From the NCBI GenBank assembly GCA_015061165.1, contig SUXC01000014.1, positions 3,584-67,583 of the forward strand: DNA of 64,000 bases, written 5' to 3'. The number at the start of each line of letters is the position of its first letter. Within the stretch, counting starts at the first letter, position 1. Of this stretch, positions 1 through 64,000 are shown piece after piece. Both the position numbers and the translations under genes were made by a program. This DNA is from Bacteroidales bacterium (GTDB lineage: Bacteria; Bacteroidota; Bacteroidia; Bacteroidales; Paludibacteraceae). The notes under the pieces were generated by a model. It searched no databases, was not told the origin of the DNA, and worked only from the letters and a program-made list of their open reading frames with translations.

Positions 1-496
1 CCTTAGGAAGACCTGAACGCTCCCATGCCTTGAGATAAGGTTCGGGGTCAGGTTTGCCCTTCGTGACATCAAAAGCCGTAATCATCCTATCGGGGTGAAA
101 AACAGGAGGCAACGCCGTATTCAGATTATCAATCAGCGTGCGCATACCGCTACCCGTTACCACCCAAATCTGGTGTCCCTGCGATTGTACATAGCGCAGC
201 ACATCAGCCACACCATCAATAACCACCGTGCCACCGACTTGATCCGCTAACACGTGAAAGCGCGCAGACTTCTCACCATAGATTTGCTCGACCTCATCGG
301 GTGTCGCTTCGCGATGGCGTTCCTTGAGTATCGCCTCACGGATAATAGACTCGCCTGTTCGGCCTTCGTTGATATAACAATCGCGAGCAGTGAATGAAAG
401 ATTATGCGCCTTCATCACCTCTTCCCACGCCACAGCATGGTGGGGCATTGAGTCAAACAACACCCCATCCATGTCAAAGAAATATGCTTTTTCCAT
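1..496 (-). CDS. HAD-superfamily hydrolase (beta-phosphoglucomutase-like); C-terminal end lies outside the window
   Basis: Reverse-strand reading frame from ATG (rc of 494-496) to the window edge. The N-terminus MEKAYFFDMDGVLFDS carries HAD motif I (DxDGxL). This ORF is not in the supplied track because it is truncated. Confidence 0.8.
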   Translation of the reverse strand, partial: MEKAYFFDMDGVLFDSMPHHAVAWEEVMKAHNLSFTARDCYINEGRTGESIIREAILKERHREATPDEVEQIYGEKSARFHVLADQVGGTVVIDGVADVLRYVQSQGHQIWVVTGSGMRTLIDNLNTALPPVFHPDRMITAFDVTKGKPDPEPYLKAWERSGLPK

Positions 497-513
497 AGTT
501 ATTGCTTATTGAT

Positions 514-3500
514 TTATTCCTTAAAGAACTTGCCAATACGCGTACCTACTTGTACGATATACATACCTGCTGGCAACGAAGCCACCGGCAATGTAGTGAC
601 AGCGCCTTCTACCGCATGGCTCATCACCGCTTTGCCATTCAGGTTATAGACCACAATGGTTTGCTTTGCATCCGCCTCGTTCATAAACACATTGAGGTAT
701 GCCTCAGCAGGATTAGGATAGAGCATGAGCGCCAAACGGTTGTCTGCTGGCAGGTTCTCTACATCCACCGTGCTTTCATCCGCAAAACTGATAGGTTGGG
801 TGCAAGTCTCGCCAAACACGTTGGTGATGAATGCACGTACATACGAGCCTTGATAACCTGCGTAGGAGAACGTGTTGCCTATACCCACCACAGTGCTACG
901 AGCAGATGATGCCGCGCTGGAAGTCTTGTCCGTGGCATAGATCCAATGTACCAATCCATTGGCATGGATAGTGATGGTCTTATTGGTTTCATCCACATGG
1001 ATAGCACTGATACGTGGGGCTTTGCCTTCGCCCGTACCTGCTGGTTCGTAGCAGAAATAGCTCTCGCCTTTGCGCATAGCATCTTTCAGTTCGTCGGTGG
1101 TAAGATCCTCCATGAGCATGAAATTGTAGTTGCGGAAGAGTTGGTCGTTGTTGTGCGCATCATCGCATGAGTAGCCATAAACAGGGCGATGAGGCATAGT
1201 GCGCTGCAAGATTTGATCCCATAGGATACGGTCGTTAGGGCGACGATTGCCTTGGTTGTACACCTCCAAACCAATCAATGATGGGAAGGTAAGGAAGTTA
1301 TTGGCATGCCAACCCGGACCATCTTTTTGGGTCTCACTATAGGTATTGTCAATACTCCAATACTGTCCTGGGTGGTTGATGATTTGCATACCGCCGAGGG
1401 CGTAGGTGTAGGCATATGACTCCTGCAAAGAAGCAAACTCCTGTCCTTGACGACCCGTGAAGAAATCGTTGTGGTGGTTGAATTGTCCGCCTGTGCGCTC
1501 GCTCCAACTGTTGGTATTATCCTTGCTGAGCTCATTGCCCGGAACAGCCAACATACCCAATGCAGCAGGGTCGCGTGCAGGTACGGTGCTCATATATTGG
1601 GGGAATAACTCCCATGGATAAGGGTTGTAGTCATGGTCGGTGAGGGAGAGAATCTTATAGCCCGCAGCATGGTATTTGTCCACAACGTAGGCGGTGGTGA
1701 AGCCATCGCTGGCGTCGTTGGATTGGGTGGTATGGGTATGGAAATTGCCCTTGAATTGGTTGATAGTAGCCCAATCAATATCGGCGTATGGATTGTTGGA
1801 TATAGCAGTATTAATGGTCTGTCCTTCCACCACTTTGACATACACCGCACGGTGCGCCTTGGTGGTAGTGCCGTTGAGTTCGATGTCCAAATAGAAGCCA
1901 TAGATACCACTTTCTGGCGATGAAATCGTATAAAACTCTTCGCCATTGCTACCCTTGCTGAGGGTGATAGCAGAAGAAGGTTGGTTGTTATGATTCATGC
2001 GGAAATGGACATTATAGCCATTCTTGTTGGCAATCTTAACGGACATCTTCACAGATGTACCTGGATGTACGACAGCAGGCTCTACCTTAAAGTATTCCAA
2101 ATCAATATCCGAACTACCCCATGCAGTTTCTTCCACCGTGAGTTGGTTGGTCAGATAGGAGTAACGGACATTGGCTTTCAGGCAGTTAGCCGATACAGTG
2201 GTGCTGACCAATTCGCCCATGTCACTACCCGAGTTCACACTACCATAATGCACGGAAACGGTCTTGTCATCGGTGAGGGAGATAGTGGCTGTCAGTTCGT
2301 AGTTGCTGCCAATAGTCATAGTGGTGCCATTGACCTTGAAGTGCTCAGAAGAAGCAGCAGACTGCTCGTAGCTACCGTCTGCAAACACAGCCACACGCTG
2401 CCAAGAAGTAGTCTTGCGGGTGTTCTTAAAGCCGATGTCTTTGGGCGAAGTGAGTAGCAAATCGCCATCGCAGTTGCTACCACTGTTGAGGTTCCAGTAG
2501 TAGGAGTATTTCTTGCTATCCACAGGAATCTCTTTGATTAAGAGTTGTGCGGGAGTAGCAGTCTTGCCATCGCGGTAGAAATTGCCCTTTTGTGTAGGTG
2601 TGCCATCGCAGGTGAGCGAGGTGGTGCCTTCGCCCTTCATGAAATACCATGTGTGGGCTGTATAATCGGTAGTCTGATAGTTATTGGCTATTCTCGCTCC
2701 CATAGTAGGAACTACGCTTGGTGGACCTTGCACTACTTCTCCGAAGACTAATCCCCATGTACGGTCATCGTGCTCGCCCATGACATCCAAGACGTATGAG
2801 AGATAACCTCGGTTATTGAGCCACTGATTGTAGTAATCAATCTCATCGGTTGTCCAATGGGTATCAGCCGATGTTTGTACAAAAGCAAAGCGAGAGTCGG
2901 TTGGCGTAAGCCGCTCGTTCTCGATGAAACCGCGCATTTCGTATTTATTATACCAAAAAGCAGGGGAGAACATAGCGCATTTGCCAAATAGTTCGGGGTG
3001 CTTCATGGTGGCATAGAAAGCGAAGAGTCCTGCCACATCTGCACCCATGATGGTGCATGCCGATTTATCCGATGAAATCGCATATTTCTGCTCGAAGGCA
3101 GGCTTAAAGTCCTCTACGAATCCTTTGAGGAAAGCATCCGCTTGACCTGTACCCGCGAAGTCCTCGTTCGCCCAAGGAGTAAACTCAGGTAATTGGGCAT
3201 AAATCACGGCTATGATGCCTACTTCAAATCCTTGCTCCTCCAATTCAGCCACCGATTTTGCTACGCCCCATGAGTCGGAATAGAGAATACGGTCGCCCAT
3301 TTCGGTATCAGAACCTGCATCGCGGTAGCGTTGGTGGCGACCAAACATATAGGTAACGGGGTATTGCTTGGTATTGTCATAGTTGGTAGGCAAGAGGATT
3401 TGTACAGGATAATCCTTGCCTGCAAATGTCCAATTCTCTACGATTCCAACGGCAGTATAGGTGTTTCGCCAGCGTGCTACCACATCGGGATTGCCAACGG

Positions 3501-3825
3501 TCTTGCGATTGGACACCTCGCCATTGGAAGCAGTGACTTCCACATATTTCCAATCGGGTCCGCAGACGTATTTATATCCATCGGATGCACTAATATCGGC
3601 AGTCGTAATACCTGCTACCGTAACGGTGAATTGGTCTTTTCCTTCCACTTTGTTCATGGCCACACCCGCCCCCGCAGCCCAACTGCTGAGTTCGGGAAGA
3701 GCACCTACAACGTAGCAATGGGTAGTGCCAGTAGGAACATTTACGCGAAAAGTAACATCGGCTCTTATTGCCGAAGAGATTGCCAAACAAATGCCAATCA
3801 ATAGAAGAGAGAATTGCTGTCTCAT
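514..3825 (-). CDS. Secreted multidomain protein: CBM20-like / esterase-like / PHP phosphoesterase / T9SS C-terminal sorting domain
   Basis: 1103-aa ORF with signal peptide MRQQFSLLLIGICLAISSAIRA. Esterase-family block YPVTYMFGRHQ...IMGADVAG. PHP motif GNFHTHTTQSND...LTDHDY. The C-terminus LYPNPA...VVYNLNGK...GMYIVQV is typical of Por/T9SS sorting domains. Confidence 0.8.
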   Translation of the reverse strand: MRQQFSLLLIGICLAISSAIRADVTFRVNVPTGTTHCYVVGALPELSSWAAGAGVAMNKVEGKDQFTVTVAGITTADISASDGYKYVCGPDWKYVEVTASNGEVSNRKTVGNPDVVARWRNTYTAVGIVENWTFAGKDYPVQILLPTNYDNTKQYPVTYMFGRHQRYRDAGSDTEMGDRILYSDSWGVAKSVAELEEQGFEVGIIAVIYAQLPEFTPWANEDFAGTGQADAFLKGFVEDFKPAFEQKYAISSDKSACTIMGADVAGLFAFYATMKHPELFGKCAMFSPAFWYNKYEMRGFIENERLTPTDSRFAFVQTSADTHWTTDEIDYYNQWLNNRGYLSYVLDVMGEHDDRTWGLVFGEVVQGPPSVVPTMGARIANNYQTTDYTAHTWYFMKGEGTTSLTCDGTPTQKGNFYRDGKTATPAQLLIKEIPVDSKKYSYYWNLNSGSNCDGDLLLTSPKDIGFKNTRKTTSWQRVAVFADGSYEQSAASSEHFKVNGTTMTIGSNYELTATISLTDDKTVSVHYGSVNSGSDMGELVSTTVSANCLKANVRYSYLTNQLTVEETAWGSSDIDLEYFKVEPAVVHPGTSVKMSVKIANKNGYNVHFRMNHNNQPSSAITLSKGSNGEEFYTISSPESGIYGFYLDIELNGTTTKAHRAVYVKVVEGQTINTAISNNPYADIDWATINQFKGNFHTHTTQSNDASDGFTTAYVVDKYHAAGYKILSLTDHDYNPYPWELFPQYMSTVPARDPAALGMLAVPGNELSKDNTNSWSERTGGQFNHHNDFFTGRQGQEFASLQESYAYTYALGGMQIINHPGQYWSIDNTYSETQKDGPGWHANNFLTFPSLIGLEVYNQGNRRPNDRILWDQILQRTMPHRPVYGYSCDDAHNNDQLFRNYNFMLMEDLTTDELKDAMRKGESYFCYEPAGTGEGKAPRISAIHVDETNKTITIHANGLVHWIYATDKTSSAASSARSTVVGIGNTFSYAGYQGSYVRAFITNVFGETCTQPISFADESTVDVENLPADNRLALMLYPNPAEAYLNVFMNEADAKQTIVVYNLNGKAVMSHAVEGAVTTLPVASLPAGMYIVQVGTRIGKFFKE

Positions 3826-3851
3826 AGGTATAATGATTTTGTACGTTTATA

Positions 3852-4610
3852 CTATAAAAATAGTTCTTGTGGATAGTCAATGTGTGTGAGGAAAAGGCCT
3901 TCGGCAGGGGCAGAATCTCCTGCGGCGCAGCGGTTGTGTTGTGCAATGACCTCGGCAAACTGCTCTTTGGTCATCTTACCACGACCCACCTCAAACAATG
4001 TTCCTACTACGGCACGCACCATATTGCGCAAGAAGCGGTCGGCTGCAATAGTGAACACAGCGTGTCCGTTGCCTAATTCTCGCCATTCTGCAAGCGTGAG
4101 GTCGCAAATAGTAGTTTTCACATCCGTATTCGTGCGGCAGAATGAAGCAAAATCCTGTTTGCCAATCAACCATTGCGCTGCCTCGTTCATGGCAGCAAAG
4201 TTCAGTCCTGGGCGCACGCGCGTGGCTTGTTGGCAGAGGAAAGGATCTTTGTGATCCACGATATGGTACTCGTAGGTGCGGCGCACGGCAGAGAACCGCG
4301 CATGCGCATCATCCGTTACAGGATAGATGTCAAAAATAGCGATGGAATCGGGCAAAATGCCGTTGAGGCGAAAGAGCAAATTTTGGCGATTGGCAATTGG
4401 CGATTGGCAATTGGCGAGATCGAAATGCGCATACATCTCGCGCGCATGGACACCCGCATCGGTGCGACCAGCGAAAGTGAGTGGTATCTCCTCGCGGAAA
4501 ATCATAGCCAACGCCTGCTCCATCGTCTCTTGAACAGTAATGCCATTGGGCTGGCGTTGCGAGCCGTGAAAGGCAGTGCCATCGTATGCAAAGCGAATGA
4601 AATAACGCAT
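3852..4610 (-). CDS. truA: tRNA pseudouridine(38-40) synthase TruA
   Basis: 252 aa. MRYFIRFAYDGTAFHGSQRQ and the catalytic GRTDAGVHA motif are canonical TruA. Confidence 0.93.
   Translation of the reverse strand: MRYFIRFAYDGTAFHGSQRQPNGITVQETMEQALAMIFREEIPLTFAGRTDAGVHAREMYAHFDLANCQSPIANRQNLLFRLNGILPDSIAIFDIYPVTDDAHARFSAVRRTYEYHIVDHKDPFLCQQATRVRPGLNFAAMNEAAQWLIGKQDFASFCRTNTDVKTTICDLTLAEWRELGNGHAVFTIAADRFLRNMVRAVVGTLFEVGRGKMTKEQFAEVIAQHNRCAAGDSAPAEGLFLTHIDYPQELFL
4384..4418. repeat. 5 x 7 nt TGGCGAT/TGGCAAT module inside truA
   Basis: tggcgat tggcaat tggcgat tggcaat tggcgag. On the minus strand it encodes ANCQSPIANRQ. Confidence 0.9.
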
Positions 4611-4618
4611 AATTCTTG

Positions 4619-4648
4619 CCTTTAACCTTTAACCTTTAACCTTTAACC
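4619..4648. repeat. CCTTTAA x 4 array at the flippase stop / truA start junction
   Basis: cctttaacctttaacctttaacctttaacc. It contains the flippase stop codon (4629-4631). Confidence 0.9.
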
Positions 4649-6167
4649 AAACATTTCGCACTTGCTGGTTGATTTCGGGGGAGAGGTCTTTGAACCATGC
4701 TACGGCACAACCTCCTCCGATGAGGACTATGGTGCGAATAATACTACTTAACCATATATTATTGATTGGCAAGTAGGCTTGCCACAGGAAATTCAGATTG
4801 AGTATCACCAAAATCAGAAGAAGAATCTTCAGATGTTGGCGCGTGAAAGTGGGTGCACGGAGCGTGTAACGCACTGTCAATGTGATTAATAGGAAATATA
4901 TTGCGTAAGCAATGAGATTGCTAACGGCTGCTCCATTCATACCAAAATAAGGAATGAGAAGATTATTGAGCACTATGGATAGAGCCGTTAGAATAAAGGA
5001 AAACAATAATGAGAAGGCATAGAAGCGGGAATAGTTGAGTGCCGAAGAACTAAACGAGCAAACGGCAATAATGAGTTGGCTGGTGCCTAACATCAATACC
5101 ACTTGGCGGGCAGTAGCGTATGTCTCGCCATTAGGCAGAATATGGAAGATGAGATCAATATTGAGCCAAATGAGGCAAAGAATCATGCCGCCTATGAGCA
5201 AGAGCGTACTGCTGACCTGCTGCATAAGGTGAGCCGTTTCACGCTGATTATTTTCCTTGATAGCCGTTGCTAATTGTGGTGAGGCAATGGCTGTCATGGA
5301 GCGATAGGGTATGCTGACCATTACGGCTATATAGGTAGCAATGGCAAAGATACCTGTATAATTTAGTCCCATCTCAGCGGTAATAAAGAAGGAAGAGAGC
5401 GTTGGTGCAAGCACGCTGGCTACTGCGGAAACGAGCAAAAACCCAGTGTAGAGCAGGTACTGGCGCACCAATGGGCGGTTCTGGCGCAAGAACTCCCAAT
5501 CGGGGCGGAGCGACACTTCACCTAACGAGAATAGATAGACCATATTGCAGCACATAGCCACAGCATATACGCCACACAAGGCTACCACGAAACCATCTAT
5601 ATCCACCACGCGAAACGCATAGAGCAAATAAGCAAGGAGCAATCCGATACGCGTGATGAGTTCGCGCACAGCACGAGGCACTACGATATGCATACGCACA
5701 TTAGCATTGGTCTCAAAAACAGTCTGATAGAGCATAAAGAACGCCATCGGGAGTACCATATAGTAGTACTCTACAAAGAGAGGGGACTTCTCCCCAAACC
5801 AATGACTAAGTGGTTCGTGGCATGCACAATAAATAGCGGTGAATAGGGCGAAACCTACGAGTGGAACAATCAGTGTCCAGAAGAAAAAACCGTGGTCGGA
5901 AGAATTTTGAATTAAGAATTTTGAATTTTGAATTACTTTATTTGAGGAGCTCTTAAAGTGCGGATAGAAGCGAATAATAGAAGATGACGTGCCGAGTTGG
6001 GCAAGTCCGATGAAGAGAGTGGCAGCATCTACCAATACGCGCGCCAGACCAATCTCCTCGGCTGTGAGGAAACGGGTGAGTACGAAGAACGTAGTAACAA
6101 AGCCCACCGCCACCCCAATATAGGTGACGATGGTGCCTTGAAAACTCTGTTTGGCGATGATGCCCAT
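4629..6167 (-). CDS. Wzx/MATE-like oligosaccharide flippase (polysaccharide biosynthesis protein)
   Basis: Polytopic membrane ORF. I place the start at the MGIIAKQSFQGTIVTYIGV methionine (rc ATG 6165-6167), because the track extension to 6239 reads through a repeat array. The stop codon lies inside the CCTTTAA array. Confidence 0.78.
   Translation of the reverse strand: MGIIAKQSFQGTIVTYIGVAVGFVTTFFVLTRFLTAEEIGLARVLVDAATLFIGLAQLGTSSSIIRFYPHFKSSSNKVIQNSKFLIQNSSDHGFFFWTLIVPLVGFALFTAIYCACHEPLSHWFGEKSPLFVEYYYMVLPMAFFMLYQTVFETNANVRMHIVVPRAVRELITRIGLLLAYLLYAFRVVDIDGFVVALCGVYAVAMCCNMVYLFSLGEVSLRPDWEFLRQNRPLVRQYLLYTGFLLVSAVASVLAPTLSSFFITAEMGLNYTGIFAIATYIAVMVSIPYRSMTAIASPQLATAIKENNQRETAHLMQQVSSTLLLIGGMILCLIWLNIDLIFHILPNGETYATARQVVLMLGTSQLIIAVCSFSSSALNYSRFYAFSLLFSFILTALSIVLNNLLIPYFGMNGAAVSNLIAYAIYFLLITLTVRYTLRAPTFTRQHLKILLLILVILNLNFLWQAYLPINNIWLSSIIRTIVLIGGGCAVAWFKDLSPEINQQVRNVWLKVKG
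5902..5936. repeat. 5 x 7 nt GAATTWW module inside the flippase CDS
   Basis: gaatttt gaattaa gaatttt gaatttt gaattac. It encodes KVIQNSKFLIQNS. Confidence 0.9.
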
Positions 6168-6183
6168 AATGCTTCGCGTTATT

Positions 6184-6330
6184 GGTTCGCTGCGCTCACG
6201 AAAGTGATTCGCTTCGCTCATGAAAGTGGTTCGTTCCACTCACGAAAATGGTTTCGCTTCGCTCACGTACGCTTTAGCCACTTTCGTCGCCATCGGCGAC
6301 CACTTTCGCACCTATGGTGCCACTTTCGCA
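6184..6330. repeat. Four direct 22-mers followed by three inverted partial copies
   Basis: Direct units ggttcgctgcgctcacgaaagt / gattcgcttcgctcatgaaagt / ggttcgttccactcacgaaaat / ggtttcgcttcgctcacgtacg (6184-6271). Inverted ccactttcg at 6278, 6300 and 6320. Confidence 0.85.
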
Positions 6331-6342
6331 AACTATGTTTGC

Positions 6343-7596
6343 TTATTTCTCGATGCCAAGCAACTCTACCTCGAAAATGAGAGTAGAATATGGAGGGATA
6401 GAGCCAGCTGCTTGTGAGCCGTAACCCAACTCTTGTGGGATATAGAAGCGGAACTTGCTACCTACAGGCATGAGTTGTACGCCTTCGGTCCAACCTTTGA
6501 TAACTTGGTTCAAACCAAACACGATAGGTTCGCCACGCTCCACGCTGCTGTCGAATACAGTACCATCGATGAGGGTACCATGATAGTGTACTTTCACGCG
6601 ATCAGTAGCAGCAGGTTTCTTGCCACGACCCATCTTCAGTACCTCGTATTGAAGACCGCTATCGGTAACTTTTACGCCCTCTTTGAGTGCGTTTTCAGCC
6701 AAGAACTTCTCGCCGTCTTCTTTCACATTGCCGTACTTGATGTTGTTCATTGTGGTTTGGATATACTCGCCTGCTTGTTCGCCCGTCATGGTGGTGTCGC
6801 CGAGCAAACCATTGATAAAGCCTTGTTTGATGAGTGCGAAATCAGTAGCCAAACTTGGTTCACCAATCAAGCCTTGTGCCTCTTGGTCCTTGATGTTCTT
6901 ACCAATTTGCTCACCCATGCTTACGATTTGTGGGTTCTTCACTTTGCTCTTCAAACCTTTATTGATATTGGTGATGAAGTCCTTTGTGAGCTGACCTGTA
7001 GAGTCCATGAGCAATACATAGCGAGCTACCTCGTCGCCATTGAGATAACCAAAAGCATAGTTGATACTGTCGCTTTGGTTGTTGAGGGCGATCGTTTGCA
7101 CCTTGTAAACGCATTTTGCTTTTACCACTTTGCCTGGCTCGATGCTATCGTTGAGCACAGATGCAGCTTGATATTGTGCTTGGAAGTAGTTGCGTGCATC
7201 TTCTGCCTTCATCACAGTAGTGTCATGACGTAAACCGTTTACCAAACCTTGGAAGAAAATCTTTTGGTTGATAGCCCATGCTGGGTTGTCTGCCAAACCT
7301 GTCTCTTCAGCGCGCTTGATAGCCATACCGATGTTCTTACCGATATTGCCTGCCTCGCTCAACTCCTCAACTGTGCCATCGTAACCGCGTTGGAGCGCAT
7401 CAATAAACTCGGTAACGGTCTCCATAGAGGTGTCATTGCGAAGTTGATACATTTTCATTTGTGCACCGTTCACTAAACCAAGTGCATAGTTCATACTGTC
7501 GTTTTGGTTGGTGAGGGCAACTGTTTTGATTTGATAGGTGTTGCCACACGAAATCATTGCCATAGCAGCAATGAGAAGAATAGATACTTTTTTCAT
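6343..7596 (-). CDS. FKBP-type peptidyl-prolyl cis-trans isomerase lipoprotein (duplicated N-terminal domain)
   Basis: 417 aa. Lipoprotein signal MKKVSILLIAAMAMISCG. C-terminal FKBP core VKVHYHGTLIDGTVFDSS...GWTEG...IPPYSTLIFEVELL. Confidence 0.88.
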   Translation of the reverse strand: MKKVSILLIAAMAMISCGNTYQIKTVALTNQNDSMNYALGLVNGAQMKMYQLRNDTSMETVTEFIDALQRGYDGTVEELSEAGNIGKNIGMAIKRAEETGLADNPAWAINQKIFFQGLVNGLRHDTTVMKAEDARNYFQAQYQAASVLNDSIEPGKVVKAKCVYKVQTIALNNQSDSINYAFGYLNGDEVARYVLLMDSTGQLTKDFITNINKGLKSKVKNPQIVSMGEQIGKNIKDQEAQGLIGEPSLATDFALIKQGFINGLLGDTTMTGEQAGEYIQTTMNNIKYGNVKEDGEKFLAENALKEGVKVTDSGLQYEVLKMGRGKKPAATDRVKVHYHGTLIDGTVFDSSVERGEPIVFGLNQVIKGWTEGVQLMPVGSKFRFYIPQELGYGSQAAGSIPPYSTLIFEVELLGIEK

Positions 7597-7626
7597 TGTT
7601 AATTATATATTTTATTTTATTGGTTT

Positions 7627-8211
7627 TTATTCGATTCCGAGCAACTCTACCGTGAAGATAAGGGCTGCGTATGGAGGGATGTTGGCTCCTGCACCGCGCT
7701 CGCCATATGCCAATTGGTATGGCAAGTAGAGTTTGTATTTGCTACCGATAGACATGAGTTGCAGACCTTCTGTCCAACCTTTGATTACTTGGTTGAGCCC
7801 AAAAGTGATGCTCTCGCCACGTTTGTAGCTGCTATCAAATACGGTGCCATCGATGAGGGTACCCTCATAGTGCACGCGCACTTTGTCGGTGGCTTTAGGT
7901 TTTTGTCCGATGGTTGCCTCCAATACTTCGTATTGCAAACCGCTTTCGGTAACTTTCACACCTTCGCGCTTTGCGTTCTCTGCGAGGAATGCCTCGCCTG
8001 CTGCTTTGGCTTCGCCTGCGATTTTTGCTTCGAGTTCGCTGAAGAACTTGCCCAACACCTGTTGCGCCTCTTGATAAGAGATCTGTGGTTGGTTCTTCTC
8101 TAATACATCCTTGATACCTGCTGCCAAATCAGCATATTCGAGGGAAGTAACGCCACTTCCCATCAGGTTTTGACCCATGCTCAGGCCAATTGCATAACTA
8201 ATTTTATCCAT
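7627..8211 (-). CDS. FKBP-type peptidyl-prolyl cis-trans isomerase
   Basis: 194 aa. FKBP core VRVHYEGTLIDGTVFDSS...VIKGWTEG...IPPYAALIFTVELL. Confidence 0.9.
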   Translation of the reverse strand: MDKISYAIGLSMGQNLMGSGVTSLEYADLAAGIKDVLEKNQPQISYQEAQQVLGKFFSELEAKIAGEAKAAGEAFLAENAKREGVKVTESGLQYEVLEATIGQKPKATDKVRVHYEGTLIDGTVFDSSYKRGESITFGLNQVIKGWTEGLQLMSIGSKYKLYLPYQLAYGERGAGANIPPYAALIFTVELLGIE

Positions 8212-8216
8212 TTCGT

Positions 8217-8834
8217 TTATTTTGTTAGTTGATTCATACGGGTGATATATTTGCCGATAATATCGAACTCAAGGTTCACTTGTGTGCCTACCTCAATATA
8301 CTTGAAATTGGTGTTGTCGTGGGTGTATGGAATGATACATACACTGACATATCCTTTTCCATCCACCACATCGGGTTCGCAGACAGTAAGGCTGACACCA
8401 TTGATACTAACTGACCCTTTGTCCACGCAGAAGTAGCCACGCATAGCCATCTCACGGGTACTCTCATACTCAAAGCGGTAGTACCAACTGCCTTCCGTCT
8501 CTCTGACCTCAATACAACGAGCCGTTTGGTCCACATGTCCCTGTACGATATGTCCGTCTAATCGCTCGCCGAGCAGCATACTACGCTCGAGGTTCACCCA
8601 ATCGCCCTCTTTGGCTTCGCCAAGGTTGGTTCGGTTCAGCGTTTCTTGCATGGCGGTAACGGTATATAGGTCACCGTCCATCTTTACCACCGTGAGGCAT
8701 ACGCCATTGTGCGCGATAGACTGGTCAATACTCAGCGGTTCACCATAAGGGTTGCGCAGCGTGAAGTGCTTATTGCCTTGTTCTTGCTCAATCTGTACGA
8801 TTTGAGCCATTGTTTCTACTATTCCTGAAAACAT
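8217..8834 (-). CDS. ribE: Riboflavin synthase
   Basis: 205 aa starting MFSGIVE. Two lumazine-binding repeats (NGVCLTV / NGVSLTV) are typical of the riboflavin synthase alpha chain. Confidence 0.9.
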   Translation of the reverse strand: MFSGIVETMAQIVQIEQEQGNKHFTLRNPYGEPLSIDQSIAHNGVCLTVVKMDGDLYTVTAMQETLNRTNLGEAKEGDWVNLERSMLLGERLDGHIVQGHVDQTARCIEVRETEGSWYYRFEYESTREMAMRGYFCVDKGSVSINGVSLTVCEPDVVDGKGYVSVCIIPYTHDNTNFKYIEVGTQVNLEFDIIGKYITRMNQLTK

Positions 8835-8836
8835 AC

Positions 8837-10351
8837 TTATTTTTTCTTAATGAGTGCCTTTCCATCCAAACGGTAGAAAATGACACAATATATAATAAGG
8901 AGTATAGTGCCTATACCCATTTTAATCCATTCGTTGATTGGCAATAAGTGTGCCAAAGTGTAATATCCTGCCAAAAGTGTCAGAACAAGCAGGGTGTATA
9001 TGCCAATTCGGCGCAAATCGTATGGTATCTCGAGATGTTTGCGTCCCACGAAATAAGAGAGCAACATAATCACGAGGTAGCATACGGTACTGCTGGCTGC
9101 GGAAGCCATATAACCTATGCGAGGTACGAAGATGGCTTGCAGCGCAAAGGTAATGACTACTCCGATAATGGAGAAGTAGGCACCCCATTGCGTTTTGTCG
9201 GTGAGTTTGTACCAAAAACTGAGGTTGAAATATACGCCTTGGAAGATATACGTCCAGAGGACAACAGGTACGATTTTTAGTCCTTCCCAATAGGCGGGGG
9301 CGATAATAAATTTTAGTAGATCAAGGTAGAATATCATCCCCAACAAAATCATGTAGGAGAAGATAATATAGTATTTCATTGCATCAGCGTAGGCAGCCAC
9401 GGATTCGCGGTCTTTGTGCTTGGCAAAGACGAATGGTTCGTAGGCATAGCGGAAAGCCTGCGTGAACATCATCATCACCATTGCCACCTTGAAACATGCG
9501 CCGTAGATGCCCAATTGCGCTTGTGCATCGGCTCCATCGTAGAAGAAGGGGAATAAGATACGGTCCAGCGTTTGGTTCATGATACCGCACACACCCAATA
9601 CCAAGAGGGGCAACGAGTAGCGAAGCATCTGCTTCAGTAATTTGCCAGAAAATAGTTGTCGGGAGTCGGGAGTCGAGAGTCCGTAATCTGCGCGAAAGCC
9701 TTCAAGAATCGCTGGCAACAAACACAATGTCTGTATACCCGTAGCCATGATGTTTGCCACAAAGACATACCCTACTCCATAGTTGGGATTATACCACGAA
9801 GAGATGATTGCCCAATCCTGAATCTTCGGACAGAGTACGAGGAAGAAGAGATTGAGAATAATATTGAGGAATACGAATAGGAGTTTGAGTGCAGCAAACT
9901 GCAATGGGCGTTTCTTGTAGCGCAAGTACGCAAACGGTATGCTGGCAAAAGCATCCATTGCCACTACTATACCGAGCAGTGCAATGAACTCGCTGTGTGT
10001 AGGATAACCCAATGCGTTGGCTATAGGCATTCGCCATACCACACACGCTACCGCGAAAAGCAGTGATGTGGTAAAAAGCGCAATGAGCGAAGTACTATAA
10101 ACCGTCTTGGGATTTTCTTCGGCTTTGTTGGCAAAGCGGAAGAAGCCTGTTTCCATACCATAGGTGAGGATTACCAAAAGCAGTGCCGTCCACGCATAGA
10201 GGTTGGTAACTATACCATAGTCGGACTGCTGTTGCAGCACGTATGTGTATAGCGGAACGAGCAGCCAGTTGAGAAACTTGCCGACAATGGATGACACGCC
10301 ATAAATGGCGGTCTCCTTAGCGAGTATTTTCATTTGCAGGTTGCTGCTCAT
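8837..10351 (-). CDS. Wzx/MurJ-like oligosaccharide flippase family protein
   Basis: 504-aa polytopic membrane ORF. ATGA start/stop overlap with rsmI upstream. Confidence 0.8.
   Translation of the reverse strand: MSSNLQMKILAKETAIYGVSSIVGKFLNWLLVPLYTYVLQQQSDYGIVTNLYAWTALLLVILTYGMETGFFRFANKAEENPKTVYSTSLIALFTTSLLFAVACVVWRMPIANALGYPTHSEFIALLGIVVAMDAFASIPFAYLRYKKRPLQFAALKLLFVFLNIILNLFFLVLCPKIQDWAIISSWYNPNYGVGYVFVANIMATGIQTLCLLPAILEGFRADYGLSTPDSRQLFSGKLLKQMLRYSLPLLVLGVCGIMNQTLDRILFPFFYDGADAQAQLGIYGACFKVAMVMMMFTQAFRYAYEPFVFAKHKDRESVAAYADAMKYYIIFSYMILLGMIFYLDLLKFIIAPAYWEGLKIVPVVLWTYIFQGVYFNLSFWYKLTDKTQWGAYFSIIGVVITFALQAIFVPRIGYMASAASSTVCYLVIMLLSYFVGRKHLEIPYDLRRIGIYTLLVLTLLAGYYTLAHLLPINEWIKMGIGTILLIIYCVIFYRLDGKALIKKK
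9661..9681. repeat. 3 x 7 nt GGGAGTC module inside the second flippase CDS
   Basis: gggagtc gggagtc gagagtc. It encodes LSTPDSR. Confidence 0.8.
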
Positions 10352-11016
10352 TCTTTCTTTCCCTCTACGATCAAAACGATTTCACCTTTCGGTTGATTTT
10401 GTTTGTAGTGTTCTGCGAGTTCCAATAGGGTGCCACGTTGGGTGTCCTCGTGCAGTTTGCTAATCTCTCGACTGACGCTTGCTCGGCGATCAGCACCCAT
10501 CACCTCTGCCAATTGTTCCAATGTCTTTACCAATCGGAAGGGCGATTCGTAGATAATCATCGTATGCGTCTGCTCGGCAAGAATCTTCATGCGTGTCTGG
10601 CGACCTTTCTTCTGGGGTAGGAAGCCCTCGAAATAGAAGCGGTCGTTGGGCAAGCCCGAATCCACTAATGCGGGTACGAATGCTGTGGCACCGGGCAGAC
10701 ATTGTACTTCCACGCCACGCTCTACGCAGGCACGCACCAGCATAAACCCAGGGTCGGAGATACAGGGTGTACCTGCATCGGAGATCAGTGCTACGGTCAT
10801 ACCTGCTGCAATGCGATTAGCCATATCGTCGCTTGTCTCATGTTCGTTGAACTTATGATGGCTCTTGAGCGGGGTATGGATATCGTAGTGCTTGAGCAGC
10901 ACGGATGAGGTGCGCGTATCTTCAGCAAGAATGAGGTCCACCTCCTTCAGCACGCGCAGCGCACGAAAAGTGATGTCCTCCAAATTGCCAACGGGTGTAG
11001 GTACTACATAAAGCAT
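10348..11016 (-). CDS. rsmI: 16S rRNA (cytidine1402-2'-O)-methyltransferase RsmI
   Basis: 222 aa. MLYVVPTPVGNLEDITFRALRVLKEVDLILAEDTR is the RsmI N-terminus. Confidence 0.92.
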   Translation of the reverse strand: MLYVVPTPVGNLEDITFRALRVLKEVDLILAEDTRTSSVLLKHYDIHTPLKSHHKFNEHETSDDMANRIAAGMTVALISDAGTPCISDPGFMLVRACVERGVEVQCLPGATAFVPALVDSGLPNDRFYFEGFLPQKKGRQTRMKILAEQTHTMIIYESPFRLVKTLEQLAEVMGADRRASVSREISKLHEDTQRGTLLELAEHYKQNQPKGEIVLIVEGKKE

Positions 11017-11038
11017 AATTTTGAATTATGAATTATGA
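11017..11038. repeat. GAATTWW units at the rsmI start / upstream gene stop junction
   Basis: aatttt gaattat gaattat ga. It contains the stop codon at 11033-11035. Confidence 0.75.
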
Positions 11039-11758
11039 GAAGCGGCGTTTGAGTACGTTCTCGAAGAGTTGCACTGCAGTGGACTCTTTGTCCCAATCGA
11101 AGTTATTGCGCACATAATCCATGGCCTCGCTTAGCGAACCGAGACCATTAATTTCATCCAAGGTCTTTTGCATCAATTCACCGTTGCCTGCAAAGAGTTC
11201 GCGTTGGAAAAGGAAACGGTCGCCTAAAGAGATGGCTTGACGGATATCCTCTACGGCTGTGCCAAAGAGCGAAGTCTGAAGAGGTTGTGTAGCGTTGTGT
11301 AGCTGTTGTGTAGCGTTGTGTAGTGGTTGTGTAGGTTCTGCCACAGGCTCTGCCTTTGCTTCTGGTTGTGGAGCAGGTGTTGGCTCTGTTACTGGTTCAA
11401 CTACCTCTACTTCATCTAAAATCTCTAATGACTCTATTGGTTCTATAGATTCTAACGGTTCTATAGATTCTATAGTTTCTTGCTTCTCTAATTCTTCTTT
11501 TACTTCCTCTTGTGGTTCTTCTTCCACGATGAGTTCGATTTCCACTTCGGGCTCAGCAGTTTGTGCTGCCACAGCACCTGTAGCAGCGAGGGCTGCCACT
11601 TCGGCTTGCAAGGTGGCTATCAAGGCTTTCGCCTCATCGCCTTCTTGCCTCATCGCCTCATTACTAGCCTCTAATTGCGCTACACGCGCCTCCAGAGCAG
11701 AAAGTTTCTGCTCCAGAGTAGTCGTGTAGTCGGTTATTGCTTGAATAAGATTGTTCAT
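11033..11758 (-). CDS. Hypothetical protein: coiled-coil N-terminus, acidic/Pro-rich repeats, conserved C-terminal domain
   Basis: 241-aa ORF tightly packed between rsmI and the POT transporter. It has internal repeats (ESIEPLESIEPIES; PLHNATQQLHNATQPL). I recognise no family. Confidence 0.6.
   Translation of the reverse strand: MNNLIQAITDYTTTLEQKLSALEARVAQLEASNEAMRQEGDEAKALIATLQAEVAALAATGAVAAQTAEPEVEIELIVEEEPQEEVKEELEKQETIESIEPLESIEPIESLEILDEVEVVEPVTEPTPAPQPEAKAEPVAEPTQPLHNATQQLHNATQPLQTSLFGTAVEDIRQAISLGDRFLFQRELFAGNGELMQKTLDEINGLGSLSEAMDYVRNNFDWDKESTAVQLFENVLKRRFS
11283..11334. repeat. GTTGTGTAG 10/11-mer array inside the hypothetical CDS
   Basis: Five copies. It encodes PLHNATQQLHNATQPL. 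Confidence 0.8.
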
Positions 11759-11761
11759 AGA

Positions 11762-13288
11762 TTACTTTGTTGCATCTTCGAGTTTCTTCATCATTGCGAA
11801 CATAAAGATGGCTGCCACAGCGCAAACGCCTACGAATACGCTCCATACGCCCCACAAAGGCATATCGCCCCAAAGGTTACCACCGATAGATACGAGGTAG
11901 TTACCGATAGCGGTAGCCACGAACCAGCCACCCATCATCATACCTTTGTACTTAGGAGGAGCCACTTTCGTAACGAAAGAGATACCCATTGGACTGAGGA
12001 GCAACTCAGCGAAGGTGAGGATCAAATAGGTGTAGATGAGCACGTTGGCATTCACGAATGTTGGGTCGCCCGTTACGCGAGCCAACTCCTGTGCGTTAGG
12101 AGTGAGCAGACCTATACAAGCCACAGCCATCACGATGTAGGCGATAGTAGCCACCACCATACCCAGGGCAATCTTGCGTGGAGCAGATGGCTCTTTGCCT
12201 TTCTTAGCAAGTGCACCAAAGAGTGCCATGCTGAATGGAGTGAGTGCCACTACATAGAATGGGTTGAACTGTTGGAAGATAGGTGCGCTCAAAGTGATTC
12301 CTTCTGGAGAGATATGGAGGTACTTGTATGCCAATACGCCCAATGCAGCAACGATAGCCACGCCTGAGAAGACTTTTGCTTTTGCAGTCTTGCTTTGTAC
12401 CAATGAGAAACCAGCATATACGATGATGACAATCATCACGAGATTGATGATATCAAACCACATGGTTTGTACACCAGTGCAGAGTGGTTGTACGAACTCG
12501 TTAGCGAAGTAGGTGAGTGTCAAACCGTTTTGGTGGAATGCCATCCAGAAGAAGATTACCACAGCGAACACGAGGCAGAGAGCCACAATGCGCTTTTTGG
12601 TTTGCTCTGGGGTCAGTTCTTCTACTTTTGCACCAGTAGCAGCTGCTTGCTTAGCAGAGTTCTCTACGTGCTTAAACCAAGGACGGCAAGCGTAGTATAT
12701 GACAATACTGAGAATCAATGATGCGCAAGCTACCATGAATGCGAAGTGATAACTATCGTTCACGCTCACGCCAAGACTGGTTTGTGCCCAATCCATGATC
12801 TTCACGGCTGCTGTAGGAGCGAACATTGCACCAATGTTGATAGCCATGTAGAAGAGTGAGAAAGCTGCATCGCGCTTGTCTGCGTATTTAGGATCATCAT
12901 AGAGATTACCTACCATTACTTGCAAGTTACCTTTGAACAAGCCAGTACCGAAACTGATGAGTACCAATGCAGCAATCATCGCACCCATAGCGGTGCCGCC
13001 TGCGCCCAATGGAATAGCCAGCAGAATGTATCCGAGGAACATCACCATAATACCGATGGTTACGCACTTGCCGTAGCCAATCTTGTCAGCCAAAATACCG
13101 CCTACGAGTGGCAAGAAATATACCAACGCGAGGAAGGTAGAATAGATTTGTCCTGCGGTGGCAGCTTCTAATCCGAAGTTCGCACGCAAGAATAGCGCAA
13201 ATACGGCTAACATGGTGTAGTAGCCAAATCGTTCGCCTGTGTTGGCAAGTGCCAATGCAAACAGACCTTTAGGTTGATTTTCAAACAT
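11762..13288 (-). CDS. Proton-dependent oligopeptide transporter (POT/PTR2 family MFS)
   Basis: 508 aa, multi-TM. The N-terminal GERFGYYTM matches the PTR2 ExxERFxYY signature. Confidence 0.9.
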   Translation of the reverse strand: MFENQPKGLFALALANTGERFGYYTMLAVFALFLRANFGLEAATAGQIYSTFLALVYFLPLVGGILADKIGYGKCVTIGIMVMFLGYILLAIPLGAGGTAMGAMIAALVLISFGTGLFKGNLQVMVGNLYDDPKYADKRDAAFSLFYMAINIGAMFAPTAAVKIMDWAQTSLGVSVNDSYHFAFMVACASLILSIVIYYACRPWFKHVENSAKQAAATGAKVEELTPEQTKKRIVALCLVFAVVIFFWMAFHQNGLTLTYFANEFVQPLCTGVQTMWFDIINLVMIVIIVYAGFSLVQSKTAKAKVFSGVAIVAALGVLAYKYLHISPEGITLSAPIFQQFNPFYVVALTPFSMALFGALAKKGKEPSAPRKIALGMVVATIAYIVMAVACIGLLTPNAQELARVTGDPTFVNANVLIYTYLILTFAELLLSPMGISFVTKVAPPKYKGMMMGGWFVATAIGNYLVSIGGNLWGDMPLWGVWSVFVGVCAVAAIFMFAMMKKLEDATK

Positions 13289-13381
13289 AATTAGTTGTTT
13301 TTTATGGTTAATAATTGTTTTTGCTATCGGTCGTGTATCTTACCCTTAATTCTATTCCGCCTATATACACAAAATTCCGTG

Positions 13382-13389
13382 CAAAGGTA
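13382..13389 (-). promoter_or_regulatory. -7 box TACCTTTG (TAnnTTTG) for the POT transporter
   Basis: rc of CAAAGGTA. A CAAA (-33 TTTG) lies 20 nt further upstream at 13410-13413. 94 nt to the ATG. Confidence 0.6.
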
Positions 13390-13644
13390 ATATTTTTTTT
13401 GCATATATGCAAATAAAATCGCACGGGAGCACAAAAAAAGTTTCTATTTACTGAAGAATGTGTGACACATACCGAGTTTTTTTGGCGACCATTTCGCGAC
13501 CACCATTGGACATCTATAGGACATTGGTGGGCTTTCGGTGGCACTTTTGTGCCTCGTTTCTTCGCTAACCACCCGATTACCACTAGCCACGTCATGGTTG
13601 CCGGCGAATGGCGCTATAATTTTGCTGCATATTCGCTGCACGCT

Positions 13645-13671
13645 TCGTAGTCTCATCGTAGTCTCATCGTA
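13645..13671. repeat. 2.5 x 11-mer tcgtagtctca
   Basis: Read directly in the 540-nt spacer downstream of the LHH gene. Confidence 0.8.
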
Positions 13672-13712
13672 CCCGAGAAAACCTATCAAAAACACACCTC
13701 TTGTTAATACAA

Positions 13713-13747
13713 ATGCGGAAGTGGCTGTTTTATAACCACTTCCGCAT
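13713..13747 (-). terminator. Hairpin downstream of the LHH nuclease gene
   Basis: Perfect 12-bp stem atgcggaagtgg / ccacttccgcat with an 11-nt loop. T-rich flanks on both strands. Confidence 0.55.
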
Positions 13748-13829
13748 GGGTGTAATTTTTCGAAAAAAAAGTTTTCGCGCACCGAAAATTAACAGAGTTA
13801 AACATAACTCTCTAATTTCTATTCGTTTT

Positions 13830-14354
13830 CTACAATGTTGAGTAAATTTTCAACTTTTCTTCTGTAGTAAAGGCAGCAAAACGAGCTTTCCAATATGCCG
13901 ACTTTTCGTGGTCGAATTGTCCGCGGTCGATTTCCGACTCTTTGCCTACTTGGTGCAAGATTGGGTTATTACCTTCGCCCATATGTTCTGCCCAAGTAAG
14001 TTCCGCAAAAGGAGAGTCTTGCTGCTGTCCTATATGATGCAATTCATATGGATCTCCATTAGGATCGCGCGGCGGAAAGCCTTCTCCAATAAGGTCAGCA
14101 TTGTTGTACTCTGCCCAACGGTCGTAGTCTTTGAGGCGTTTTTGCGTGCTGGTTTTGAGCCAAGTATTTCTGCGAATGGAGAAATCTGCCCAATTGATAT
14201 CCGTTCGGCATAATGCCCAACGTTCTCCGATTAGGCATGCTTGTAGTTTAGCGCGCATATAAATCTCCGCTTCTTCCATAGTAGCAATGTAACGGATAAC
14301 ATCTTCAGGCCAGTTAGTTCGCTGACTAATGAGTTGTTGCTCTTGAGATGTCAT
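13830..14354 (-). CDS. Stand-alone HNH/EndoVII-fold nuclease of the LHH type
   Basis: 174 aa. The segment DPYELHHIGQQQDSPFAELTWAEHMGEGNNPILH fits the LHH toxin-nuclease signature (LHH ... H ... LH). No signal peptide and no large N-terminal delivery domain. Confidence 0.7.
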   Translation of the reverse strand: MTSQEQQLISQRTNWPEDVIRYIATMEEAEIYMRAKLQACLIGERWALCRTDINWADFSIRRNTWLKTSTQKRLKDYDRWAEYNNADLIGEGFPPRDPNGDPYELHHIGQQQDSPFAELTWAEHMGEGNNPILHQVGKESEIDRGQFDHEKSAYWKARFAAFTTEEKLKIYSTL

Positions 14355-14485
14355 TTCTCTCCTAAATTGTTAGTAGGAATATTCAAACGGCTGTTGCAGT
14401 TTGGGCATTTTGGTAGCACCTCTTTAATGAAGCCACCTACGGTAAATACATGTTTGCATCGTAAGCAACGACGAAGTTGTAGCAT
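14351..14485 (-). CDS. 44-aa zinc-ribbon peptide, translationally coupled to the LHH nuclease gene
   Basis: Hand-translated as MLQLRRCLRCKHVFTVGGFIKEVLPKCPNCNSRLNIPTNNLGEK. It has two CxxC pairs 16 residues apart. Its TGA overlaps the nuclease ATG (ATGA). It is too short for the ORF track. Confidence 0.5.
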   Translation of the reverse strand: MLQLRRCLRCKHVFTVGGFIKEVLPKCPNCNSRLNIPTNNLGEK

Positions 14486-14513
14486 AAAAGTTCGCGTTAA
14501 GAAATTAGTCTTT

Positions 14514-14618
14514 TTATTTTTTTAATAAATCACCAATAATCTTAACTGCAGTTTTTACTAAGTTAATCACATCATTACGTTCAACATCCGAAACTTTTCC
14601 ATTAGTTTTTGGTTTCAT
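14514..14618 (-). CDS. Possible 34-aa ORF
   Basis: Hand-translated as MKPKTNGKVSDVERNDVINLVKTAVKIIGDLLKK. It lies 28 nt upstream of the zinc-ribbon ORF on the same strand. The only support is position and an amphipathic-helix-like sequence. Confidence 0.25.
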   Translation of the reverse strand: MKPKTNGKVSDVERNDVINLVKTAVKIIGDLLKK

Positions 14619-14732
14619 AATTTTTTTCCTTTCTTGTCTTATTTTCCGCCTACTCTTTGTCGGATTTTCGGCACACTCCGTTGGTTAATTGTTTGAATTA
14701 TTGTTTGTTATCTTGATTTCGTATATACATAC

Positions 14733-14755
14733 AAAAAGCGTGAACTTTCGTTCGC
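14733..14755 (-). terminator. Intrinsic terminator or attenuator between the rod-like element and the small ORFs
   Basis: Minus strand: gcgaac-gaaa-gttc(a)cgc followed by TTTTT. Confidence 0.5.
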
Positions 14756-14761
14756 TTCAAT

Positions 14762-14900
14762 TTGATTGTTTGAGGTTCTGGACTACCTTAGTAATTCAAA
14801 TTTACGCACGGAAAACTCACGCTGGTAACGCGAGCGTGCATAAACCGTACTTGAATTACTAAATGGTTGTTTTGAAAGTGTCCAGTTTTCAAACAATCAA
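14762..14900 (-). ncRNA. 139-nt rod-like nested-helix element (candidate structured leader or ncRNA; could also be a DNA-level imperfect palindrome)
   Basis: Five nested helices read by eye on the minus strand: ttgattgtttga/tcaaacaatcaa (12 bp), ctggac/gtccag, acc..ttagtaattcaa/ttgaattactaaggt (15 bp with a 2-nt bulge), gtacgg/ccgtgc (one G-U, which favours the minus-strand RNA), and cacgct/agcgtg. Confidence 0.4.
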
Positions 14901-15006
14901 GTCTGGGCTTATAACGCTATATTAAATATGTCGGGCAACGGTATCGTTGCAGTTTAGTTATGAACTATGAGTGATGAATGATAAGTAATTTTAGGGAGTT
15001 AGTTAT

Positions 15007-15325
15007 TTAGTTAGTATCTTTTTGCTTAATACCTATTGCGTTGGTAAGTTCTACCCATCTGGTTGAAGACATAGTAAAAGCATTTAATCCTGCCTCTACT
15101 CTAATCCCCTCGAATTCGAGGGGGTTAAAATTAGGGTTATACAACGTCTCCATATACCCAAGAACTCAATCGTATACGATTTCTCATCCAATTTGCGACA
15201 ACACCATTAGGATCTATGGCGTTTTTCATTCTCGCAATATCCGTCATGCAGATATAATCAACGTTACCATGTTTGATAGTTTTAACGGCAACTTCTTTTA
15301 CGATAATTTCACTTTTCTTTGCCAT
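15007..15325 (-). pseudogene. KilA-N domain gene remnant (two frameshifts, C-terminally truncated)
   Basis: Three reading frames together give MAKKSEIIVKEVAVKTIKHGNVDYICMTDIARMKNAIDPNGVVANWMRNR / TIEFLGIW / ETLYNPNFNPLEFEGIRVEAGLNAFTMSSTRWVELTNAIGIKQKDTN. This resembles the N-terminal half of Bacteroidales KilA-N proteins. The usual C-terminal half is absent. Confidence 0.6.
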
Positions 15326-15351
15326 AATCCATTGTTTTCGAAAATCGGCTG

Positions 15352-15359
15352 CAAAGGTA
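15352..15359 (-). promoter_or_regulatory. -7 box TACCTTTG upstream of the KilA-N remnant / LHH locus
   Basis: rc of CAAAGGTA, 27 nt from the remnant ATG. This is the only consensus box I found upstream of the LHH genes. Confidence 0.6.
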
Positions 15360-15445
15360 GTGAAATATTTTGAATTGTGCAAATAAAAATGCCATTCCAC
15401 TTGAAAATAATATGCTCTTTTTTCGCTATTTTCTATTTGAAGTGG

Positions 15446-16534
15446 TTATTCCACCACTAAGCACCAGCCGTGTGTGTCTTCGGTGCGACCGTACTGGATG
15501 TCCTGCAAAGCGTGGTAGAGTTTTGTCAATACAGGACCTGGCTTGTCGCCAAAAGAATATGTAATATCATTATCTGGGTCATAGACCTTTGTCAATGGCG
15601 AAATAACACAAGCCGTACCACAAGCTGCTGCCTCCTGCATGTCTGCCAATTCCTCTACACGGATATGGCGACGAGTAACCTTCATACCCATCTCACGCGC
15701 CAAAGTCATCAACGAATCGTTGGTAATGCTGGGCAAAATAGCAGTGCTGCGAGGGGTGAGGTATTCGAAAGTTAGATCGCTTCGCTGTAGATTGGCTACG
15801 CCTGTAGATCGCTTGGCTGTAGTGGGGGCAGAGCCCTGTAGATGGCTACGCTGTTTGATTGCGATAAAATTGGAAGCGGTACACTCATCAATATACTTGT
15901 GCGTTTTGGCATCAGTGAACATGCACTCATAGCCCATAGCGTGCGCCGCTTCGCTGGCGCGGAAAGATGCCGCGTAGTTACCACCCACTTTCCAACAGCC
16001 CGTGCCTTGTGGCGCAGCACGATCGATGGTGCGGTTCACGATAGCAGGCATGCCTTTGAAACCATTGGGGAAATACGGACCAATAGGCGTAGGGACAACC
16101 ACAAACTCGCAATCTTTGCCTGGCCCTACACTGATATCAGGCGTAGTAGCAACGAGCAACGGACGGAAATAGAGCGTAGCACCAGTTTCGTAAGGAGGAA
16201 GGAAAGCGATGTTCTTCTCCAGTGCCAACAATATCGCTTCGCAAAAGAGTTCTACAGGCACGGGGGTCATCAGCAGTCCTTCGGCAGAATGGTACATGCG
16301 TTTGGCGTTCTCCTCCATGCGGAAGATACGCACCTTATCGTCCACACCACGAAAGGCCTTCAGTCCCTCAAAACACTCTTGGCCATAGTGCAGGCCTGTG
16401 GCAGCGGCATGGATAGGAATCATCTTGTCGCGCGTGGCATAGGGGCGTTCCCATACGCCATTCTTGCATGCCGCACGGACAATATAGTCCGTTTCGGTAT
16501 AGTGAAATGTCAGTTTACTCCAGTCTATATTCAT
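15446..16534 (-). CDS. ilvE: Branched-chain amino acid aminotransferase
   Basis: 362 aa. Class IV aminotransferase blocks (GLHYGQECFEGLKAFR, ILPSITNDS). Contains a repeat-encoded extra segment of about 25 aa. Confidence 0.9.
   Translation of the reverse strand: MNIDWSKLTFHYTETDYIVRAACKNGVWERPYATRDKMIPIHAAATGLHYGQECFEGLKAFRGVDDKVRIFRMEENAKRMYHSAEGLLMTPVPVELFCEAILLALEKNIAFLPPYETGATLYFRPLLVATTPDISVGPGKDCEFVVVPTPIGPYFPNGFKGMPAIVNRTIDRAAPQGTGCWKVGGNYAASFRASEAAHAMGYECMFTDAKTHKYIDECTASNFIAIKQRSHLQGSAPTTAKRSTGVANLQRSDLTFEYLTPRSTAILPSITNDSLMTLAREMGMKVTRRHIRVEELADMQEAAACGTACVISPLTKVYDPDNDITYSFGDKPGPVLTKLYHALQDIQYGRTEDTHGWCLVVE
15772..15853. repeat. CTGTAG-containing imperfect repeats inside ilvE
   Basis: ctgtag at 15785, 15802, 15817 and 15836. 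tagatcgctt occurs twice, 32 nt apart, and ggctacgc occurs twice. It encodes QRSHLQGSAPTTAKRSTGVANLQRSDL. Confidence 0.8.
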
Positions 16535-17100
16535 ATCTTCATAATGGTCTCAGGACCATATTCAAATAACAAGTCCAATATACTCTGTCCATTGCCAAAG
16601 CAAGGTTCTAAGTCCAATCCCTGCCAGTCGCTGGTTCGATTCTCGCCTAATAGCCTCTTTGCCTCTTCGCCTTTCGCATCGTTCGCTATCAAACGAATGA
16701 TTACCTCATGGATTTTCTCGTTAAAATCGACCAAAAAGCGCGTTTCTTGTTCGTAGAAAGGACGGAAGAAATCTGCGTAGTAATCGAAATAAGGTGTGCG
16801 TTTGTAGGCACTCATAAGGGCAATCCAATGCTGGTGTTGCCAACGCTTCTGGAAACTAATCTCCACATCGCGCGTGAACTGTTTGCTATCCACACGCTTC
16901 ACGGGCACGGTGAGCGTGAGGCGATTGGCAATTGGCGATTGGCAATTGGATTGAGAGTCGTGCGGCACAGTAATCGTACACCTATTGCGGTAGGTTTGCT
17001 TCGGAAAACTCTCCATCACCTCAATCTGGACTACCGATGGATTCGCCAAAAACTGGCGGTACCATTCTACAGGCCCCATATATGTTGTTGGCAATATCAT
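16531..17100 (-). CDS. WbqC family protein
   Basis: I place the start at MILPTTYMGPVEWYRQF (rc ATG 17098-17100). KQTYRNRCTI is the WbqC-family block. The track extension to 17211 reads through a heptamer module. Confidence 0.8.
   Translation of the reverse strand: MILPTTYMGPVEWYRQFLANPSVVQIEVMESFPKQTYRNRCTITVPHDSQSNCQSPIANRLTLTVPVKRVDSKQFTRDVEISFQKRWQHQHWIALMSAYKRTPYFDYYADFFRPFYEQETRFLVDFNEKIHEVIIRLIANDAKGEEAKRLLGENRTSDWQGLDLEPCFGNGQSILDLLFEYGPETIMKI
16919..16953. repeat. 5 x 7 nt TGGCGAT/TGGCAAT module inside the WbqC-family CDS
   Basis: aggcgat tggcaat tggcgat tggcaat tggattg. Bases 16920-16949 are identical to 4385-4414. Confidence 0.9.
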
Positions 17101-17105
17101 ATTTT

Positions 17106-17140
17106 TGGAATCGGGAATCGGGAGTCGAGAATTAGGATTT
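17106..17140. repeat. 5 x 7 nt GGGAATC-type module filling the wbqC-start / lepB-stop gap
   Basis: tggaatc gggaatc gggagtc gagaatt aggattt. The gap runs from 17101 to 17140. Confidence 0.85.
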
Positions 17141-18535
17141 TTATTCAAAATTGCTGAGTCCGATACGGTTCCAACGAATATGGCCTTTGCCCCATGGGTT
17201 GTCTTTCTCAATACTGAGCCATACGAACATTGGGCGGCCTACGATATGGTCTTCTGGCACAAAGCCCCAGTAACGGCTATCGGCTGACTTATGACGGTTG
17301 TCGCCCATCATCCAATAATAATCCATCTCAAAGACGTATGGTTCGCCCACTTTCATTGGTTTGAACTCATACGCATCGGCAATACGCTTATACAGGTGGA
17401 AGTTCTCCTCAGTAATCATCACCGTATCGCCCTTGGCAGGGATATAGATTGGTCCGTAGTTATCGCGTGTCCACGAGTTGTGTCCCAAAGGATACACCTC
17501 GCCACCTTGGTCTTCGGGCTCAATCTCTATGCTGAGGACATGGCTGTTCTTCTCGAGTTCGGCTTTCATCTCGGCAGTCAGTGGCAGGCGATACAATCCG
17601 TTGCCATTGCTCTCGCGGTCTTCTTTGGAAATACCCAATTTGCTCAAGTAACTATTACCCAACACATGACCATCGGTGCGAACGATATAGTTGTATTGCA
17701 AGTATGGGTGTACGGGTTCTTTCTGACCGTCGATATAAATCACATTATCAATGATTTGCAACGTGTCGCCTGGTGTGCCTACGCAACGTTTGACATAGTT
17801 CTCTCGGCGATCCACAGGGCGAACAACAATCTCGCCAAAGACATCCTTGCGGTTCTCTACCGTGCGCTTGCCATAGTAGTGGCAGAGAGTATAGTAGTCG
17901 GGATTTTGCATCTTCGTGCAGACCGTATCGCCCGTGGGGAAGTTAAACACCACAATATCGCCTTTCTCTACTTTGTCCCAACCACGGAGGCGTTTATACT
18001 CCCATTGTGGGTTGTCGAAATAACTCTTTCCGCCCCAAGGGAAAGTGTGTTGCACGAGAGGCATAGAGAGAGGTGTATTGGGCACACGTGCTCCGTAACT
18101 CATCTTATTCACACAAAGGAAATCGCCCACACGCAGGGTTTTCTCCAACGAAGAAGTGGGGATTTGATAATTCTGGAATATATAAACATTGATGAAATAC
18201 ACCGCTACCAACGCAAAAACGATGGCATCTATCCACGAACATATGGTATAGAGCGTGCTATTAGCATGCGGATTCTTTTCCTTTTGATTCCCGATCCCCG
18301 ATTCGCGATTCCTATTATCCACATTATCTGGTTTGTACTTCTTCCACCAGTTCCAAGGGATATACTTGGTAGTGAACATATCAGCAATAATTGGCAACAG
18401 TATGAGCCAACCGAGGCTTGCCCAATCGCCCCATGCTACCCAAACGACAAACGCGATGTAAATCGCGCACCATATGCCACAAGAAACCCACCCTTTGGTG
18501 GTTACTTCCTTGATTCTATCTTGAAAACTTTTCAT
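17141..18535 (-). CDS. lepB: Signal peptidase I
   Basis: Conserved SPase I box GDNRHKSADSRYWGFV and Ser box region IPTSSLEKTL. I place the start at the MKSFQDRIKE ATG (rc 18533-18535); the track start at 18568 is a TTG inside the promoter box. Confidence 0.9.
   Translation of the reverse strand: MKSFQDRIKEVTTKGWVSCGIWCAIYIAFVVWVAWGDWASLGWLILLPIIADMFTTKYIPWNWWKKYKPDNVDNRNRESGIGNQKEKNPHANSTLYTICSWIDAIVFALVAVYFINVYIFQNYQIPTSSLEKTLRVGDFLCVNKMSYGARVPNTPLSMPLVQHTFPWGGKSYFDNPQWEYKRLRGWDKVEKGDIVVFNFPTGDTVCTKMQNPDYYTLCHYYGKRTVENRKDVFGEIVVRPVDRRENYVKRCVGTPGDTLQIIDNVIYIDGQKEPVHPYLQYNYIVRTDGHVLGNSYLSKLGISKEDRESNGNGLYRLPLTAEMKAELEKNSHVLSIEIEPEDQGGEVYPLGHNSWTRDNYGPIYIPAKGDTVMITEENFHLYKRIADAYEFKPMKVGEPYVFEMDYYWMMGDNRHKSADSRYWGFVPEDHIVGRPMFVWLSIEKDNPWGKGHIRWNRIGLSNFE
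18286..18313. repeat. 4 x 7 nt GATTCCC-type module inside lepB
   Basis: gattccc gatcccc gattcgc gattcct. It encodes NRESGIGNQ. Confidence 0.85.
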
Positions 18536-18565
18536 ACGCGTTATATGTTTATGCGAAAAATCGTG

Positions 18566-18573
18566 CAAAGGTA
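18566..18573 (-). promoter_or_regulatory. -7 box TACCTTTG for lepB
   Basis: 31 nt from the ATG. Confidence 0.65.
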
Positions 18574-18654
18574 GTATATTTTTTTGAGATAAGCAAATTT
18601 TTTTTTGCCAAATGTGGGGTACACCTCACGCTGATGTGCCTTGTTGAAGAGATT

Positions 18655-18698
18655 AATCACTAACGAATCACTAACGAATAACTAACGAATCACTAACG
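18655..18698. repeat. 4 x 11-mer aatcactaacg
   Basis: Read directly in the lepB/TPM divergent spacer. Confidence 0.9.
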
Positions 18699-18717
18699 AT
18701 TGACTGCTGAAAAGCGG

Positions 18718-18806
18718 GGGAATCGGGAGTCGGGAATCGGGAATCAAGCTGGGGAATCGGGAATCAGGAATCGAGAGTCAAGTGGGGGGATCGGGAGTCG
18801 GGAGTC
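18718..18806. repeat. Three blocks of GGGARTC heptamers (4 + 4 + 3 units)
   Basis: Blocks at 18718-18745, 18752-18779 and 18786-18806. Confidence 0.9.
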
Positions 18807-18896
18807 AAGGGTATTTTGATGCGTTATTTAGACCAAGAGCCTGCCATTTTGTCAGCATAGAGATGTGTGGCACGATATTTGTCGTGGTTTTGGTGT

Positions 18897-19823
18897 ATGA
18901 AACGTGTAAAACTATTTATTCTATTATTCATGCTTGGCTTCGTGGCACAAGCAGCGGTGTTTACACCTACTACTTTGCCCAATCCAAAGGCACAAGATCG
19001 CAGTAATTATGTCTGCAATCCCGATGAAATCGTGGCAACCAACGAGGTAATGTTCCTCAACCGTTTGGCGCGACAGTTGGAAGACTCCACCCAAGTGGAA
19101 CTATGCGTGGTAGCAGTGAATAGTATCGGTGAAATGGAGGCATTTGACTTCTGCTACGAGGTGTTTCAGCGTTGGGGCATTGGCAAAAAAGGGAAGAACA
19201 CGGGTGTGCTGTTGTTCCTTGCCGTAGAATCGCGCGATATACGTATCATGACGGGCGGTGGTATTGAAGGAATATTGACGGATGCCGTTTGTAATGAAAT
19301 CATACAAAAGACGATGATTTCACCGCTCCGTAATGCTGATTATTCAGATGCAATGGCGTTAGGTGCGTTGCGCATATACGAGATATGTACAGATGGTGCT
19401 GCGCCCGAAGAATTACGCCAAATGACTTCGGCTACCAATCGCTATCATTATGCCGATGAATCCGAAGAAAATGGTTGGTTGGAGTTGTTTTATTTTGTGG
19501 GTATTCCCTGCTTAATCTTTACCCTAATTATCGTTTTGCTACTGATGCCTAAGAAATGCCCAAAATGTGGCAAGCGCAGTCTAAGGAAAACGAATGAGCA
19601 GATTATCAACCGCGCCACAACACGCAAAGAAGGATTGGGTGTGCGCACATACTGCTGCAAAGATTGTGGACACCAAGAGCAGAAGACCTATATCATCCCA
19701 AAAGAAGTGCCCACAGTCATTATCACGGGCGGTGGTTCTCGTGGTGGCTTTGGCGGAGGCAGTTTTGGCGGTGGATTCGGCGGAGGTAGCACGTTCGGCG
19801 GAGGCGCAGGAGGGAAGTTTTAA
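18897..19823 (+). CDS. TPM (YgcG-like) domain protein with zinc-ribbon insert and Gly-rich tail
   Basis: Signal peptide MKRVKLFILLFMLGFVAQA. TPM block QVELCVVAVNSIGEMEAFDF...NTGVLLFLAVESRDIRI. CPKCG...CKDCGH. C-terminal GGFGGGSFGGGFGGG. Confidence 0.8.
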   Translation: MKRVKLFILLFMLGFVAQAAVFTPTTLPNPKAQDRSNYVCNPDEIVATNEVMFLNRLARQLEDSTQVELCVVAVNSIGEMEAFDFCYEVFQRWGIGKKGKNTGVLLFLAVESRDIRIMTGGGIEGILTDAVCNEIIQKTMISPLRNADYSDAMALGALRIYEICTDGAAPEELRQMTSATNRYHYADESEENGWLELFYFVGIPCLIFTLIIVLLLMPKKCPKCGKRSLRKTNEQIINRATTRKEGLGVRTYCCKDCGHQEQKTYIIPKEVPTVIITGGGSRGGFGGGSFGGGFGGGSTFGGGAGGKF

Positions 19824-19858
19824 GAATTTTGAATTTTGAATTTTGAATTAAGAATTAA
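19824..19858. repeat. 5 x 7 nt GAATTWW module immediately after the TPM gene stop
   Basis: gaatttt x3, gaattaa x2. Confidence 0.9.
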
Positions 19859-19877
19859 AAAATTATATATTAGGATT

Positions 19878-20468
19878 ATGAGTAAGAAAACTATTATTTG
19901 GATTGCAGTACTGGGCGTACTGGCAATCGCAATCATTTGGGGCGTTGGTCGCTACAACGCAATTATTACTGCCGAGGAGAACGTAAATACTGCTTGGTCG
20001 CAAGTGGAAAACCAATATCAGCGTCGTGCGGATTTGATTCCAAACCTCGTTGAAACCGTGAAAGGTTACGCAGCACACGAGAGCGAGACCCTTGAAGGAG
20101 TGATTGCAGCGCGCGCCAAAGCGACACAAGTAGTCGTTGATCCTACCAATGCAAGCGCAGAGCAGATTGCCGCTTTCCAAGCAGCACAAGGCGAACTAAG
20201 CCAAGCGTTAGGCAGACTGATGGCTATCTCGGAGAACTATCCTGACCTGAAAGCCAACCAAAACTTTGGCGCACTACAATCGCAATTGGAGGGAACAGAA
20301 AACCGTATCACCGTGGCTCGCAACAACTTCAACGAAGTGGCTCGTCAGTTCAACACTATGATTCGCCGTTTCCCAACCAACATCATTGCTAACATGATGA
20401 GTATGGAGAAACGTGCCTACTTCGAGGCAACAGAAGGTGCAGAAGTAGCACCTAAAGTAGAGTTTTAG
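19878..20468 (+). CDS. LemA family protein
   Basis: Start MSKKTIIWIAVLGVLAIA with a single TM. NAWSQVENQYQRRADLIPNLVETVKGYAAHE is the LemA core. Confidence 0.9.
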   Translation: MSKKTIIWIAVLGVLAIAIIWGVGRYNAIITAEENVNTAWSQVENQYQRRADLIPNLVETVKGYAAHESETLEGVIAARAKATQVVVDPTNASAEQIAAFQAAQGELSQALGRLMAISENYPDLKANQNFGALQSQLEGTENRITVARNNFNEVARQFNTMIRRFPTNIIANMMSMEKRAYFEATEGAEVAPKVEF

Positions 20469-20479
20469 GCGAGAGGAGA

Positions 20480-21022
20480 ATGGATATATTTCTAATCATA
20501 TTAGGCGCGATATGCCTGTTGTTGGGTCTAATCGGTTGCGTAGCACCCGTAATACCCGGCGTACCATTGTCGTATGTGGGATTGTTATTGCTGCATTTCA
20601 CCGACCGTGTGCAGTTCTCGTGGCAGTTCCTGACCATATGGGCAGTTATTGTCATTGTGATTCAGGTACTTGACTACTTTATTCCTGCATGGGGAACCAA
20701 GAAGTTTGGTGGCTCTAAGTGGGGTGTTTGGGGCAGCACGATAGGTTTGTTGTTAGGCTTCTTTATGGGCCCTTGGGGCATCATTGTAGGTCCATTTGTG
20801 GGCGCAGTAGTTGGCGAATTGATTTACTTCAACCGCCATCCACAGGCTATTATTAGTGGTAGCGAGCAGCCTGCAAGCAACACACAACAAGCCAAGAACA
20901 GCAACCTAACCCGCGCTCTTCGCGCGGGCTTCGGTTCGTTCGTTGGACTACTGACAGGCACCATACTCAAGTGCATCTGCTGCGGTATGATGATTGTCTA
21001 TTTTGTCCAAGAGTTGTTGTAA
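20480..21022 (+). CDS. DUF456-like membrane protein
   Basis: 180 aa, 4 TM. FIPAWGTKKFGGSKWGVWGSTIG...GPFVGAVVGELI pattern. Confidence 0.7.
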   Translation: MDIFLIILGAICLLLGLIGCVAPVIPGVPLSYVGLLLLHFTDRVQFSWQFLTIWAVIVIVIQVLDYFIPAWGTKKFGGSKWGVWGSTIGLLLGFFMGPWGIIVGPFVGAVVGELIYFNRHPQAIISGSEQPASNTQQAKNSNLTRALRAGFGSFVGLLTGTILKCICCGMMIVYFVQELL

Positions 21023-21027
21023 ATAGA

Positions 21028-22365
21028 TTACTGATGCTCTGCTCGGAGAAGGTCATTCACCGTCTTCACAGGGTTGAAGGTGGATACAGGAACCTCTACG
21101 AAAATAGTATTCCATCGGCTCATAGCACCATTCCAAAGACCTGGCAACTCCAATGCCAATAACTCCTTGCCATCCTTAGACTTGTGCGAGATGAAACCTG
21201 TTTTCTCATCCACAAAGTCAGGCAAGTAGTATGGTTTGCCCTCCGCATCGCGGGTAGCACATACCAAGTCCACAGGATTAAAGTGGGTGGCTTGTTGCAT
21301 GAGTGCAGGGTCGCTGATTTGGCTGGACTCCAGAATCTGGCATGAGATACTGCCATCTTCCTCACGCACGAGGAATGGTCCACCGCCAGGCTCGCCCGTA
21401 TTCTTCACCACTCCGCAGACACGCAACGGACGTGCCAAACGAGCACGTTCTTGCGATGAAAGCGAAGGATCTTGCAGTTTTTCGAATGCCTTCTTCTGCT
21501 CGGTAACCAACACACCAGCAAGCAGTTGCTTATAACGAACCGTGTCGCCCTTCAATCGGTCAGGCACCACGTTATCAATGTTCTTGATAAAGATGACATC
21601 CGCATTTTGCTCGTTGAGGTTCTCAATGAGCGCACCGTGTCCACCCGGGCGGAACAACAGTTTACCATCCGCTGTGCGGAATGGCGTGCCATCTGGATTA
21701 GCCGCCAACGTGTCGGTAGAAGGTTTTTGCTCGGAATACGACACATGGAACTTCACACCCAACTTCTCCTCGTATGCAGCCAAATGCTCCGCGATATGTG
21801 CTTGGAAAAGAGGCAAATGCTCGTGGCTAACCGTGAAATGGATATTCACTTCGCCCTTCGATGCAGCGTACATAGCACCTTCTACCAAATGTTCCAAAGC
21901 AGGAGTTCTGGCTCCATCTTCATAGGAGTGGAACAGCAGCAATCCCTTAGGCAAATTGCCATAATTCATGTCTTTGAGCAGGTGACTAACCGCCGCTTGT
22001 TCTTCCATACCTGCCAACTGAGGACCAAAAGCAAAACGGTCTTTTTCCGATAAGAATTTATCGATGAAATCGGTCTTTTTACCATCTTCCAAATACTCAA
22101 ATAGATTCTTGAACATACGGCTTGCTGCACCGCTGGCAGGCACAAACTTCAGCACGGTATGTCCCTCATCAAGGTATTCTTGCCATGCCTTCACATAGGC
22201 ATCAATCTCCTCTTCGGATGGGTTGAGTACTCCGTTTCCTACCGATGCAGCGGAAACAATATCTAATTCAGGAAAACCAGTAGCAAACGACTGGAGTTGT
22301 TTTTCGGCTTTCTCTACAGAAATGCCACGCGCCTCAAGTTGCGCAAGATCAGATGGTGTAAACAT
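21028..22365 (-). CDS. Conserved Bacteroidota protein (DUF4301-like, tentative)
   Basis: 445-aa ORF with its own TAACTTTG promoter box. The family assignment is from memory of the N-terminal pattern only. Confidence 0.6.
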   Translation of the reverse strand: MFTPSDLAQLEARGISVEKAEKQLQSFATGFPELDIVSAASVGNGVLNPSEEEIDAYVKAWQEYLDEGHTVLKFVPASGAASRMFKNLFEYLEDGKKTDFIDKFLSEKDRFAFGPQLAGMEEQAAVSHLLKDMNYGNLPKGLLLFHSYEDGARTPALEHLVEGAMYAASKGEVNIHFTVSHEHLPLFQAHIAEHLAAYEEKLGVKFHVSYSEQKPSTDTLAANPDGTPFRTADGKLLFRPGGHGALIENLNEQNADVIFIKNIDNVVPDRLKGDTVRYKQLLAGVLVTEQKKAFEKLQDPSLSSQERARLARPLRVCGVVKNTGEPGGGPFLVREEDGSISCQILESSQISDPALMQQATHFNPVDLVCATRDAEGKPYYLPDFVDEKTGFISHKSKDGKELLALELPGLWNGAMSRWNTIFVEVPVSTFNPVKTVNDLLRAEHQ

Positions 22366-22387
22366 AGTATCAAATCATTTTGTGCTG

Positions 22388-22395
22388 CAAAGTTA
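22388..22395 (-). promoter_or_regulatory. -7 box TAACTTTG for the DUF4301-like gene
   Basis: 23 nt from the ATG. Confidence 0.65.
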
Positions 22396-22457
22396 CTACT
22401 TTTTTTTAAATCATGCAAATTTATTACGAAAATATTGTATATACGAAAAAAAAATTG

Positions 22458-22465
22458 TACCTTTG
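22458..22465 (+). promoter_or_regulatory. -7 box TACCTTTG for metY-metX(-thrA)
   Basis: 43 nt from the ATG. Confidence 0.65.
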
Positions 22466-22507
22466 CAGCTCTTTTTTATACTTTTGACAAAAGTATCCTA
22501 TCAGTTT

Positions 22508-23800
22508 ATGGACAAGAAACTACATATTGACACGCTATGCGTGCAAGCAGGTTACAACCCACAAAAGGGCGAACCACGTCAAGTGCCTATTATTCAGAGC
22601 ACCACATTTAAGTATGAGACCAGTGAGCAAATGGGCAAACTCTTTGACCTTGAGGAGAGTGGCTATTTCTACACCCGTCTGCAAAACCCCACCAACGATA
22701 CGGTAGCTGCACAGATTGCAGCCATGGAAGGTGGCGTAGCGGCTATGCTGACCTCATCGGGTCAAGCAGCCAACTTCTTCGCTTGTTTCAATATCTGCCA
22801 AGCAGGCGACCACATGATTACTACCACCAGTATCTATGGTGGTACCTATAATCTATTTGGCGTAACCTTCCCCAAAATGGGCATTGAAATCACCTTTATT
22901 GACCAAGATGCCAGCGATGAAGAGTGGGCTGCTGCTTTCCGACCCAACACGAAGTTAGTGTTTGGCGAGACACTCTCCAACCCCAATGTACGTATATTGG
23001 ACATTGAGCGTATTGCGGGCTTTGCTCATCAACACGGTGTACCGTTGATTGTGGATAACACCTTCCCTACCCCCGTCAATTGTCGCCCATTCGAGTTCGG
23101 CGCAGACATCGTTACCCACTCTACCACAAAGTACATGGACGGTCATGGTGTGCAAGTAGGCGGTGTGATTGTGGATAGTGGCAACTTCGATTGGGAAGCG
23201 CAGCACGATAAGTTCACTTGCCTCACCGAGCCCGATGCTTCCTACCACGGACTGCGTTACACCGAAGCCTTTGGCAAACTGGCATATATCACCAAAGCCA
23301 CTGCCCAACTCATGCGCGACTTGGGCTCGATCCAAAGTCCACAAAACGCCTTCTATCTGCACCTCGGTTTGCAGACCCTGCATGTGCGTATGTCTCGCCA
23401 CTGCGAGAGTGCGCTGAAGGTGGCTCAGTGGTTGGAGCAGCACCCCGACGTGGCATGGGTGCGCTATCCCGAACTGGAGAATGACCCCGAACATGCACGC
23501 CAACAGAGGTATATGCCTAACGGCTCGTGCGGCGTGATGGCTTTCGCCGTGAAAGGCGACCGTGCTTTTGCCAATCGTTTTATGGACAACCTGCAATTAG
23601 TAACGATCGAGACACACGTAGCCGACTGCCACACCTGTATCCTGCATCCCGCTTCGCATACCCACCGCCAACTCAGCAACGAGGCGCTTCTGGCAGCAGG
23701 TATCGACCCCGACCTGATGCGACTGAGCATCGGTTTGGAAAACGCAGATGACTTAATAGCTGACATTCAACATGCACTTACACAAGCTCACAACGCATAA
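22508..23800 (+). CDS. metY: O-acetylhomoserine aminocarboxypropyltransferase (sulfhydrylase)
   Basis: 430 aa from MDKKLHIDTLCVQAGY. Cys/Met-metabolism PLP enzyme with the HSTTKYMDGHG lysine motif. The track ORF starts earlier, at 22223, which is upstream of the promoter box. Confidence 0.9.
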   Translation: MDKKLHIDTLCVQAGYNPQKGEPRQVPIIQSTTFKYETSEQMGKLFDLEESGYFYTRLQNPTNDTVAAQIAAMEGGVAAMLTSSGQAANFFACFNICQAGDHMITTTSIYGGTYNLFGVTFPKMGIEITFIDQDASDEEWAAAFRPNTKLVFGETLSNPNVRILDIERIAGFAHQHGVPLIVDNTFPTPVNCRPFEFGADIVTHSTTKYMDGHGVQVGGVIVDSGNFDWEAQHDKFTCLTEPDASYHGLRYTEAFGKLAYITKATAQLMRDLGSIQSPQNAFYLHLGLQTLHVRMSRHCESALKVAQWLEQHPDVAWVRYPELENDPEHARQQRYMPNGSCGVMAFAVKGDRAFANRFMDNLQLVTIETHVADCHTCILHPASHTHRQLSNEALLAAGIDPDLMRLSIGLENADDLIADIQHALTQAHNA

Positions 23801-24806
23801 TTTCGCTTTCGAAGCAGGCGGCAGTCTTGACCAATTAGAGATAGTTTATCACACCTCGGAGCGCGAATACCAACAGGGCGAGCGCGTGGTATGGCTGTGC
23901 CATGCTCTCACCGCTAACTCCGACCCATTGGACTGGTGGCCAGAGATGGTGGGCGACGGTTGCTGCATTGATCCGAACAAAGACTATGTAGTGTGTGTCA
24001 ATATCTTCGGCTCTGCCTACGGCACCACAGGACCGAGAGATTTCGGGAATCGCGACTCGCGAATCCCGAATCAAAAAGGATATCTCGATTTTCCCAAGTT
24101 CACGGTACGCGATACAGCCCGCCTCTTCACTTTGGTGCGCGAGCATCTGGGCATAGAGCAAGTAGATTTGTTGGTGGGCAGTTCGATAGGCGGATTCCAT
24201 GCGTTGGAATGGGCAATTATGGAAGGCGAACGCATTCGCCATGCCGCGTTTATTGCCACTGCGCCTCGCGTGTCGCCATGGCTGAGCGCATGGATGGAGG
24301 TGCAACGTATGGCACTGGAGGCCGACCCCACGTTCCACGCCTGCGAGTCGCTGGATGGCGGATGCAAAGGGTTGGAGGCTGCACGCGCTATTTCGCTCAT
24401 CTCCTACCGCAGTTTTGATGGCTACAACCTCACGCAATACGAGACCGATGATGACTGCCTCTTTGCCTGTCGTGCAGCCAGTTACGAGCGCTATCAAGGC
24501 GAGAAACTGGTCAAACGCGGGTTTGATGCCTACTCCTACTACTACCTACTCCACTGCGTAGATAGCCAAAACGTAGGTCGCCATCGCGGTGGCATCAAAG
24601 CAGCATTGGCACAAATCAAAGCCCAAACGGTGGTGATAGCCATCACATCCGATGGACTCTTCCCACCATGCGAGAGTAGCGAGTGGGCAAAACATATCCC
24701 CCACGCCAAGTATTACGAGATAGAATCACGATTCGGACACGACGGATTCCTACTCGAAACCGAGCAAATCACACAAATAATAAATAGTTTAGAGGTTAAA
24801 GGTTAG
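23772..24806 (+). CDS. metX: Homoserine O-acetyltransferase
   Basis: 344 aa alpha/beta hydrolase with nucleophile elbow GSSIGG and C-terminal FGHDGFL. 29-nt overlap with metY. Confidence 0.88.
   Translation: MHLHKLTTHNFAFEAGGSLDQLEIVYHTSEREYQQGERVVWLCHALTANSDPLDWWPEMVGDGCCIDPNKDYVVCVNIFGSAYGTTGPRDFGNRDSRIPNQKGYLDFPKFTVRDTARLFTLVREHLGIEQVDLLVGSSIGGFHALEWAIMEGERIRHAAFIATAPRVSPWLSAWMEVQRMALEADPTFHACESLDGGCKGLEAARAISLISYRSFDGYNLTQYETDDDCLFACRAASYERYQGEKLVKRGFDAYSYYYLLHCVDSQNVGRHRGGIKAALAQIKAQTVVIAITSDGLFPPCESSEWAKHIPHAKYYEIESRFGHDGFLLETEQITQIINSLEVKG
24038..24072. repeat. GGGAATC-type module (4 clear units, possibly 5) inside metX
   Basis: (agatttc) gggaatc gcgactc gcgaatc ccgaatc. It encodes FGNRDSRIPNQ. 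Confidence 0.8.
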
Positions 24807-24819
24807 AGGCTAAAGGCAA
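24785..24819. repeat. RAGGYTA heptamer module spanning the metX stop
   Basis: tagttta gaggtta aaggtta gaggcta aaggcaa. Confidence 0.75.
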
Positions 24820-24846
24820 GAAATATGCGGCTCTGCCGCCCCGCCT

Positions 24847-24888
24847 TTACACCTTACACCCTACACTTTACACCACACACCATACACT
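24847..24888. repeat. 6 x 7 nt TTACACC-type array just upstream of thrA
   Basis: ttacacc ttacacc ctacact ttacacc acacacc atacact. Confidence 0.85.
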
Positions 24889-24894
24889 AATTAT

Positions 24895-27315
24895 ATGAAA
24901 GTCCTCAAATTCGGTGGAACCTCAGTAGGTTCAGTAGATAGTATTCGTCAAATACAGCATATCATCAGTCAGCAGACCGATGACTGTATTGTAGTAGTCA
25001 GTGCATTGGGCGGCATTACCGATCAATTGCTCCGAGCAGCACACTTGGCGCTCGAAAATGGCGAAGAGTACATGGAAGTATATCAACAGATTCGCCAACG
25101 CCATCTGGATATGATTCAGACGCTGATAGAGAATACCACCGTGCGCCAAATGCTCTGCCACGAGATTGAGCGCATATTGGATGAACTGCGTTCTATCCTC
25201 TTTGGCGTGCACCTCATCAAGGACCTCAGTCCTAAATCCGAAGCAGCCATCGTTAGCTATGGCGAGCGCATGAGTAGTCGCATTGTGACGGCTGCACTAC
25301 CTGGTGCCGTGCGTAAGAACTCGTTGGAGTTTATCCGCACCGAACACAAGCATGGACAAATCTTGCTCAATAGCGAGCTGACCGACCAACTCGTGCGCGA
25401 GGCATTCTCACCTATGCCACATTTGGCAGTATGCCCTGGATTTATCTCACGTGATAGCCAAACCGATGAAATAACCAACCTCGGACGTGGCGGAAGCGAC
25501 TATACCGCCTCTATCTTGGCTGCCACCTTGGGCGCAGAGGTATTGGAGATCTGGACGGATGTCAATGGTTTTATGACCGCCGACCCGCGTCTTATCCCAG
25601 AGGCATATACCATTCAGAGCCTCAGTTACGTAGAAGCCACCGAGCTCTGCAACTTTGGCGCTAAAGTGGTATATCCACCTACTATATATCCCGTGTGCGC
25701 GAAGAATATCCCCATCCGTATTCTCAACACTTTCTGCCCTGACAATGCAGGCACGATTATCCAAGCTCAGACGGAGAAGGATGCACACTATGTCTGCGGT
25801 CTCAGTAGTATTCGCGATGTGGCTATGATTACCGTATCGGGTCTTTCGATGGTGGGTGTGATTGGTGTGAACCAACGCATCTTCGGTGCCTTAGCCAATG
25901 CAGGCGTGTCGGTCTTCCTCGTGAGTCAAGCCTCCTCCGAGAACTCCACCACTTTGGGCGTGCAGGAAAAAGACTGCGATGTCGCCGTTGAGGTACTCAC
26001 ACGCGAGTTCGCAGAGGAAATCAAAGTTGGCTCCATGTACCCCATGCTCGTGCAACAGGGATTGGCTGCCGTGAGTATCGTAGGCGAGAAAATGAAGAAC
26101 ATGCCTGGTATCGCAGGCAAACTCTTCGGCACATTGGGTCGCAACGGCATCAGCGTGATTGCTTTTGCGCAGGGTGCAAAGGAGACCAATATCTCGTTTG
26201 TCGTGCCTCAGCAGCAACTCAGCAAGACCATGAATGTGCTGCATGACTCTTTCTTCCTCAGCGAGAATAAGGTACTCAATATCTTCATTTGTGGTGTCGG
26301 CACAGTGGGTGCACAACTTATTGAGCAGATTCAGCAGCAACAATCCACCCTACTCCGCGAGCAGCACATGCAACTCAATGTCGTGGGTATCGCCAATAGC
26401 CGAACGGCTATCTTCAATGCCGAAGGAATCGACCTCACCAACTACCGCGACCAACTTCAAGAGGCTGAACCTCTGCGCCTTGCTACTATTAACGCGCAAC
26501 TTTCCACGCTGCACAATAGCATTTTTGTGGATTGCACAGCCAGTGCCGAAGTGGCAGATACCTATCTGACATTCTTAGAGAACAACATCTCCGTTGTTAC
26601 AGCCAACAAGATTGCAGCATCGGGCGCATATACTCACTACCTGCGCCTGAAACAAACGGCTCTAAAGCATGGTGTGAAGTTCCTCTTCGAAACCAATGTA
26701 GGTGCGGGTCTGCCTATTATTAGCACCATCAACGACCTCCGCAATTCGGGCGACAAGATTTTGCGCATTGAGGCCGTACTCAGTGGTACGCTCAACTTCA
26801 TTTTCAACGAGTTATCCGCCAAAGTGCCTTTCTCTGAGACAATCCGTCGTGCCAAGGAGCAGGGCTATAGCGAACCTGACCCACGCATTGACCTCAGTGG
26901 CAAGGATGTGATTCGCAAACTGGTGATTTTGGCACGCGAAGCGGGCTACCCCGTGGAGCAAGAGGATGTAGAGAAACATTTGTTTGTACCAGAAGACTAT
27001 TTCCAAGGCTCTGTGGATGACTTCTGGAAACGCCTTCCTGAGTTGGATGCCGACTTCGAGGCGCGCCGTCAGGAGTTGGAGAAGAATGGCTTGCGTTGGC
27101 GTTTTGTGGCTTCTCTCAACGAGGGCAAGACACGTGTCAGCCTTGAGACAGTAGATGCTACTCATCCGTTCTATCAATTAGAGGGGTCGAATAATATCGT
27201 GCTTATCACCACCGAACGCTACCACGACTATCCAATGATGATTCGCGGCTATGGTGCGGGTGCTGGTGTAACCGCAGCAGGTGTCTTCGCCAATATCATG
27301 CAAGCGAGCCACTGA
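24895..27315 (+). CDS. thrA: Bifunctional aspartate kinase / homoserine dehydrogenase I
   Basis: 806 aa. N-terminal MKVLKFGGTSVG kinase, ACT region, and a C-terminal homoserine dehydrogenase domain. Confidence 0.93.
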   Translation: MKVLKFGGTSVGSVDSIRQIQHIISQQTDDCIVVVSALGGITDQLLRAAHLALENGEEYMEVYQQIRQRHLDMIQTLIENTTVRQMLCHEIERILDELRSILFGVHLIKDLSPKSEAAIVSYGERMSSRIVTAALPGAVRKNSLEFIRTEHKHGQILLNSELTDQLVREAFSPMPHLAVCPGFISRDSQTDEITNLGRGGSDYTASILAATLGAEVLEIWTDVNGFMTADPRLIPEAYTIQSLSYVEATELCNFGAKVVYPPTIYPVCAKNIPIRILNTFCPDNAGTIIQAQTEKDAHYVCGLSSIRDVAMITVSGLSMVGVIGVNQRIFGALANAGVSVFLVSQASSENSTTLGVQEKDCDVAVEVLTREFAEEIKVGSMYPMLVQQGLAAVSIVGEKMKNMPGIAGKLFGTLGRNGISVIAFAQGAKETNISFVVPQQQLSKTMNVLHDSFFLSENKVLNIFICGVGTVGAQLIEQIQQQQSTLLREQHMQLNVVGIANSRTAIFNAEGIDLTNYRDQLQEAEPLRLATINAQLSTLHNSIFVDCTASAEVADTYLTFLENNISVVTANKIAASGAYTHYLRLKQTALKHGVKFLFETNVGAGLPIISTINDLRNSGDKILRIEAVLSGTLNFIFNELSAKVPFSETIRRAKEQGYSEPDPRIDLSGKDVIRKLVILAREAGYPVEQEDVEKHLFVPEDYFQGSVDDFWKRLPELDADFEARRQELEKNGLRWRFVASLNEGKTRVSLETVDATHPFYQLEGSNNIVLITTERYHDYPMMIRGYGAGAGVTAAGVFANIMQASH

Positions 27316-27520
27316 TTTGCTACCAATTACGGGTTCATAACGAGTTTTTGACGAGTTGATAGTGGCACATCGTTAGCCTATCGGTGGCATATCTATGTCT
27401 TATATGGAGGATAAAATGAGAAAGCATAGTCTTTCCCGTTATCACTCCGTTACCACTTGCCGAAGATAGGCTGATGCTGTTTCATGCTACAGGATATTAA
27501 TTTCCTTCTCTATTCGATTT

Positions 27521-27592
27521 AGGTTTTCCAGATTTTCTGGGTTTTCCATGATTTGAGATAACATAGAAAACATGGAAAACACGGAAAACCTA
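27521..27592. repeat. 72-nt palindromic element: 4 direct + 4 inverted 9-mers
   Basis: aggttttcc agattttct gggttttcc atgatttga | gataacata gaaaacatg gaaaacacg gaaaaccta. Confidence 0.85.
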
Positions 27593-27622
27593 ACACACAA
27601 TTTTTACTTTTAGCCAAAACGA

Positions 27623-27667
27623 CAAATCCGCATAACCGATTCTTTTTCATTCGATTATGCGGATTTG
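27623..27667. terminator. 17-bp hairpin between thrA and the ATPase gene (convergent)
   Basis: caaatccgcataaccga / tcgattatgcggatttg (one mismatch) with an 11-nt loop. Confidence 0.5.
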
Positions 27668-27698
27668 ATTATTATCTATTCACTTTCTCGCCACCATC

Positions 27699-27760
27699 CC
27701 ACGGACTTTCCACGGACTTCTTTCACTTATGTCCTTAGCCCTCCTCCCCCGCGTCCGTGG
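27699..27760. repeat. ccacggactt x2 direct plus one inverted copy
   Basis: ccacggacttt ccacggacttc at 27699-27720. Inverted gtccgtgg at 27753-27760. gtccgtgg also occurs at 59388-59395. Confidence 0.7.
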
Positions 27761-27796
27761 AACATCTCCATAGTATCTCATACGCCACATACTATC

Positions 27797-27897
27797 CTTC
27801 CCGCGTGAGTGTATTTTTAGTTTTCGTGTGCCGAAAAATCGCTTGCGATTAATCGTTCGAGCCCATTGGGCGAGATAAGACGATTGTGCCGAAAGGT
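27797..27897. repeat. Left copy of the direct repeat flanking the ATPase gene
   Basis: cttcccgcgtgagtgtattttt (27797-27818) and gattgtgccgaaaggt (27882-27897). Confidence 0.7.
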
Positions 27898-29187
27898 TTA
27901 ATCTCTCAAACATGCCAATGGTATTACTTTGACACCATCTTCGCGAGTATAAGCAAGTTGTCCACCTGTAATAACAATCAACAAATCAGGTTCGCGCAAA
28001 GGTACCTGCTTTTCTTTTTTATTATATTCTTTGATAAGGTTTTGTACCTCAATGAGATGCTGTGCTCCTTCCTCTATTTCAGAACTACCTAACTTAAATT
28101 CTATCAAAGCAAATTGACCGTTTGCGATACGCAAAACTGCATCTGTTTCCAAATCATATCTATCATGATAATATGCCAAACTACCTCGTAGAGATTGTGA
28201 ATATGCTTTCAAATCACGAATACACATAGTTTCAAAAATGAAACCAAATGTCTTCAAATCCATCTCCAGCATTTGTGGAGTTAATCCTAATGCTGCTACA
28301 GCAATAGATGGATCACAGAACTCTCGTTTCATGCCACTACGAATGGCGGATGCAGAACGAATAGCAGGACACCATGCTGGTATGTCTTGGATTACAAACA
28401 GTCGCTGAAAAGCATTTAGATAACTATCGAATGTATTCATTGCAACAGTTTCAAAGTTTGCAACGACATCTTTGAGCATGTTGCTCTTTTTTGCCAAAGT
28501 GGATATATTGCGAGCATAAGAGCGCAGGATTGCTCTTGCAAGTTCCTCATTTCGTTGCACACCATCCACGGTAGAAATATCCATTGAGCATAAACTATCT
28601 ATATAGTTGCGTGCTACATTGAGTTTTGCACTATCTGTTTTAGCCAGATGTGCTGCTGGCCAACCACCACGACAAGCAGCAAAGATTAGTTCTTCTATGC
28701 TAGTCTGAGACGTGATAGCATCTATATCCATGTTAGGATTTTCAAAGAGTGCTTTCAATGAAATCTCGCCTGTTGACTCTTGTGTTTCAAACAGACTCAT
28801 TGGTTGCATTCTTAGGCGAGCTATTCGTCCTGTACCAGAGTGCATAATATCTTGGTTATCTATAGAATTACTGCCTGTTAGAATGAATTGTCCCATCTCG
28901 TTTCTATCATCCACCATCACACGCACCGCATCCCAAAGCTGTGGAATAATCTGCCACTCGTCAATCAGTCGCGGCGTTTCGCCTTTGAGAAGTAAGGATG
29001 GTTTTGTTTTGGCTGTTGCTATGTATGCTTCCCTTGTGTCGGGATTTTGCAGGCGCAATATGCTCGCTGCTTGCTGAGTAGCAGTTGTAGTTTTACCGCA
29101 CCATTTTGGTCCCTCTATTAACACTGCACCAGAAGACTCTAATAACTCAGTTAGTAGTCCATCCACCATTCTTTGTAAGTAAGCCAT
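27898..29187 (-). CDS. AAA-family ATPase with DUF4143-like C-terminal domain
   Basis: 429 aa. Walker A GPKWCGKTT. Length and architecture are typical of the AAA_14 + DUF4143 singletons common in Bacteroidota. Confidence 0.85.
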   Translation of the reverse strand: MAYLQRMVDGLLTELLESSGAVLIEGPKWCGKTTTATQQAASILRLQNPDTREAYIATAKTKPSLLLKGETPRLIDEWQIIPQLWDAVRVMVDDRNEMGQFILTGSNSIDNQDIMHSGTGRIARLRMQPMSLFETQESTGEISLKALFENPNMDIDAITSQTSIEELIFAACRGGWPAAHLAKTDSAKLNVARNYIDSLCSMDISTVDGVQRNEELARAILRSYARNISTLAKKSNMLKDVVANFETVAMNTFDSYLNAFQRLFVIQDIPAWCPAIRSASAIRSGMKREFCDPSIAVAALGLTPQMLEMDLKTFGFIFETMCIRDLKAYSQSLRGSLAYYHDRYDLETDAVLRIANGQFALIEFKLGSSEIEEGAQHLIEVQNLIKEYNKKEKQVPLREPDLLIVITGGQLAYTREDGVKVIPLACLRD

Positions 29188-29212
29188 AATATATTTGCAT
29201 TAAATTTGGCTG

Positions 29213-29220
29213 CAAAGGTA
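29213..29220 (-). promoter_or_regulatory. -7 box TACCTTTG for the AAA ATPase
   Basis: 26 nt from the ATG. Confidence 0.65.
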
Positions 29221-29253
29221 TAAAAAATAAATGACACTACCAAATCATTGCGC

Positions 29254-29310
29254 ATTTTTGTGGCATTTTATTGAGTATTTTTGTGGTATCTTGTTGAGTA
29301 TTTTTGTTAA
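29254..29310. repeat. 2.5 x 23-nt direct repeats upstream of the ATPase promoter
   Basis: atttttgtggcattttattgagt / atttttgtggtatcttgttgagt / atttttgtt... Confidence 0.75.
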
Positions 29311-29359
29311 TAATAAGTGAAAGTGATGCAGAATATGGAGAGAATGATAGTATATACAC

Positions 29360-29410
29360 CACGCGGGAAGTGTAGTGTTTACTAAGCTTCCCGCGTGAGT
29401 GTGTTTTTTT
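29360..29410 (+). terminator. 11-bp hairpin plus T-run
   Basis: cacgcgggaag / cttcccgcgtg, followed by agtgtgTTTTTTT. It is oriented on the plus strand although both neighbouring genes are on the minus strand. Confidence 0.4.
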
Positions 29411-29460
29411 GCAAAAAGTTTCTTCGCGCGAAGATTGTGCCGATGATTGTGCCGAAGGTA
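29387..29460. repeat. Right copy of the direct repeat flanking the ATPase gene
   Basis: cttcccgcgtgagtgtgttttt (29387-29408; 21 of 22 identical to the left copy) and gattgtgccga tgattgtgccgaaggta (29433-29460). Confidence 0.7.
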
Positions 29461-29559
29461 TCACCCATTCTTCAGATGTTTATTTTCCATAACGATACCA
29501 CCACGATACCACCCAGATCATGACAGGTGGTAGTTTATTGGCAATGTAGTATTCTTTTT

Positions 29560-30639
29560 TTACTGCTTTACTTGTTCCCGAACTACTTGGCAGATTTTCG
29601 GTGTCAGATACTTGTAGGCATCGCGGACTGCCTGTTGGTAATTATGCGTGTGTCCGCCTTTCTCGGTAAATATGTTCTCATACACACGTTGTCCTGTGGC
29701 TATCTTGGTGATGGAGATAGTAGCATCCACGTATGCAAAATAGGTATTGATATTGCTTGTTGCTACTTTATTATATTCGCGGGCTGTGGCAGAAATGTCT
29801 ATTACCCAATCCGCTGTGCTTGGGTCGGTAACGAAGTTACAACCTAATTGACTCAATGCGCCTTTCAACTCCTCTTGCAAAGCGGGATAAGTACTCTCAA
29901 ATGCCGTTGCATGAACTTTGATGCAGATTGTCAGGGCATTTTTGAGTTGTGCGACCATTGCCATAAGGCGTTGCTGCAATGTGCGTGTTTCGCTGAGCAT
30001 AAGCGTTTCTTCGGTGGCATCGGTATCTACTTCCACCAATAGTTTCTGTGCTTCATCCACTTCCGTGAATAGGGGCAATGCTTTTTCGGCTGCGCTACGC
30101 GCTTGCAGTTTCTGTCCTGTGGCGATAAGTTGGTCCACTTGGTCGAGCGACATCTCCACCTTGGTGAGGGCTACGGTGATTTGCTTCTCTAATTGGCGGA
30201 TAAGGGTGCTTTTCTTTACGTAGGCAAAGGCAGCGATAGTGCCAGTCTGTGGATTACGCCATGATTCTATTTGCAGCCCTGGGATTTTCATATCCACCGT
30301 TGTGGTGGTAGAGGAAGTAAACTCGCGCATGGATTGACGGAAAGTGCCTTCGTTGGAGCGAAGGGTTTGGCTGAGGGCGTTGTTGGTGGTATTATTCTTG
30401 ACATGTATGCGGATAGTGGATAGGGCTTCCACGCGCGCTGCATCTTTCAGGCGTTGGATGGCTATTTCTGGGCGTTCATTGCCAGTAGGTGCACCTTCGG
30501 CGTAGCCCGTGAAATACTCGCTGTCGGGATAATCCAAGCGTCGCAAGTCATGGTCACACCACGTTGGAGGCAGTTGGGCGAAAGCAGCAACGGTAGCCAT
30601 CGCCCAACAGACCATGGTTATCAAAAGGGGTTTCTTCAT
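29560..30639 (-). CDS. LPP20-like secreted protein or lipoprotein (tentative)
   Basis: 359 aa. Signal peptide MKKPLLITMVCWAMATVAAFA. The family call is tentative. Confidence 0.6.
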   Translation of the reverse strand: MKKPLLITMVCWAMATVAAFAQLPPTWCDHDLRRLDYPDSEYFTGYAEGAPTGNERPEIAIQRLKDAARVEALSTIRIHVKNNTTNNALSQTLRSNEGTFRQSMREFTSSTTTTVDMKIPGLQIESWRNPQTGTIAAFAYVKKSTLIRQLEKQITVALTKVEMSLDQVDQLIATGQKLQARSAAEKALPLFTEVDEAQKLLVEVDTDATEETLMLSETRTLQQRLMAMVAQLKNALTICIKVHATAFESTYPALQEELKGALSQLGCNFVTDPSTADWVIDISATAREYNKVATSNINTYFAYVDATISITKIATGQRVYENIFTEKGGHTHNYQQAVRDAYKYLTPKICQVVREQVKQ

Positions 30640-30794
30640 ATTGTTGGTGCTTTTAGTTTTCGTGGTGGGTTCTTGGATATTGAATATTTCTTACGTTTCT
30701 CAGTCTTTTTTGCAAAATACTGCGTAATTCATTTATTTTTAGTATCTTTGCAGCATATCTTCATTGAAAATCGGAAGTACGGCAGTATAAGTTC

Positions 30795-32327
30795 TTACTC
30801 ACAAACAGGTAATATATTTCTTCTACGATCTCTGTCTTTTGATCTCAATTCTATTCCGTTTATGCAAAAATCAAACAGCCATGCTGTTTTTGAAGTTCCA
30901 TTACCATTTATTGAAGCTGTCCAATATGGACCATAATCAAGCAAAATATATGCTCCATTCGGACCGACAAGAACATATTTACCATCTTCCACCCTATCTA
31001 CCTTGCAAAATTTTATTAGTTCTTGTACATCTTGATATGTTGGCATGCGCCATTTCCCTTTTCGCACCTTATAAGCCACATCATATTCCGTTTTAGCAAT
31101 ATTCGTTCCAATGTTAATATATTTTCCATTCCTAAGATATTTATAATCGCGCCTATAATCATTATCAGGTTTTACTTCGCCCCACATATACAAATTATCA
31201 CCCTCCAAACGATATTTTGCCCACTTTAAACCACTTGGTAATCCTAAATCCACATAACTATATCCATTATGTGAACTTGTTTTAGATTCTGTAATTCTTC
31301 TTTGTTGTCTTTTTCTTTCTGCTTCACGTCTTGCCTCTTCTTCCGCTATGCGTTTTGCTTCTTCTGCTTGGCGCTTTGCTTCTTCAGCCAATCGTTTTTC
31401 CTCCTCTATACGCAGACGCTCTTGTTCCTCCTCATATGCTATTTCTTGAATAGTCTTATCTGATAGTTTTTCTGCTATTTGTTGTGCAGCAGTTATAACA
31501 CTTGGAGCATTTGACAGCTGAACTCCTTCCAAATTGCATGAATTAACTACAGTGGCCGTTTCTACATCTATCAAACGAGTAGATATGAAGTAATCACCAA
31601 AGAGTTGTGATGTTTTGGCAATACAGACATAGTGTACACCAAATTGTTTTCCCAATCGTGTCAATTCTGCATCATCCACAGCACCTGTATGTTGATAATC
31701 TTGCTCTTTACTTAATTGATTCAAAAAACCTTGTGTGCGCTCTATGGCAAAATATCGACCGCTATGCGCAAATCCAGCCACCAATTGGTCACCTAAAATA
31801 ATATCCACATCCTTATTGCCTGTACGACTAACATATACTGCCACTTTTTTGGCTGTTGATATTTTAGATTGTTCAAAAGAAGATAGCAAACCATCAGATA
31901 ATGTGTTCAGTACAGATATAAGTTGAGAACTATTTGCAATAGCACCATTAGAACTTGAAGATACAACAACCTCTGCTCTCTCCACGTCTATCAAACGGGT
32001 GGAAATATATTTTTCACTTCCCCAAACATCAAATGCTGATGCTACACATACATAATCTACACCATATTGTTTTCCCAAACGGGAGATTTCGCTATCATCA
32101 ACCGCACCTGTAGATTGGTAATTTTGCTCTTTAGACAATTCACTCAAGAAACTTGCAGTACGTTCAATAGCGATATACTTACCACTTTTAGCTATACCAT
32201 CCACCAAACGACTACCCACGATATCATTGATAGGATCATTACCTGTGACATATACAGCCACTTTCTTTTGTTGTGCAAACATTGTCAGCGAAAGTAGCGA
32301 AAGTAAGATAATTAAAACCTTTTTCAT
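30795..32327 (-). CDS. Secreted protein: two CsgG/LpoB-like domains, a charged coiled coil and a FISUMP/DUF1566-like C-terminal domain
   Basis: I place the start at MKKVLIILLSLLSLTMFAQ (rc ATG 32325-32327). A module of about 140 aa is duplicated (KKVAVYV...IAIERT...LSKEQ(N/D)YQ(S/H)TGAVDD...RLGKQ(Y/F)GV(D/H)YVC(V/I)A...ISTRLIDVE). EEKRLAEEAKRQAEEAKR coiled coil. The C-terminal GLPSGLKWA...WRMPT block resembles the protein at 36083-36727. Confidence 0.65.
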   Translation of the reverse strand: MKKVLIILLSLLSLTMFAQQKKVAVYVTGNDPINDIVGSRLVDGIAKSGKYIAIERTASFLSELSKEQNYQSTGAVDDSEISRLGKQYGVDYVCVASAFDVWGSEKYISTRLIDVERAEVVVSSSSNGAIANSSQLISVLNTLSDGLLSSFEQSKISTAKKVAVYVSRTGNKDVDIILGDQLVAGFAHSGRYFAIERTQGFLNQLSKEQDYQHTGAVDDAELTRLGKQFGVHYVCIAKTSQLFGDYFISTRLIDVETATVVNSCNLEGVQLSNAPSVITAAQQIAEKLSDKTIQEIAYEEEQERLRIEEEKRLAEEAKRQAEEAKRIAEEEARREAERKRQQRRITESKTSSHNGYSYVDLGLPSGLKWAKYRLEGDNLYMWGEVKPDNDYRRDYKYLRNGKYINIGTNIAKTEYDVAYKVRKGKWRMPTYQDVQELIKFCKVDRVEDGKYVLVGPNGAYILLDYGPYWTASINGNGTSKTAWLFDFCINGIELRSKDRDRRRNILPVCE

Positions 32328-32359
32328 AATAATCATGTTATATTGTTTATTCATTAGCA

Positions 32360-33085
32360 TTATTGTATATCTTGTTGGCAATTTTTATCAAACTCATCTG
32401 CGAACTTTTGATAGTCCATATCCAATTGCAGTTCTTCGTCTTCTTGGATACCCTCATAAATGGGCCCTAACAAATCATCTTTGGCTACCTCTACTACCAT
32501 GTAATGCTTGAATAGTTTTTCGCCATTGAGGACATAAGAGGTCGTTTTGCGACATGCTATACGGTAGCCTGTACTTTGCTCAACTGCGGTCAAAGTCATG
32601 CCCTCCATGCGTTGTTTAGACTCGCGAGTGAGGTTAATGCGCATCGTTTTCTTGTAGTTACTCACAATTGCCTGCACACTGGTATTGATTTGTGAAGCCA
32701 TTTCCTCCAATGCAGCCGAGCGTGCTAATTCTACAGCCATCTGTTGGTCGTAATCTTCGCCTACACCGCGACCGCGAATAATGGTAGCAGTTGTCAAGAG
32801 ATCGCTACATGGCTCGCTGACCTCTACCTCTTGCGCTGCTTGCGCTTCCGCACGGGCTTTGGCGCGGGCTGCTGCCTCGGCGGCTTTCTCTTCTTCTACG
32901 CGCTTGGCATTAGCAATACTATCCATACGGATTTGATGACGGAGGGCAGCCTCTTCAGCATCAAACTGCTGCTGTTGCTCCCATTTGGCTTTCTCGGCTG
33001 CTTTTCTCTCTTTGCGCGTTTGTGCATTCGCAGGAACGGCTACAATAGCCAACGCCATAAGGGCAAGAAAAATGGTCTTTTTCAT
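32360..33085 (-). CDS. LPP20-like secreted protein with Ala/Glu/Lys-rich linker (tentative)
   Basis: 241 aa. Signal peptide MKKTIFLALMALAIVAVPANA. It lies 32 nt upstream of the next gene on the same strand. Confidence 0.6.
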   Translation of the reverse strand: MKKTIFLALMALAIVAVPANAQTRKERKAAEKAKWEQQQQFDAEEAALRHQIRMDSIANAKRVEEEKAAEAAARAKARAEAQAAQEVEVSEPCSDLLTTATIIRGRGVGEDYDQQMAVELARSAALEEMASQINTSVQAIVSNYKKTMRINLTRESKQRMEGMTLTAVEQSTGYRIACRKTTSYVLNGEKLFKHYMVVEVAKDDLLGPIYEGIQEDEELQLDMDYQKFADEFDKNCQQDIQ

Positions 33086-33147
33086 TGTTGTAGTGTTTTA
33101 GTAAGTTTGTATTTATGTTATGATTATTCAAACCGTTATACACATAC

Positions 33148-33180
33148 AAAAAAGCGCGGAACTTGCCTTTTGCCAGTTCC
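33148..33180 (-). terminator. Intrinsic terminator or attenuator inside the lipoprotein-operon leader
   Basis: Minus strand: ggaactggc-aaaa-ggcaagttcc (imperfect), then gcgcTTTTTT. It ends about 65 nt before the ATG at 33085. Confidence 0.5.
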
Positions 33181-33495
33181 ACCTTTTGAGGCTGTCGCAT
33201 TGCCTTAGATATTAGAACCGACAACGCGAAGCCCACGCCGAATATAAAATATACTCTCGTGCTACATAGTTAAGGTACGCGTGTGCGCATACGCATATAC
33301 GCAAACAATGTACCAAAATAGGCACAAGAGGGATAATCTATATCCCGTAGGACATCTATCGTTGCTAAGTCCTGAATATCTATTGAAAGTTGCGACATTC
33401 CAAAAGGTCAGAACAGAGCGCAATAAACGCCTTTTTAATATGTCTGCAAAACCCTCCGCCGATGCGCAGACATCCCTTCGTTGGGTTTCGCGCTG

Positions 33496-33503
33496 CAAAG
33501 GTA
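33496..33503 (-). promoter_or_regulatory. -7 box TACCTTTG with -33 TTTG, 411 nt upstream of the lipoprotein operon
   Basis: On the minus strand, TTTG lies 20 nt upstream of TACCTTTG. No closer consensus box precedes the gene starting at 33085. Confidence 0.55.
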
Positions 33504-33556
33504 ATACATTTTTTTGAATTGAGCAAATAATAATCGTTTTTTAGGGCGATTTTTCT

Positions 33557-33591
33557 GATGTAAAGTGTAGAGTGTAAGGTGTAAAGGCAAA
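33557..33591. repeat. 5 x 7 nt RGTGTAA module (reverse complement of the TTACACC family)
   Basis: gatgtaa agtgtag agtgtaa ggtgtaa aggcaaa. Confidence 0.8.
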
Positions 33592-33887
33592 TAGTCAATC
33601 TTAAGAAACGGCACTTTTTGCAAGTTGACCGTCTCGGGGAGTTCTCTCGGAGTTCTCAGGGTCGTCGCTCGGTAAAATTGAGGAACGGATAGCGAAACGA
33701 AAAGAGAACGAATCTTAATAATTGATACTTTTAGCACTTTTTTAACCACGAACAACGAATGATTCACAAACTACTCGTCTGCCATTTTGGCAGGCGAATT
33801 TGGTATAAAATGGGCTTTGGTATATCTTTTGTACTTATCACATCAAACAACATCAATTAAACATAACCATTGTCTTATTTTATAACT

Positions 33888-36011
33888 ATGAATACAATGA
33901 ACAACAAAACCGAAAACCTACAGCGTTTCGCTATTAACCTCTGCGAACGTGCCCAACAGGGCAAACTCGACCCCGTGATTGGTCGTGATGATGAGATCCG
34001 TCGTGTATTGCAAATCCTCTCACGCCGTACCAAGAACAATCCTATCCTCATTGGCGAGCCTGGTGTGGGTAAGACCGCTATTGTGGAGGGCTTGGCGCAT
34101 CGTATCATTCGTGGCGATGTCCCCGAGAACCTAAAAAAGAAACAGATATACTCCCTCGATATGGGTGCGCTCATTGCAGGTGCCAAGTACCAAGGCGAGT
34201 TTGAGGAACGCCTCAAAGGTGTTATTGCCGAAGTTACTAATGCAGCAGGCGAGATTATCCTTTTTATAGATGAGATACACACGCTCGTTGGCGCGGGCAA
34301 GAGCTCAGGCGCGATGGATGCTGCCAATATCCTCAAACCTGCCCTTGCGCGTGGCGACCTACGCGCTGTGGGTGCAACCACCCTCGATGAGTATCAGAAA
34401 TATTTTGAGACAGACAAGGCTCTTGAACGCCGTTTCCAGATGGTCATGGTCAATGAACCCGATGAGGCTGCCACTATCTCCATATTGCGCGGACTCAAAG
34501 AGCGCTACGAGACCCACCACAAAGTGCGTATCAAGGATGATGCCCTTATCGCTGCTGTTGCCCTATCCACGCGCTATATCACCGACCGTTTTCTGCCTGA
34601 TAAGGCGATAGATTTGGTGGATGAAGCAGCAGCCAAATTGCGCCTCGAAGTGGATTCCAAGCCCGAAGAATTGGATAACCTCAATCGCCAAATTATGCAA
34701 TTGCAAATCGAGCGCGAGGCCATTAAGCGCGAGCACGACAAAGCCAAACTGGCTACGATTGAAGAGCAACTGAGCAAATTCCAAGCGGAGGCCAAAGACA
34801 TGAACGCGCGTTGGGAACAGGAGAAGGGCTATGTAGCAACTATCCAGAACGAGAAAGCCCATATTGAGCAGATGAAACGCGAAGCAGAGATAGCCGAGCG
34901 AGAGGGCAACTACGAAAAAGTAGCCACCATCCGCTATGGCAAAATCCAACAAGCAGAAGCCAATATCCGTGCTGCACAAGAGGCGTTGCATGCCATGCAA
35001 GGTGAGAGCCTGATTAAGGAAGAGGTGGATGAGGACGATATAGCCGAAGTAGTAGCTCGTTGGACAGGTATTCCTGTCACGAAGATGATGCAGTCCGAGC
35101 GCGACAAACTGCTGCACCTTGAGGAGGAACTGCACCGTCGCGTAGTGGGGCAAGATGAAGCAATACAGGCTGTCAGCGATGCTATCCGTCGCTCTCGTGC
35201 GGGCTTGCAAGACCCCAAACGTCCTATTGGTTCGTTCATTTTCCTCGGTACAACGGGTGTAGGTAAGACGGAACTTGCCAAAGCCCTCGCCGACTATCTG
35301 TTCGATGATGAGAACATGATGACCCGTATCGACATGTCGGAGTATCAGGAGAAGTTTGCAGCCACCCGACTGATTGGTGCGCCTCCGGGATATGTGGGCT
35401 ATGACGAGGGTGGACAACTCACCGAGGCAATCCGTCGCAAACCCTATAGCGTGGTGCTGTTTGATGAGATTGAGAAGGCGCACCCCGATGTGTTCAATGT
35501 GCTATTGCAGGTATTGGATGACGGCCGTCTGACCGACAATAAGGGGCGCACGGTAAATTTCAAGAACACCCTGATTATCTTCACTTCGAACCTTGGTAGC
35601 CAACTCATTCGCGAGAATGAGGAGAAGGGCATTGACCACGAGACAACGAGCCAACAGGTCATGGATTTGCTTCGCCAGACTGTCCGTCCTGAGTTCCTTA
35701 ATCGTATTGATGAGACGATTATGTTCACCCCACTGGATGAGGCGCAGATTCGTGATATTGTAGGCTTGCAGATTGAGGGCGTACATAAGATGCTCTTGCA
35801 GAATGGCATTGACCTGCGCGTAACGGACGATGCGATAGATTATATTGCCCATGAGGGTTATGATCCGCAGTTTGGTGCTCGCCCTGTGAAGCGTGCGTTG
35901 CAGCGTTTGGTACTCAACGAATTGAGCAAGAGTATCATCGCAGGCAAGGTGAACCAATCCCGCCCTGTGATAGTCGAACTCTTAAACGGCGAACTCCACT
36001 TCAAGAACTGA
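33888..36011 (+). CDS. clpB: ClpB-type AAA+ disaggregase lacking the N-terminal domain
   Basis: 707 aa from the first ATG (the track start at 33870 is non-ATG). Walker A GEPGVGKT and GTTGVGKT, with a coiled-coil middle domain. The protein begins just before GKLDPVIGRDDEIRR, the start of NBD1. Confidence 0.85.
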   Translation: MNTMNNKTENLQRFAINLCERAQQGKLDPVIGRDDEIRRVLQILSRRTKNNPILIGEPGVGKTAIVEGLAHRIIRGDVPENLKKKQIYSLDMGALIAGAKYQGEFEERLKGVIAEVTNAAGEIILFIDEIHTLVGAGKSSGAMDAANILKPALARGDLRAVGATTLDEYQKYFETDKALERRFQMVMVNEPDEAATISILRGLKERYETHHKVRIKDDALIAAVALSTRYITDRFLPDKAIDLVDEAAAKLRLEVDSKPEELDNLNRQIMQLQIEREAIKREHDKAKLATIEEQLSKFQAEAKDMNARWEQEKGYVATIQNEKAHIEQMKREAEIAEREGNYEKVATIRYGKIQQAEANIRAAQEALHAMQGESLIKEEVDEDDIAEVVARWTGIPVTKMMQSERDKLLHLEEELHRRVVGQDEAIQAVSDAIRRSRAGLQDPKRPIGSFIFLGTTGVGKTELAKALADYLFDDENMMTRIDMSEYQEKFAATRLIGAPPGYVGYDEGGQLTEAIRRKPYSVVLFDEIEKAHPDVFNVLLQVLDDGRLTDNKGRTVNFKNTLIIFTSNLGSQLIRENEEKGIDHETTSQQVMDLLRQTVRPEFLNRIDETIMFTPLDEAQIRDIVGLQIEGVHKMLLQNGIDLRVTDDAIDYIAHEGYDPQFGARPVKRALQRLVLNELSKSIIAGKVNQSRPVIVELLNGELHFKN

Positions 36012-36015
36012 TACC

Positions 36016-36057
36016 TTAATCGGTCATTAGACAATCCTTTGTCTAATGACCGATTAA
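36016..36057. terminator. Bidirectional terminator hairpin (clpB / FISUMP gene)
   Basis: Perfect 18-bp stem ttaatcggtcattagaca / tgtctaatgaccgattaa with a 6-nt loop. Confidence 0.7.
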
Positions 36058-36082
36058 AGCAATTTCTGTAAACAGCAATGTA

Positions 36083-36727
36083 TTACGGGCAGACTGGGCG
36101 CACGGATAATCCATTGCTACGGCTGCCGTTGTTGCAGTCCATGTACGCACCGCTCGTATTGAATACCATTTTGTACGCTCTGTTCGGGTTGTTCGTGTTG
36201 AGCGAACTCGACCAATAGCTTCCTGCATTGTATAGCGAAGTGCTTGCTGGAAGGAAAATGCTATTGCCGTTGCTCTTACTGGTTACACTGCAACCCTTCA
36301 CACCGTTTTTAGTAGTCCATGTCCATGTACATTGTTCACATAATTCGGTTAGTTCTGCAGCGGTAGGCATACGCCAAGCACCACTCCAATTCTTATATGC
36401 AGCATCATTGCTCAATGGAAGAATAGTTGGATTAACACCATACGAATAGTTCGAAGTAGTATATGTAGTCTTTGGGGTAGTCTCGCCCCATGCAAAGTAA
36501 TCTCCGTAATCTTCTGGGCTATTTGCACCTACATTGCAGGTTGCCCACTTTACACTTAACCCTAAATCTACCCATTCGTGACCATTTTCTTTATTCAGTT
36601 CAGACTCAGGCTCTGTAGTCGTCCCTGTTACGAATACGATTTTGTCATCAGCCTCGCAGGCGGAGAAGGTGGCAAGCATTAGTAGTGCTGCCACAAAGGA
36701 AAATATATGTATATATCTATTTGTCAT
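36083..36727 (-). CDS. FISUMP/DUF1566-like lipoprotein
   Basis: 214 aa. Lipoprotein signal ...LATFSAC. WVDLGLSVKWATCNVGA...WRMPTAAEL...SYWSSS...GLSVRPVC pattern. Confidence 0.7.
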   Translation of the reverse strand: MTNRYIHIFSFVAALLMLATFSACEADDKIVFVTGTTTEPESELNKENGHEWVDLGLSVKWATCNVGANSPEDYGDYFAWGETTPKTTYTTSNYSYGVNPTILPLSNDAAYKNWSGAWRMPTAAELTELCEQCTWTWTTKNGVKGCSVTSKSNGNSIFLPASTSLYNAGSYWSSSLNTNNPNRAYKMVFNTSGAYMDCNNGSRSNGLSVRPVCP

Positions 36728-36757
36728 AACTTTACGCTATTTAGTCTGTTTCATACA

Positions 36758-38269
36758 TTAAAAGGTCCAACCTATACCAAACTCTACCTCCATATACTTG
36801 AAGCCAATGGTATTTACACCTGCCGACAGCGTGAAGCCATACACACTGCCAATCACACCCGCATCAACACTCACACCCGAATAGGAGTTAGGCATATACT
36901 TCTTCCAGCCATCAGTTACCGTCTCCAAATACCTTGTTCGTGCGCCATAACCTGCACCTAAATACATACCCAAATGATTGCGAGGGGATTTCTTCTCCCA
37001 CGTGCGGAACAAGTCAAACACTATACCCGCATTCATCAACCACTCCGAAGACTTGCCACTCAAGCAATCAGGCAGCGCGTTAAAACTCTCTATCTGACCT
37101 TTGACATCCTTCATTATCGTGAAATTAGAGCGACCTTTCAGGTACCAACCTACTCCATTATACATCTGTCCGAACCTCAGACCAACACCCCACTCGGGAT
37201 TCTTAGCGATACCCACCTCTGCCAACAAGAGCGTTCGCGTTCCTTCAGAAGGGGTTTTACTGCTCTTTTCCTTAACGGTACGTTTACCACTATCGGGAAT
37301 AGCAGCGATATTGGTTGATTCGGCATTGGTTTTGCCCTTTCGCTTAGACACCAACATAGGCGATACGAAGATATGGTCGCCAGGCTTAATCTCCACCGTA
37401 TCTGTCCATGGCAGATGTTTAGGCTTATTGATAGACAATATATAACTGCCTGGCACACAGCGCATATCCGTCAGAGGCAAAGGGTAGCTCATTCCCATAG
37501 CACCCATGCGTTGCACCTCTACCATGACCGTTGTATCCCCGTGTTCGACCGTCAAAGAGCCATACTTGCTCAGCAACGCAATAGTCGTATCACGATGCTC
37601 GGCATCTACCGTCAGCGTACCCTCTAAATCGTAGTAGTCAGGTGCGGTAATGGTATATTGGTACTCTCCCTCCAATAGATTAAGATTGGCAATGCCCTCA
37701 TTGAGTATCCACTCTTGTTTCACACCGTTTGCCACCACTATCACCTGCGCATTGGCAGGGGTGACAGTCAGCTTGTATGGGTGAAGCACCACGCCCGAAT
37801 GGGTGTCCGCACTGCCTTCAGAGCTTTCGGGAATGAAGCGTACCGTACAGTCGTACAGGCAGTTAGATTGCAGTTTCTGCATATTGCTCAGCAGCACCTG
37901 TTCGCAGCCATCGCCACAGTCAATATAAATCAACGGACGGCGCGCACGCACCAAAAATAGTATCTGGTTGGAATACGTAGTAACTCGCGCCTCTACGCCC
38001 GTCTGCTGACCCATATACAGGGTCAAACGCTCCTTAGCAGCACGCACAGCATGCGCATTGCCCTCTAAGTTCATACGAATAACGGCATAAGGGAATGGGT
38101 CGGACAAAGCAGGTTTCTCGAAACTACCAAACTCATTCTTATACATCGCCAACACAGATGCCATCTGCACCTGCTTAATATCCTTGACAATCATCACCGA
38201 CTGCGCTACAACGGGCATAATCCCCAAACAGAAGCACAAAAGGGTTACTAATAATCTTGTCTTTCTCAT
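36758..38269 (-). CDS. PEGA-domain protein with C-terminal beta-barrel-like region
   Basis: 503 aa with a signal peptide. PEGA-like repeats (GEYQYTITAPDYYDLEGTLTV; GSYILSINKPKHLPWTDTVEI). The aromatic-rich C-terminus ends ...GIGWTF. Confidence 0.7.
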   Translation of the reverse strand: MRKTRLLVTLLCFCLGIMPVVAQSVMIVKDIKQVQMASVLAMYKNEFGSFEKPALSDPFPYAVIRMNLEGNAHAVRAAKERLTLYMGQQTGVEARVTTYSNQILFLVRARRPLIYIDCGDGCEQVLLSNMQKLQSNCLYDCTVRFIPESSEGSADTHSGVVLHPYKLTVTPANAQVIVVANGVKQEWILNEGIANLNLLEGEYQYTITAPDYYDLEGTLTVDAEHRDTTIALLSKYGSLTVEHGDTTVMVEVQRMGAMGMSYPLPLTDMRCVPGSYILSINKPKHLPWTDTVEIKPGDHIFVSPMLVSKRKGKTNAESTNIAAIPDSGKRTVKEKSSKTPSEGTRTLLLAEVGIAKNPEWGVGLRFGQMYNGVGWYLKGRSNFTIMKDVKGQIESFNALPDCLSGKSSEWLMNAGIVFDLFRTWEKKSPRNHLGMYLGAGYGARTRYLETVTDGWKKYMPNSYSGVSVDAGVIGSVYGFTLSAGVNTIGFKYMEVEFGIGWTF

Positions 38270-38348
38270 ATTACAATCAACACCAATATATAATGTGGAC
38301 TTAACCCACGCAATATACTATTTTTAGGATACATTTAATTTCAATCTG

Positions 38349-38356
38349 CAAAGGTA
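38349..38356 (-). promoter_or_regulatory. -7 box TACCTTTG for the PEGA gene
   Basis: 80 nt from the ATG. Confidence 0.6.
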
Positions 38357-38439
38357 CTGCTTTTTTGTGACATATACAAGCGAAATGCTATTTATTTCTT
38401 TTTATATCCACTTTTTCGTTACTTTTCTATTATAACAAT

Positions 38440-38470
38440 ACCAGCATCGCCCATTTTGAGCGATGCTGGT
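38440..38470. terminator. Hairpin downstream of the holin-like gene
   Basis: Perfect 11-bp stem accagcatcgc / gcgatgctggt with a 9-nt loop. Confidence 0.55.
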
Positions 38471-38496
38471 GAATAATAGCCATCAATTGTGAAGAA

Positions 38497-38991
38497 TTAT
38501 ACCTCCTTCTTAGGCGAAATGATTTCTCGTAAGAGCGCAAAGAGCTGCTGCACCTGTGCCCAGTCGCGTTGCACGGTCGCGAGGTCGCGCTGTAGCAGTT
38601 CGCGCTGCATAGCGGATTGGTTTTCAATGGATTGCTTCTGTTGCTTTAGTGGAGCAGGATTATCCATTACTACTTCGCTCAGGTGCTTCTCTATTGGGCG
38701 CACAAACCACAACCGTCTGCCCCAATACACCCCTAACGCTATCAATCCCATGCCACCTGCTATCACCAAATATGATGCCCACATCGGCAGCCATTGTTCG
38801 AGCCATGCAGCCAAAGCAATCGCCAAGAAAATGAGTCCAATAACCACAATGGCGGTGATAGCAACAATCGTCATTATCAGTCCTATCAGCAGGCTCATCT
38901 GCTCTATACTCTGCACTTTCAGCAGTTGGAATTGCGACTTCGTATATGACTGTATATCAGTTAGTAACTGATTGTATAAATTTCCGTTCAT
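38497..38991 (-). CDS. Holin-X / DUF1469-like membrane protein
   Basis: 164 aa with two TM helices. It sits directly downstream of a YtxH gene, a common pairing in Bacteroidota. Confidence 0.6.
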   Translation of the reverse strand: MNGNLYNQLLTDIQSYTKSQFQLLKVQSIEQMSLLIGLIMTIVAITAIVVIGLIFLAIALAAWLEQWLPMWASYLVIAGGMGLIALGVYWGRRLWFVRPIEKHLSEVVMDNPAPLKQQKQSIENQSAMQRELLQRDLATVQRDWAQVQQLFALLREIISPKKEV

Positions 38992-39025
38992 AGTCTTTAG
39001 GTTAGAGGTTAGAGGTTAAAGGCAC
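38991..39025. repeat. GAGGTTA heptamer module filling the ytxH-stop / holin-start gap
   Basis: tagtctt taggtta gaggtta gaggtta aaggcac. The gap runs from 38992 to 39028. Confidence 0.8.
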
Positions 39026-39028
39026 AGA

Positions 39029-39289
39029 TTATTTGGCAGCATCTTCTACTGCTGCTTCGAGATCGGCTTTGCAGTGGCAGTTGCAGAGTCCGTTTTTGAT
39101 ACGTTTCATCACTTTGTCCACGAGATGAGAAATCTCATCCATGTTCATGTTTTTGTACTTCTCGCGAGCGATAGCTGCGATTTCGGCGCGCAGTTCCCTG
39201 CCACTCTTTGGAGCGAGCATTAATGCTGCTGTTGCTCCCACTACGGCTCCACCTAAGAGAGCCAATAGCATTTTGGTTACATTTGTCAT
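39029..39289 (-). CDS. YtxH domain protein
   Basis: 86 aa. LLALLGGAVVGATAALMLAPKSGRELR is the YtxH signature. Confidence 0.8.
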   Translation of the reverse strand: MTNVTKMLLALLGGAVVGATAALMLAPKSGRELRAEIAAIAREKYKNMNMDEISHLVDKVMKRIKNGLCNCHCKADLEAAVEDAAK

Positions 39290-39539
39290 AGTTGGTTTGG
39301 TTTAAAAGGTTAATGATTAAGGTTTAGGTTTATTATCAATTAGGGCAAGAGCTTTTTCTGCCCTTGCCCTAATCCACGCAATTTCCGTGCCAAAGCAAAT
39401 TACACCTTATCAAATGCGCCAACTTCCCAAATGAAATTCGTCCAAATTCCCCAATAGTACAAAAACTCATCCTGCAAATCTGAATCATAGCCATTAGTTT
39501 TTGAGGAACACATCATTATAAAAACTGCTGACACCTATA

Positions 39540-39605
39540 GGAACTCCATGGGAACTCTACGGTAACTCTACAGGAACTCTACGGGAACTCTACGGGAACT
39601 CTACG
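39540..39605. repeat. 6 x 11-mer ggaactctacg
   Basis: ggaactccatg ggaactctacg gtaactctaca ggaactctacg x3. Confidence 0.9.
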
Positions 39606-39758
39606 GCAGATTATAGGAAAACACTACAAAGATATATGCAAAACTATTCAATCCAATTATGACACAAAAAGTAGAATATAAAAAGAATATTAAAAAGAAT
39701 ATAATCACAAAAAAGACAAGTATTGGGGCAAAGATTTGGTTATAACAAAAAAAATATG

Positions 39759-39766
39759 TAATTTTG
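39759..39766 (+). promoter_or_regulatory. -7 box TAATTTTG for the histidine kinase
   Basis: -33 TTTG at 39735-39738 (20-nt spacer). 23 nt to the ATG. Confidence 0.65.
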
Positions 39767-39788
39767 CACCGAAAATAGCAAAATCATT

Positions 39789-40970
39789 ATGAAACGGTTA
39801 AATTCGAATATACTGAGCATAGGAATCACCCTACTACTCGTAATCGTAGTAGTGGTTAGTTCGCTGGTAACCAGTCATATCGTAGAACAGTTTGAACAAG
39901 AAGAGCAAAAGAAAATCGAACTATGGGCAGAAGCTACACGACAATTCATATTGGCAGGCGAGAACGAGAACATTGACCTCCTCCTCCAAGTGATGGAAGG
40001 TAACACCACTATCCCCGTCTATATGGTGGATACCAACTACAACCTACTCCTATCACGCAACGTACAAGAACCCAAACGCAACGTAGAACGATTCTACACC
40101 AAGAAAATCAACGAACTACGCGCCACACAAGAACCTATCGAAGTGCGCATCTCCGACAGCGTGATGCAATATATCTATTACGAGCAATCATCCACATTGC
40201 AATGGCTGTCGTATTTCCCTTATATTCAGTTGGTTGTTATGCTGGCTTTGGCAGCCTTGGCTGCTATAGCCCTGCTCATGGTACAACGCAGCGAGAAGAA
40301 TAGCCTATGGGTAGGACTCTCCAAAGAGACGGCTCACCAACTCGGTACCCCTATCTCCTCGCTCAACGCATGGAACGAACTGCTGAAAGCCACCTACCCC
40401 AACGACCCGTTACTCCCACAAATGGACGAGGATATTCACCGTCTGCAAATGATAGCCGAGCGTTTTTCTAAGATAGGTTCGCAACCGACATTAGAGGAAC
40501 GCGAAGTGCTGCCTATCGTACAATCCGCCATAGACTACATGCGCGCGCGAACATCAAATAAGATAGAATATAAATTGGCTATTGGCGATGGGCAATTGGC
40601 TATTGGCGATAGAGCAAGAGCGATGCTGTGCGCACCGCTATTTGAATGGGTGATTGAAAACCTATGCAAGAACGCCATAGATGCCATGGACGGGAAAGGA
40701 AGTATCACGATTGAAGTGAAAACAGAAAACGGAAAGGGGAAAGCGGAAAACCTATATATTGATATTACTGACACGGGCAAGGGTATTGACCGCAGGAACT
40801 TCAAACGGATATTCCAACCCGGATACACAAGCAAAAAACGCGGATGGGGATTGGGACTGAGCTTAGGCAAGCGTATCATCGAAGATTACCATCGAGGCGA
40901 ACTCTTCGTGAAGCAATCGCAATTGGGTGTCGGTACGACGTTCCGAATCGTGTTGTGTAGCGTGGTGTAG
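39789..40970 (+). CDS. Sensor histidine kinase
   Basis: 393 aa with two TM segments. H-box ETAHQLGTPISSL. ATPase boxes NLCKNAIDA, DTGKGI, GWGLGLS. The stop codon lies inside a decamer repeat array. Confidence 0.85.
   Translation: MKRLNSNILSIGITLLLVIVVVVSSLVTSHIVEQFEQEEQKKIELWAEATRQFILAGENENIDLLLQVMEGNTTIPVYMVDTNYNLLLSRNVQEPKRNVERFYTKKINELRATQEPIEVRISDSVMQYIYYEQSSTLQWLSYFPYIQLVVMLALAALAAIALLMVQRSEKNSLWVGLSKETAHQLGTPISSLNAWNELLKATYPNDPLLPQMDEDIHRLQMIAERFSKIGSQPTLEEREVLPIVQSAIDYMRARTSNKIEYKLAIGDGQLAIGDRARAMLCAPLFEWVIENLCKNAIDAMDGKGSITIEVKTENGKGKAENLYIDITDTGKGIDRRNFKRIFQPGYTSKKRGWGLGLSLGKRIIEDYHRGELFVKQSQLGVGTTFRIVLCSVV
40576..40610. repeat. 5 x 7 nt TGGCKAT module inside the histidine kinase CDS
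   Basis: tggctat tggcgat gggcaat tggctat tggcgat. It encodes LAIGDGQLAIGD. Confidence 0.9.
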
Positions 40971-41750
40971 AGTTGTATAGGATGGTGTAGCGAAAAGCCC
41001 AAAGACCGTTGAGCCTGAGCCCGACATAGCTGCATACACGGCGCCTGCATCTTGTAGGCGCTTTTTTATTTCTGCAATCTCGGAATGAATAGGAAAGACG
41101 GTTTGTTCAAAATCATTGATAAGCAAAGAAGACATATCGGTTAGCGTCTTACCCTCTATCAATGCTTGTTTGATTTGTCCTTCCACTTCAGGGTGGCGCA
41201 CTATTCCAGCATATGCTTCTTTGGTAGAGACTCCGCAATGGGGTTTAATCATCACAAGGCGCAAGCCTCTCAAATCCAACGTAATAGGCGACAACTTATC
41301 GCCAATGCCCTCTGCATAGCAAGGGGTGTTATAGATAAAAAACGGGCAGTCTGCGCCCAAAGGGCGAACCTCTTCTGCGAGTTGCTGCTTGGTCAGTCCC
41401 AGTTGAAAAATCTCATTGAGCGCAATAGCCATATGTGCTGCATCGCTACTGCCACCGCCCAAACCTGCACCAAAAGGAATATTCTTCTTGAAAGTGATTT
41501 TGACATTTCCTATCTGCGGGAAATGTGTCTGCATGCGTTGGTACACCTTATATATAAGGTTGTCAGTAGGAGAGCAGTCCACTACTAAACCGTCTTGCAG
41601 AAAGGCAAACTCCTCTGCCTTCACGACCTCCAACTCATCATGCAAGCCATAGACAGGGTAAAAGATAGTCTCTAAGTCATGATAACCATCTTCGCGCTTG
41701 CGCACCACGCGCAGTCCGATGTTAATCTTGCAGTTGGGATAGAATTTCAT
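40863..41750 (-). CDS. ispE: 4-(cytidine 5'-diphospho)-2-C-methyl-D-erythritol kinase
   Basis: 295 aa. GHMP kinase motif PFGAGLGGGSSDAA. The last 45 aa or so are encoded by a repeat array plus the antisense of the kinase gene 3' end. Confidence 0.88.
   Translation of the reverse strand: MKFYPNCKINIGLRVVRKREDGYHDLETIFYPVYGLHDELEVVKAEEFAFLQDGLVVDCSPTDNLIYKVYQRMQTHFPQIGNVKITFKKNIPFGAGLGGGSSDAAHMAIALNEIFQLGLTKQQLAEEVRPLGADCPFFIYNTPCYAEGIGDKLSPITLDLRGLRLVMIKPHCGVSTKEAYAGIVRHPEVEGQIKQALIEGKTLTDMSSLLINDFEQTVFPIHSEIAEIKKRLQDAGAVYAAMSGSGSTVFGLFATPSYTTLHHATQHDSERRTDTQLRLLHEEFASMVIFDDTLA
40951..40990. repeat. 4 x 10-mer (GTTGTGTAG family) at the kinase stop / ispE tail
   Basis: tgttgtgtag cgtggtgtag agttgtatag gatggtgtag. 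Confidence 0.85.
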
Positions 41751-42607
41751 TATACGGTATCCATGAAGGACTTTTGCACCTTATTAAATACGATAATGCC
41801 GACAGCCAACAACACCACCATGAAGCCAAAACTATAGCCAAGCATCCACCAATCATGATTACCCACACCCAACATACCATACTTGAAGAACTCCACAATA
41901 CCCGTCAGCGGATTGAGCTGCATGACAAGGCGCAGTTTCTCGTTGGTAATAGTAGAAAGAGGATAAATAACTGGAGTAGCATACATCCACAGGCTGACAA
42001 AGAAACTCAATAGGAGTTGCAAGTCGCGGTACTTAGTGGTCATACTGGAAAACAAGATACCAAAGCCCAATGCCAAGCCTGCCAACATGACAATCAGCAC
42101 AGGAAGCAGCAGGGCATACCAATTGGTATGTATCTGAACATCAGTGAATAACGCATAATAGGCATACACCACAAGGAACAAGGCGAACTGGATACCAAAG
42201 CGCACAAGGTTGCTAATCACATCGCTCAGCGGAGTCACCAAACGAGGGAAATACACCTTGCCAAAAATACCCGCGTTGCTGACAAACGTATTAGACGTCT
42301 TACCCAAGCAGTCCGCGAAATACTGCCAAAAACTGATACCCGCCAAATAGAACAATGGTTGAGGCAAACCATCGGTAGAAATCTTGGCAATACCACCGAA
42401 CACCACCATATACATAACAGTAGTCATCAACGGTTGGATGACATACCACAGAGGACCGAGGACAGTCTGCTTGTACTGCGTAATGATATTACGCTTGACA
42501 AACAACATCATCAAATCGCGATAACGCCAAATTTCCTTGAAATCTACGGATAAAAGACTATCTTTTGGACGAATTTCGGTCGTCCAACCTTGTTCCATTT
42601 CTGCCAT
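41750..42607 (-). CDS. ABC-2 type transporter permease (Wzm/TagG-like)
   Basis: I place the start at MAEMEQGW (rc ATG 42605-42607), 19 nt from the promoter box. IWRYRDLMMLFVKRNIITQYKQTVLGPLWYVIQP is the ABC-2 exporter N-terminal block. Confidence 0.85.
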   Translation of the reverse strand: MAEMEQGWTTEIRPKDSLLSVDFKEIWRYRDLMMLFVKRNIITQYKQTVLGPLWYVIQPLMTTVMYMVVFGGIAKISTDGLPQPLFYLAGISFWQYFADCLGKTSNTFVSNAGIFGKVYFPRLVTPLSDVISNLVRFGIQFALFLVVYAYYALFTDVQIHTNWYALLLPVLIVMLAGLALGFGILFSSMTTKYRDLQLLLSFFVSLWMYATPVIYPLSTITNEKLRLVMQLNPLTGIVEFFKYGMLGVGNHDWWMLGYSFGFMVVLLAVGIIVFNKVQKSFMDTV

Positions 42608-42625
42608 AATTATAGAATTTGGGTG

Positions 42626-42673
42626 CAAAGGTACACTTTTTTTTGCAAATATGCAAATTTATTTGTACCTTTG
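42626..42673. promoter_or_regulatory. Back-to-back divergent promoters (ABC-2 permease / dnaX)
   Basis: CAAAGGTA at 42626-42633 (minus strand) and TACCTTTG at 42666-42673 (plus strand). Their -33 elements form TTTGCA-AATA-TGCAAA at 42642-42657. Each -7 box is 19 nt from its ATG. Confidence 0.7.
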
Positions 42674-42691
42674 CGCGTTAATTGTATATTT

Positions 42692-44419
42692 ATGGAAAAT
42701 TATATCGTATCCGCCAGGAAATATCGCCCTACCACCTTTGAGAGTGTGGTGGGTCAGCAAGCACTGACACAAACCCTGCGTAATGCCATACGTACCAATC
42801 ACTTGGCACACGCATACCTGTTCTGCGGTCCACGTGGAGTAGGCAAGACCACTTGTGCACGTATCTTTGCAAAGACCATCAACTGTTTGAACCCCACCGC
42901 CGAGCATGATGCCTGCAACCAATGCGAATCGTGCGTGGCATTCAACGAACAGCGTTCGTTTAATATCCATGAGCTGGATGCCGCATCCAATAACTCGGTA
43001 GAGGATATCCGTTCGCTGATAGACCAAGTGCGTATCCCGCCACAAATAGGCAAATACAGCGTGTACATCATAGATGAGGTACATATGCTGTCGCAAGGGG
43101 CGTTCAATGCCCTATTGAAGACATTGGAGGAGCCACCTTCGTATGCTATCTTCATCTTAGCTACCACCGAAAAGCATAAAGTATTGCCTACTATATTGAG
43201 CCGTTGTCAGGTATATGACTTCAGCCGAATCACAGTAGCCGACACGATTCACCACTTGCAATATGTGGCTCAGCAAGAGGGCGTTACAGCCAGCGAAGAA
43301 GCTCTGAACGTAGTCGCACAAAAAGCCGACGGCGGTATGCGTGATGCGCTGAGTATCTTTGACCAACTGGTATCGTTCTGCGGAACAAACATCAGTTATG
43401 AGCAAGCCATAGAGGTACTGAATGTGCTGGATACGGACTATTATTTCCGTCTAGTGAATGCAGCCCTCATGGGTAATGTGAGCGAAGCGCTATTACTGCT
43501 GAATGAGGTACTGGTCAAAGGATTTGATGCAGGACACTTCGTGACAGGCTTCGCGCAACACCTGCGTGATGTATTGGTGAGCAAGGATATAGCCACCGTG
43601 AAACTGCTGGAGACATCGGATGCTATCCGCCAACACTATCAAGAACAAGCCCAACGCTGTGCAGCCAAATGGCTATACAACGCATTGGACATTATGAATA
43701 CCTGCGACATCAATTATCGCACCGCCAAGAACAAACGATTAACGGTGGAATTGGCATTGGTCAAACTATGTCGGCTGACAGAGGTGCCTGTGCAAGAGGT
43801 TCAAAAAGTGCAAAGCAATAACGTACAAACGGCTACGCCTGCTGCGCAACCAGCATCACGTCCCGCAACGGCTCCACAACCGACTGCCGTAGTGCCACCT
43901 ACCGTGGCTCCCAAGCCTGCTACGCCAACAGCTCCTCCGCCACCCAAACCCACTTTAGGAGCGATGCCATCGTTGGGCAACTTAGGTAAACTGAGTGCAA
44001 CGCCTCAGGCAACCACACAACCTACTGCCACAGTACCAACGGAACAACAAAAGCGTAACACCCCTTTTACACTTGACCAACTCAAAAGCGCGTGGGTTGG
44101 TCAGATAAAACACTTCGAGAACGAAGAGCGCTTCAAAGCTATGCTGACCACCTACGAACTGGCACAAGACTCGGACACAATGTTCCATATCACGGTGGAT
44201 AACCAATTGCAGAAGAAAGAGTTTGCCAAATTTGGTAAAGCACTCATGGATCGAATACGCGATGTACTGCAAAACGACTATGTGCAACTGCGAGTGGAAG
44301 TGGCTGAGTATGTGGCTACACAAATAGCATACACCTCCACAGAGAAATACAAAATATTAAACCAACTAAACCCCCATTTGGAGGAACTGCGCCAACGCAT
44401 GAATCTACAAATGGAGTAA
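42692..44419 (+). CDS. dnaX: DNA polymerase III subunit gamma/tau
   Basis: Start MENYIVSARKYRPTTFESVVGQ. Walker A GPRGVGKTT. Zinc module CNQCESC. Pro/Ala/Thr-rich linker. Confidence 0.92.
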   Translation: MENYIVSARKYRPTTFESVVGQQALTQTLRNAIRTNHLAHAYLFCGPRGVGKTTCARIFAKTINCLNPTAEHDACNQCESCVAFNEQRSFNIHELDAASNNSVEDIRSLIDQVRIPPQIGKYSVYIIDEVHMLSQGAFNALLKTLEEPPSYAIFILATTEKHKVLPTILSRCQVYDFSRITVADTIHHLQYVAQQEGVTASEEALNVVAQKADGGMRDALSIFDQLVSFCGTNISYEQAIEVLNVLDTDYYFRLVNAALMGNVSEALLLLNEVLVKGFDAGHFVTGFAQHLRDVLVSKDIATVKLLETSDAIRQHYQEQAQRCAAKWLYNALDIMNTCDINYRTAKNKRLTVELALVKLCRLTEVPVQEVQKVQSNNVQTATPAAQPASRPATAPQPTAVVPPTVAPKPATPTAPPPPKPTLGAMPSLGNLGKLSATPQATTQPTATVPTEQQKRNTPFTLDQLKSAWVGQIKHFENEERFKAMLTTYELAQDSDTMFHITVDNQLQKKEFAKFGKALMDRIRDVLQNDYVQLRVEVAEYVATQIAYTSTEKYKILNQLNPHLEELRQRMNLQME

Positions 44420-44421
44420 GG

Positions 44422-44491
44422 GGGAGTTGGGAATTAGGAATTAGGAATTATGAATTTTGAATTATGAATTTTGAATTTTGAATTATGAATA
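44422..44491. repeat. 10 x 7 nt NNGAATT array between dnaX and the metallophosphoesterase gene
   Basis: gggagtt gggaatt aggaatt aggaatt atgaatt ttgaatt atgaatt ttgaatt ttgaatt atgaata. The last unit carries the start codon at 44485. Confidence 0.9.
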
Positions 44492-46290
44492 TTCTTTCGA
44501 TTTTATTATTTTCGTTTGCATTGCTGACCGATACGCATATCAGCAGTAGTAACCCACGTCCGATGGAAGACTTGCAACGCTCGATTGCAGAGATTAATCA
44601 AAATCCCGCTATTGAGTTTGTCGTAGTCACTGGCGACCTTACTGAGAACGGAGACCGTGCTTCTATCCAAGCCATCAAAAATGCGTTAGACCAACTGAAT
44701 GTACCCTATTACGCTGCTTCGGGCAACCACGAGACGACATGGTCCGAGTCGGGTGTGATGGACTTTAGTCGCGTGTTTGGCGATAGCCGATTTGCCTTCA
44801 CGCACAATGGTATGTATTTTATTGGTTTCAATTCGGGTCCAGTAATTCGCATGGCAGACGGACACGTAGCACCACAAGACATAGCATGGCTCAAGCATAA
44901 TCTGGATAGTGTGTCTGCCTCAGGGGACGCTCCTATCTTTGTCTTCACGCACTATCCATTGCGCAACGGCGATGTGGACAACTGGTACGATGTAACCGAT
45001 GTGCTGCGAGAGCACAATGTGCAATGTATCATGGGCGGACACTATCACCGCAACCTGCTTTTTGACTGCGATGGTATAGCCGATGTACTCAATCGCTCGA
45101 ACCTGCGCGACAAAGATGGTGTGAACGGCTATTCCATCATCAGCATCACAGATAGCATCCGTTTCAACGAAAAACGTATTGGCGAAGAAGCGAAACATTG
45201 GCTCAGTTTGCCTTTCGAGCAAAAAACATACGGAGCATCCGATCAAGCGTTGCGCCCTAATTTCGATGTGAACAAAGAGTACGCTAACGTGAAACGCGTT
45301 TGGCACAAAGCCCTAAAAGGCGGTATCTACTCTACCCCTGTAACCGATGGGAAGAGCCTATTTATCGGCGATGACGTAGGTGTGATGTATTCGCTTAATC
45401 TGAGGTCTGGCAAAACAAATTGGAGTTTTGACACAGGCATGCGCATTGTGGGTTCGCCCGCTGTGAGCGAAGGCGTAGTAGTCTTCGGTAGTGCCAATTA
45501 TAATATCTACGGTTTAGATGCAGAGACGGGCAAAGAGTTGTGGCATATCACCACGAACCAAGCCGTAATGGGAGCAGCAACTATCCACGAGGGCATTGCA
45601 TATATTGGTGGTGGCGACGGCAGAATGTTCGCCATTGACATCAAAACGGGCAAAGTGAAATGGACATTTGACGAACTGAAGAACTATGTGCTTACTCGCC
45701 CATTGGTATATAACGACAAACTCTATTTCGGATGTTGGGACACCTATATGTACGCCCTCAACCTTGCAGATGGTTCGTTGGCATGGAAGTGGAACAACGG
45801 CAATGGCAATCCTAAACTTTCACCAGCCAGCGTATGGCCAGTGGCTGCTAATGGCAAACTCTTCATTACCGCACCTGACCGCTATTTCACTTGCCTCGAC
45901 GCTGAGACTGGCGAACAGGTTTGGCGCACCAAAGAGTATAAAGTACGCGAGACGGTAGGTCTGAGTGAAGACGGGCAAACCGTTTATTCTAAATGTATGT
46001 GGGACACCATAGTCGCTATGGATGCTACCACACATGAGCCTATCACACGCTGGGCTACGCATGCCGACTTTGGTTATGAACACAACCCCGCCATGCCTCT
46101 AGAGAAAGATGGTACCCTATGGGTGAGCACCAAGAATGGACTACTATTGGGTATGGATGCTCAGACAGGCAAAGTGCTTTGGCGCCATAAGATAGGCAAC
46201 TCTATCCTCAATACACCACTGCCATTGGGTGCAAAAGAATGTGTCTTCACCAGTAGCGAAGGCACTATCACCTATATCCGAGTGAAATAA
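44485..46290 (+). CDS. Metallophosphoesterase fused to a PQQ/BamB-like beta-propeller
   Basis: 601 aa. DTH...GDLTENGD...GNHE motifs, followed by repeated propeller blades. The ATG is the last unit of a heptamer array. Confidence 0.8.
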   Translation: MNILSILLFSFALLTDTHISSSNPRPMEDLQRSIAEINQNPAIEFVVVTGDLTENGDRASIQAIKNALDQLNVPYYAASGNHETTWSESGVMDFSRVFGDSRFAFTHNGMYFIGFNSGPVIRMADGHVAPQDIAWLKHNLDSVSASGDAPIFVFTHYPLRNGDVDNWYDVTDVLREHNVQCIMGGHYHRNLLFDCDGIADVLNRSNLRDKDGVNGYSIISITDSIRFNEKRIGEEAKHWLSLPFEQKTYGASDQALRPNFDVNKEYANVKRVWHKALKGGIYSTPVTDGKSLFIGDDVGVMYSLNLRSGKTNWSFDTGMRIVGSPAVSEGVVVFGSANYNIYGLDAETGKELWHITTNQAVMGAATIHEGIAYIGGGDGRMFAIDIKTGKVKWTFDELKNYVLTRPLVYNDKLYFGCWDTYMYALNLADGSLAWKWNNGNGNPKLSPASVWPVAANGKLFITAPDRYFTCLDAETGEQVWRTKEYKVRETVGLSEDGQTVYSKCMWDTIVAMDATTHEPITRWATHADFGYEHNPAMPLEKDGTLWVSTKNGLLLGMDAQTGKVLWRHKIGNSILNTPLPLGAKECVFTSSEGTITYIRVK

Positions 46291-46294
46291 CCCC

Positions 46295-46329
46295 ATTATT
46301 TGAGTCACGAATCGCGAAGCCCGAATCCA
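46295..46329. repeat. GARTCNC-type heptamer module filling the gap before ygiQ
   Basis: (attattt) gagtcac gaatcgc gaagccc gaatcca. The gap runs from 46291 to 46328. Confidence 0.7.
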
Positions 46330-48071
46330 TGTACGATCTGAAAGCATACTTACCCACCACCAAAAAGGAGTTGCAACTCCGCGGTTGGGACGAAGTGGAT
46401 GTAATCCTCTTCTCGGGCGATGCGTATATTGACCATCCTGCTTTTGGGGCAGCTGTCATAGGGCGAGTGTTAGAACATGCGGGGTATAAAGTGGCTATTG
46501 TACCTCAACCCGACTGGCGAGGCGACCATCGCGACTTTACCAAACTGGGACGACCACGCTTATTCTTTGCCGTTACCTCAGGTAGTATGGACTCCATGGT
46601 CAATCACTATACAGCTGCTAAACGGCTGCGCTCGGATGATGCCTACACCCCCGAAGGCAAGGCGGGTATGCGACCCGACTACTGTACAATCACCTACTGC
46701 AATATCCTCAAGCAACTCTACCCCGATGTACCTATCGTTATCGGCGGTATAGAGGCCTCTATGCGCCGTTTGACGCACTACGACTATTGGTCAGATCGAC
46801 TAATGCCCAGCATTTTGGTGGATTCGAAGGCTGACTTATTGGTCTATGGAATGGGAGAGAAACAGATTGTAGAAATTGCGAAACAAGGCATTCAACATGA
46901 TATTCCGCAAACGGCATATTTGACCCAAGTACCAGAAACCAATAAGCAGGATATAATCACATTGCAGTCTCACGAGTCTGCTGTAAAAAGCAAACAAGTG
47001 CATGCGGAGAACTTCCGTCTTATTGAGACAGAGAGCAACAAAATCAACGCTGCGACCATCATGCAGCCTGTGGGCGACCAATATGTGGTGGTCAATCCTC
47101 CCTACCCCACAATGACCACGGAGGAACTGGATGCCATATACGATTTGCCCTTCCAATATCATCCGCATCCTAAGTATAAGGACAAACACATACCTGCCTA
47201 CGAGATGATTCGTTTCTCGGTGTGCATGCACCGTGGGTGCTTCGGCGGATGCAGTTTCTGTACTATCTCAGCCCACCAGGGCAAGCAAATCACTTCGCGC
47301 TCAGAGAACAGTATCCTTCGTCAAATCAACCTGCTCAAAGATTTGCCTGAGTGGAAGGGTTATCTGAGCGACTTGGGAGGTCCAAGTGCCAACATGTACG
47401 GCATGCACGGCAAGGATATGTCGCTGTGTGAGAAGTGCGCACGCCCCAGTTGCTTGCACCCTACGATATGCAAAAACCTCAATCAAGACTTTGCACCTCT
47501 CCTACATATATATAATAAGGTAGATACTCTGCCCTATATCAAGAAGTCTTTTGTCGGTAGCGGTATTCGCTACGACCTGATGAACGAGACATATGGGCGC
47601 GAACTAATCACCAAGCACGTGTCAGGACGACTCAAAGTGGCACCCGAACACACATCGGATAGCGTACTGAAGATTATGCGCAAGCCATCGTGGGAGCAGT
47701 ACGAGCGTTTTCACCGTTTCTTTGAGCAAGTGAATGCCGAAGCAGGATTACGTCAGCAGTTGATACCCTACTTCATCTCCTCGCACCCTGGCTGCACCAA
47801 TCAGGATATGCAGCAGTTAGCCAAGCGTTGCCGAGAATTGCACTACCGTCCAGAGCAAGTGCAGGATTTCACTCCAACCCCCATGACACTGGCAACAACG
47901 ATGTTCTACACGGGCATAAACCCATACACGATGCAGCCTGTGTATGTAGCACGCACCAAAGAGGAAAAGCAAAAACAAAATAGCTATTTCTTCTGGTGGA
48001 AACCCCAAGAGTCAAAAGCAAAACACAAAAACCAAACACGGGCATCTCGTGTTAAAAAGCATACAACATAA
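46329..48071 (+). CDS. ygiQ: YgiQ family radical SAM protein
   Basis: 580 aa. Cluster motif CFGGCSFC. Basic C-terminal tail. Confidence 0.88.
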   Translation: MYDLKAYLPTTKKELQLRGWDEVDVILFSGDAYIDHPAFGAAVIGRVLEHAGYKVAIVPQPDWRGDHRDFTKLGRPRLFFAVTSGSMDSMVNHYTAAKRLRSDDAYTPEGKAGMRPDYCTITYCNILKQLYPDVPIVIGGIEASMRRLTHYDYWSDRLMPSILVDSKADLLVYGMGEKQIVEIAKQGIQHDIPQTAYLTQVPETNKQDIITLQSHESAVKSKQVHAENFRLIETESNKINAATIMQPVGDQYVVVNPPYPTMTTEELDAIYDLPFQYHPHPKYKDKHIPAYEMIRFSVCMHRGCFGGCSFCTISAHQGKQITSRSENSILRQINLLKDLPEWKGYLSDLGGPSANMYGMHGKDMSLCEKCARPSCLHPTICKNLNQDFAPLLHIYNKVDTLPYIKKSFVGSGIRYDLMNETYGRELITKHVSGRLKVAPEHTSDSVLKIMRKPSWEQYERFHRFFEQVNAEAGLRQQLIPYFISSHPGCTNQDMQQLAKRCRELHYRPEQVQDFTPTPMTLATTMFYTGINPYTMQPVYVARTKEEKQKQNSYFFWWKPQESKAKHKNQTRASRVKKHTT

Positions 48072-49036
48072 TGAATAAGAAATTTCATATCAATCCCAAG
48101 ACTCTAATCTTAGAAGAAGTGGAGCATGGTATCGGTTATTGGCTACGTCAAGGTAGTTTGTATATATTGAGCGGAATAGTATTGGGAATTATCTTTCTAT
48201 TTCTGTTTCTTACTTTCTTCCCCTCGCCACGCGAGAAGCAGTTATTGCGCGAAAAAGAAGCATTGCAAGCACAACTAACTACCCTCAATCAGCAGGTGGA
48301 TCAGATGCAGCTGGTGATGGTGGACCTACAGCAACGAGATGACAACCTATACCGAGTACTCTTTGGCGCAGAGCCTATTCCTCTAAATATTCGTCAAGGC
48401 ACACAGCGCAAAATATCCTATTACGAGGAGATTGCTCGCATGACCAACAATCAGTTGTCGGCAGACTTGTCGCTCAAAGTAGATATCTTGGAAAAGGAAA
48501 TTTACGTCCAGACCAAGTCATACGACGACATTATAGAGATGGCTAAGCAGCAGGAGATTCGTATGGAGAATATACCTGCCATCCAGCCTGTGCTCAACAA
48601 AGACCTCACGCGTGTAGCATCGGGTTACGGTATGCGTATTGACCCTGTGTATCATGTGCGTAAGTTCCACCAAGGTATGGACTTTACTGCGCCTACTGGC
48701 ACCGAGGTGTTTGCCACAGGTAATGCCAAAGTGAAGTTCTCGGGTTGGAAACAAGGATATGGCAATACGATTATCTTGGACCACGGCTTTGGTTACGAAA
48801 CCGTGTATGCTCATCTGTATAAATCGTTAGTCAGAAAGGGACAAAAGGTGCGCCGTTCGGATATTATCGGTCTGGTAGGTAATACAGGTAAATCGACAGG
48901 TCCGCACTTGCATTATGAGGTACGCCTCAATGACCGTCCCGTTGATCCACGCAACTACTATTTCTACGACTTATCGCCAGAGGAATACGACCAGATGATT
49001 CAGCTATCCAACAACTTTGGTCTGATGTTGGATTAA
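48071..49036 (+). CDS. M23 family metallopeptidase
   Basis: 321 aa with an N-terminal TM segment and a coiled coil. HQGMDF and GPHLHYEV motifs. Confidence 0.88.
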   Translation: MNKKFHINPKTLILEEVEHGIGYWLRQGSLYILSGIVLGIIFLFLFLTFFPSPREKQLLREKEALQAQLTTLNQQVDQMQLVMVDLQQRDDNLYRVLFGAEPIPLNIRQGTQRKISYYEEIARMTNNQLSADLSLKVDILEKEIYVQTKSYDDIIEMAKQQEIRMENIPAIQPVLNKDLTRVASGYGMRIDPVYHVRKFHQGMDFTAPTGTEVFATGNAKVKFSGWKQGYGNTIILDHGFGYETVYAHLYKSLVRKGQKVRRSDIIGLVGNTGKSTGPHLHYEVRLNDRPVDPRNYYFYDLSPEEYDQMIQLSNNFGLMLD

Positions 49037-49986
49037 TTCAATATCTCATTGATGACGTGTTTTGCTCTTTCGCCCACCACTACCAAGCGATAGACTATGG
49101 TGTCACGCAAATAGTTCACCAAGTCAAACGGTGTGCTTTGGGTGAAGGAGGAAAGACGGAAATAACGATATAATTGCTGCACATACCCATTGGTCACGAT
49201 ATCGGCATGACCCAACGAGTCCATTTGTGCAAGCAAATCGCCTTGTAATTGCTCTTTCAGCGTATTACGAATCATGCTTGACATACCTATCAAGGCATAC
49301 TTATCGCTGTCGCACATAGGCCATAGGTCTAAGAGCCCTTGCAGCTGCTCGCGCTCATCTTCATGGACATTTTGCAACTGATTATCATCCCATGGCAGCA
49401 ACCAATGTGCAGCACGCTCACGGAAGAAAGGCGTTTGGTAGGTTCCTCTGAATATCAAGAAGTTTTGGTCTAAATGCATACGAGCAATGCGTTCCATATC
49501 GCTCTGATGTTTGCGAATGACATCATAGAACTCATCTGACCCCACCTTGCTCATCAGTGGCATAATCTCCTTTGTCAGCTCTTGATTGAATTTTTCCAAT
49601 TGCTTGACCTGCGCGGTTCGTGCTATATTGCATAGTGCTGTGAAACAGAGTTCTGGGTCGTCGGTTAATATCTCCTGTAGTTTATCCAACAGGTCATATT
49701 TCTCACGCAGTATAGCACTATATCTCATCATGCTCATCAGCAATCCTACCACAGCACGTTCGCGTATCATATCGCAACTTGCCAATGTATATGCGTTCGT
49801 GAGTAGAAGTATGCGTTCCGTACTCCATTGCCCCTCCAATAGCGACAATGTTACTCCCGACACTGCCATAGCCCCATCTATGGGAGAAATGGCATCTTGC
49901 ACGTACACCAAGAAATCGGCAGTATCCTCATCCGACAAGGCTACAGTTTCTCGATAGAGATCAAATATGTCGCAGGATTTATTCAT
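49033..49986 (-). CDS. Hypothetical protein
   Basis: 317-aa ORF with compact spacing to its neighbours. I recognise no motif. Confidence 0.6.
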   Translation of the reverse strand: MNKSCDIFDLYRETVALSDEDTADFLVYVQDAISPIDGAMAVSGVTLSLLEGQWSTERILLLTNAYTLASCDMIRERAVVGLLMSMMRYSAILREKYDLLDKLQEILTDDPELCFTALCNIARTAQVKQLEKFNQELTKEIMPLMSKVGSDEFYDVIRKHQSDMERIARMHLDQNFLIFRGTYQTPFFRERAAHWLLPWDDNQLQNVHEDEREQLQGLLDLWPMCDSDKYALIGMSSMIRNTLKEQLQGDLLAQMDSLGHADIVTNGYVQQLYRYFRLSSFTQSTPFDLVNYLRDTIVYRLVVVGERAKHVINEILN

Positions 49987-49990
49987 TGTT

Positions 49991-50025
49991 GATTCCCGAA
50001 TCGCGACTCCCGATTCCCGAGTCCT
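49991..50025. repeat. 5 x 7 nt GAYTCSC module filling a 37-nt gene gap
   Basis: gattccc gaatcgc gactccc gattccc gagtcct. The gap runs from 49987 to 50023. Confidence 0.9.
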
Positions 50026-50974
50026 ATAATTCTTCTTTAATCAGATAATTATTGCGCTCGGTGGAGTTGCGGATAATCAGTTCGCCTAAGAATCCCGCCA
50101 AGAACAGCATACAACCCAATATCATCATCAATATGCTCAAGTGGAAATAAGGATTGACCCCCACCAACATTGCAGGCACACCATGCGAGAGAGCATATAG
50201 TTTCATCGCACCTACCACCACTATCGCCACAAAGCCCAAGATAAACATCACGCTGCCCACCAGTCCAAAGAAGTGCATCGGTTGTTTGCCAAACTTATTG
50301 AGGAACCACAAGGTCATCAAATCCAGATAGCCATTTACGAAACGGCTCATACCAAACTTACTCTCACCAAATTCTCGTTTGCGGTGTTGCACCACTTTCT
50401 CGCCAATCTTGGTGAATCCTGCGTTCTTTGCCAAGTAAGGGATATAGCGGTGCATCTCAGAGAACACCTCTATATTCTTTACCACTTCTTGGCGATAAGC
50501 CTTCAGACCGCAGTTCATATCGTGCAACTGGATACCTGTTACGCGGCGCGCTGTAGCGTTGAACAATTTGCTGGGCAGGTTCTTGGTCAGTTTATTATCA
50601 TAGCGTTTTTGTTTCCAACCACTGACCAAATCATAGCCCTCATCCTTAATCATGCGATATAATTCTGGTATTTCATCGGGCGAATCTTGCAGATCAGCAT
50701 CCATAGTGATGACCACATCGCCTTTTACAGCTTGAAAACCGCAGTGCAATGCAGCCGACTTGCCATAGTTACGGCGAAAACATATTCCGCGCACATTGTT
50801 ATCTTCCTTCCGAAGCGACTGAATGACTTGCCAAGATGAGTCTGTCGAGCCATCATTAACAAATATAATTTCGTATGTAAATGCATGTGCTTTCATCACA
50901 CGCACTATCCACTCATGCAACGATGGCAGACTCTCCGCTTCATTATACAATGGAACCAAAACAGATATATCCAT
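50024..50974 (-). CDS. Family 2 glycosyltransferase (polyprenyl-phosphate sugar transferase-like)
   Basis: I place the start at MDISVLVPLYNE (rc ATG 50972-50974). DADLQD motif. Two C-terminal TM helices. Confidence 0.88.
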   Translation of the reverse strand: MDISVLVPLYNEAESLPSLHEWIVRVMKAHAFTYEIIFVNDGSTDSSWQVIQSLRKEDNNVRGICFRRNYGKSAALHCGFQAVKGDVVITMDADLQDSPDEIPELYRMIKDEGYDLVSGWKQKRYDNKLTKNLPSKLFNATARRVTGIQLHDMNCGLKAYRQEVVKNIEVFSEMHRYIPYLAKNAGFTKIGEKVVQHRKREFGESKFGMSRFVNGYLDLMTLWFLNKFGKQPMHFFGLVGSVMFILGFVAIVVVGAMKLYALSHGVPAMLVGVNPYFHLSILMMILGCMLFLAGFLGELIIRNSTERNNYLIKEEL

Positions 50975-51011
50975 GATAAACAATTTTACTATAAAATTCT
51001 AATTTCGCCTG

Positions 51012-51019
51012 CAAAGTTA
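51012..51019 (-). promoter_or_regulatory. -7 box TAACTTTG for the GT2 gene
   Basis: 38 nt from the ATG. Confidence 0.6.
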
Positions 51020-51082
51020 CTAAAAATATTCGAAATAATCACAATAATCTCATTTTTTTTTGTTTGTTTCGTAAAAAAAGCG

Positions 51083-51090
51083 TATCTTTG
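51083..51090 (+). promoter_or_regulatory. -7 box TATCTTTG for the Crp/Fnr regulator
   Basis: 21 nt from the ATG. Confidence 0.6.
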
Positions 51091-51110
51091 CAGCCTAATT
51101 CAGCAAATGT

Positions 51111-51809
51111 ATGCGTAAGTATCAAGAAGAATTTGGTAAACTCTGGGAATTAAACCCGCTCTGGAATACGCTCACTCCAGAGCAGAAAGCCTTCATTGAT
51201 GCCAATTCAGAAATTAAAAAATACCGCAAGAATGAGATGATTCACCATGAGGGGGATGCTCCCACGCATATCATGATGGTTATCTATGGTACGGTCAGAT
51301 TGTCTAAAGAAGGAGTTGGTCAGCGTGTACAGATTATTCGCCTTTTGAAGCCTCATGATTTATTTGGCTATCGTAGTACGATTGTGGGTGATGCACATTC
51401 ATCGTGTGCAAGTACGTTGGAAACGACTGCTGTTTATCGTGTACGCAGAGAAGCCTTCCTCAAATTGGTGCAGCAGAACAATGAGTTTTGTTTTGGCGTA
51501 TTAACTGCCATGGCGAAAGACTTGGCTATATCGGAGTCGCGCACTGTGAACCTCACACAAAAACATATTCGCGGTAGGTTGGCAGAATCGTTGCTTACGT
51601 TGCGTCACACCTATGGCTTTGATGAAGACGGTGCCACTATCGCTATGTATATGGCGCGTGAGGACTTGGCAAATATGTCCAATATGACAACTTCTAATGC
51701 TATACGCACCCTCTCGCAGTTTGCCAGTGAGGGATTGATTGCCATTGACGGACGCAAGATTAAGGTGCTTGATGAAGAAGAACTAACGCGCATTAGCCGT
51801 CTGGGATAA
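51111..51809 (+). CDS. Crp/Fnr family transcriptional regulator
   Basis: 232 aa. cNMP-binding-like N-domain and a C-terminal HTH (NMSNMTTSNAIRTLSQF). Confidence 0.88.
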   Translation: MRKYQEEFGKLWELNPLWNTLTPEQKAFIDANSEIKKYRKNEMIHHEGDAPTHIMMVIYGTVRLSKEGVGQRVQIIRLLKPHDLFGYRSTIVGDAHSSCASTLETTAVYRVRREAFLKLVQQNNEFCFGVLTAMAKDLAISESRTVNLTQKHIRGRLAESLLTLRHTYGFDEDGATIAMYMAREDLANMSNMTTSNAIRTLSQFASEGLIAIDGRKIKVLDEEELTRISRLG

Positions 51810-53041
51810 TGCGCAAATCCCTGTTTATATTACTCTTTATATCCGTTGCACTACAGTTATTGGCTGTAGAGGTGGATTATCGTTTGAGTGGTCGTGCAGG
51901 TTGGATTATGCCCGATGGTAAGGTGGACAAGATGACCAACCAGCAGGGCAAGTGGATTGCTCCTGCGATGGGTGCAGATTTTTCGGCTACTTTCCACCCC
52001 CATTGGCTCGCTTTGCAACAATGGAATGGTGCAGGTGTAGGTGTAGGCTTCAGTTATTGGCATTTGCCTCACGATTTGTTAGGACAGGCATTTGCACCAT
52101 ATACCTATATGGATATTCCGTTGGTCAAATTACAGCATTTTGTATTGGGGCTACGCCCTGGTGTAGGAGCGGCGTTTATGACCAAGACCTATCAAAACAC
52201 GGTTGCAGAGAAAGATTTATACAATAGTTTGAATAACGCTAATCAGTCTATTGGCAGTGTAACGAATCTCTATTTCCCCGAGATGTTGTACATGGACTTT
52301 CCCATAGCCAAAGGTTGGGCGGTAGGGATTTCGGGTGGTTGGTACCATATTAGCAATGGCAGCCTGCGCCAACCCAATTCGGGTTATAATCTCTTTGCGG
52401 CTGAGTTAGCCCTACGCTACTCCCCTACCCAATCACCAATCGCCAATAGCCAATCGCCAATCACCAATAGCCAATCACCAATCGCCAAACGATGGTCTTT
52501 CATTGCATCCGCCACGGCATCTGGGCGACAAGTGTATTATAGAGATCAACAGACTTTCTTTGTCGGTTCGATGCATGCAGCTGCTTATTGGCATGCTCAC
52601 CCTATTTTCCATTTGGGTGGCGGTGTGGATGTTTTTTATGATGGTGCATATGTTCAGCGCGATACGTATTTCCAAAAAACGAATCTTGCAGCAGCTCAAG
52701 CGGGCGACTGTTGGCGTGTGGGTGTGAGTGTACAACCTACGTTTGTGGTAGGTGATTTCTCTTTAGGATTACATCTTGGTGCTTATATGTACGACCCTGT
52801 TAAGGAGTTAGAGCCATATAGCGAGGCTATAGTATCGCCTACAGGAGGTCGATTGGACAAGCCCATTTTCTATGCGTATGACATATTGAATGCAGGTAGC
52901 GCGGGTTATCCTGACGGATGGATGTACACTTCGGTTGTATTGCGCTATCGATTACCTTGGCATATTTTCTTGCAGGCCATGATGAAGAGCCACCTAACCA
53001 AAGTGGAGTTTGTCAGTCTCGGCATTGGATTCTACTATTAA
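51809..53041 (+). CDS. Outer-membrane acyloxyacyl hydrolase / PagL-like protein (tentative)
   Basis: 410 aa with a signal peptide. WYHISNGSL resembles the HxSNG catalytic block of lipid A deacylases. Interrupted in frame by a heptamer array of about 70 nt. Confidence 0.6.
   Translation: MRKSLFILLFISVALQLLAVEVDYRLSGRAGWIMPDGKVDKMTNQQGKWIAPAMGADFSATFHPHWLALQQWNGAGVGVGFSYWHLPHDLLGQAFAPYTYMDIPLVKLQHFVLGLRPGVGAAFMTKTYQNTVAEKDLYNSLNNANQSIGSVTNLYFPEMLYMDFPIAKGWAVGISGGWYHISNGSLRQPNSGYNLFAAELALRYSPTQSPIANSQSPITNSQSPIAKRWSFIASATASGRQVYYRDQQTFFVGSMHAAAYWHAHPIFHLGGGVDVFYDGAYVQRDTYFQKTNLAAAQAGDCWRVGVSVQPTFVVGDFSLGLHLGAYMYDPVKELEPYSEAIVSPTGGRLDKPIFYAYDILNAGSAGYPDGWMYTSVVLRYRLPWHIFLQAMMKSHLTKVEFVSLGIGFYY
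52425..52494. repeat. Array of about 10 x 7 nt ATCRCCA/ATAGCCA units inside the PagL-like CDS
   Basis: Eight clear units at 52432-52487 plus degenerate flanks. It encodes QSPIANSQSPITNSQSPIAK. Confidence 0.85.
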
Positions 53042-53094
53042 CCTATTCCTCAGGTTATTGTTTAGGTTCCCCAACAATTCCTTATCCGCACCAC

Positions 53095-53130
53095 ACAATA
53101 ACCATACAATAACCATACAATAACCATACT
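53095..53130. repeat. 3.3 x 11-mer acaataaccat
   Basis: Read directly. Confidence 0.9.
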
Positions 53131-53156
53131 ATTCCTTACCTATATAGCACCCAGAA

Positions 53157-53226
53157 GTTACCTTTACACCTTATACTTTACACCTTAAACCTTAAACATT
53201 AAACCATACACCCTACACTACCAACA
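53157..53226. repeat. Array of about 10 x 7 nt TTACACC/TTAAACC units
   Basis: Eight clear units at 53164-53219. Confidence 0.85.
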
Positions 53227-53228
53227 AA

Positions 53229-53252
53229 GAGGGCTGCCATTGGGCAGCCCTC
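53229..53252. terminator. Bidirectional terminator (PagL-like gene / susD)
   Basis: Perfect 10-bp stem gagggctgcc / ggcagccctc with loop attg. T-run on the minus strand. Confidence 0.65.
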
Positions 53253-53290
53253 AATTGTATTTAGAAATGTATTTCTAAACAATCGGATGA

Positions 53291-55003
53291 TTACCAACCT
53301 GGGTTTTGACCGATTTCTGGGTTCAACTCGATTTGACCAGATGGGATAGGAGCAAGGTAATGTTTCTCCTCATATTTACGGTGAACACCAGTAGTGTTGC
53401 ACTCGATGTAACCATGATCACCTTCAGTCAATTTCACGCTGTTGAGGTCGATTGGCCAACCAGCCTCAATCCAAGCACCCTTAGTTTGCTCAGGATAATT
53501 CTCGGTATCGAGTTTATCCAATTGGTGCCAACGGATGAGTGACCAATAACGGTCGTTGTTGTCGAACATCAACTCAACACGACGCTCACGACGAACCTCC
53601 CAAATGAGGTCAGAAACGCCCATGTTGTTATCTTTATCACCTTGCAATTTGAGTCCTGGCATACCAGCGCGAGTACGCAACATATCTACATACTTCTTAG
53701 CACCAGCCTCATCGCCCAACTCAGCGCAAGCCTCTGCTGCATTTAAAACTACCTCTGCCAACCAGAAGATAGGACCGTCGGTTACGTTACCATTGGTTGC
53801 TTGACGGAATTTACCCTCGGTCTCTGGCTCATCAAATTTCAAGATACCATAACCTGTAGAAACAGTGTTCTCAGCTACAGTTTCTTGACCAGGCATACCC
53901 TCGTAACGTTTACGACCATTACCTACGTAAGCCAAGTAACCATCGATTTGTTGTGCCAAACGTGGGTCACGAGCCTCAAGGAGGTGATAGATAACTGGTT
54001 TACCAGCATCGTAGCCATCGGTACCAAGAACACCCTTATCATCGCCTGTAGGAAGAGAACCATCAGCCATCAAGTATGCGTTGAAAGCAGCTTTGCTCAA
54101 ACCGTTGGTTTGGGTAGAACCACAGCAGTAGTCTTGAGTAGCGTGAGGAAGAGTACCTGAGATGTACTTCTTGTACATAATCATCTCGGTGTTGCCTGCA
54201 AGGTCAAGAGAGTTGTAGTTTGCACGGTAACCCTCAGCACCTGGAGTCAAAGCAAATTGACCATTGTTGATGAGTGCCAAAGAAGCGGTTTGACATTCTT
54301 TCAAGTATTTCTCAGCACGAGCTTTATCGTTTTGGTGATACTTAGCGTATGTACCCTCGAACAAGCAAATGCGAGATTTGATAGCGTTAGCAACGTGTAC
54401 GTTGTAAGCAGTACGTGAACTTGCGTTCTTCTCGCCCATGTTAGCAACTGCATAGTTGAGGTCTTCCAATACTTTGTCCATTACCTCATTGCGGTTTTGA
54501 CGTTTGCCATAAAGGATAGTAGCATCCTCAGTGGTCAACTCTTTATCTACCCAGTAGCAGTCACCGAACTTGCGAACGAGGCAGAAGTGTTGCCAACCGC
54601 GATAGAGACGAGCAAGAGATGTATAATATGCTTTGCTTGCAGCAGGCATATCAATCTCATCGATGTGCTTGAGCAAAATGTTTGCACGACGAATCTCGGT
54701 GTAGCAAGCATTCCATGTACCATCAGAAGCAGAAACTGCTTTGAAGTTCCAACCAGAAAGACCTGTTACAGCTTGGTTGTCGTTCAAATTTGGGAAATAG
54801 AAATCACCGTAAGAACCATTGTTTCCATAACCAGACCACTCGCTGTAGAAATAGTTGGTGTACATTTCTACGTTGGTTTCGCTGGTAAAGAAGTTGTCCT
54901 CGGTAAAGTTGTCAATTGGGTTTGGGTTCAACAAGTCGCAACCTGTCAAAAGAACCATACCAGCCATCAAACTTAAAATTATCTTTTTCATAACTGTATT
55001 CAA
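53291..55003 (-). CDS. RagB/SusD family nutrient-uptake outer membrane lipoprotein
   Basis: 570 aa. Lipoprotein signal ...LLTGC. It lies directly downstream of a SusC-like gene. Confidence 0.92.
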   Translation of the reverse strand: MNTVMKKIILSLMAGMVLLTGCDLLNPNPIDNFTEDNFFTSETNVEMYTNYFYSEWSGYGNNGSYGDFYFPNLNDNQAVTGLSGWNFKAVSASDGTWNACYTEIRRANILLKHIDEIDMPAASKAYYTSLARLYRGWQHFCLVRKFGDCYWVDKELTTEDATILYGKRQNRNEVMDKVLEDLNYAVANMGEKNASSRTAYNVHVANAIKSRICLFEGTYAKYHQNDKARAEKYLKECQTASLALINNGQFALTPGAEGYRANYNSLDLAGNTEMIMYKKYISGTLPHATQDYCCGSTQTNGLSKAAFNAYLMADGSLPTGDDKGVLGTDGYDAGKPVIYHLLEARDPRLAQQIDGYLAYVGNGRKRYEGMPGQETVAENTVSTGYGILKFDEPETEGKFRQATNGNVTDGPIFWLAEVVLNAAEACAELGDEAGAKKYVDMLRTRAGMPGLKLQGDKDNNMGVSDLIWEVRRERRVELMFDNNDRYWSLIRWHQLDKLDTENYPEQTKGAWIEAGWPIDLNSVKLTEGDHGYIECNTTGVHRKYEEKHYLAPIPSGQIELNPEIGQNPGW

Positions 55004-55062
55004 TTTAGTTAATAGTTTATAATTAATAATTAATATTTATTCATCTGTTTCCTAAACATTAA

Positions 55063-58000
55063 TTATAGTGTTACTTGCAAACCGAATGAATACGAACGCA
55101 TGAGAGGCTCTACACGACCGTATGTACCGTTGCCGAAGCTACCAGTACCACGACCTGATGATACCTCAGGATCGAAACCGTATTGAGCGGTGTGATTTAC
55201 GAGGTCAGCCAAGTTGTTGAAAGAAGCGTAGATACGTACTTTCTCGATAGTAGCCTTACGTGTCAAGTGTTGTGGCAATGTGTAACCAACGGTCAAGTTC
55301 TTCAGACGGAGGTAAGCCATGTTGATCAAATACTTATCTTGTGGATAGAAGTTGTTGCGACCAGCATCAACAATTGAAGAACCTGGAACACCTTGACCAG
55401 CGTTACCTGGATAGAGACGTGGGTAACGAGCATTTTGATCAATGCTGTTGTTGTCGATCATCTCTTGGTTTACATAATCCATTTGCCAAGCGTAGATAGC
55501 ATCAGCACCACGAGTCAAAGGCATAACGAATGCAGATGGGCTCCACATATCACGTTTACCTACACCTTGGAAGAACAAGTCAATATCAAAGCCCTTCCAC
55601 TCAGCGCCGAGACGGAATGAGTATTGCCAACGTGGAGTGGTGTTACCAATCTTAACGAGGTCACCATGGTTGTGGATTGTACCAGGAGCATAGCCCTCTG
55701 GGTTTTTCTCAGCATCGTCAGCAGCATAACCCCAGTTGATTACGCCGTCACCGTTTTGGTCAACGAACTTGATATCACCAGGACCATATGTAAATGCTTT
55801 ATCTTTCTCAAGACCTGATTGATCAGCTACACCTTCAGCGTATGTGCCGTCAGCATTGAAGTCATCAGCTGTGAAATAACGCTCAGTTTGGAAGCCCCAA
55901 ATCTCGCCATACTCTTTACCAGTATATTTGGTATTGATGAGGTCGTCAGAATCCCATTGAGTAATGGTAGCCTTGTAGTCAGCCAAGTTGAAGTTAGCGT
56001 GGAGAGTCAAGTTGTCAGCATCACGGAAGGTGTGGCGCCAATCAATGTTGAACTCCCAACCACGTGTGCGGAGAGAACCAGCGTTCTCATAAGCTGCACT
56101 TGCACCGAGTACAGATGGCAACGCTTTACCTGGAGCCAACATACCCTTAGTATCACGTTGATACCAGTCGAAGTTTACGTTCAATTCGTTAGACAAGAAA
56201 CCGAGGTCAATACCTACGTTGGTAGTGGTGATAGTCTCCCATGTAAGGGTTGGATCAACCATCTTAGGAGTACCAAAGTAGTCATATTTAGAGTTACCTG
56301 TACCCAACCAGTTTACACCATTAGTAGTTTTACCCATGGTCTTGATGAACATGTTGCTACCAATTTCTTGGTTACCGATAGCACCGTAAGATGCACGTAC
56401 CTTCAAGTTGCTTACATATTGCTTAGCCTCTGCGAAGTAAGCCTCCTCGCTGATACGATAGCCGAGAGAACCTGATGGGAAGAATGCCCATTGTGTGTGA
56501 GATGGGAACTTGCTTGAACCGTCATAACGACCGCTCAACTCAACCAAGTAGATACCCTTGTAGTCATAGTTGATACGACCAAACACACCTGCGGAACCAC
56601 TGCGGCTGTGGCTGTGGCTGTAGCTGTAATCCTCAGACAAGAGTTTCAACTCTGGCATATTTGGATCTTGCATACCGTGACGCTCGTAGTAGAGGTACTC
56701 ATACTCGCTCTTATCGAGGTTAGCACCAACCATTACGTTCAAGTTGTGACCACTCCAAGAACCGTTGTAGTTCAAGAACATGTTAGCAACGTGGTTGTAG
56801 TAGTGAGTGTTCTCAGTCTCGATGAAAGTAGAGGTAGAAGTTGCACCGTGTGCAAAGTCCTCACCAAAGAGAGACCATGTATTCACGATATCCTCCATGT
56901 AACCAGTACCTTTGTAGCGACCTGCGCGATAAGTGAAGGTGTAGTCACCGTTGAAGGTCAAGCCCTTAGCAAGATTCAACTTGATGAAACCACCAGCACG
57001 CATGTTCATACGCTTGTTCCATGTATCGTTGCTTGGATCACCGTCAGGACCAAGAGCAGCCTTACGATAACCAATCATGTTACGAGCATCGTATTGTTTA
57101 CCCTCAGCATCCTCGAAGTAACCATAAGGACCGAAGAATGAACCCCAGCGCCATACATATTGGTAAGAACCTTGACCACGAGTGTAAGGATATGTATAGA
57201 TACGATGTTGCATATTGAAGCGAGCACCAATCTCCAACCAGTTGTTAACTTTGGTAGAGAGGTTTACAGTTGCGTTGAACTTATCCATCTTATCAGGATT
57301 GAAGTTCATCAAACCTTGTTGGTGGTTGTAACCGAGAGACATGTAGTAGTTAGTCTTACCAGAGTTACCAGAAACAGAGAGGTTGTGTTGTTGGCTTGGA
57401 GCAGCATTGTTGAACAAAATGCCCACTACGTCCCAGTCTGCATAGAAACCGTGCTCATCCCAATCCAAACCGTACTCCATTTTGCGATATGGAGACTTGC
57501 CGTTCTTCCAACCTTGCTCAGCAGCGTATTCAGCCCATTTGGTAGCACCTGCAATAAACTCATCAGAGTTGAGGTACATACCGAAGAGCTCAGATGCCAA
57601 ACCTGCGCGGGTGTTAGCCTCTGTCAAAGCATTTGCTTGCTCGAGAACTGAAGGATACTCTGGCAATGCAGTAGCACGGCTCCATGCAAAGTTATTGTTG
57701 TAAGTTACGCTAACTTTCTCTGCAGTTTTAGCAGTCTTGGTGGTAATCAATACAACACCGAAAGCAGCACGAGTACCATAGATAGCGGTAGAAGAAGCAT
57801 CCTTCAATACGCTGATAGACTCGATGTCGTTTGAGTTGAGGTAGCCAAGGTTCTCTACTGGAACACCGTCCACAATGTAGAGAGGAGTAGAAGTACCGCT
57901 GTTTGACAAAGTACCGATACCACGGATAACTACAGTAGGATCTGCATCCAAGTCACCCGTTGCGTTGGTGATTGTCAAACCTGGCACAGCACCTTGCAAT

Positions 58001-58446
58001 GCTTTAGCCACATCAGACTCGGTTTTAGATTCAAGAGTTTTTGACACATCTACGGTTGTCACAGCACCTGTCAGGTTCGCCTTCTTTTGCGTACCATAAC
58101 CGATGGCTACTACCTCATCAAGAACTTGTGTGTCCTCGCGAAGCATAACAACCATGTCTTTGTGAGCGCGAACTTCTTGATCCTTGTAACCTACGTAAGA
58201 AACTACGAGGGTAACGTTTGGCTCAACGCTAAGAACGAAAGCACCATCCAAGTCGGTGATTGTACCGTTGGATGTACCTGCTTCTACAACGCTGGCACCT
58301 ACAAGAGGTTCACCATTAGCATCAACTACCTTACCTACTACTGAAATAGGAGCAGCCATAGCACTGATGCTAACCAACGACATTGCAAATACTGCAAATG
58401 TCATGAGGAGGCTACGAAAGCCATTCTCTTTGTGTTTGTTCATCAT
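55063..58446 (-). CDS. SusC/RagA family TonB-linked outer membrane protein
   Basis: 1127 aa. Signal peptide, carboxypeptidase-regulatory-like domain (VGKVVDANGEPLVGASV), plug region (DEVVAIGYGTQKKANLTGAV), and a long beta-barrel. Confidence 0.93.
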   Translation of the reverse strand: MMNKHKENGFRSLLMTFAVFAMSLVSISAMAAPISVVGKVVDANGEPLVGASVVEAGTSNGTITDLDGAFVLSVEPNVTLVVSYVGYKDQEVRAHKDMVVMLREDTQVLDEVVAIGYGTQKKANLTGAVTTVDVSKTLESKTESDVAKALQGAVPGLTITNATGDLDADPTVVIRGIGTLSNSGTSTPLYIVDGVPVENLGYLNSNDIESISVLKDASSTAIYGTRAAFGVVLITTKTAKTAEKVSVTYNNNFAWSRATALPEYPSVLEQANALTEANTRAGLASELFGMYLNSDEFIAGATKWAEYAAEQGWKNGKSPYRKMEYGLDWDEHGFYADWDVVGILFNNAAPSQQHNLSVSGNSGKTNYYMSLGYNHQQGLMNFNPDKMDKFNATVNLSTKVNNWLEIGARFNMQHRIYTYPYTRGQGSYQYVWRWGSFFGPYGYFEDAEGKQYDARNMIGYRKAALGPDGDPSNDTWNKRMNMRAGGFIKLNLAKGLTFNGDYTFTYRAGRYKGTGYMEDIVNTWSLFGEDFAHGATSTSTFIETENTHYYNHVANMFLNYNGSWSGHNLNVMVGANLDKSEYEYLYYERHGMQDPNMPELKLLSEDYSYSHSHSRSGSAGVFGRINYDYKGIYLVELSGRYDGSSKFPSHTQWAFFPSGSLGYRISEEAYFAEAKQYVSNLKVRASYGAIGNQEIGSNMFIKTMGKTTNGVNWLGTGNSKYDYFGTPKMVDPTLTWETITTTNVGIDLGFLSNELNVNFDWYQRDTKGMLAPGKALPSVLGASAAYENAGSLRTRGWEFNIDWRHTFRDADNLTLHANFNLADYKATITQWDSDDLINTKYTGKEYGEIWGFQTERYFTADDFNADGTYAEGVADQSGLEKDKAFTYGPGDIKFVDQNGDGVINWGYAADDAEKNPEGYAPGTIHNHGDLVKIGNTTPRWQYSFRLGAEWKGFDIDLFFQGVGKRDMWSPSAFVMPLTRGADAIYAWQMDYVNQEMIDNNSIDQNARYPRLYPGNAGQGVPGSSIVDAGRNNFYPQDKYLINMAYLRLKNLTVGYTLPQHLTRKATIEKVRIYASFNNLADLVNHTAQYGFDPEVSSGRGTGSFGNGTYGRVEPLMRSYSFGLQVTL

Positions 58447-58528
58447 AACGTTTGTTTTGTTAGTTAATATTATGTGGGAATCTCACCCACGTTATTTTGT
58501 TTGTTATATTGTTTGTTGTTTGTTTGTT

Positions 58529-58572
58529 CATTCACTCACCCACTCAGTCATTCACTCAGTCATTCACTCACT
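58529..58572. repeat. cattcactcagt 12-mer-type repeats in the susC leader
   Basis: cattcactcacc cactcagt cattcactcagt cattcactcact. Confidence 0.8.
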
Positions 58573-58671
58573 CTCCTCGCGCGTATATATTATATAAGGT
58601 GTGCATATTTTATGTATCATAAAAACGGCCGTTTGTTTGACCCAATTAAACAATACACTAAAATCCGAGTG

Positions 58672-58679
58672 CAAAGTTA
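58672..58679 (-). promoter_or_regulatory. -7 box TAACTTTG for susC/susD-like genes
   Basis: 226 nt from the ATG, so the leader is long and contains repeat arrays. Confidence 0.5.
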
Positions 58680-58758
58680 CTACTTTTTTTTCATACTACC
58701 AACACTTAATCCAAAAAAAAATAAAAAAAAATGCGACTTTTTTCATTCTTTCCTAAAT

Positions 58759-58776
58759 ATATGTTGTACAACATAT
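58759..58776. promoter_or_regulatory. Perfect 18-nt palindrome ATATGTTGTACAACATAT
   Basis: Read directly. It lies about 80 nt upstream of the susC -7 box (on the minus strand) in a 1-kb non-coding spacer. Confidence 0.25.
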
Positions 58777-59020
58777 TTTCACAACCACTATTTGTTTATT
58801 ATTGCATTTTTACGATAGACAGAGCTAAATACTAGTGTCAAACAAACGACCGATTTTAGGGACCCAGGTTGGGAATAATCTGAGTTAGTTAGAATACAAA
58901 TTCTAAATAAAACGGAGGGTGTGTCAAGATGGGCATACCCTCTTTTTGTCCCTCAAAGTGTCCCTCAAAGGATTACGCCCAAATCACAATATCTCTTGGG
59001 CGTTATGAAGTGCTTTGAAT

Positions 59021-59064
59021 AACATAGTAATATCATAGTTATCACATAGTAATCACATAGTAGA
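59021..59064. repeat. 4 x 11-mer cacatagtaat type
   Basis: aacatagtaat atcatagttat cacatagtaat cacatagtaga. Confidence 0.8.
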
Positions 59065-59164
59065 GATAGGGAGGAGAAACCCCCTCCCAGCCTCCCCCTA
59101 AAAGGGGAGGAGTAATTGAAAGGAATACTCGGCAAATATGCCGAGAGAGGAACAAACTATGAAT

Positions 59165-59237
59165 TAGGTTTTTTAGGTTTTTCAGGTTTTATAGGTTTTG
59201 CAAATCCTGAAAAACCTAAAAAACCTATAAATCCTAT
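59165..59237. repeat. Palindromic element of about 72 nt: 4 direct + 4 inverted 9-mers
   Basis: taggttttt taggttttt caggtttta taggttttg | caaatcctg aaaaaccta aaaaaccta taaatccta. Confidence 0.85.
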
Positions 59238-59399
59238 TTACGCTGTTTTACATATTGCCTTGCGGTAACTGCCGTGCATAACTCGTTCTATATGTGACGA
59301 TTGAATATATTTCTGCAACCAGACTTCTATCGTCTTCACGCTCACTCCAAGGACTTCCGCCTGCTTCACTGCCTCCCATTTTATAAAGTCCGTGGACAA
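59238..59399 (-). pseudogene. Possible remnant of a helix-turn-helix (excisionase/MerR-like) gene
   Basis: Hand translation gives ...DFIKWEAVKQAEVLGVSVKTIEVWLQKYIQSSHIERVMHGSYRKAICKTA. This is an HTH-like pattern with no ATG start and stop codons just upstream. Confidence 0.3.
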
Positions 59400-59402
59400 G
59401 AT

Positions 59403-59431
59403 AATAAAAGAGCGTAGCCATTGACTACGCC
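59403..59431 (-). terminator. Probable rpsA terminator
   Basis: Minus strand: gcgtag..ctacgc stem followed by tcTTTTATT. A second hairpin, ttaagcaa/ttgcttaa, lies at about 59443-59462. Confidence 0.45.
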
Positions 59432-59475
59432 CTCATTATGGATTAAGCAAGTGATTGCTTAACGGTCTTAACTGA

Positions 59476-61266
59476 TTACTTAGCAGCTTTCTTGGTAGCT
59501 TTCTTTGCAGGTTTCTCCTCAGCAGCCATAGAAGCCTTGAGGTCAGCAAGAACGCTCAAGTCACCAAGAGTGGTCTTCTCCATCTTTGGCAACTCTGGTT
59601 GTACCTCTTTCTCCTTCTTAGCCTTTACCTCTTTAGCAGGAGCCTCTTTGCGCTCCTCCCATGTGCGGAGGTGAGAGAGAAGGATACGCTTAGCATCGCG
59701 GTTGAACTCAATCACCTTGAAGTTCAATGTATCGCCTACAGCCACAGCAGACTTATCCTCTTTTTGGAGGTGGCGTGAAGTGCAGAAGCCCTCAACACCT
59801 TCTTCCAAAACAACAGTAGCACCCTTATCGGTCATCTCTACTACCTTACCCTCAACGATGGTATCTACGCCGTACTTAACAGCGAGCTCCTCCCAAGGAT
59901 TGTCCTCGAGTTGCTTGTGACCCAATGAGAGACGACGGTTCTCTTTGTCGATTTCAAGAACTACAACCTCGATCTCAGCACCGATTTGAGTAAACTCGTT
60001 AGGGTGTTTAATCTTCTTGGTCCAGCTCAAGTCGCTGATGTGAATCAAGCCGTCAACACCCTCTTCAATCTCAACGAATACGCCGAAGTTGGTGAAGTTG
60101 CGAACCTTAGCAAAGTGGCGAGTACCTACAGCATACTTGGTATCGATGGTCTCCCAAGGATTGTTCTTGAGTTGCTTCAAGCCGAGAGACATCTTGCGCT
60201 CATCGCGATCGAGAGTCAAGATAACTGCCTCTACCTCTTGACCAACTTTCAAGAAGTCGTTAGCCGAACGGAGGTGTTGGCTCCAGCTCATCTCACTAAC
60301 GTGGATAAGACCCTCTACGCCAGGAGCAACCTCTACGAATGCTCCGTAGTCAGCCATCACAACTACCTTACCGCTAATCTTATCGCCTACCTTGATGTCA
60401 GCATTGAGAGCCTCCCATGGATGAGGAGTGAGTTGCTTCAAGCCGAGAGCGATACGCTTCTTCTCATCGTCGAAGTCGAGGATAACCACATTGATTTTAT
60501 CGCCTTCCTTCACGATCTCGCTTGGATTGCTTACGCGGCCCCAGCTGAGGTCTGTGATGTGAATCAGACCATCTACGCCACCAAGATCCATGAATACACC
60601 GTATGGCATAACTGCCTTAACAGTACCTTCGAGTACTTGACCCTTCTCAAGGTGAGAGATAATCTCTTTGCGTTGGTTCTCGAGCTCAGCCTCGATGAGT
60701 GCCTTGTGAGAAACAACTACATTGCGGAAGTCAGGATTAACCTTAACAATCTTGAACTCCATTGTTTTACCAACGAAGATGTCATAATCGTGGATAGGTT
60801 TAACGTCGATTTGGCTACCTGGCAAGAATGCCTCAGTACCCAATACATCAACGATCATACCGCCCTTAGTACGGCACTTAACATAACCCTTAACCACTTC
60901 GTTGTTATCAAGAGCCTCATTCACGCGGTCCCAGCTACGAGCAGCGCGAGCCTCTTTGTGAGAAAGTACCAATTGACCATTCTTGTCCTCTTGGCTCTCT
61001 ACATATACCTCAACGGTATCACCCACCTTCAGGTCTGGGTTGTAGCGGAACTCAGCAGCAGGAACAATACCGTCTGACTTGTAACCTACATTGACAACTA
61101 CCTCACGTTTGTTGATGGAAATAACAGTACCTTCTACTACCTCTTGGTCCTTAATGGCGTTGAGAGTAGCGTCGTACTTCGCAAGAATTTCTTCGTTTTG
61201 TTTGCCTTGAGCCTCTTGCTCAAATGCCTCCCAGTCGAAGTTCTGGAGTGAAAGATTTTCTGCCAT
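59476..61266 (-). CDS. rpsA: 30S ribosomal protein S1
   Basis: I place the start at MAENLSLQNFDWEAFEQE (rc ATG 61264-61266). Six S1 repeats. The track extension to 61326 reads through a heptamer module. Confidence 0.93.
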   Translation of the reverse strand: MAENLSLQNFDWEAFEQEAQGKQNEEILAKYDATLNAIKDQEVVEGTVISINKREVVVNVGYKSDGIVPAAEFRYNPDLKVGDTVEVYVESQEDKNGQLVLSHKEARAARSWDRVNEALDNNEVVKGYVKCRTKGGMIVDVLGTEAFLPGSQIDVKPIHDYDIFVGKTMEFKIVKVNPDFRNVVVSHKALIEAELENQRKEIISHLEKGQVLEGTVKAVMPYGVFMDLGGVDGLIHITDLSWGRVSNPSEIVKEGDKINVVILDFDDEKKRIALGLKQLTPHPWEALNADIKVGDKISGKVVVMADYGAFVEVAPGVEGLIHVSEMSWSQHLRSANDFLKVGQEVEAVILTLDRDERKMSLGLKQLKNNPWETIDTKYAVGTRHFAKVRNFTNFGVFVEIEEGVDGLIHISDLSWTKKIKHPNEFTQIGAEIEVVVLEIDKENRRLSLGHKQLEDNPWEELAVKYGVDTIVEGKVVEMTDKGATVVLEEGVEGFCTSRHLQKEDKSAVAVGDTLNFKVIEFNRDAKRILLSHLRTWEERKEAPAKEVKAKKEKEVQPELPKMEKTTLGDLSVLADLKASMAAEEKPAKKATKKAAK

Positions 61267-61296
61267 AATTAGCAATTTGGGTGGATAATCGCTTTT

Positions 61297-61324
61297 CAGA
61301 ATCGGGAGTCGCGACTCGCGAGAC
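61297..61324. repeat. 4 x 7 nt GGGAGTC-type module in the rpsA leader
   Basis: cagaatc gggagtc gcgactc gcgagac. Confidence 0.8.
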
Positions 61325-61419
61325 AAAACACTATTATCCGATTAAAAGTTAAACATTCAGTTACGCTTTTTTCTCGCGCGGGCGAACCTTAATAAACGGT
61401 CTGTCCACAAAAAAGCGCG

Positions 61420-61467
61420 CAAAGGTACAACTTTTTTTGTATATATGCAAATATTTTTGTACTTTTG
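61420..61467. promoter_or_regulatory. Divergent promoters (rpsA / EF-hand protein gene)
   Basis: CAAAGGTA at 61420-61427 (minus strand, 154 nt from the rpsA ATG) and TACTTTTG at 61460-61467 (plus strand, 41 nt from the ATG). Confidence 0.6.
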
Positions 61468-61507
61468 CAGCGATTTTGTGAATTTTATATCAAAACCCTA
61501 TACAATT

Positions 61508-63190
61508 ATGTCAAAACACACTTGGAAATATGCCAACATAGGTGGCAATACGCGCGTAGTTATCAAAGACGGCAAAGATATTCAGCACTTGGCTGAATTG
61601 GATGAGAAACTATGGGCAGTACTGGCATGTCCTGTTTCGGGCTTGGAATTACCCGAAGAGAGTCTTCGTTGTATTGATATGGATAAAGACAACAAGATTC
61701 ACGTAAAAGAGGTGGTGGAAACGGCGCAATGGCTTTGCAGCGTTTTGCACAAACCCGATGTACTATTGGCAGGTACACCTTCGCTGCAACTCACGGATAT
61801 CAAAGATGAGAGTTTGCAAGATATAGCCACTCCTCTGGCAGTGGATGGTGTGATTACATTGGAAGCGGTGAAAGCAGCCATAGGAGCCGTAGTAGTGGAG
61901 CAGCAACCATTGCCCGAAGCGCCCTACACCGCAGAAGTGACTGCTGCCTATAAAGCATGCAAGGAGGGATATAGCCAATATTACACGACAGCCCGTCTGC
62001 AAGCATTGGGATTGGCTACCCTACCCGCTGATGCAGTGGTGCCAGGTCTCACGGAAGAGGCATTTGCCGAAATGGGTAAGAAGATTGCCGATTACGAAGC
62101 GGGCAAAGCAGCTGCTGAGGCAGCGAATGCAAGTGCATTGGCTGCTGCGCAAGCACAATACCGTCCGTTGGAGAAACTGCTGTTGCTCTGCCGCGACTTC
62201 TGTACATTGCTTCGCAACTTCGTGTCATTTCAGGACTTCTATGCCAAGCGTGGCAAAGCACTGCTCGGGCGTGGCGCAGATGATGAATCGCCATGGGCTA
62301 TTTTCCAAGCAGGCACCTTGGTGATTGACCAACGCGCATGCAACCTCTGTATGAAGGTTAGCGATATGGCAAAACACAATACGCAAGCAGCCGACAGCGG
62401 CATGTTCCTCATCTACTGCAATTGCAAGCACCACGCCACAGGACAAACCATGCAGATTGTGGCAGCCATGACAGTAGGCGATATCCGCCATCTGAAAGTA
62501 GGCAAGAACGCCCTGTTCTATGACCGTCAAGGACGAGACTGGGAAGCAGAAGTGGTGAAGATTATTGATAATCCTATCTCTATCGGTCAAGCGTTTTGGA
62601 GTCCATACCGCAAGTTGGGCGACTGGGTAAGCGGATTAATCACGAAATCGGCAGCCGAGAAAGAGAAGAAATCCTTTGCCGATATGACCGCGAAACTGCA
62701 AACAACTCCTGCTGCTCCTGCCGCAGCCCAACAGCCAGCTCAACCTGCTCCATTTGATATTGCTAAGTTCGCAGGTATCTTTGCGGCCATTGGTATGGCG
62801 GTCGGATATATTGGTAGTTTCTTTACCAGTATTGCATTAGGATTGAAAGGTTTAGGTTGGTGGGGATGGTTAGTAATTCCAGGTTTGTTGCTGGTAATCA
62901 GTGGTCCATCCATGATTTTGGCATGGATGAAACTGCGCAAGCGTAACTTGGCTCCCCTATTGAATGCCAATGGTTGGGCTATCAATGCCGATGCGATAGT
63001 GAATGTGTTGTTTGGCAATACATTGACCGAACAAGCACAATACCCTATCATGAAACTGAAAGACCCATTCGCCAAAAAGGGTCTTTCGAAAGGTAGCAAA
63101 TGGAGCATTGCCATTGCTGCTATCGTGTTGGGCATCGCTATTGCGGTAGTTACACTCTATCTGTGTGGCTTCCGCGTATGCGTTGGTTAA
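61508..63190 (+). CDS. Hypothetical membrane-anchored protein with an EF-hand-like loop
   Basis: 560 aa from MSKHTWKYANIGG. DMDKDNKIHVKE fits a 12-residue EF-hand loop (D1, D3, D5, I8, E12). Three predicted C-terminal TM helices. Confidence 0.65.
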   Translation: MSKHTWKYANIGGNTRVVIKDGKDIQHLAELDEKLWAVLACPVSGLELPEESLRCIDMDKDNKIHVKEVVETAQWLCSVLHKPDVLLAGTPSLQLTDIKDESLQDIATPLAVDGVITLEAVKAAIGAVVVEQQPLPEAPYTAEVTAAYKACKEGYSQYYTTARLQALGLATLPADAVVPGLTEEAFAEMGKKIADYEAGKAAAEAANASALAAAQAQYRPLEKLLLLCRDFCTLLRNFVSFQDFYAKRGKALLGRGADDESPWAIFQAGTLVIDQRACNLCMKVSDMAKHNTQAADSGMFLIYCNCKHHATGQTMQIVAAMTVGDIRHLKVGKNALFYDRQGRDWEAEVVKIIDNPISIGQAFWSPYRKLGDWVSGLITKSAAEKEKKSFADMTAKLQTTPAAPAAAQQPAQPAPFDIAKFAGIFAAIGMAVGYIGSFFTSIALGLKGLGWWGWLVIPGLLLVISGPSMILAWMKLRKRNLAPLLNANGWAINADAIVNVLFGNTLTEQAQYPIMKLKDPFAKKGLSKGSKWSIAIAAIVLGIAIAVVTLYLCGFRVCVG

Positions 63191-63195
63191 TTTAA

Positions 63196-63230
63196 GAATT
63201 TTGAATTAGGAATTAAGAATTTTGAATTAA
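63196..63230. repeat. 5 x 7 nt GAATTWW module after the EF-hand protein gene stop
   Basis: gaatttt gaattag gaattaa gaatttt gaattaa. Confidence 0.9.
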
Positions 63231-63240
63231 TATAAAGGAT

Positions 63241-63263
63241 GCTCCCCAACGGGAGCGTTTTTT
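63241..63263 (+). terminator. Terminator after the EF-hand protein gene (convergent with era)
   Basis: gctccc-caac-gggagc followed by gTTTTTT. Confidence 0.6.
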
Positions 63264-63264
63264 A

Positions 63265-64000
63265 TTAGTTCAAATCATATCCGTAATGACGAAGGCGGGT
63301 TTGCGATGAGCGCCAGTCTTTGTCCACCTTGACAAAGAGTTGCAGGAACACGGGTTTGCCGAAAAAGGATTCTATCTCTTTTCGCGCTTGTGTTCCTACT
63401 CTTTTGAGGGCTTTGCCACCCTTGCCTATGATAATACCCTTTTGGCTATCACGCTCCACATAGATGACCGCACCTATACGAATGATACCCTCGGGATGTT
63501 GTTCATCAGGTTCTTCATCCAAAAACGATTCTACCTCCACCTCTACGCTGTAGGGGATTTCCTTATCATAGTTGAGCAGAATCTTCTCTCGAATCATCTC
63601 ATCCACAAAGAAACGCGATGATTTGTCGGTCAATTGGTCTTTTGGGAAGAATGGCGGACATTCGGGCAGTGCTTCGCGGATGGCAGCGAAGAGTTGGTCT
63701 GTACCAAACTTTTGCTGTGCCGAAATAGGGAATACCGTTGCCTCGGGTAATACGCGATGCCAGTACTCTACCAAATTTTCCAATGTCTCTTGCGTGGTGA
63801 GGTCTATCTTATTGATAATGAGAAAGACCTTCGCCTTGATGCGCTTGACCTTTTCGAGGAAGTCGGCATTCTTATCGGGGTTGTCCTGTACATCGGTTAC
63901 ATAGAGTAGCACATCTGCATCCACCAATGCCGAATGCGAGAACTCGAGCATCTGCTCTTGGAGTTTGTAATTGGGCTGCAATACGCCTGGGGTATCAGAA
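63265..64000 (-). CDS. era: GTPase Era (N-terminus outside the window)
   Basis: NKID G4 motif and a C-terminal KH domain (IIIGKGGKALKRVGTQAR). The reading frame continues to the window end. Confidence 0.9.
   Translation of the reverse strand, partial: SDTPGVLQPNYKLQEQMLEFSHSALVDADVLLYVTDVQDNPDKNADFLEKVKRIKAKVFLIINKIDLTTQETLENLVEYWHRVLPEATVFPISAQQKFGTDQLFAAIREALPECPPFFPKDQLTDKSSRFFVDEMIREKILLNYDKEIPYSVEVEVESFLDEEPDEQHPEGIIRIGAVIYVERDSQKGIIIGKGGKALKRVGTQARKEIESFFGKPVFLQLFVKVDKDWRSSQTRLRHYGYDLN

Follow-up and report, generated by a model that had tools for sequence, protein, structure and literature searches.

Terminator/antiterminator leaders, such as trp-type attenuators, T-box leaders and riboswitch platforms, are among the described RNAs that most resemble the element reported here. 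They are co-oriented 5' leaders in which a structured domain is followed by a hairpin and a U-tract, with no further promoter before the gene, and the element has the same order of parts. In classical attenuators (segments 1:2 and 2:3), one strand has two mutually exclusive conserved partners. This too is found in the element. It differs from these leaders in having neither a leader peptide nor tRNA-specifier features, and in being a rod rather than a set of multi-stem junctions. Several paralogues occur per genome, placed before unrelated genes that mostly encode surface proteins. Finally, competition comes from an internal decoy strand that mimics part of the basal helix, and we infer its link to a terminator.

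Another group of comparable RNAs consists of processive antitermination RNAs (HK022 put, Bacillus EAR) and of leaders that depend on NusG paralogues (LoaP, Bacteroides UpxY 5' UTRs). In these systems a cis-acting RNA lies at the start of a transcription unit, and a terminator must be bypassed. The units encode surface or exopolysaccharide functions, and the elements are single-copy and tied to one operon type. The likeness would lie in a conserved cis RNA that opens a unit and leads into a terminator, for which the element has a terminator-like module. However, no sequence or structural similarity to them was detected, and no NusG-like gene was seen nearby.

The RNA motif DUF805b (RF02914, clan CL00115) occurs in the same leaders as the rod and is likewise a candidate cis-regulatory motif of Bacteroidales. 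It was reportedly described in a supplement by Weinberg and colleagues in 2017. Unlike the rod, it is a separate 35-nt hairpin placed after the U-tract, and most copies of the rod lack it. A DUF805 gene itself follows the element in only one of the loci examined (L085).

Two further systems share features of shape. Like attC sites and MITEs, the element is an imperfect palindrome of about 140 nt with many dispersed copies, part of its stem varies in sequence with the structure kept, and accessory genes lie near it. In contrast to them, it shows no arrays, integrase, transposase or target duplications, and the conserved unit extends past the palindrome on both sides. It also has strand-specific wobbles, a U-tract and a fixed position behind promoters. 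Like 6S RNA and other rod-like RNAs that bind proteins, it is a rod of about 200 nt with paired ends and conserved internal loops. Yet it is multi-copy, has locus-specific helices, is strictly co-oriented with its neighbour, lacks a central bubble resembling an open promoter, and gives no match to 6S RNA in Rfam.

The element belongs to a previously uncatalogued, strongly conserved, multi-copy RNA family of rumen and gut Bacteroidales. No description of the rod family was found in the literature, and we regard it as a new family of putative cis-acting leader RNAs. The general kind is already known: leaders that act in cis and combine competing helices with a terminator-like module. What is new is the rod shape, the presence of several paralogues per genome before surface-protein genes, a hypervariable helix, and a basal-helix sequence that is written three times and has at least 27 co-varying classes.

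The element in the window

The window is the whole 64,000-nt stretch of DNA that was analysed, from a Bacteroidales bacterium. An earlier note on it had described, on the minus strand, a rod of about 45 bp in five nested helices (14762-14900), a separate 6-bp hairpin (14935-14950) and a stem with a TTTTT terminator (14733-14755). This description is confirmed, and each of the three features lies where it had been placed. The minus strand of 14721-14950 folds into a hairpin at its 5' end, then a rod of five helices (14762-14900), and lastly a hairpin with a U-tract. Its interval 14733-14950 folds with -73 kcal/mol, compared with -39.7 (sd 3.7) for dinucleotide shuffles (z = -8.96), and 0 of 200 shuffles match this energy. 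The rod has 52 bp in the single-sequence minimum free energy (MFE) structure and 44 bp in the family consensus, which likewise has five helices (P1 12, P2 6, P3 12, P4 6 and P5 8 bp). There are no tandem repeats within the element.

The plus strand of 14733-14950 folds nearly as well as a single sequence (-71.5 kcal/mol, z = -6.0), and the two strands of the window copy have 5 and 4 G·U pairs. Because of this near equality, the strand is settled by comparison within the family and not by the window. One G-U pair had earlier been taken to favour an RNA from the minus strand. The G·U asymmetry of the family, given below, points to the same strand.

All parts of the element are given on the minus strand, from 5' to 3'. 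The 5' hairpin H0 (GCAACG-AUAC-CGUUGC, 14935-14950; -6.9 kcal/mol, z = -6.6) confirms the separate 6-bp hairpin. Most homologues have a hairpin at this position with a class-specific sequence (GGCGC..GCGCC, GGCAC..GUGCC, GGUAA..UUACC), so that some covariation is present. It is followed by the conserved 5' flank CCGACAUAUUUAAUAUAGCGUUAUAAGCCCAGAC (14901-14934). This flank holds ACAUAU, a possible strand of an outer helix, and AGCGU (14914-14918), the 5' strand of a candidate long-range helix, P0. The stretch from AGCGU to AUAAGCC is invariant or nearly so across 149 sequences.

The rod begins with the P1 5' strand UUGAUUGUUUGA (14889-14900), which pairs with 14762-14773. The P2 5' strand CUGGAC (14880-14885) pairs with 14778-14783 and also forms the loop of an alternative hairpin. 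Next comes an internal “bulge” of 14 nt, UUUCAAAACAACCA (14864-14877), which is a second copy of the P1 3' strand and an alternative partner of the P1 5' strand (P1alt). The P3 5' strand UUAGUAAUUCAA (14851-14862) pairs with 14788-14799 and has a hypervariable core of 7-8 bp. The apical domain (14806-14850) contains the nearly invariant helices P4 (GUACGG/CCGUGC) and P5 (AU-CACGCU/AGCGUG-GU), the internal loops UUU and UUUUC, and a variable apical loop. The rod is completed by the 3' strands of P3, P2 and P1, in that order (14762-14799).

Behind the rod lies the hairpin GAAGCGAAC-GAAA-GUUCACGC, which has a GNRA loop and is followed by UUUUU (14733-14758). It includes ACGCU (14737-14741), the 3' strand of the candidate P0. 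The last part is the semi-conserved tail GUAUGUAUAUAC (14721-14732), similar in many homologues, which pairs with the 5' ACAUAU (ACAUAU/GUAUGU) in the full-length 230-nt MFE structure of the window copy. These conserved flanks, absent from the earlier note, push the boundary of the unit out to 14721.

The 3' hairpin had been called a terminator. Its location stands, and the terminator-like module with its UUUUU tract is kept in 149 of 149 homologues. Taken alone, the hairpin of the window copy is bulged and weak (-7.1 kcal/mol, z = -1.4), and a simple terminator scan makes no minus-strand call there.

A search with Rfam/Infernal had been suggested for the rod. Rfam 15, run over the whole window at gathering thresholds, gives a single match, DUF805b, on the minus strand at 14647-14681. 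It spans the full model (1-35) and scores 39.5 bits, above the gathering score of 35.6. The motif, also absent from the earlier note, sits between the U-tract and a 34-aa ORF (14514-14618), and is a neighbour of the rod family rather than a member. The rod itself matches no Rfam 15 family: over 14300-15500, even at E <= 10, nothing falls on 14721-14950. The 34-aa ORF, the downstream gene of the window copy, is followed by a 44-aa ORF with a weak zinc-ribbon match (14351-14485) and by the LHH nuclease gene (13830-14354; Pfam LHH, E = 1.2e-18).

As stated earlier for the space between terminator and ORFs, the stretch from the U-tract to the micro-ORFs holds neither a sigma-70-type site nor a -7 box of the Bacteroidota type (TAnnTTTG). 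Outside the rod, the closest such box on the minus strand is TACCTTTG, at 15352-15359, before a frameshifted KilA-N gene. Another box, TAAATTTG (14797-14804), lies inside the rod. It was rejected as a promoter, as it is not conserved and about one third of the copies have TTTATTTG instead.

The window contains a second, longer rod-like leader at 33135-33495, with similar 5' and 3' modules. This example hints that rod-like leaders are a wider feature of these genomes.

A family in gut Bacteroidales

Homologues were sought by pattern. The genome scan covered one genome per species and fixed only the P1 strands (TGATTGTTTGA N98-125 TCAAACAATCA). It gave 68 loci, of which 54 are true homologues, from 47 species-representative genomes; the rest are chance matches in heptad repeats. 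By their labels, the homologues come from Paludibacteraceae (28), unclassified Bacteroidales (23), Candidatus Aphodosoma (1), Bacteroidaceae (1) and a “Bacilli” contig (1) that was probably mis-binned. Nearly all of the genomes are metagenome-assembled and come from the guts of ruminants or other herbivores. A metagenome scan anchored in the apical domain added at least 120 loci, with at least 96 further distinct full-length sequences. In total, the pattern scans yielded over 170 homologues, all told from Bacteroidales of the rumen and gut and for the most part from Paludibacteraceae.

The copies are dispersed. At least seven genomes carry two copies each, although the search pattern fixes P1, and the flanking genes vary between loci. 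Several matches of the genome scan lie at contig ends, as expected of a repeat that breaks assemblies. Within loci of 8-14 kb, a profile search found exactly one copy per locus. Blastn searches of phages and plasmids and three pattern scans of viral contigs gave no match to the element.

The closest relatives of the window locus are contigs with an identical LHH protein or 34-aa ORF. They share a block made up of the rod, the U-tract, DUF805b, two micro-ORFs and LHH, and four of them (L002, L004, L006 and L007) have the same DUF805b match. The block begins about 60 nt upstream of the 5' hairpin, regardless of what lies further upstream. There, L006 and L007 have a complete KilA-N gene of 135 aa, and L002 and L003 an unrelated 102-aa ORF. 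In the latter two, the middle helix P3 is swapped on both arms, from UAGUAAU/AUUACUA to AUAUUCU/AGAAUAU, and remains perfectly paired. Since the same P3 allele recurs in other species (L067, L076), the swap looks like the product of recombination between paralogous copies, with the junction inside the element. In another locus, L080, the rod is 100% identical to that of the window, including the P3 allele, and stands in an unrelated context. The likeness of the two loci is confined to the 285-nt element (94.7%).

Covariation and the internal decoy strand

The earlier note had also proposed a covariation analysis on homologous loci. An alignment of 149 distinct sequences was compared with shuffled and slid controls, and the outcome is clear. 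The named structure pairs in 95.3% of cells, compared with 87.6% in shuffles. Cells with double changes number 567, compared with 158 in shuffles, and 21 pairs show such changes. The covariation score is 0.226 against 0.083, a value reached by 0 of 500 shuffles, while slid controls give 0.014-0.051.

Compensatory changes are most plentiful in P1 (7 of 12 pairs) and P3 (9 of 12 pairs, for example AU 65, UA 50, GC 18 and CG 12), and 97.5% of the P3 cells pair. P2 also co-varies, with GC 83 and CG 34 at one pair and CG 135 and UA 10 at another. P4 and P5 are nearly invariant, and each one-sided change in them gives a G·U pair on the minus strand only. Examples are a pair with U·G in 102 sequences and C-G in 45, an invariant U·G (149 of 149), a change from C-G to U·G in 25 sequences, and changes from A-U to G·U. 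On the other strand these wobbles would be C·A mismatches. The compensatory changes in P1 and P3, together with the one-sided changes to G·U in P4 and P5, mean that the structure is selected on the minus strand of the window. Most simply, the selected structure would be an RNA. Single-stranded DNA also tolerates G·T wobbles, so the strand asymmetry alone does not prove this, and single-stranded DNA motifs and RNA motifs are hard to separate by sequence analysis (Weinberg et al. 2017, PMC5737381).

Between P2 and P3 lies the asymmetric bulge of 14 nt. It is similar to the P1 3' strand, and its sequence shifts whenever that of P1 does. For example, the P1 5' strand (P1a) UUGAUUUUCUGA is accompanied by the bulge UUUUAGAAAAAUCA, P1a UUGGUUCCCUUG by ACAAGAACCA, and P1a UUGAUACUUUGA by UACAAAGAUCA. 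Since MAFFT loses register across the bulges, this relation was assessed by energy-based swap and permutation tests rather than by a column-wise count. The duplex of bulge and P1a has an average energy of -6.0 kcal/mol with its own partner and -3.8 kcal/mol with swapped classes. The P1 5' strand occurs in at least 27 sequence classes. In 26 of 27 P1a classes the own bulge beats the non-self mean, and 0 of 20000 label permutations do as well.

The alternative hairpin has the same architecture in four classes, with a 9-nt loop formed by the P2 5' strand and energies of -4.8 to -8.1 kcal/mol. It appears in the MFE structures of nascent transcripts of 120-150 nt, and the rod replaces it once the 3' strands have been made. 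The covariation of the bulge with the P1 5' strand implies that two mutually exclusive helices are both under selection. Such a pair of helices is what marks out RNA switches and programmed folding pathways.

A different partner for the P1 5' strand had been suggested by UCAAACAAU repeats in the leader of the window and by UUCAAACAAUUAUG in four loci. Put to the same test as a negative control, pairing of this strand with the downstream leader or start-codon region was rejected, the energies being -7.17 kcal/mol for the own region and -7.20 for swapped ones (median rank 0.5).

At the 3' end, two helices share one strand. In the local hairpin, the outer part (AAGCG/CGCUU) is paired in over 90% of cases and does not change, and the inner pairs vary. 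P0 (AGCGU/ACGCU) pairs in 99.7% of cells, with no variation except for 10 changes from U-A to U·G. As P0 and the outer pairs are both invariant, covariation cannot choose between them, and partition functions divide the family roughly evenly between the local hairpin and P0. Even when P0 is formed, the U-tract has a helix next to it, which makes the on/off logic uncertain. A long outer helix between the 45-nt flanks gives no signal across the family (-10.7 against -10.4). Strong complementarity from flank to flank is confined to one 5'-flank class, and in the window the flanks pair just at ACAUAU/GUAUGU.

Genomic context and possible roles

The element is almost always co-oriented with the gene behind it. 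Among 126 loci, the dominant ORF of the following 900 nt shares the strand of the element in 117, has the opposite one in 1 and is ambiguous in 8. Upstream ORFs are less uniform, with 74 in the same and 13 in the opposite orientation. A TAnnTTTG box occurs within 200 nt upstream in 47 of 150 loci, with a peak 40-60 nt ahead of the conserved UAGCGU. Over the 150 nt that follow the element, 19 of 141 loci have one, which is about the number expected by chance. Thus the features of a cis-acting leader are found together: a co-oriented gene downstream, a promoter box upstream and no enrichment of such boxes between element and gene. Many copies lie 100-200 nt behind a co-oriented gene and have no promoter box of their own, as in the window, and two lie directly behind a tRNA gene (L024, L040). 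Of 152 loci, 25 have a DUF805b-like motif behind the element.

By a crude test, 102 of 139 downstream proteins (about 73%) have N-termini resembling signal peptides. The commonest Pfam families in a scan of the downstream proteins are BspA-type LRR_5 (24 of 137), LRR_8, Listeria-Bacteroides repeats (Flg_new) and Big_2. Single cases include peptidases, OmpA, a T9SS sorting domain, SusD, DUF805, GIY-YIG and DUF6140. This set is too diverse for an ordinary metabolite riboswitch. Its diversity makes a metabolite sensor less plausible, is compatible with a global signal, and favours a protein partner or such a signal. Upstream genes are typical accessory genes, among them KilA-N (5), YhcG/DUF1016 (4), DUF2442 (3), Bro-N (2), ORF6N and the toxins of toxin-antitoxin systems. 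No recombinase, transposase or integrase recurs among the neighbours.

Judged from sequence comparison, the minus strand of 14721-14950 is, on balance, likely to belong to a conserved family of structured RNAs, about 230 nt long, that serve as cis-acting 5' leaders in herbivore-gut Bacteroidales. It probably controls whether transcription reads through. Of the roles first put forward for the locus, that of an attenuator or riboswitch-like leader is the best reading, given the structure on the minus strand, the co-oriented genes, the conserved hairpin with its U-tract and the lack of a promoter behind it. The rod has few complex junctions and the terminator hairpin is weak and bulged, which count against this reading.

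Transcription would start at an upstream promoter, either the element's own or that of the preceding small gene (in the window, the promoter of the KilA-N remnant at about 15352). The leader would then present a small 5' hairpin, a conserved single-stranded stretch, the five-helix rod, a small GNRA hairpin and the U-tract. Because no promoter lies behind the element, the downstream genes would depend on read-through. These are the DUF805b-led micro-ORFs and LHH in the window, and mostly BspA-type LRR proteins and other secreted proteins elsewhere.

During transcription, the P1 5' strand could pair with the internal decoy, that is, the 14-nt bulge, to give a local hairpin that would be the first to form. 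Alternatively, it could pair with the distal 3' strand, closing the rod. If the decoy hairpin persisted, the 5' and 3' flanks would stay far apart and the local terminator hairpin could form. Closure of the rod would bring the 5' AGCGU beside the 3' ACGCU, and P0 may then close a three-way junction. P0 and the local terminator hairpin would thus compete for one 3' strand, and the proportion of read-through transcripts would depend on the balance of the two conformers. A protein or ligand that recognises the invariant internal loops might shift this balance. In this model, termination would be the controlled step, and both the direction of the switch and the existence of an effector are suppositions.

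Another possibility, though an unlikely one, is that each copy is a stand-alone sRNA gene. It would have its own promoter, produce an RNA of about 230-250 nt that ends at the U-tract, and act in trans or bind a protein in the manner of 6S-like rods, with downstream transcription incidental or separate. The canonical Bacteroidota box 40-60 nt upstream in a subset of loci would suit such a gene, as would the conserved hairpin with its U-tract, the paired ends of the rod and the several copies per genome. Free-standing sRNA genes, however, follow no rule like the 117:1 co-orientation with the next gene. Nor would one expect the absence of promoter enrichment between element and gene, or the many copies that lie 100-200 nt behind a co-oriented gene and lack a box. 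Paralogues that differ in P1 and P3 would also be odd for a housekeeping RNA.

It is improbable that the element is instead a module for RNA processing, stability or insulation, in which the helix is cleaved (for example by RNase III), the upstream transcript is split off, and the downstream one receives a protective 5' structure, all without a regulated switch. P3 and P4 together do form a nearly continuous helix of about 18 bp, and the sequence of P3 is free as long as it is paired. The element also lies between co-oriented genes in many loci, and the two copies behind tRNA genes would fit. Such a module would leave unexplained the invariant internal loops and flanks, the co-varying decoy and the conserved hairpin with its U-tract.

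Quite improbable is an element that acts at the level of DNA, as a single-stranded hairpin serving for recombination or transposition (attC-like, MITE-like, or like the ends of IS200/IS605) and spreading or shuffling adjacent genes. A MITE had been considered for the locus from the start, together with a search for further copies flanked by target-site duplications. The copies exist, dispersed and two to a genome in at least seven genomes, beside variable accessory genes (KilA-N, Bro-N, ORF6N, YhcG and toxins upstream). The apparent recombination junction within the element in L002 and L003, the identical rod in the unrelated context of L080, the many matches at contig ends and the tolerance of single-stranded DNA for G·T wobbles can be read in the same way. 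The target-site duplications were not found, and the MITE reading is rejected. All 149 sequences share the bases that flank the palindrome (..AUAAGCC.. and AAU(U)GAAGCG..), neither of which directly repeats the other, and the conserved unit continues for about 35 nt past the palindrome on each side. P1 and P3 co-vary, and the G·U pairs are confined to one strand. There are no arrays but one copy per 8-14 kb locus, no recombinase or transposase recurs, and the phage, plasmid and viral collections searched lack the element. Where it sits with respect to promoters, its U-tract and the shared orientation of the next gene all fit transcription.

The earlier note had tied the element to the LHH nuclease, possibly as an RNA antitoxin. 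Homologues of LHH (341 at E <= 0.001) were useless for covariation, but they show that the element is independent of this gene. Five other LHH lineages (65-82% identity) have DUF6140 or no recognisable gene upstream, and neither a rod nor DUF805b. A regulator or RNA antitoxin dedicated to the LHH operon is therefore very improbable, and the antitoxin idea is rejected: the window and its close relatives do have the element upstream of the micro-ORF and LHH genes with no promoter between, but in over 95% of the family the gene behind the element is an unrelated one, mostly for a surface protein and not for a toxin, nucleases are rare exceptions among the 137 downstream proteins scanned, and the element has neither a tandem-repeat architecture nor an antisense relation to a toxin gene.

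If the family does consist of leaders, a bolder extension is conceivable, although it is rather doubtful. The leaders might form an addressable switch system, in which every copy is recognised individually by its hypervariable P3 and by an “address” particular to its locus, spelled out in the P1 5' strand, again in the decoy and once more in the P1 3' strand. Recognition could be by trans-acting RNAs, by the copies themselves among each other, or by a programmable protein. Paralogous surface adhesins would then be expressed in a coordinated or mutually exclusive manner, which would amount to an RNA-based form of surface variation in gut Bacteroidales. The conserved sequence could in addition be a recombination hotspot that reshuffles promoters and genes.

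The family also bears on annotation. A repeat of about 250 bp that breaks assemblies is a functional RNA here and not the remnant of a transposon, and the DUF805b motif of Rfam is often just the tail end of a much longer leader. The Bacteroidales of the rumen and hind-gut are abundant and poorly cultured, and their RNA regulation is almost unexplored. With more than 170 copies, clear covariation and a built-in alternative pairing, the family offers a concrete and testable way into the control of the cell surface in these bacteria.

Genes on either side of the element

The KilA-N gene (15007-15400, minus strand) that lies upstream of the rod-like RNA element is broken by a frameshift in the window. 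In the related contigs L006 (2170-2577) and L007 (2206-2613) it is intact and encodes 135 aa. Two further relatives of the same locus, L002 (3027-3335) and L003, have an unrelated 102-aa ORF in its place, and the junction of similarity falls within the RNA element. Of 51 homologues of the element, 8 have a KilA-N, Bro-N or ORF6N gene upstream.

In other Bacteroidales (comparison loci L008, L009-L011 and L013), a small DUF6140 gene sits ahead of the LHH nuclease gene, where the window has micro-ORFs of 34 and 44 aa. A DUF6140 gene is also found behind one copy of the RNA element, at a metagenome locus.

Repeats and promoter boxes

Short arrays with a 7-nt period, of several sequence types, occur across the window on both strands. 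They are located at 4371-4428, 4606-4663, 5900-5954, 9655-9690, 11017-11038, 16906-16949, 17100-17135, 18712-18813, 19808-19862, 24039-24074, 24789-24903, 33549-33590, 40563-40620, 44409-44504, 49989-50030, 52429-52503, 53158-53234, 61299-61326 and 63180-63234, and their types include GAATTTT/GAATTAA, GGCGATT/GGCAATT, GGGAATC/GGGAGTC and CTTTACA/CCTTAAA. In the subset compared with the ORF list, the arrays are mostly intergenic or at ORF ends; the exceptions, 16906-16949 and 17100-17135, lie within a 226-aa ORF (16531-17211). A heptad-like stretch just 5' of the element (14956-14999) recurs 5' of homologues in other genomes. Repeats similar to these arrays gave rise to the chance matches in the genome scan.

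Intergenic DNA also holds tandem repeats with an 11-nt period, four to five copies of AATCACTAACG at 18655-18709 and five to seven CTACGGGAACT-like copies at 39535-39611. At 42604-42695 and 61416-61469 the Bacteroidota promoter box is arranged as a palindrome (GCAAAGGTAC ... GTACCTTTGC), which suggests divergent promoters placed back-to-back.

A second rod-like leader

A different rod-like leader of 361 nt is found on the minus strand at 33135-33495, with a predicted fold of -138 kcal/mol (z = -6.8). The promoter box TACCTTTG (33496-33503) lies immediately upstream, and the leader precedes an ORF of 241 aa (32360-33085). It starts with GACAUAUUAAAAAGGCG and ends in ...CGCGCUUUUUUGUAUGUGUAUAAC, which are similar to the element family's 5' and 3' modules. 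The leader has no Rfam match, and the ORF no Pfam match.

The DUF805b motif

Between the U-tract of the element and the 34-aa micro-ORF lies the Rfam DUF805b motif (14647-14681, minus strand, 39.5 bits). At 25 of 152 loci the element has a DUF805b-like motif behind it, and of these 25 L085 alone has a DUF805 gene after the motif. The motif may therefore in many cases form the distal section of a longer leader.

Follow-up and report, generated by a model that had tools for sequence, protein, structure and literature searches.

An in-frame array of anchor-plus-hairpin repeat units in ilvE of a Paludibacteraceae bacterium, at a protein turn that varies across its clade

The ilvE gene and its insert

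The window analysed here is a 64,000-nt stretch of a Bacteroidales genome (Paludibacteraceae; contig SUXC01000014.1, positions 3,584 to 67,583). It carries on its minus strand an intact ilvE gene (15446..16534) encoding a class IV branched-chain amino acid aminotransferase (BCAT) of 362 aa, assigned from the ORF and its match to PF01063 (Aminotran_4 domain; E 7.5e-22, 78.7 bits vs a curated cut-off of 28.5). The closest solved structures were BCATs (3uyy, the D. radiodurans enzyme, E 8e-73), and an AF2 model of the product matched BCAT folds at TM 0.68-0.73. The PLP-lysine motif was found as K182 within WKVGGNY and was invariant among 34 homologs; with the domain score above cut-off, this places the product among the fold type IV BCATs. 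Comparison with the related loci L001, L002 and L004 gave dS of 0.46-0.61 and dN of 0.013-0.028 for the core of the gene (dN/dS ~0.03-0.05), which is under strong purifying selection.

A repeat-built loop of 29 residues (Q228-F256; 15767..15853, minus strand, 87 nt, in frame) was delimited by alignment. From SNF[IF] to the next P there are 36 intervening residues in place of the usual 9, a net gain of 27 residues or 81 nt. An earlier sequence-only reading had described a repetitive segment at plus-strand positions 15772-15853 (ctgtag four times, tagatcgctt twice and ggctacgc twice; minus-strand translation QRSHLQGSAPTTAKRSTGVANLQRSDL) that added roughly 25 residues, kept the frame and was free of stops. 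The repeats were confirmed in the sequence and by repeat search and TRF (period 15, 3.2 copies, score 54), the bounds were refined to those given above, and the frame was open throughout the intact ORF. A shuffled window yielded zero TRF arrays with a score of at least 40, and the 17-mer unit of the array has a chance expectation of 0.01 occurrences.

On the coding strand the loop reads CAGCGTAGCCATCTA / CAGGGCTCTGCCCCCACTA / CAGCCAAGCGATCTA / CAGGCGTAGCCAATCTA / CAGCGAAGCGATCTA followed by ACTTTC, and resolves into five tandem units, each degenerate and 15-19 nt long, composed of a TCTACAG anchor and a mini-hairpin of the GCGNAGC type (all on the minus strand). A degenerate leading anchor, ATCAAACAG (15851..15859), overlaps codons I226-K227-Q228; compared with ATCTAACAG it has a T to A change that abolishes an in-frame TAA. 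Unit 1 (15839..15853) is CAG-CGTAGC-CATCTA, with the mini-hairpin GCGTAGC and an anchor. Unit 2 (15820..15838, 19 nt), CAG-GGCTCTGCCC-CCACTA, has the hairpin GGGC-TCT-GCCC and a degenerate anchor, and is kept in L001, L002, L003, L028 and L039. The hairpin of unit 3 (15805..15819), which is the third block above, is broken; its counterpart in L001, L002, L003 and L039 has GCGAAGC intact. Unit 4 (15788..15804, 17 nt) is CAG-GCGTAGCC-AATCTA with the hairpin GGCGTAGCC, and the reading frame is restored by units 2 and 4 jointly. Unit 5 with its closing anchor, ACAGCGAAGCGATCTAAC (15771..15788), matches exactly the family consensus of the collection scan described below and is the sole unit left in the short L004/P0006 allele. 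The anchor form found in ilvE, ATCTACAG, is stop-free in every frame, and the insert as a whole contains no stop codon. Its universal in-frame, stop-free status suggests that the insert is translated; the predicted tryptic peptides from the region are SHLQGSAPTTAK, STGVANLQR and SDLTFEYLTPR.

The canonical turn and its structural setting

According to the sequence-only reading, the blocks bordering the insert are normally separated by only a few residues, and the segment looked like a genuine insertion into this core enzyme. A spacing of 2-3 residues was found in 22 other Bacteroidales as well as in 3uyy, and the turn is GN in L046, the most basal clade member. Between SNF[IF] and P, the other Bacteroidales invariably have the 9 residues GIK[ND]NTY[VI]T. 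This canonical turn elsewhere, the low dN/dS of the core and the invariant K182 together bear out a genuine insertion in a gene that is intact and selected.

In the AF2 model, strands 223-230 and 254-260 flank a stretch at 232-251 with pLDDT <50. Modelling had been proposed as a check for a surface loop; the low-pLDDT stretch between two strands agrees with one, but the model, built from 34 close homologs, is poor (mean pLDDT 63.7) and was used only for the strands and the low-confidence loop. Judged by where the equivalent turn lies in solved BCATs and by the low pLDDT, the loop is predicted to lie in a beta-turn between the two strands and is probably at the surface, hydrophilic and disordered. 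In the Giardia lamblia BCAT (PDB 7lv7) the very same turn is longer by ~13 residues (FGIKDIQRDGAGKIVSCTYVTPKS), so a folded enzyme that has been crystallised can accommodate an extension at this position. Unlike the ilvE loop, that extension is not repeat-built, judging by its protein sequence, and allele turnover is not evident.

Loop alleles in the clade

The turn was readable at 48 of 49 loci of the Paludibacteraceae clade and was in frame in all 48. These loci show about 15 allele types built of short DNA repeats (7-15 nt, the frame often shifting from copy to copy). In all, at least 20 alleles were found in the clade, made of the short tandem repeats that abound in these genomes, and the conserved I-K/R/S and E-Y are separated by 2 to about 40 residues. 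Homologs of 79-92% identity have lengths between 336 and 374 aa and differ essentially at this turn, and no frame-shifted ilvE allele was seen among the readable clade loci and the 120 homologs listed. The L004 allele is 66 nt shorter with the frame preserved; it lacks four of the five units in a gene that is still conserved, encodes a loop of 7 residues, and apparently arose by a deletion that joined units 1 and 5. The same insert was found in independent assemblies, namely L001, L002 and the related P0001 cluster with 405 member sequences. Residue A225 (IAIK) co-segregates with the window loop allele: IAIK is limited to the window copy, L001, L002, L004 and P0006, all bearing this allele type, and every other allele has IGI[KR]. 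In the orthologue alignment proposed as a check, distant relatives lack the insert, as the sequence-only reading expected; as a qualification, close relatives also carry variable and sometimes longer inserts at the exact site. Judging by these alleles, inserts at the turn are a clade-wide hot spot and are not unique to the window genome; the turn is one that has been filled many times by different short tandem repeats in this ruminant-gut clade.

Loop types are incongruent with the core gene tree. The pairs L003/L023 and window copy/L007 are ~95-100% identical outside the loop and have unrelated loops, and by sliding-window comparison their differences are restricted to the loop and no more than 30 nt of flank. 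Conversely, L028 and L039 differ by ~25-30% in the core and at 2 of 93 nt in the insert, and divergent ilvE genes with shared loops have a loop identity of 96-98%. The combination of near-identical genes with unrelated loops and divergent genes with shared loops indicates short-patch recombination of loop cassettes. Breakpoints lie unusually near the loop in three independent comparisons, of which a dedicated insertion or exchange mechanism could be an alternative source.

The ilvE insert and the arrays in other genes described below vary far less than synonymous sites do, with 1 synonymous difference vs about 10-16 expected. As proof of nucleotide-level selection this excess conservation was downgraded, since the tree and sliding-window comparisons show allele replacement, and in the ilvE insert it is attributed to that recombination. 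One compensatory stem swap among the arrays (GCCGAAGGC to GGCGAAGCC) hints at nucleotide-level selection.

A dispersed repeat family

A metagenome scan with an 18-mer gave at least 120 matches, and nearly all of the matches listed were anchor-plus-hairpin arrays; the unit ACAGCGAAGCGRTCTAAC occurs in such variable-hairpin arrays at >100 metagenome loci. Some of the listed arrays are intergenic and about a quarter are in frame within conserved enzymes. Clade intergenic DNA also holds copies (L028:4436-4496 and L034:2200-2250). The search for further copies that had been suggested for this genome covered the 64-kb window, where no copy of the 17-18 nt unit was found outside ilvE; local genesis from neighbouring copies is therefore unsupported there. 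The sequence-only reading had missed the identity of the repeats as units of a dispersed family found also between genes and in other genes. Viral contigs gave zero matches to the 18-mer.

The main-family anchor is GGTCTAACAG. A perfect stem of at least 2 bp stands at a fixed position in 141 of 149 non-query units vs ~80 in shuffles. The loop is GNA or GNNA in 89 of the 149, and compensatory stem types are numerous. Thirty-four arrays lie within long ORFs (among the matches listed), and the Pfam-confirmed host genes encode GH26, CCA/polyA polymerase, MurF, MiaB-like, amidase, GltD-like, PdxB-like, MurG and RlmN proteins; the MurG linker shows the same present, absent or variable pattern of arrays. 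Orientation within ORFs was 34 sense vs 2 antisense, and intergenic arrays occurred both ways (++ 15, -- 10). The intragenic sense orientation was considered as a transcription-linked signal and rejected, since intergenic arrays run in both directions and the encoded peptides are a simpler explanation. Rfam 15 placed no family on the insert and gave only unrelated tRNA and Flavo-1 RNA at 13 array-bearing loci, and the insert RNA did not fold better than shuffles (z -0.78). Our literature search returned nothing relevant on the motif of the main-family anchor or on tandem repeats in this clade; neither this repeat family nor the cassette hot spot seems to have been described, and in-frame insertion of repeats into genes is known as a general behaviour.

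The surrounding DNA is rich in tandem repeats: the density of TRF arrays per 10 kb is 8.1 for the window and 6.6 for the clade loci, vs 1.6 when the same locus is taken from other Bacteroidales and 0 for the shuffle. Nineteen of the window arrays are in frame inside ORFs. The window holds at least 10 period-7 arrays together with period-14 and period-21 arrays; a GGGAATC heptamer repeat is present at 18718-18773. In the dispersed family, many hairpin arrays are bordered by plain runs of the heptamer TCTAACN.

Origin of the insert

We consider it likely that the ilvE insert is a translated tandem array of the dispersed anchor-plus-mini-hairpin family, exchanged as a recombined cassette and carried as a tolerated passenger. 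Five decayed units, each with a short constant anchor and a tiny hairpin of variable stem and GNA/GNNA loop (the GCGNAGC 'DNA mini-hairpin' type), would be translated into a hydrophilic and probably disordered loop that leaves the enzyme functional. Strand slippage or template switching, promoted by the directly repeated anchors and by the hairpins, would create arrays and lengthen or shorten them, an origin that we infer from their architecture. Whole loop alleles with about 10-30 nt of flank would then move between lineages by short-patch homologous recombination, and selection would leave only in-frame, stop-free versions. The insert is thus most likely a passenger of a genome-wide repeat process and not apparently an adaptation of IlvE.

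An alternative, which we regard as unlikely, is that the arrays are selected functional nucleic-acid elements even within coding DNA, such as ops-like hairpins, priming sites or protection from nucleases. In its ops-like form, non-template-strand DNA hairpins would cause RNA polymerase to pause or would bring in a factor of the NusG family, and the ilvE copy would be one working site. Conservation beyond synonymous expectation in ilvE and in the MiaB-like, GltD-like and amidase genes points this way, but in ilvE recombinational allele swapping already explains it. Variation falls mostly at the loop N position, with the one compensatory stem swap, and the stem-loop signal is strong; the window copy is nevertheless decayed, with the unit 3 hairpin broken and the anchors degenerate, and its RNA shows neither a folding advantage nor an Rfam match. 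The sense bias within ORFs, which would suit such a function, can be accounted for by the peptides (hydrophilic TAKRSN/QRSGLT vs VRPLRC/LDRFAV), and intergenic arrays run in both orientations. GCG...AGC stems are shared with putative hairpins of class-1 opsX (PMC11213015), and GCGNAGC is exceptionally stable (PMC13037366), but L004 lacks four of the five units in a conserved gene.

Still less probable is a REP/RAYT- or MITE-like miniature mobile element, whose insertion in ilvE would be due to a transposase recognising the hairpin together with a neighbouring tag. The family is indeed dispersed and hairpin-bearing, there are published cases of intragenic REPs and of RPEs in frame (PMC3733652), and L041 has an identical 41-nt stretch in two adjoining genes. 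Taken on the opposite strand, the window units are GTAGAT-hairpin-CT and so include the GTAG tag of one REP superfamily, but the main family has GTTAG. The hairpins measure 7-15 nt with variable stems, vs conserved 20-40 bp REP palindromes; terminal inverted repeats and target-site duplications are both absent (no inverted repeats in 15700-15920), and the 49 window ORFs contain zero Y1 or other transposase domains. Alleles also carry neighbouring codons along when they move, as would be expected of recombination more than of insertion at a point.

Purely local tandem duplication in situ, inherited vertically and unrelated to other repeats, would account for the tandem structure and could have had the single-unit L004/P0006 allele as its ancestral seed; it is highly improbable given the exact unit in arrays at >100 unrelated loci and in clade intergenic DNA, and loop alleles that conflict with the core tree. 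That the segment is missing from the mature protein (by translational bypass, for which the flanking CAGCG direct repeats could in principle serve as take-off and landing sites, or by RNA-level removal), or that the locus is a pseudogene or assembly artefact, is scarcely credible, since all the clade loci read and roughly 20 alleles are in frame and stop-free, a stop after the take-off codon is absent, the core is under strong purifying selection and the insert recurs in independent assemblies.

A broader reading, doubtful in our estimation, would make the arrays an undescribed class of functional, structure-selected DNA or RNA elements of gut Bacteroidales. They might be ops-like pause or factor-loading sites, or the product of a dedicated unknown system that writes and exchanges arrays; they would be kept up even in essential genes, and the IlvE hairpin and similar surface turns would serve as exchangeable cassette sites.

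Under the passenger reading preferred here, an odd insert in a core enzyme receives a concrete explanation, and the wider phenomenon would be that abundant uncultured ruminant-gut Bacteroidales tolerate and exchange hairpin and heptamer arrays in many housekeeping proteins. Such inserts resemble errors or pseudogenes and so affect gene annotation and protein-family length models, the loop alleles offer sharp recombination markers for strain typing, and the case bears on the origin and persistence of non-B DNA repeats in coding DNA. If the arrays were functional, they would be signals embedded within coding sequence.

Comparison with known systems

Copy number changes the frame at phase-variable contingency loci; no frame-shifted allele was seen here. 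Programmed translational bypass of the T4 gene 60 or byp type is likewise not indicated, the alleles being open and in frame. RPEs and REPs are short dispersed hairpin-forming repeats that lie between genes or in frame in conserved genes, and like the ilvE family they encode extra surface peptides with function kept (PMC3733652). They differ in being single palindromic units of 20-150 bp with conserved sequence, where the ilvE family has tandem units of 15-20 nt, each joining a constant anchor to a variable-stem hairpin of 7-15 nt, and no transposase was seen in the window (by Pfam, the 49 ORFs contain no Y1_Tnp, other transposase or reverse transcriptase). REP palindromes of ~20-40 bp are conserved within a genome; here the stems differ between adjacent units. 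REPs bear a GTAG or CGTC tag; the window units are GTAGAT-hairpin on the plus strand and those of the main family GTTAGACC-hairpin. The ilvE site also differs from RPEs and REPs in holding many unrelated repeat alleles at one protein position, swapped between lineages. MITE structure was not found either, the arrays being direct repeats bounded by anchors.

Heptanucleotide repeats have been described in Calothrix PCC 7601, in Xanthomonas (GGGAATC) and in Beggiatoaceae, cyanobacteria and Bacteroidetes (TAACTGA), and long simple sequence repeats by Mrazek 2007, as cited in the same sources (PMC4679880 and PMC4692102). They share with the window and clade repeats the 7-, 14- and 21-nt periods and a length that varies between close relatives. 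Published heptamers are mainly intergenic and under-represented in coding regions (PMC4692102), whereas many of the window and clade repeats are in frame in housekeeping genes and the ilvE units carry a mini-hairpin. The ilvE units are also longer (15-19 nt vs 5-11 nt for long simple sequence repeats), and the anchor TCTAAC(N) occurs as heptamer runs beside arrays as well.

The exceptionally stable GCGNAGC class of DNA mini-hairpin (PMC13037366) is represented, as GCGNAGC/GCGNNAGC or stem-extended versions, in four of the five units in the window and in the majority of units of the family. Class-1 Bacteroides opsX elements, which recruit UpxY, have putative non-template hairpins with 5'-GCG...AGC stems (e.g. 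CTGCGAAGCATA and CCGCGTAGCGCA; PMC11213015). The ops elements of RfaH and of Bacteroides UpxY are single 12-nt sites in operon leaders beside a pause signal, and unlike them the ilvE family forms multi-copy arrays in spacers and coding loops; the link to ops is one of resemblance, in sequence motif and sense orientation.

Anatomy of the ilvE insert

The ilvE gene (15446-16534, minus strand) encodes an intact 362-aa protein with an Aminotran_4 domain (PF01063, E 7.5e-22), and the flagged plus-strand stretch 15772-15853 translates on the coding strand as QRSHLQGSAPTTAKRSTGVANLQRSDL. The short repeats listed there by the sequence-only reading were all present in the plus strand. The repeat finder and TRF agreed on an imperfect tandem array (period 15, 3.2 copies, score 54), and the shuffled window yielded no TRF array with a score of at least 40. 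The loop, Q228-F256, runs from 15853 to 15767 on the coding strand and was resolved into five units of anchor plus mini-hairpin, followed by the tail ACTTTC: CAGCGTAGCCATCTA (15 nt, hairpin GCGTAGC), CAGGGCTCTGCCCCCACTA (19 nt, hairpin GGGC-TCT-GCCC), CAGCCAAGCGATCTA (15 nt, broken GCGAAGC), CAGGCGTAGCCAATCTA (17 nt, hairpin GGCGTAGCC) and CAGCGAAGCGATCTA (15 nt, hairpin GCGAAGC). A degenerate leading anchor, ATCAAACAG, overlapped codons I226-Q228. The GCGAAGC hairpin of unit 3, broken in the window, was intact at four scanned nucleotide loci (L001, L002, L003 and L039). The 19-nt and 17-nt units shift and then restore the frame, and the repetition therefore belongs to the DNA and not to the peptide. 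The window anchor now reads TCTACAG, which is stop-free in all frames, unlike TCTAACAG.

Insertion, structure and selection

The sequence-only reading had expected just a few residues between the two flanking blocks, and the segment proved to be a genuine insertion: from SNF[IF] to the next proline there were nine residues, GIK[ND]NTY[VI]T, in 22 of 22 other Bacteroidales, GIKGNEYLT in L046 (the most basal in the clade of the window) and 36 residues in the window, a net gain of 27, while the turn of D. radiodurans BCAT in its solved structure (3uyy) comprised 2-3 residues. Loops of equivalent length were lacking in the other Bacteroidales and 3uyy, but clade relatives carried inserts of variable length, the loop proper ranging from 2 to ~40 residues. 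The Giardia BCAT (7lv7) has ~13 extra residues at the corresponding turn, which therefore tolerates lengthening. An AlphaFold model of IlvE, built with 34 close homologs as input, was weak (mean pLDDT 63.7, pTM 0.70); in it, beta-strands 223-230 and 254-260 bracketed a stretch of pLDDT <50 at 232-251, and its fold matched BCAT crystal structures at TM 0.68-0.73.

Outside the loop, comparison with L001, L002 and L004 gave dS 0.46-0.61 and dN 0.013-0.028; the ilvE core is under strong purifying selection. The lysine of WKVGGNY (K182) was invariant among the homologs aligned, the window insert recurred in the independent assemblies L001 and L002, and a related form was found in L003, L028, L039 and the cluster of protein homolog P0001 (405 sequences). 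A pseudogene or artefact was rejected because core dN lies far below dS, K182 is invariant and the insert recurs independently.

A hypervariable turn with probably exchanged alleles

The best 120 homologs of IlvE (79-92% identity, 336 to 374 aa) differed in alignment essentially at the turn. A genome scan recovered 49 loci; their MAGs carry the label Paludibacteraceae or uncultured Bacteroidales and, by record title, come largely from ruminant gut samples. The turn was readable in 48 of the loci, with ~15 loop forms and further forms among the protein homologs. The insert had been described as in frame and without a stop codon, and this held for every turn form read in the clade, throughout which the IlvE turn is a hypervariable hot spot. 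The loops were built from GAGGTTA/AAGGCGA heptamers (…EVKGERLEAKGW…), AGGCGANN octamers encoding RRLGDKAKGW, GAATCGG/GAGTCGA heptamers (HHESGVENRESYF), ACAATGCTAC decamers, hairpins such as CCCCTCCCTAAAGGGAAGGGAG, or, in L013 and L023 (about 3679-3795), a second anchor-plus-hairpin architecture with anchor GTTTAGAG. The latter carried hairpins GCCCG-CAAAA-CGGGC and CCCCATAACGC…GCGTTATCGGGG and encoded SPRPTSPQCLENARKTGYSL…; a 43-nt relative lay elsewhere in L024 (L024:4279-4321).

The insert was identical between the window and L001 at 83/87 positions, with one synonymous difference against ~10 expected from core dS, and between L028 and L039 at 91/93 though their cores differed by ~25-30%; arrays in MiaB-like, GltD-like and amidase genes were likewise far more conserved than their surroundings. 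Loop types were incongruent with the neighbour-joining tree of the ilvE core: the LQGSA…TAKRS type occupied four separate branches, the HHESGV type several, and L007, the nearest core relative of the window, carried RLGDKAKGW. In sliding comparisons the pairs L003/L023, window/L007 and L033/L011 were ~95-100% identical across the gene with unrelated loops, their differences limited to the loop and <=30 nt per side. Flanking codons co-segregated with the loop allele, GCAATCAAA (A-I-K) occurring only with the window's allele type. The simplest reading of these sequences is that whole loop cassettes are replaced by short-patch homologous recombination via the flanks, which are very conserved. In L004 and P0006 the short allele (IAIK-QRSDLTF) equals that of the window minus 66 nt lying between CAGCG in unit 1 and CAGCG in unit 5, and would most simply be a deletion between direct repeats.

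A dispersed mini-hairpin family

Further copies of the unit were found both in clade genomes and in metagenome contigs. Two clade members, L028 and L034, had window unit 5 plus closing anchor, ACAGCGAAGCGATCTAAC, in intergenic spacers in the form CTAACAGCGAAGCGGTCTAAC, and metagenome contigs scanned with ACAGCGAAGCGRTCTAAC gave at least 120 matches. Nearly all of the matches listed, seen in context, were tandem arrays in which a constant anchor (GGTCTAAC-A) alternated with a small hairpin of variable yet complementary stem (GCGAAGC, GTGAAAC, GGCGAAGCC and GTCCGAAGGAC; GCGATAGC, GCGCAGC and GTGCAAC; GGCTATTTATAGCC and GCACCGCAGGTGC). Across 149 units, the query unit left out, a perfect stem of at least 2 bp at a fixed start position was present in 141 (~80 in shuffles) and one of at least 3 bp in 45 (~17 in shuffles), with GNA or GNNA loops in 89. 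Judged by sequence, the family hairpins are GCGNAGC/GCGNNAGC 'mini-hairpin DNA' motifs; a Tm of 70-76 °C has been reported for GCGNAGC mini-hairpins (PMC13037366). Plain TCTAACN heptamer runs often adjoined the units. No Rfam family matched the insert or the array-bearing loci scanned, the 18-mer was not found in viral contigs, and the motif in this sense was absent from the literature searched.

Some ten contigs of lake or marine origin (L082, L107, L109, L112, L117, L132, L149, L173, L181 and L192) were set aside, the 18-mer lying there within a different, longer conserved element. This element, GACGTCAGAyATAATT…GAAAAAGAGyGTTTTTGA…TCTGACGTCTrACAGCGAAGCGGTCTAACTTCTGA, is closed by a long stem and is a possible structured RNA; of the five loci scanned (L082, L107, L109, L112, L132), none gave an Rfam hit on it at gathering score.

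Arrays in other genes and the repeat-rich background

By an ORF heuristic, 34 of ~123 arrays lay within long ORFs, and the ten hosts checked by Pfam were ordinary conserved proteins, including GH26, CCA/polyA polymerase, MurF, a MiaB-like radical-SAM enzyme, an amidase, a GltD-like oxidoreductase, a PdxB-like dehydrogenase, MurG and RlmN. The inserts encoded …LTAKRSNSE.V…QRSGLT…. The MurG inter-domain linker (after KIILTGNPVRQNL) was ~8 residues in most of the 120 homologs listed (P0121-P0240), and a subset carried array-derived TAKRSNS…GLT inserts of several lengths; on this alignment the linker is a second hot spot with a pattern like that of IlvE. Arrays in genes were oriented 34 sense to 2 antisense, and intergenic arrays in both orientations; predicted peptides, hydrophilic in the sense frame versus hydrophobic or Cys-containing in antisense frames, offer a simple explanation. 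Compared with its L116 orthologue, the PdxB-like gene of L155 also contained, ~230 nt downstream from the array, an in-frame insertion of 18 nt made of CCTAACC-type heptamers (CCTAACCCCCTAACCCCTAACCC). In L188 (about 2439-5771, minus) an array joined, stop-free, an ORF ending …FYIIFQKLHERF, which we take to be an RND efflux pump C-terminus, to the lipoprotein-type signal peptide (…LALSLSSCG) of what is presumably the next gene, as one continuous 1111-aa ORF.

Short tandem arrays, with periods 7, 14 and 21 dominant, were 4-5x denser in the window (8.1 TRF arrays per 10 kb) and clade loci (6.6) than in other Bacteroidales at that locus (1.6). The whole window held 52 non-overlapping arrays, mostly of these periods and many exactly at gene boundaries (for example 18655-18803, 44431-44490, 52429-52488, 53090-53219, 4383-4417 and 24789-24888). 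GGGAATC-type heptamers lay at 18712-18803, 17107-17132 and 49991-50024, and the loop decamer ACAATGCTAC at 11283-11334 and 40952-40992; GGGAATC has been reported as enriched in Xanthomonas. Nineteen window arrays lay >90 nt inside ORFs and were read in frame, among them those in TruA (4383-4417, LANCQSPIANRQ), a WbqC-like gene (16920-16949 and 16653-16686, SNCQSPIANRL), signal peptidase S26 (18286-18312, RNRESGIGNQ), a PagL-like protein (52429-52488, QSPIAN x3), a histidine kinase (40574-40607, LAIGDGQLAIG) and a flippase (9658-9681). Those of conserved genes were built on heptamers and octamers, and QSPIAN and its reverse-strand reading LAIG were recurrent. Both WbqC-like sites were also hypervariable among 45 aligned clade loci. 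A 242-aa ORF without a Pfam match (11033-11761, minus) was crowded with three different tandem repeats, decamer GCTACACAAC, 9/18/27-nt TCTATAGAT and octamer TCGCCTCA; either it encodes a protein rich in repeats or the region is repeat DNA that does not code. Just downstream of ilvE lay a gene (13830-14369, minus) whose product has an LHH-family HNH/EndoVII nuclease domain (PF14411), as is typical of polymorphic toxins; after it came small ORFs without annotation, up to 15400.

Matching arrays occurred in two genes of single genomes. In L034 an AGGCGAR array had an identical 3' end in ilvE and the adjoining WbqC-like gene (L034:2380-2445), in L041 an identical 41-nt stretch (copies at L041:2852-2892 and L041:3680-3720) was shared by the ilvE loop and the WbqC-like gene, there in its C-terminal part, and L040 had copies at 616-656 and 2864-2892. 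This suggests ectopic copying between arrays.

Origin, function and comparison with known systems

Slipped-strand or template-switch events, helped by the direct anchors and the stable hairpins, would create the arrays and alter their length, with selection retaining open, in-frame, hydrophilic versions. In coding copies the TAA of the anchor was mutated to CAA, CAC or TAC, or the anchor to TCTACAG. The ilvE loop is presumably translated, giving a disordered surface excursion that is tolerated.

A separate function for the arrays themselves is a lead only, drawn by analogy with class-1 Bacteroides opsX sites and their putative non-template-strand hairpins (PMC11213015). The array hairpin motif is identical to those hairpins, one compensatory stem swap was observed and array conservation is in excess, but the window units are decaying, the insert gave no RNA-fold signal and the evidence at ilvE points to recombination. 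The ilvE insert is probably a passenger.

Among known classes, the ilvE array fails the palindrome size and conservation of a REP, and no RAYT lay within the 64-kb window; it is without the terminal inverted repeats and target-site duplication of a MITE, its loop alleles show no frame switching as at a contingency locus, and it has neither the stops nor the non-frame content of translational bypass. The segment is best filed as an in-frame, presumably translated array that lies in a recombining cassette hot spot of a core enzyme and belongs to a mini-hairpin tandem-repeat family apparently not described before, and it points to a lineage-wide phenomenon. The systems closest in behaviour are the Rickettsia RPEs and REPs inside genes (PMC3733652) and long SSR/heptamer repeats (PMC4679880, PMC4692102).
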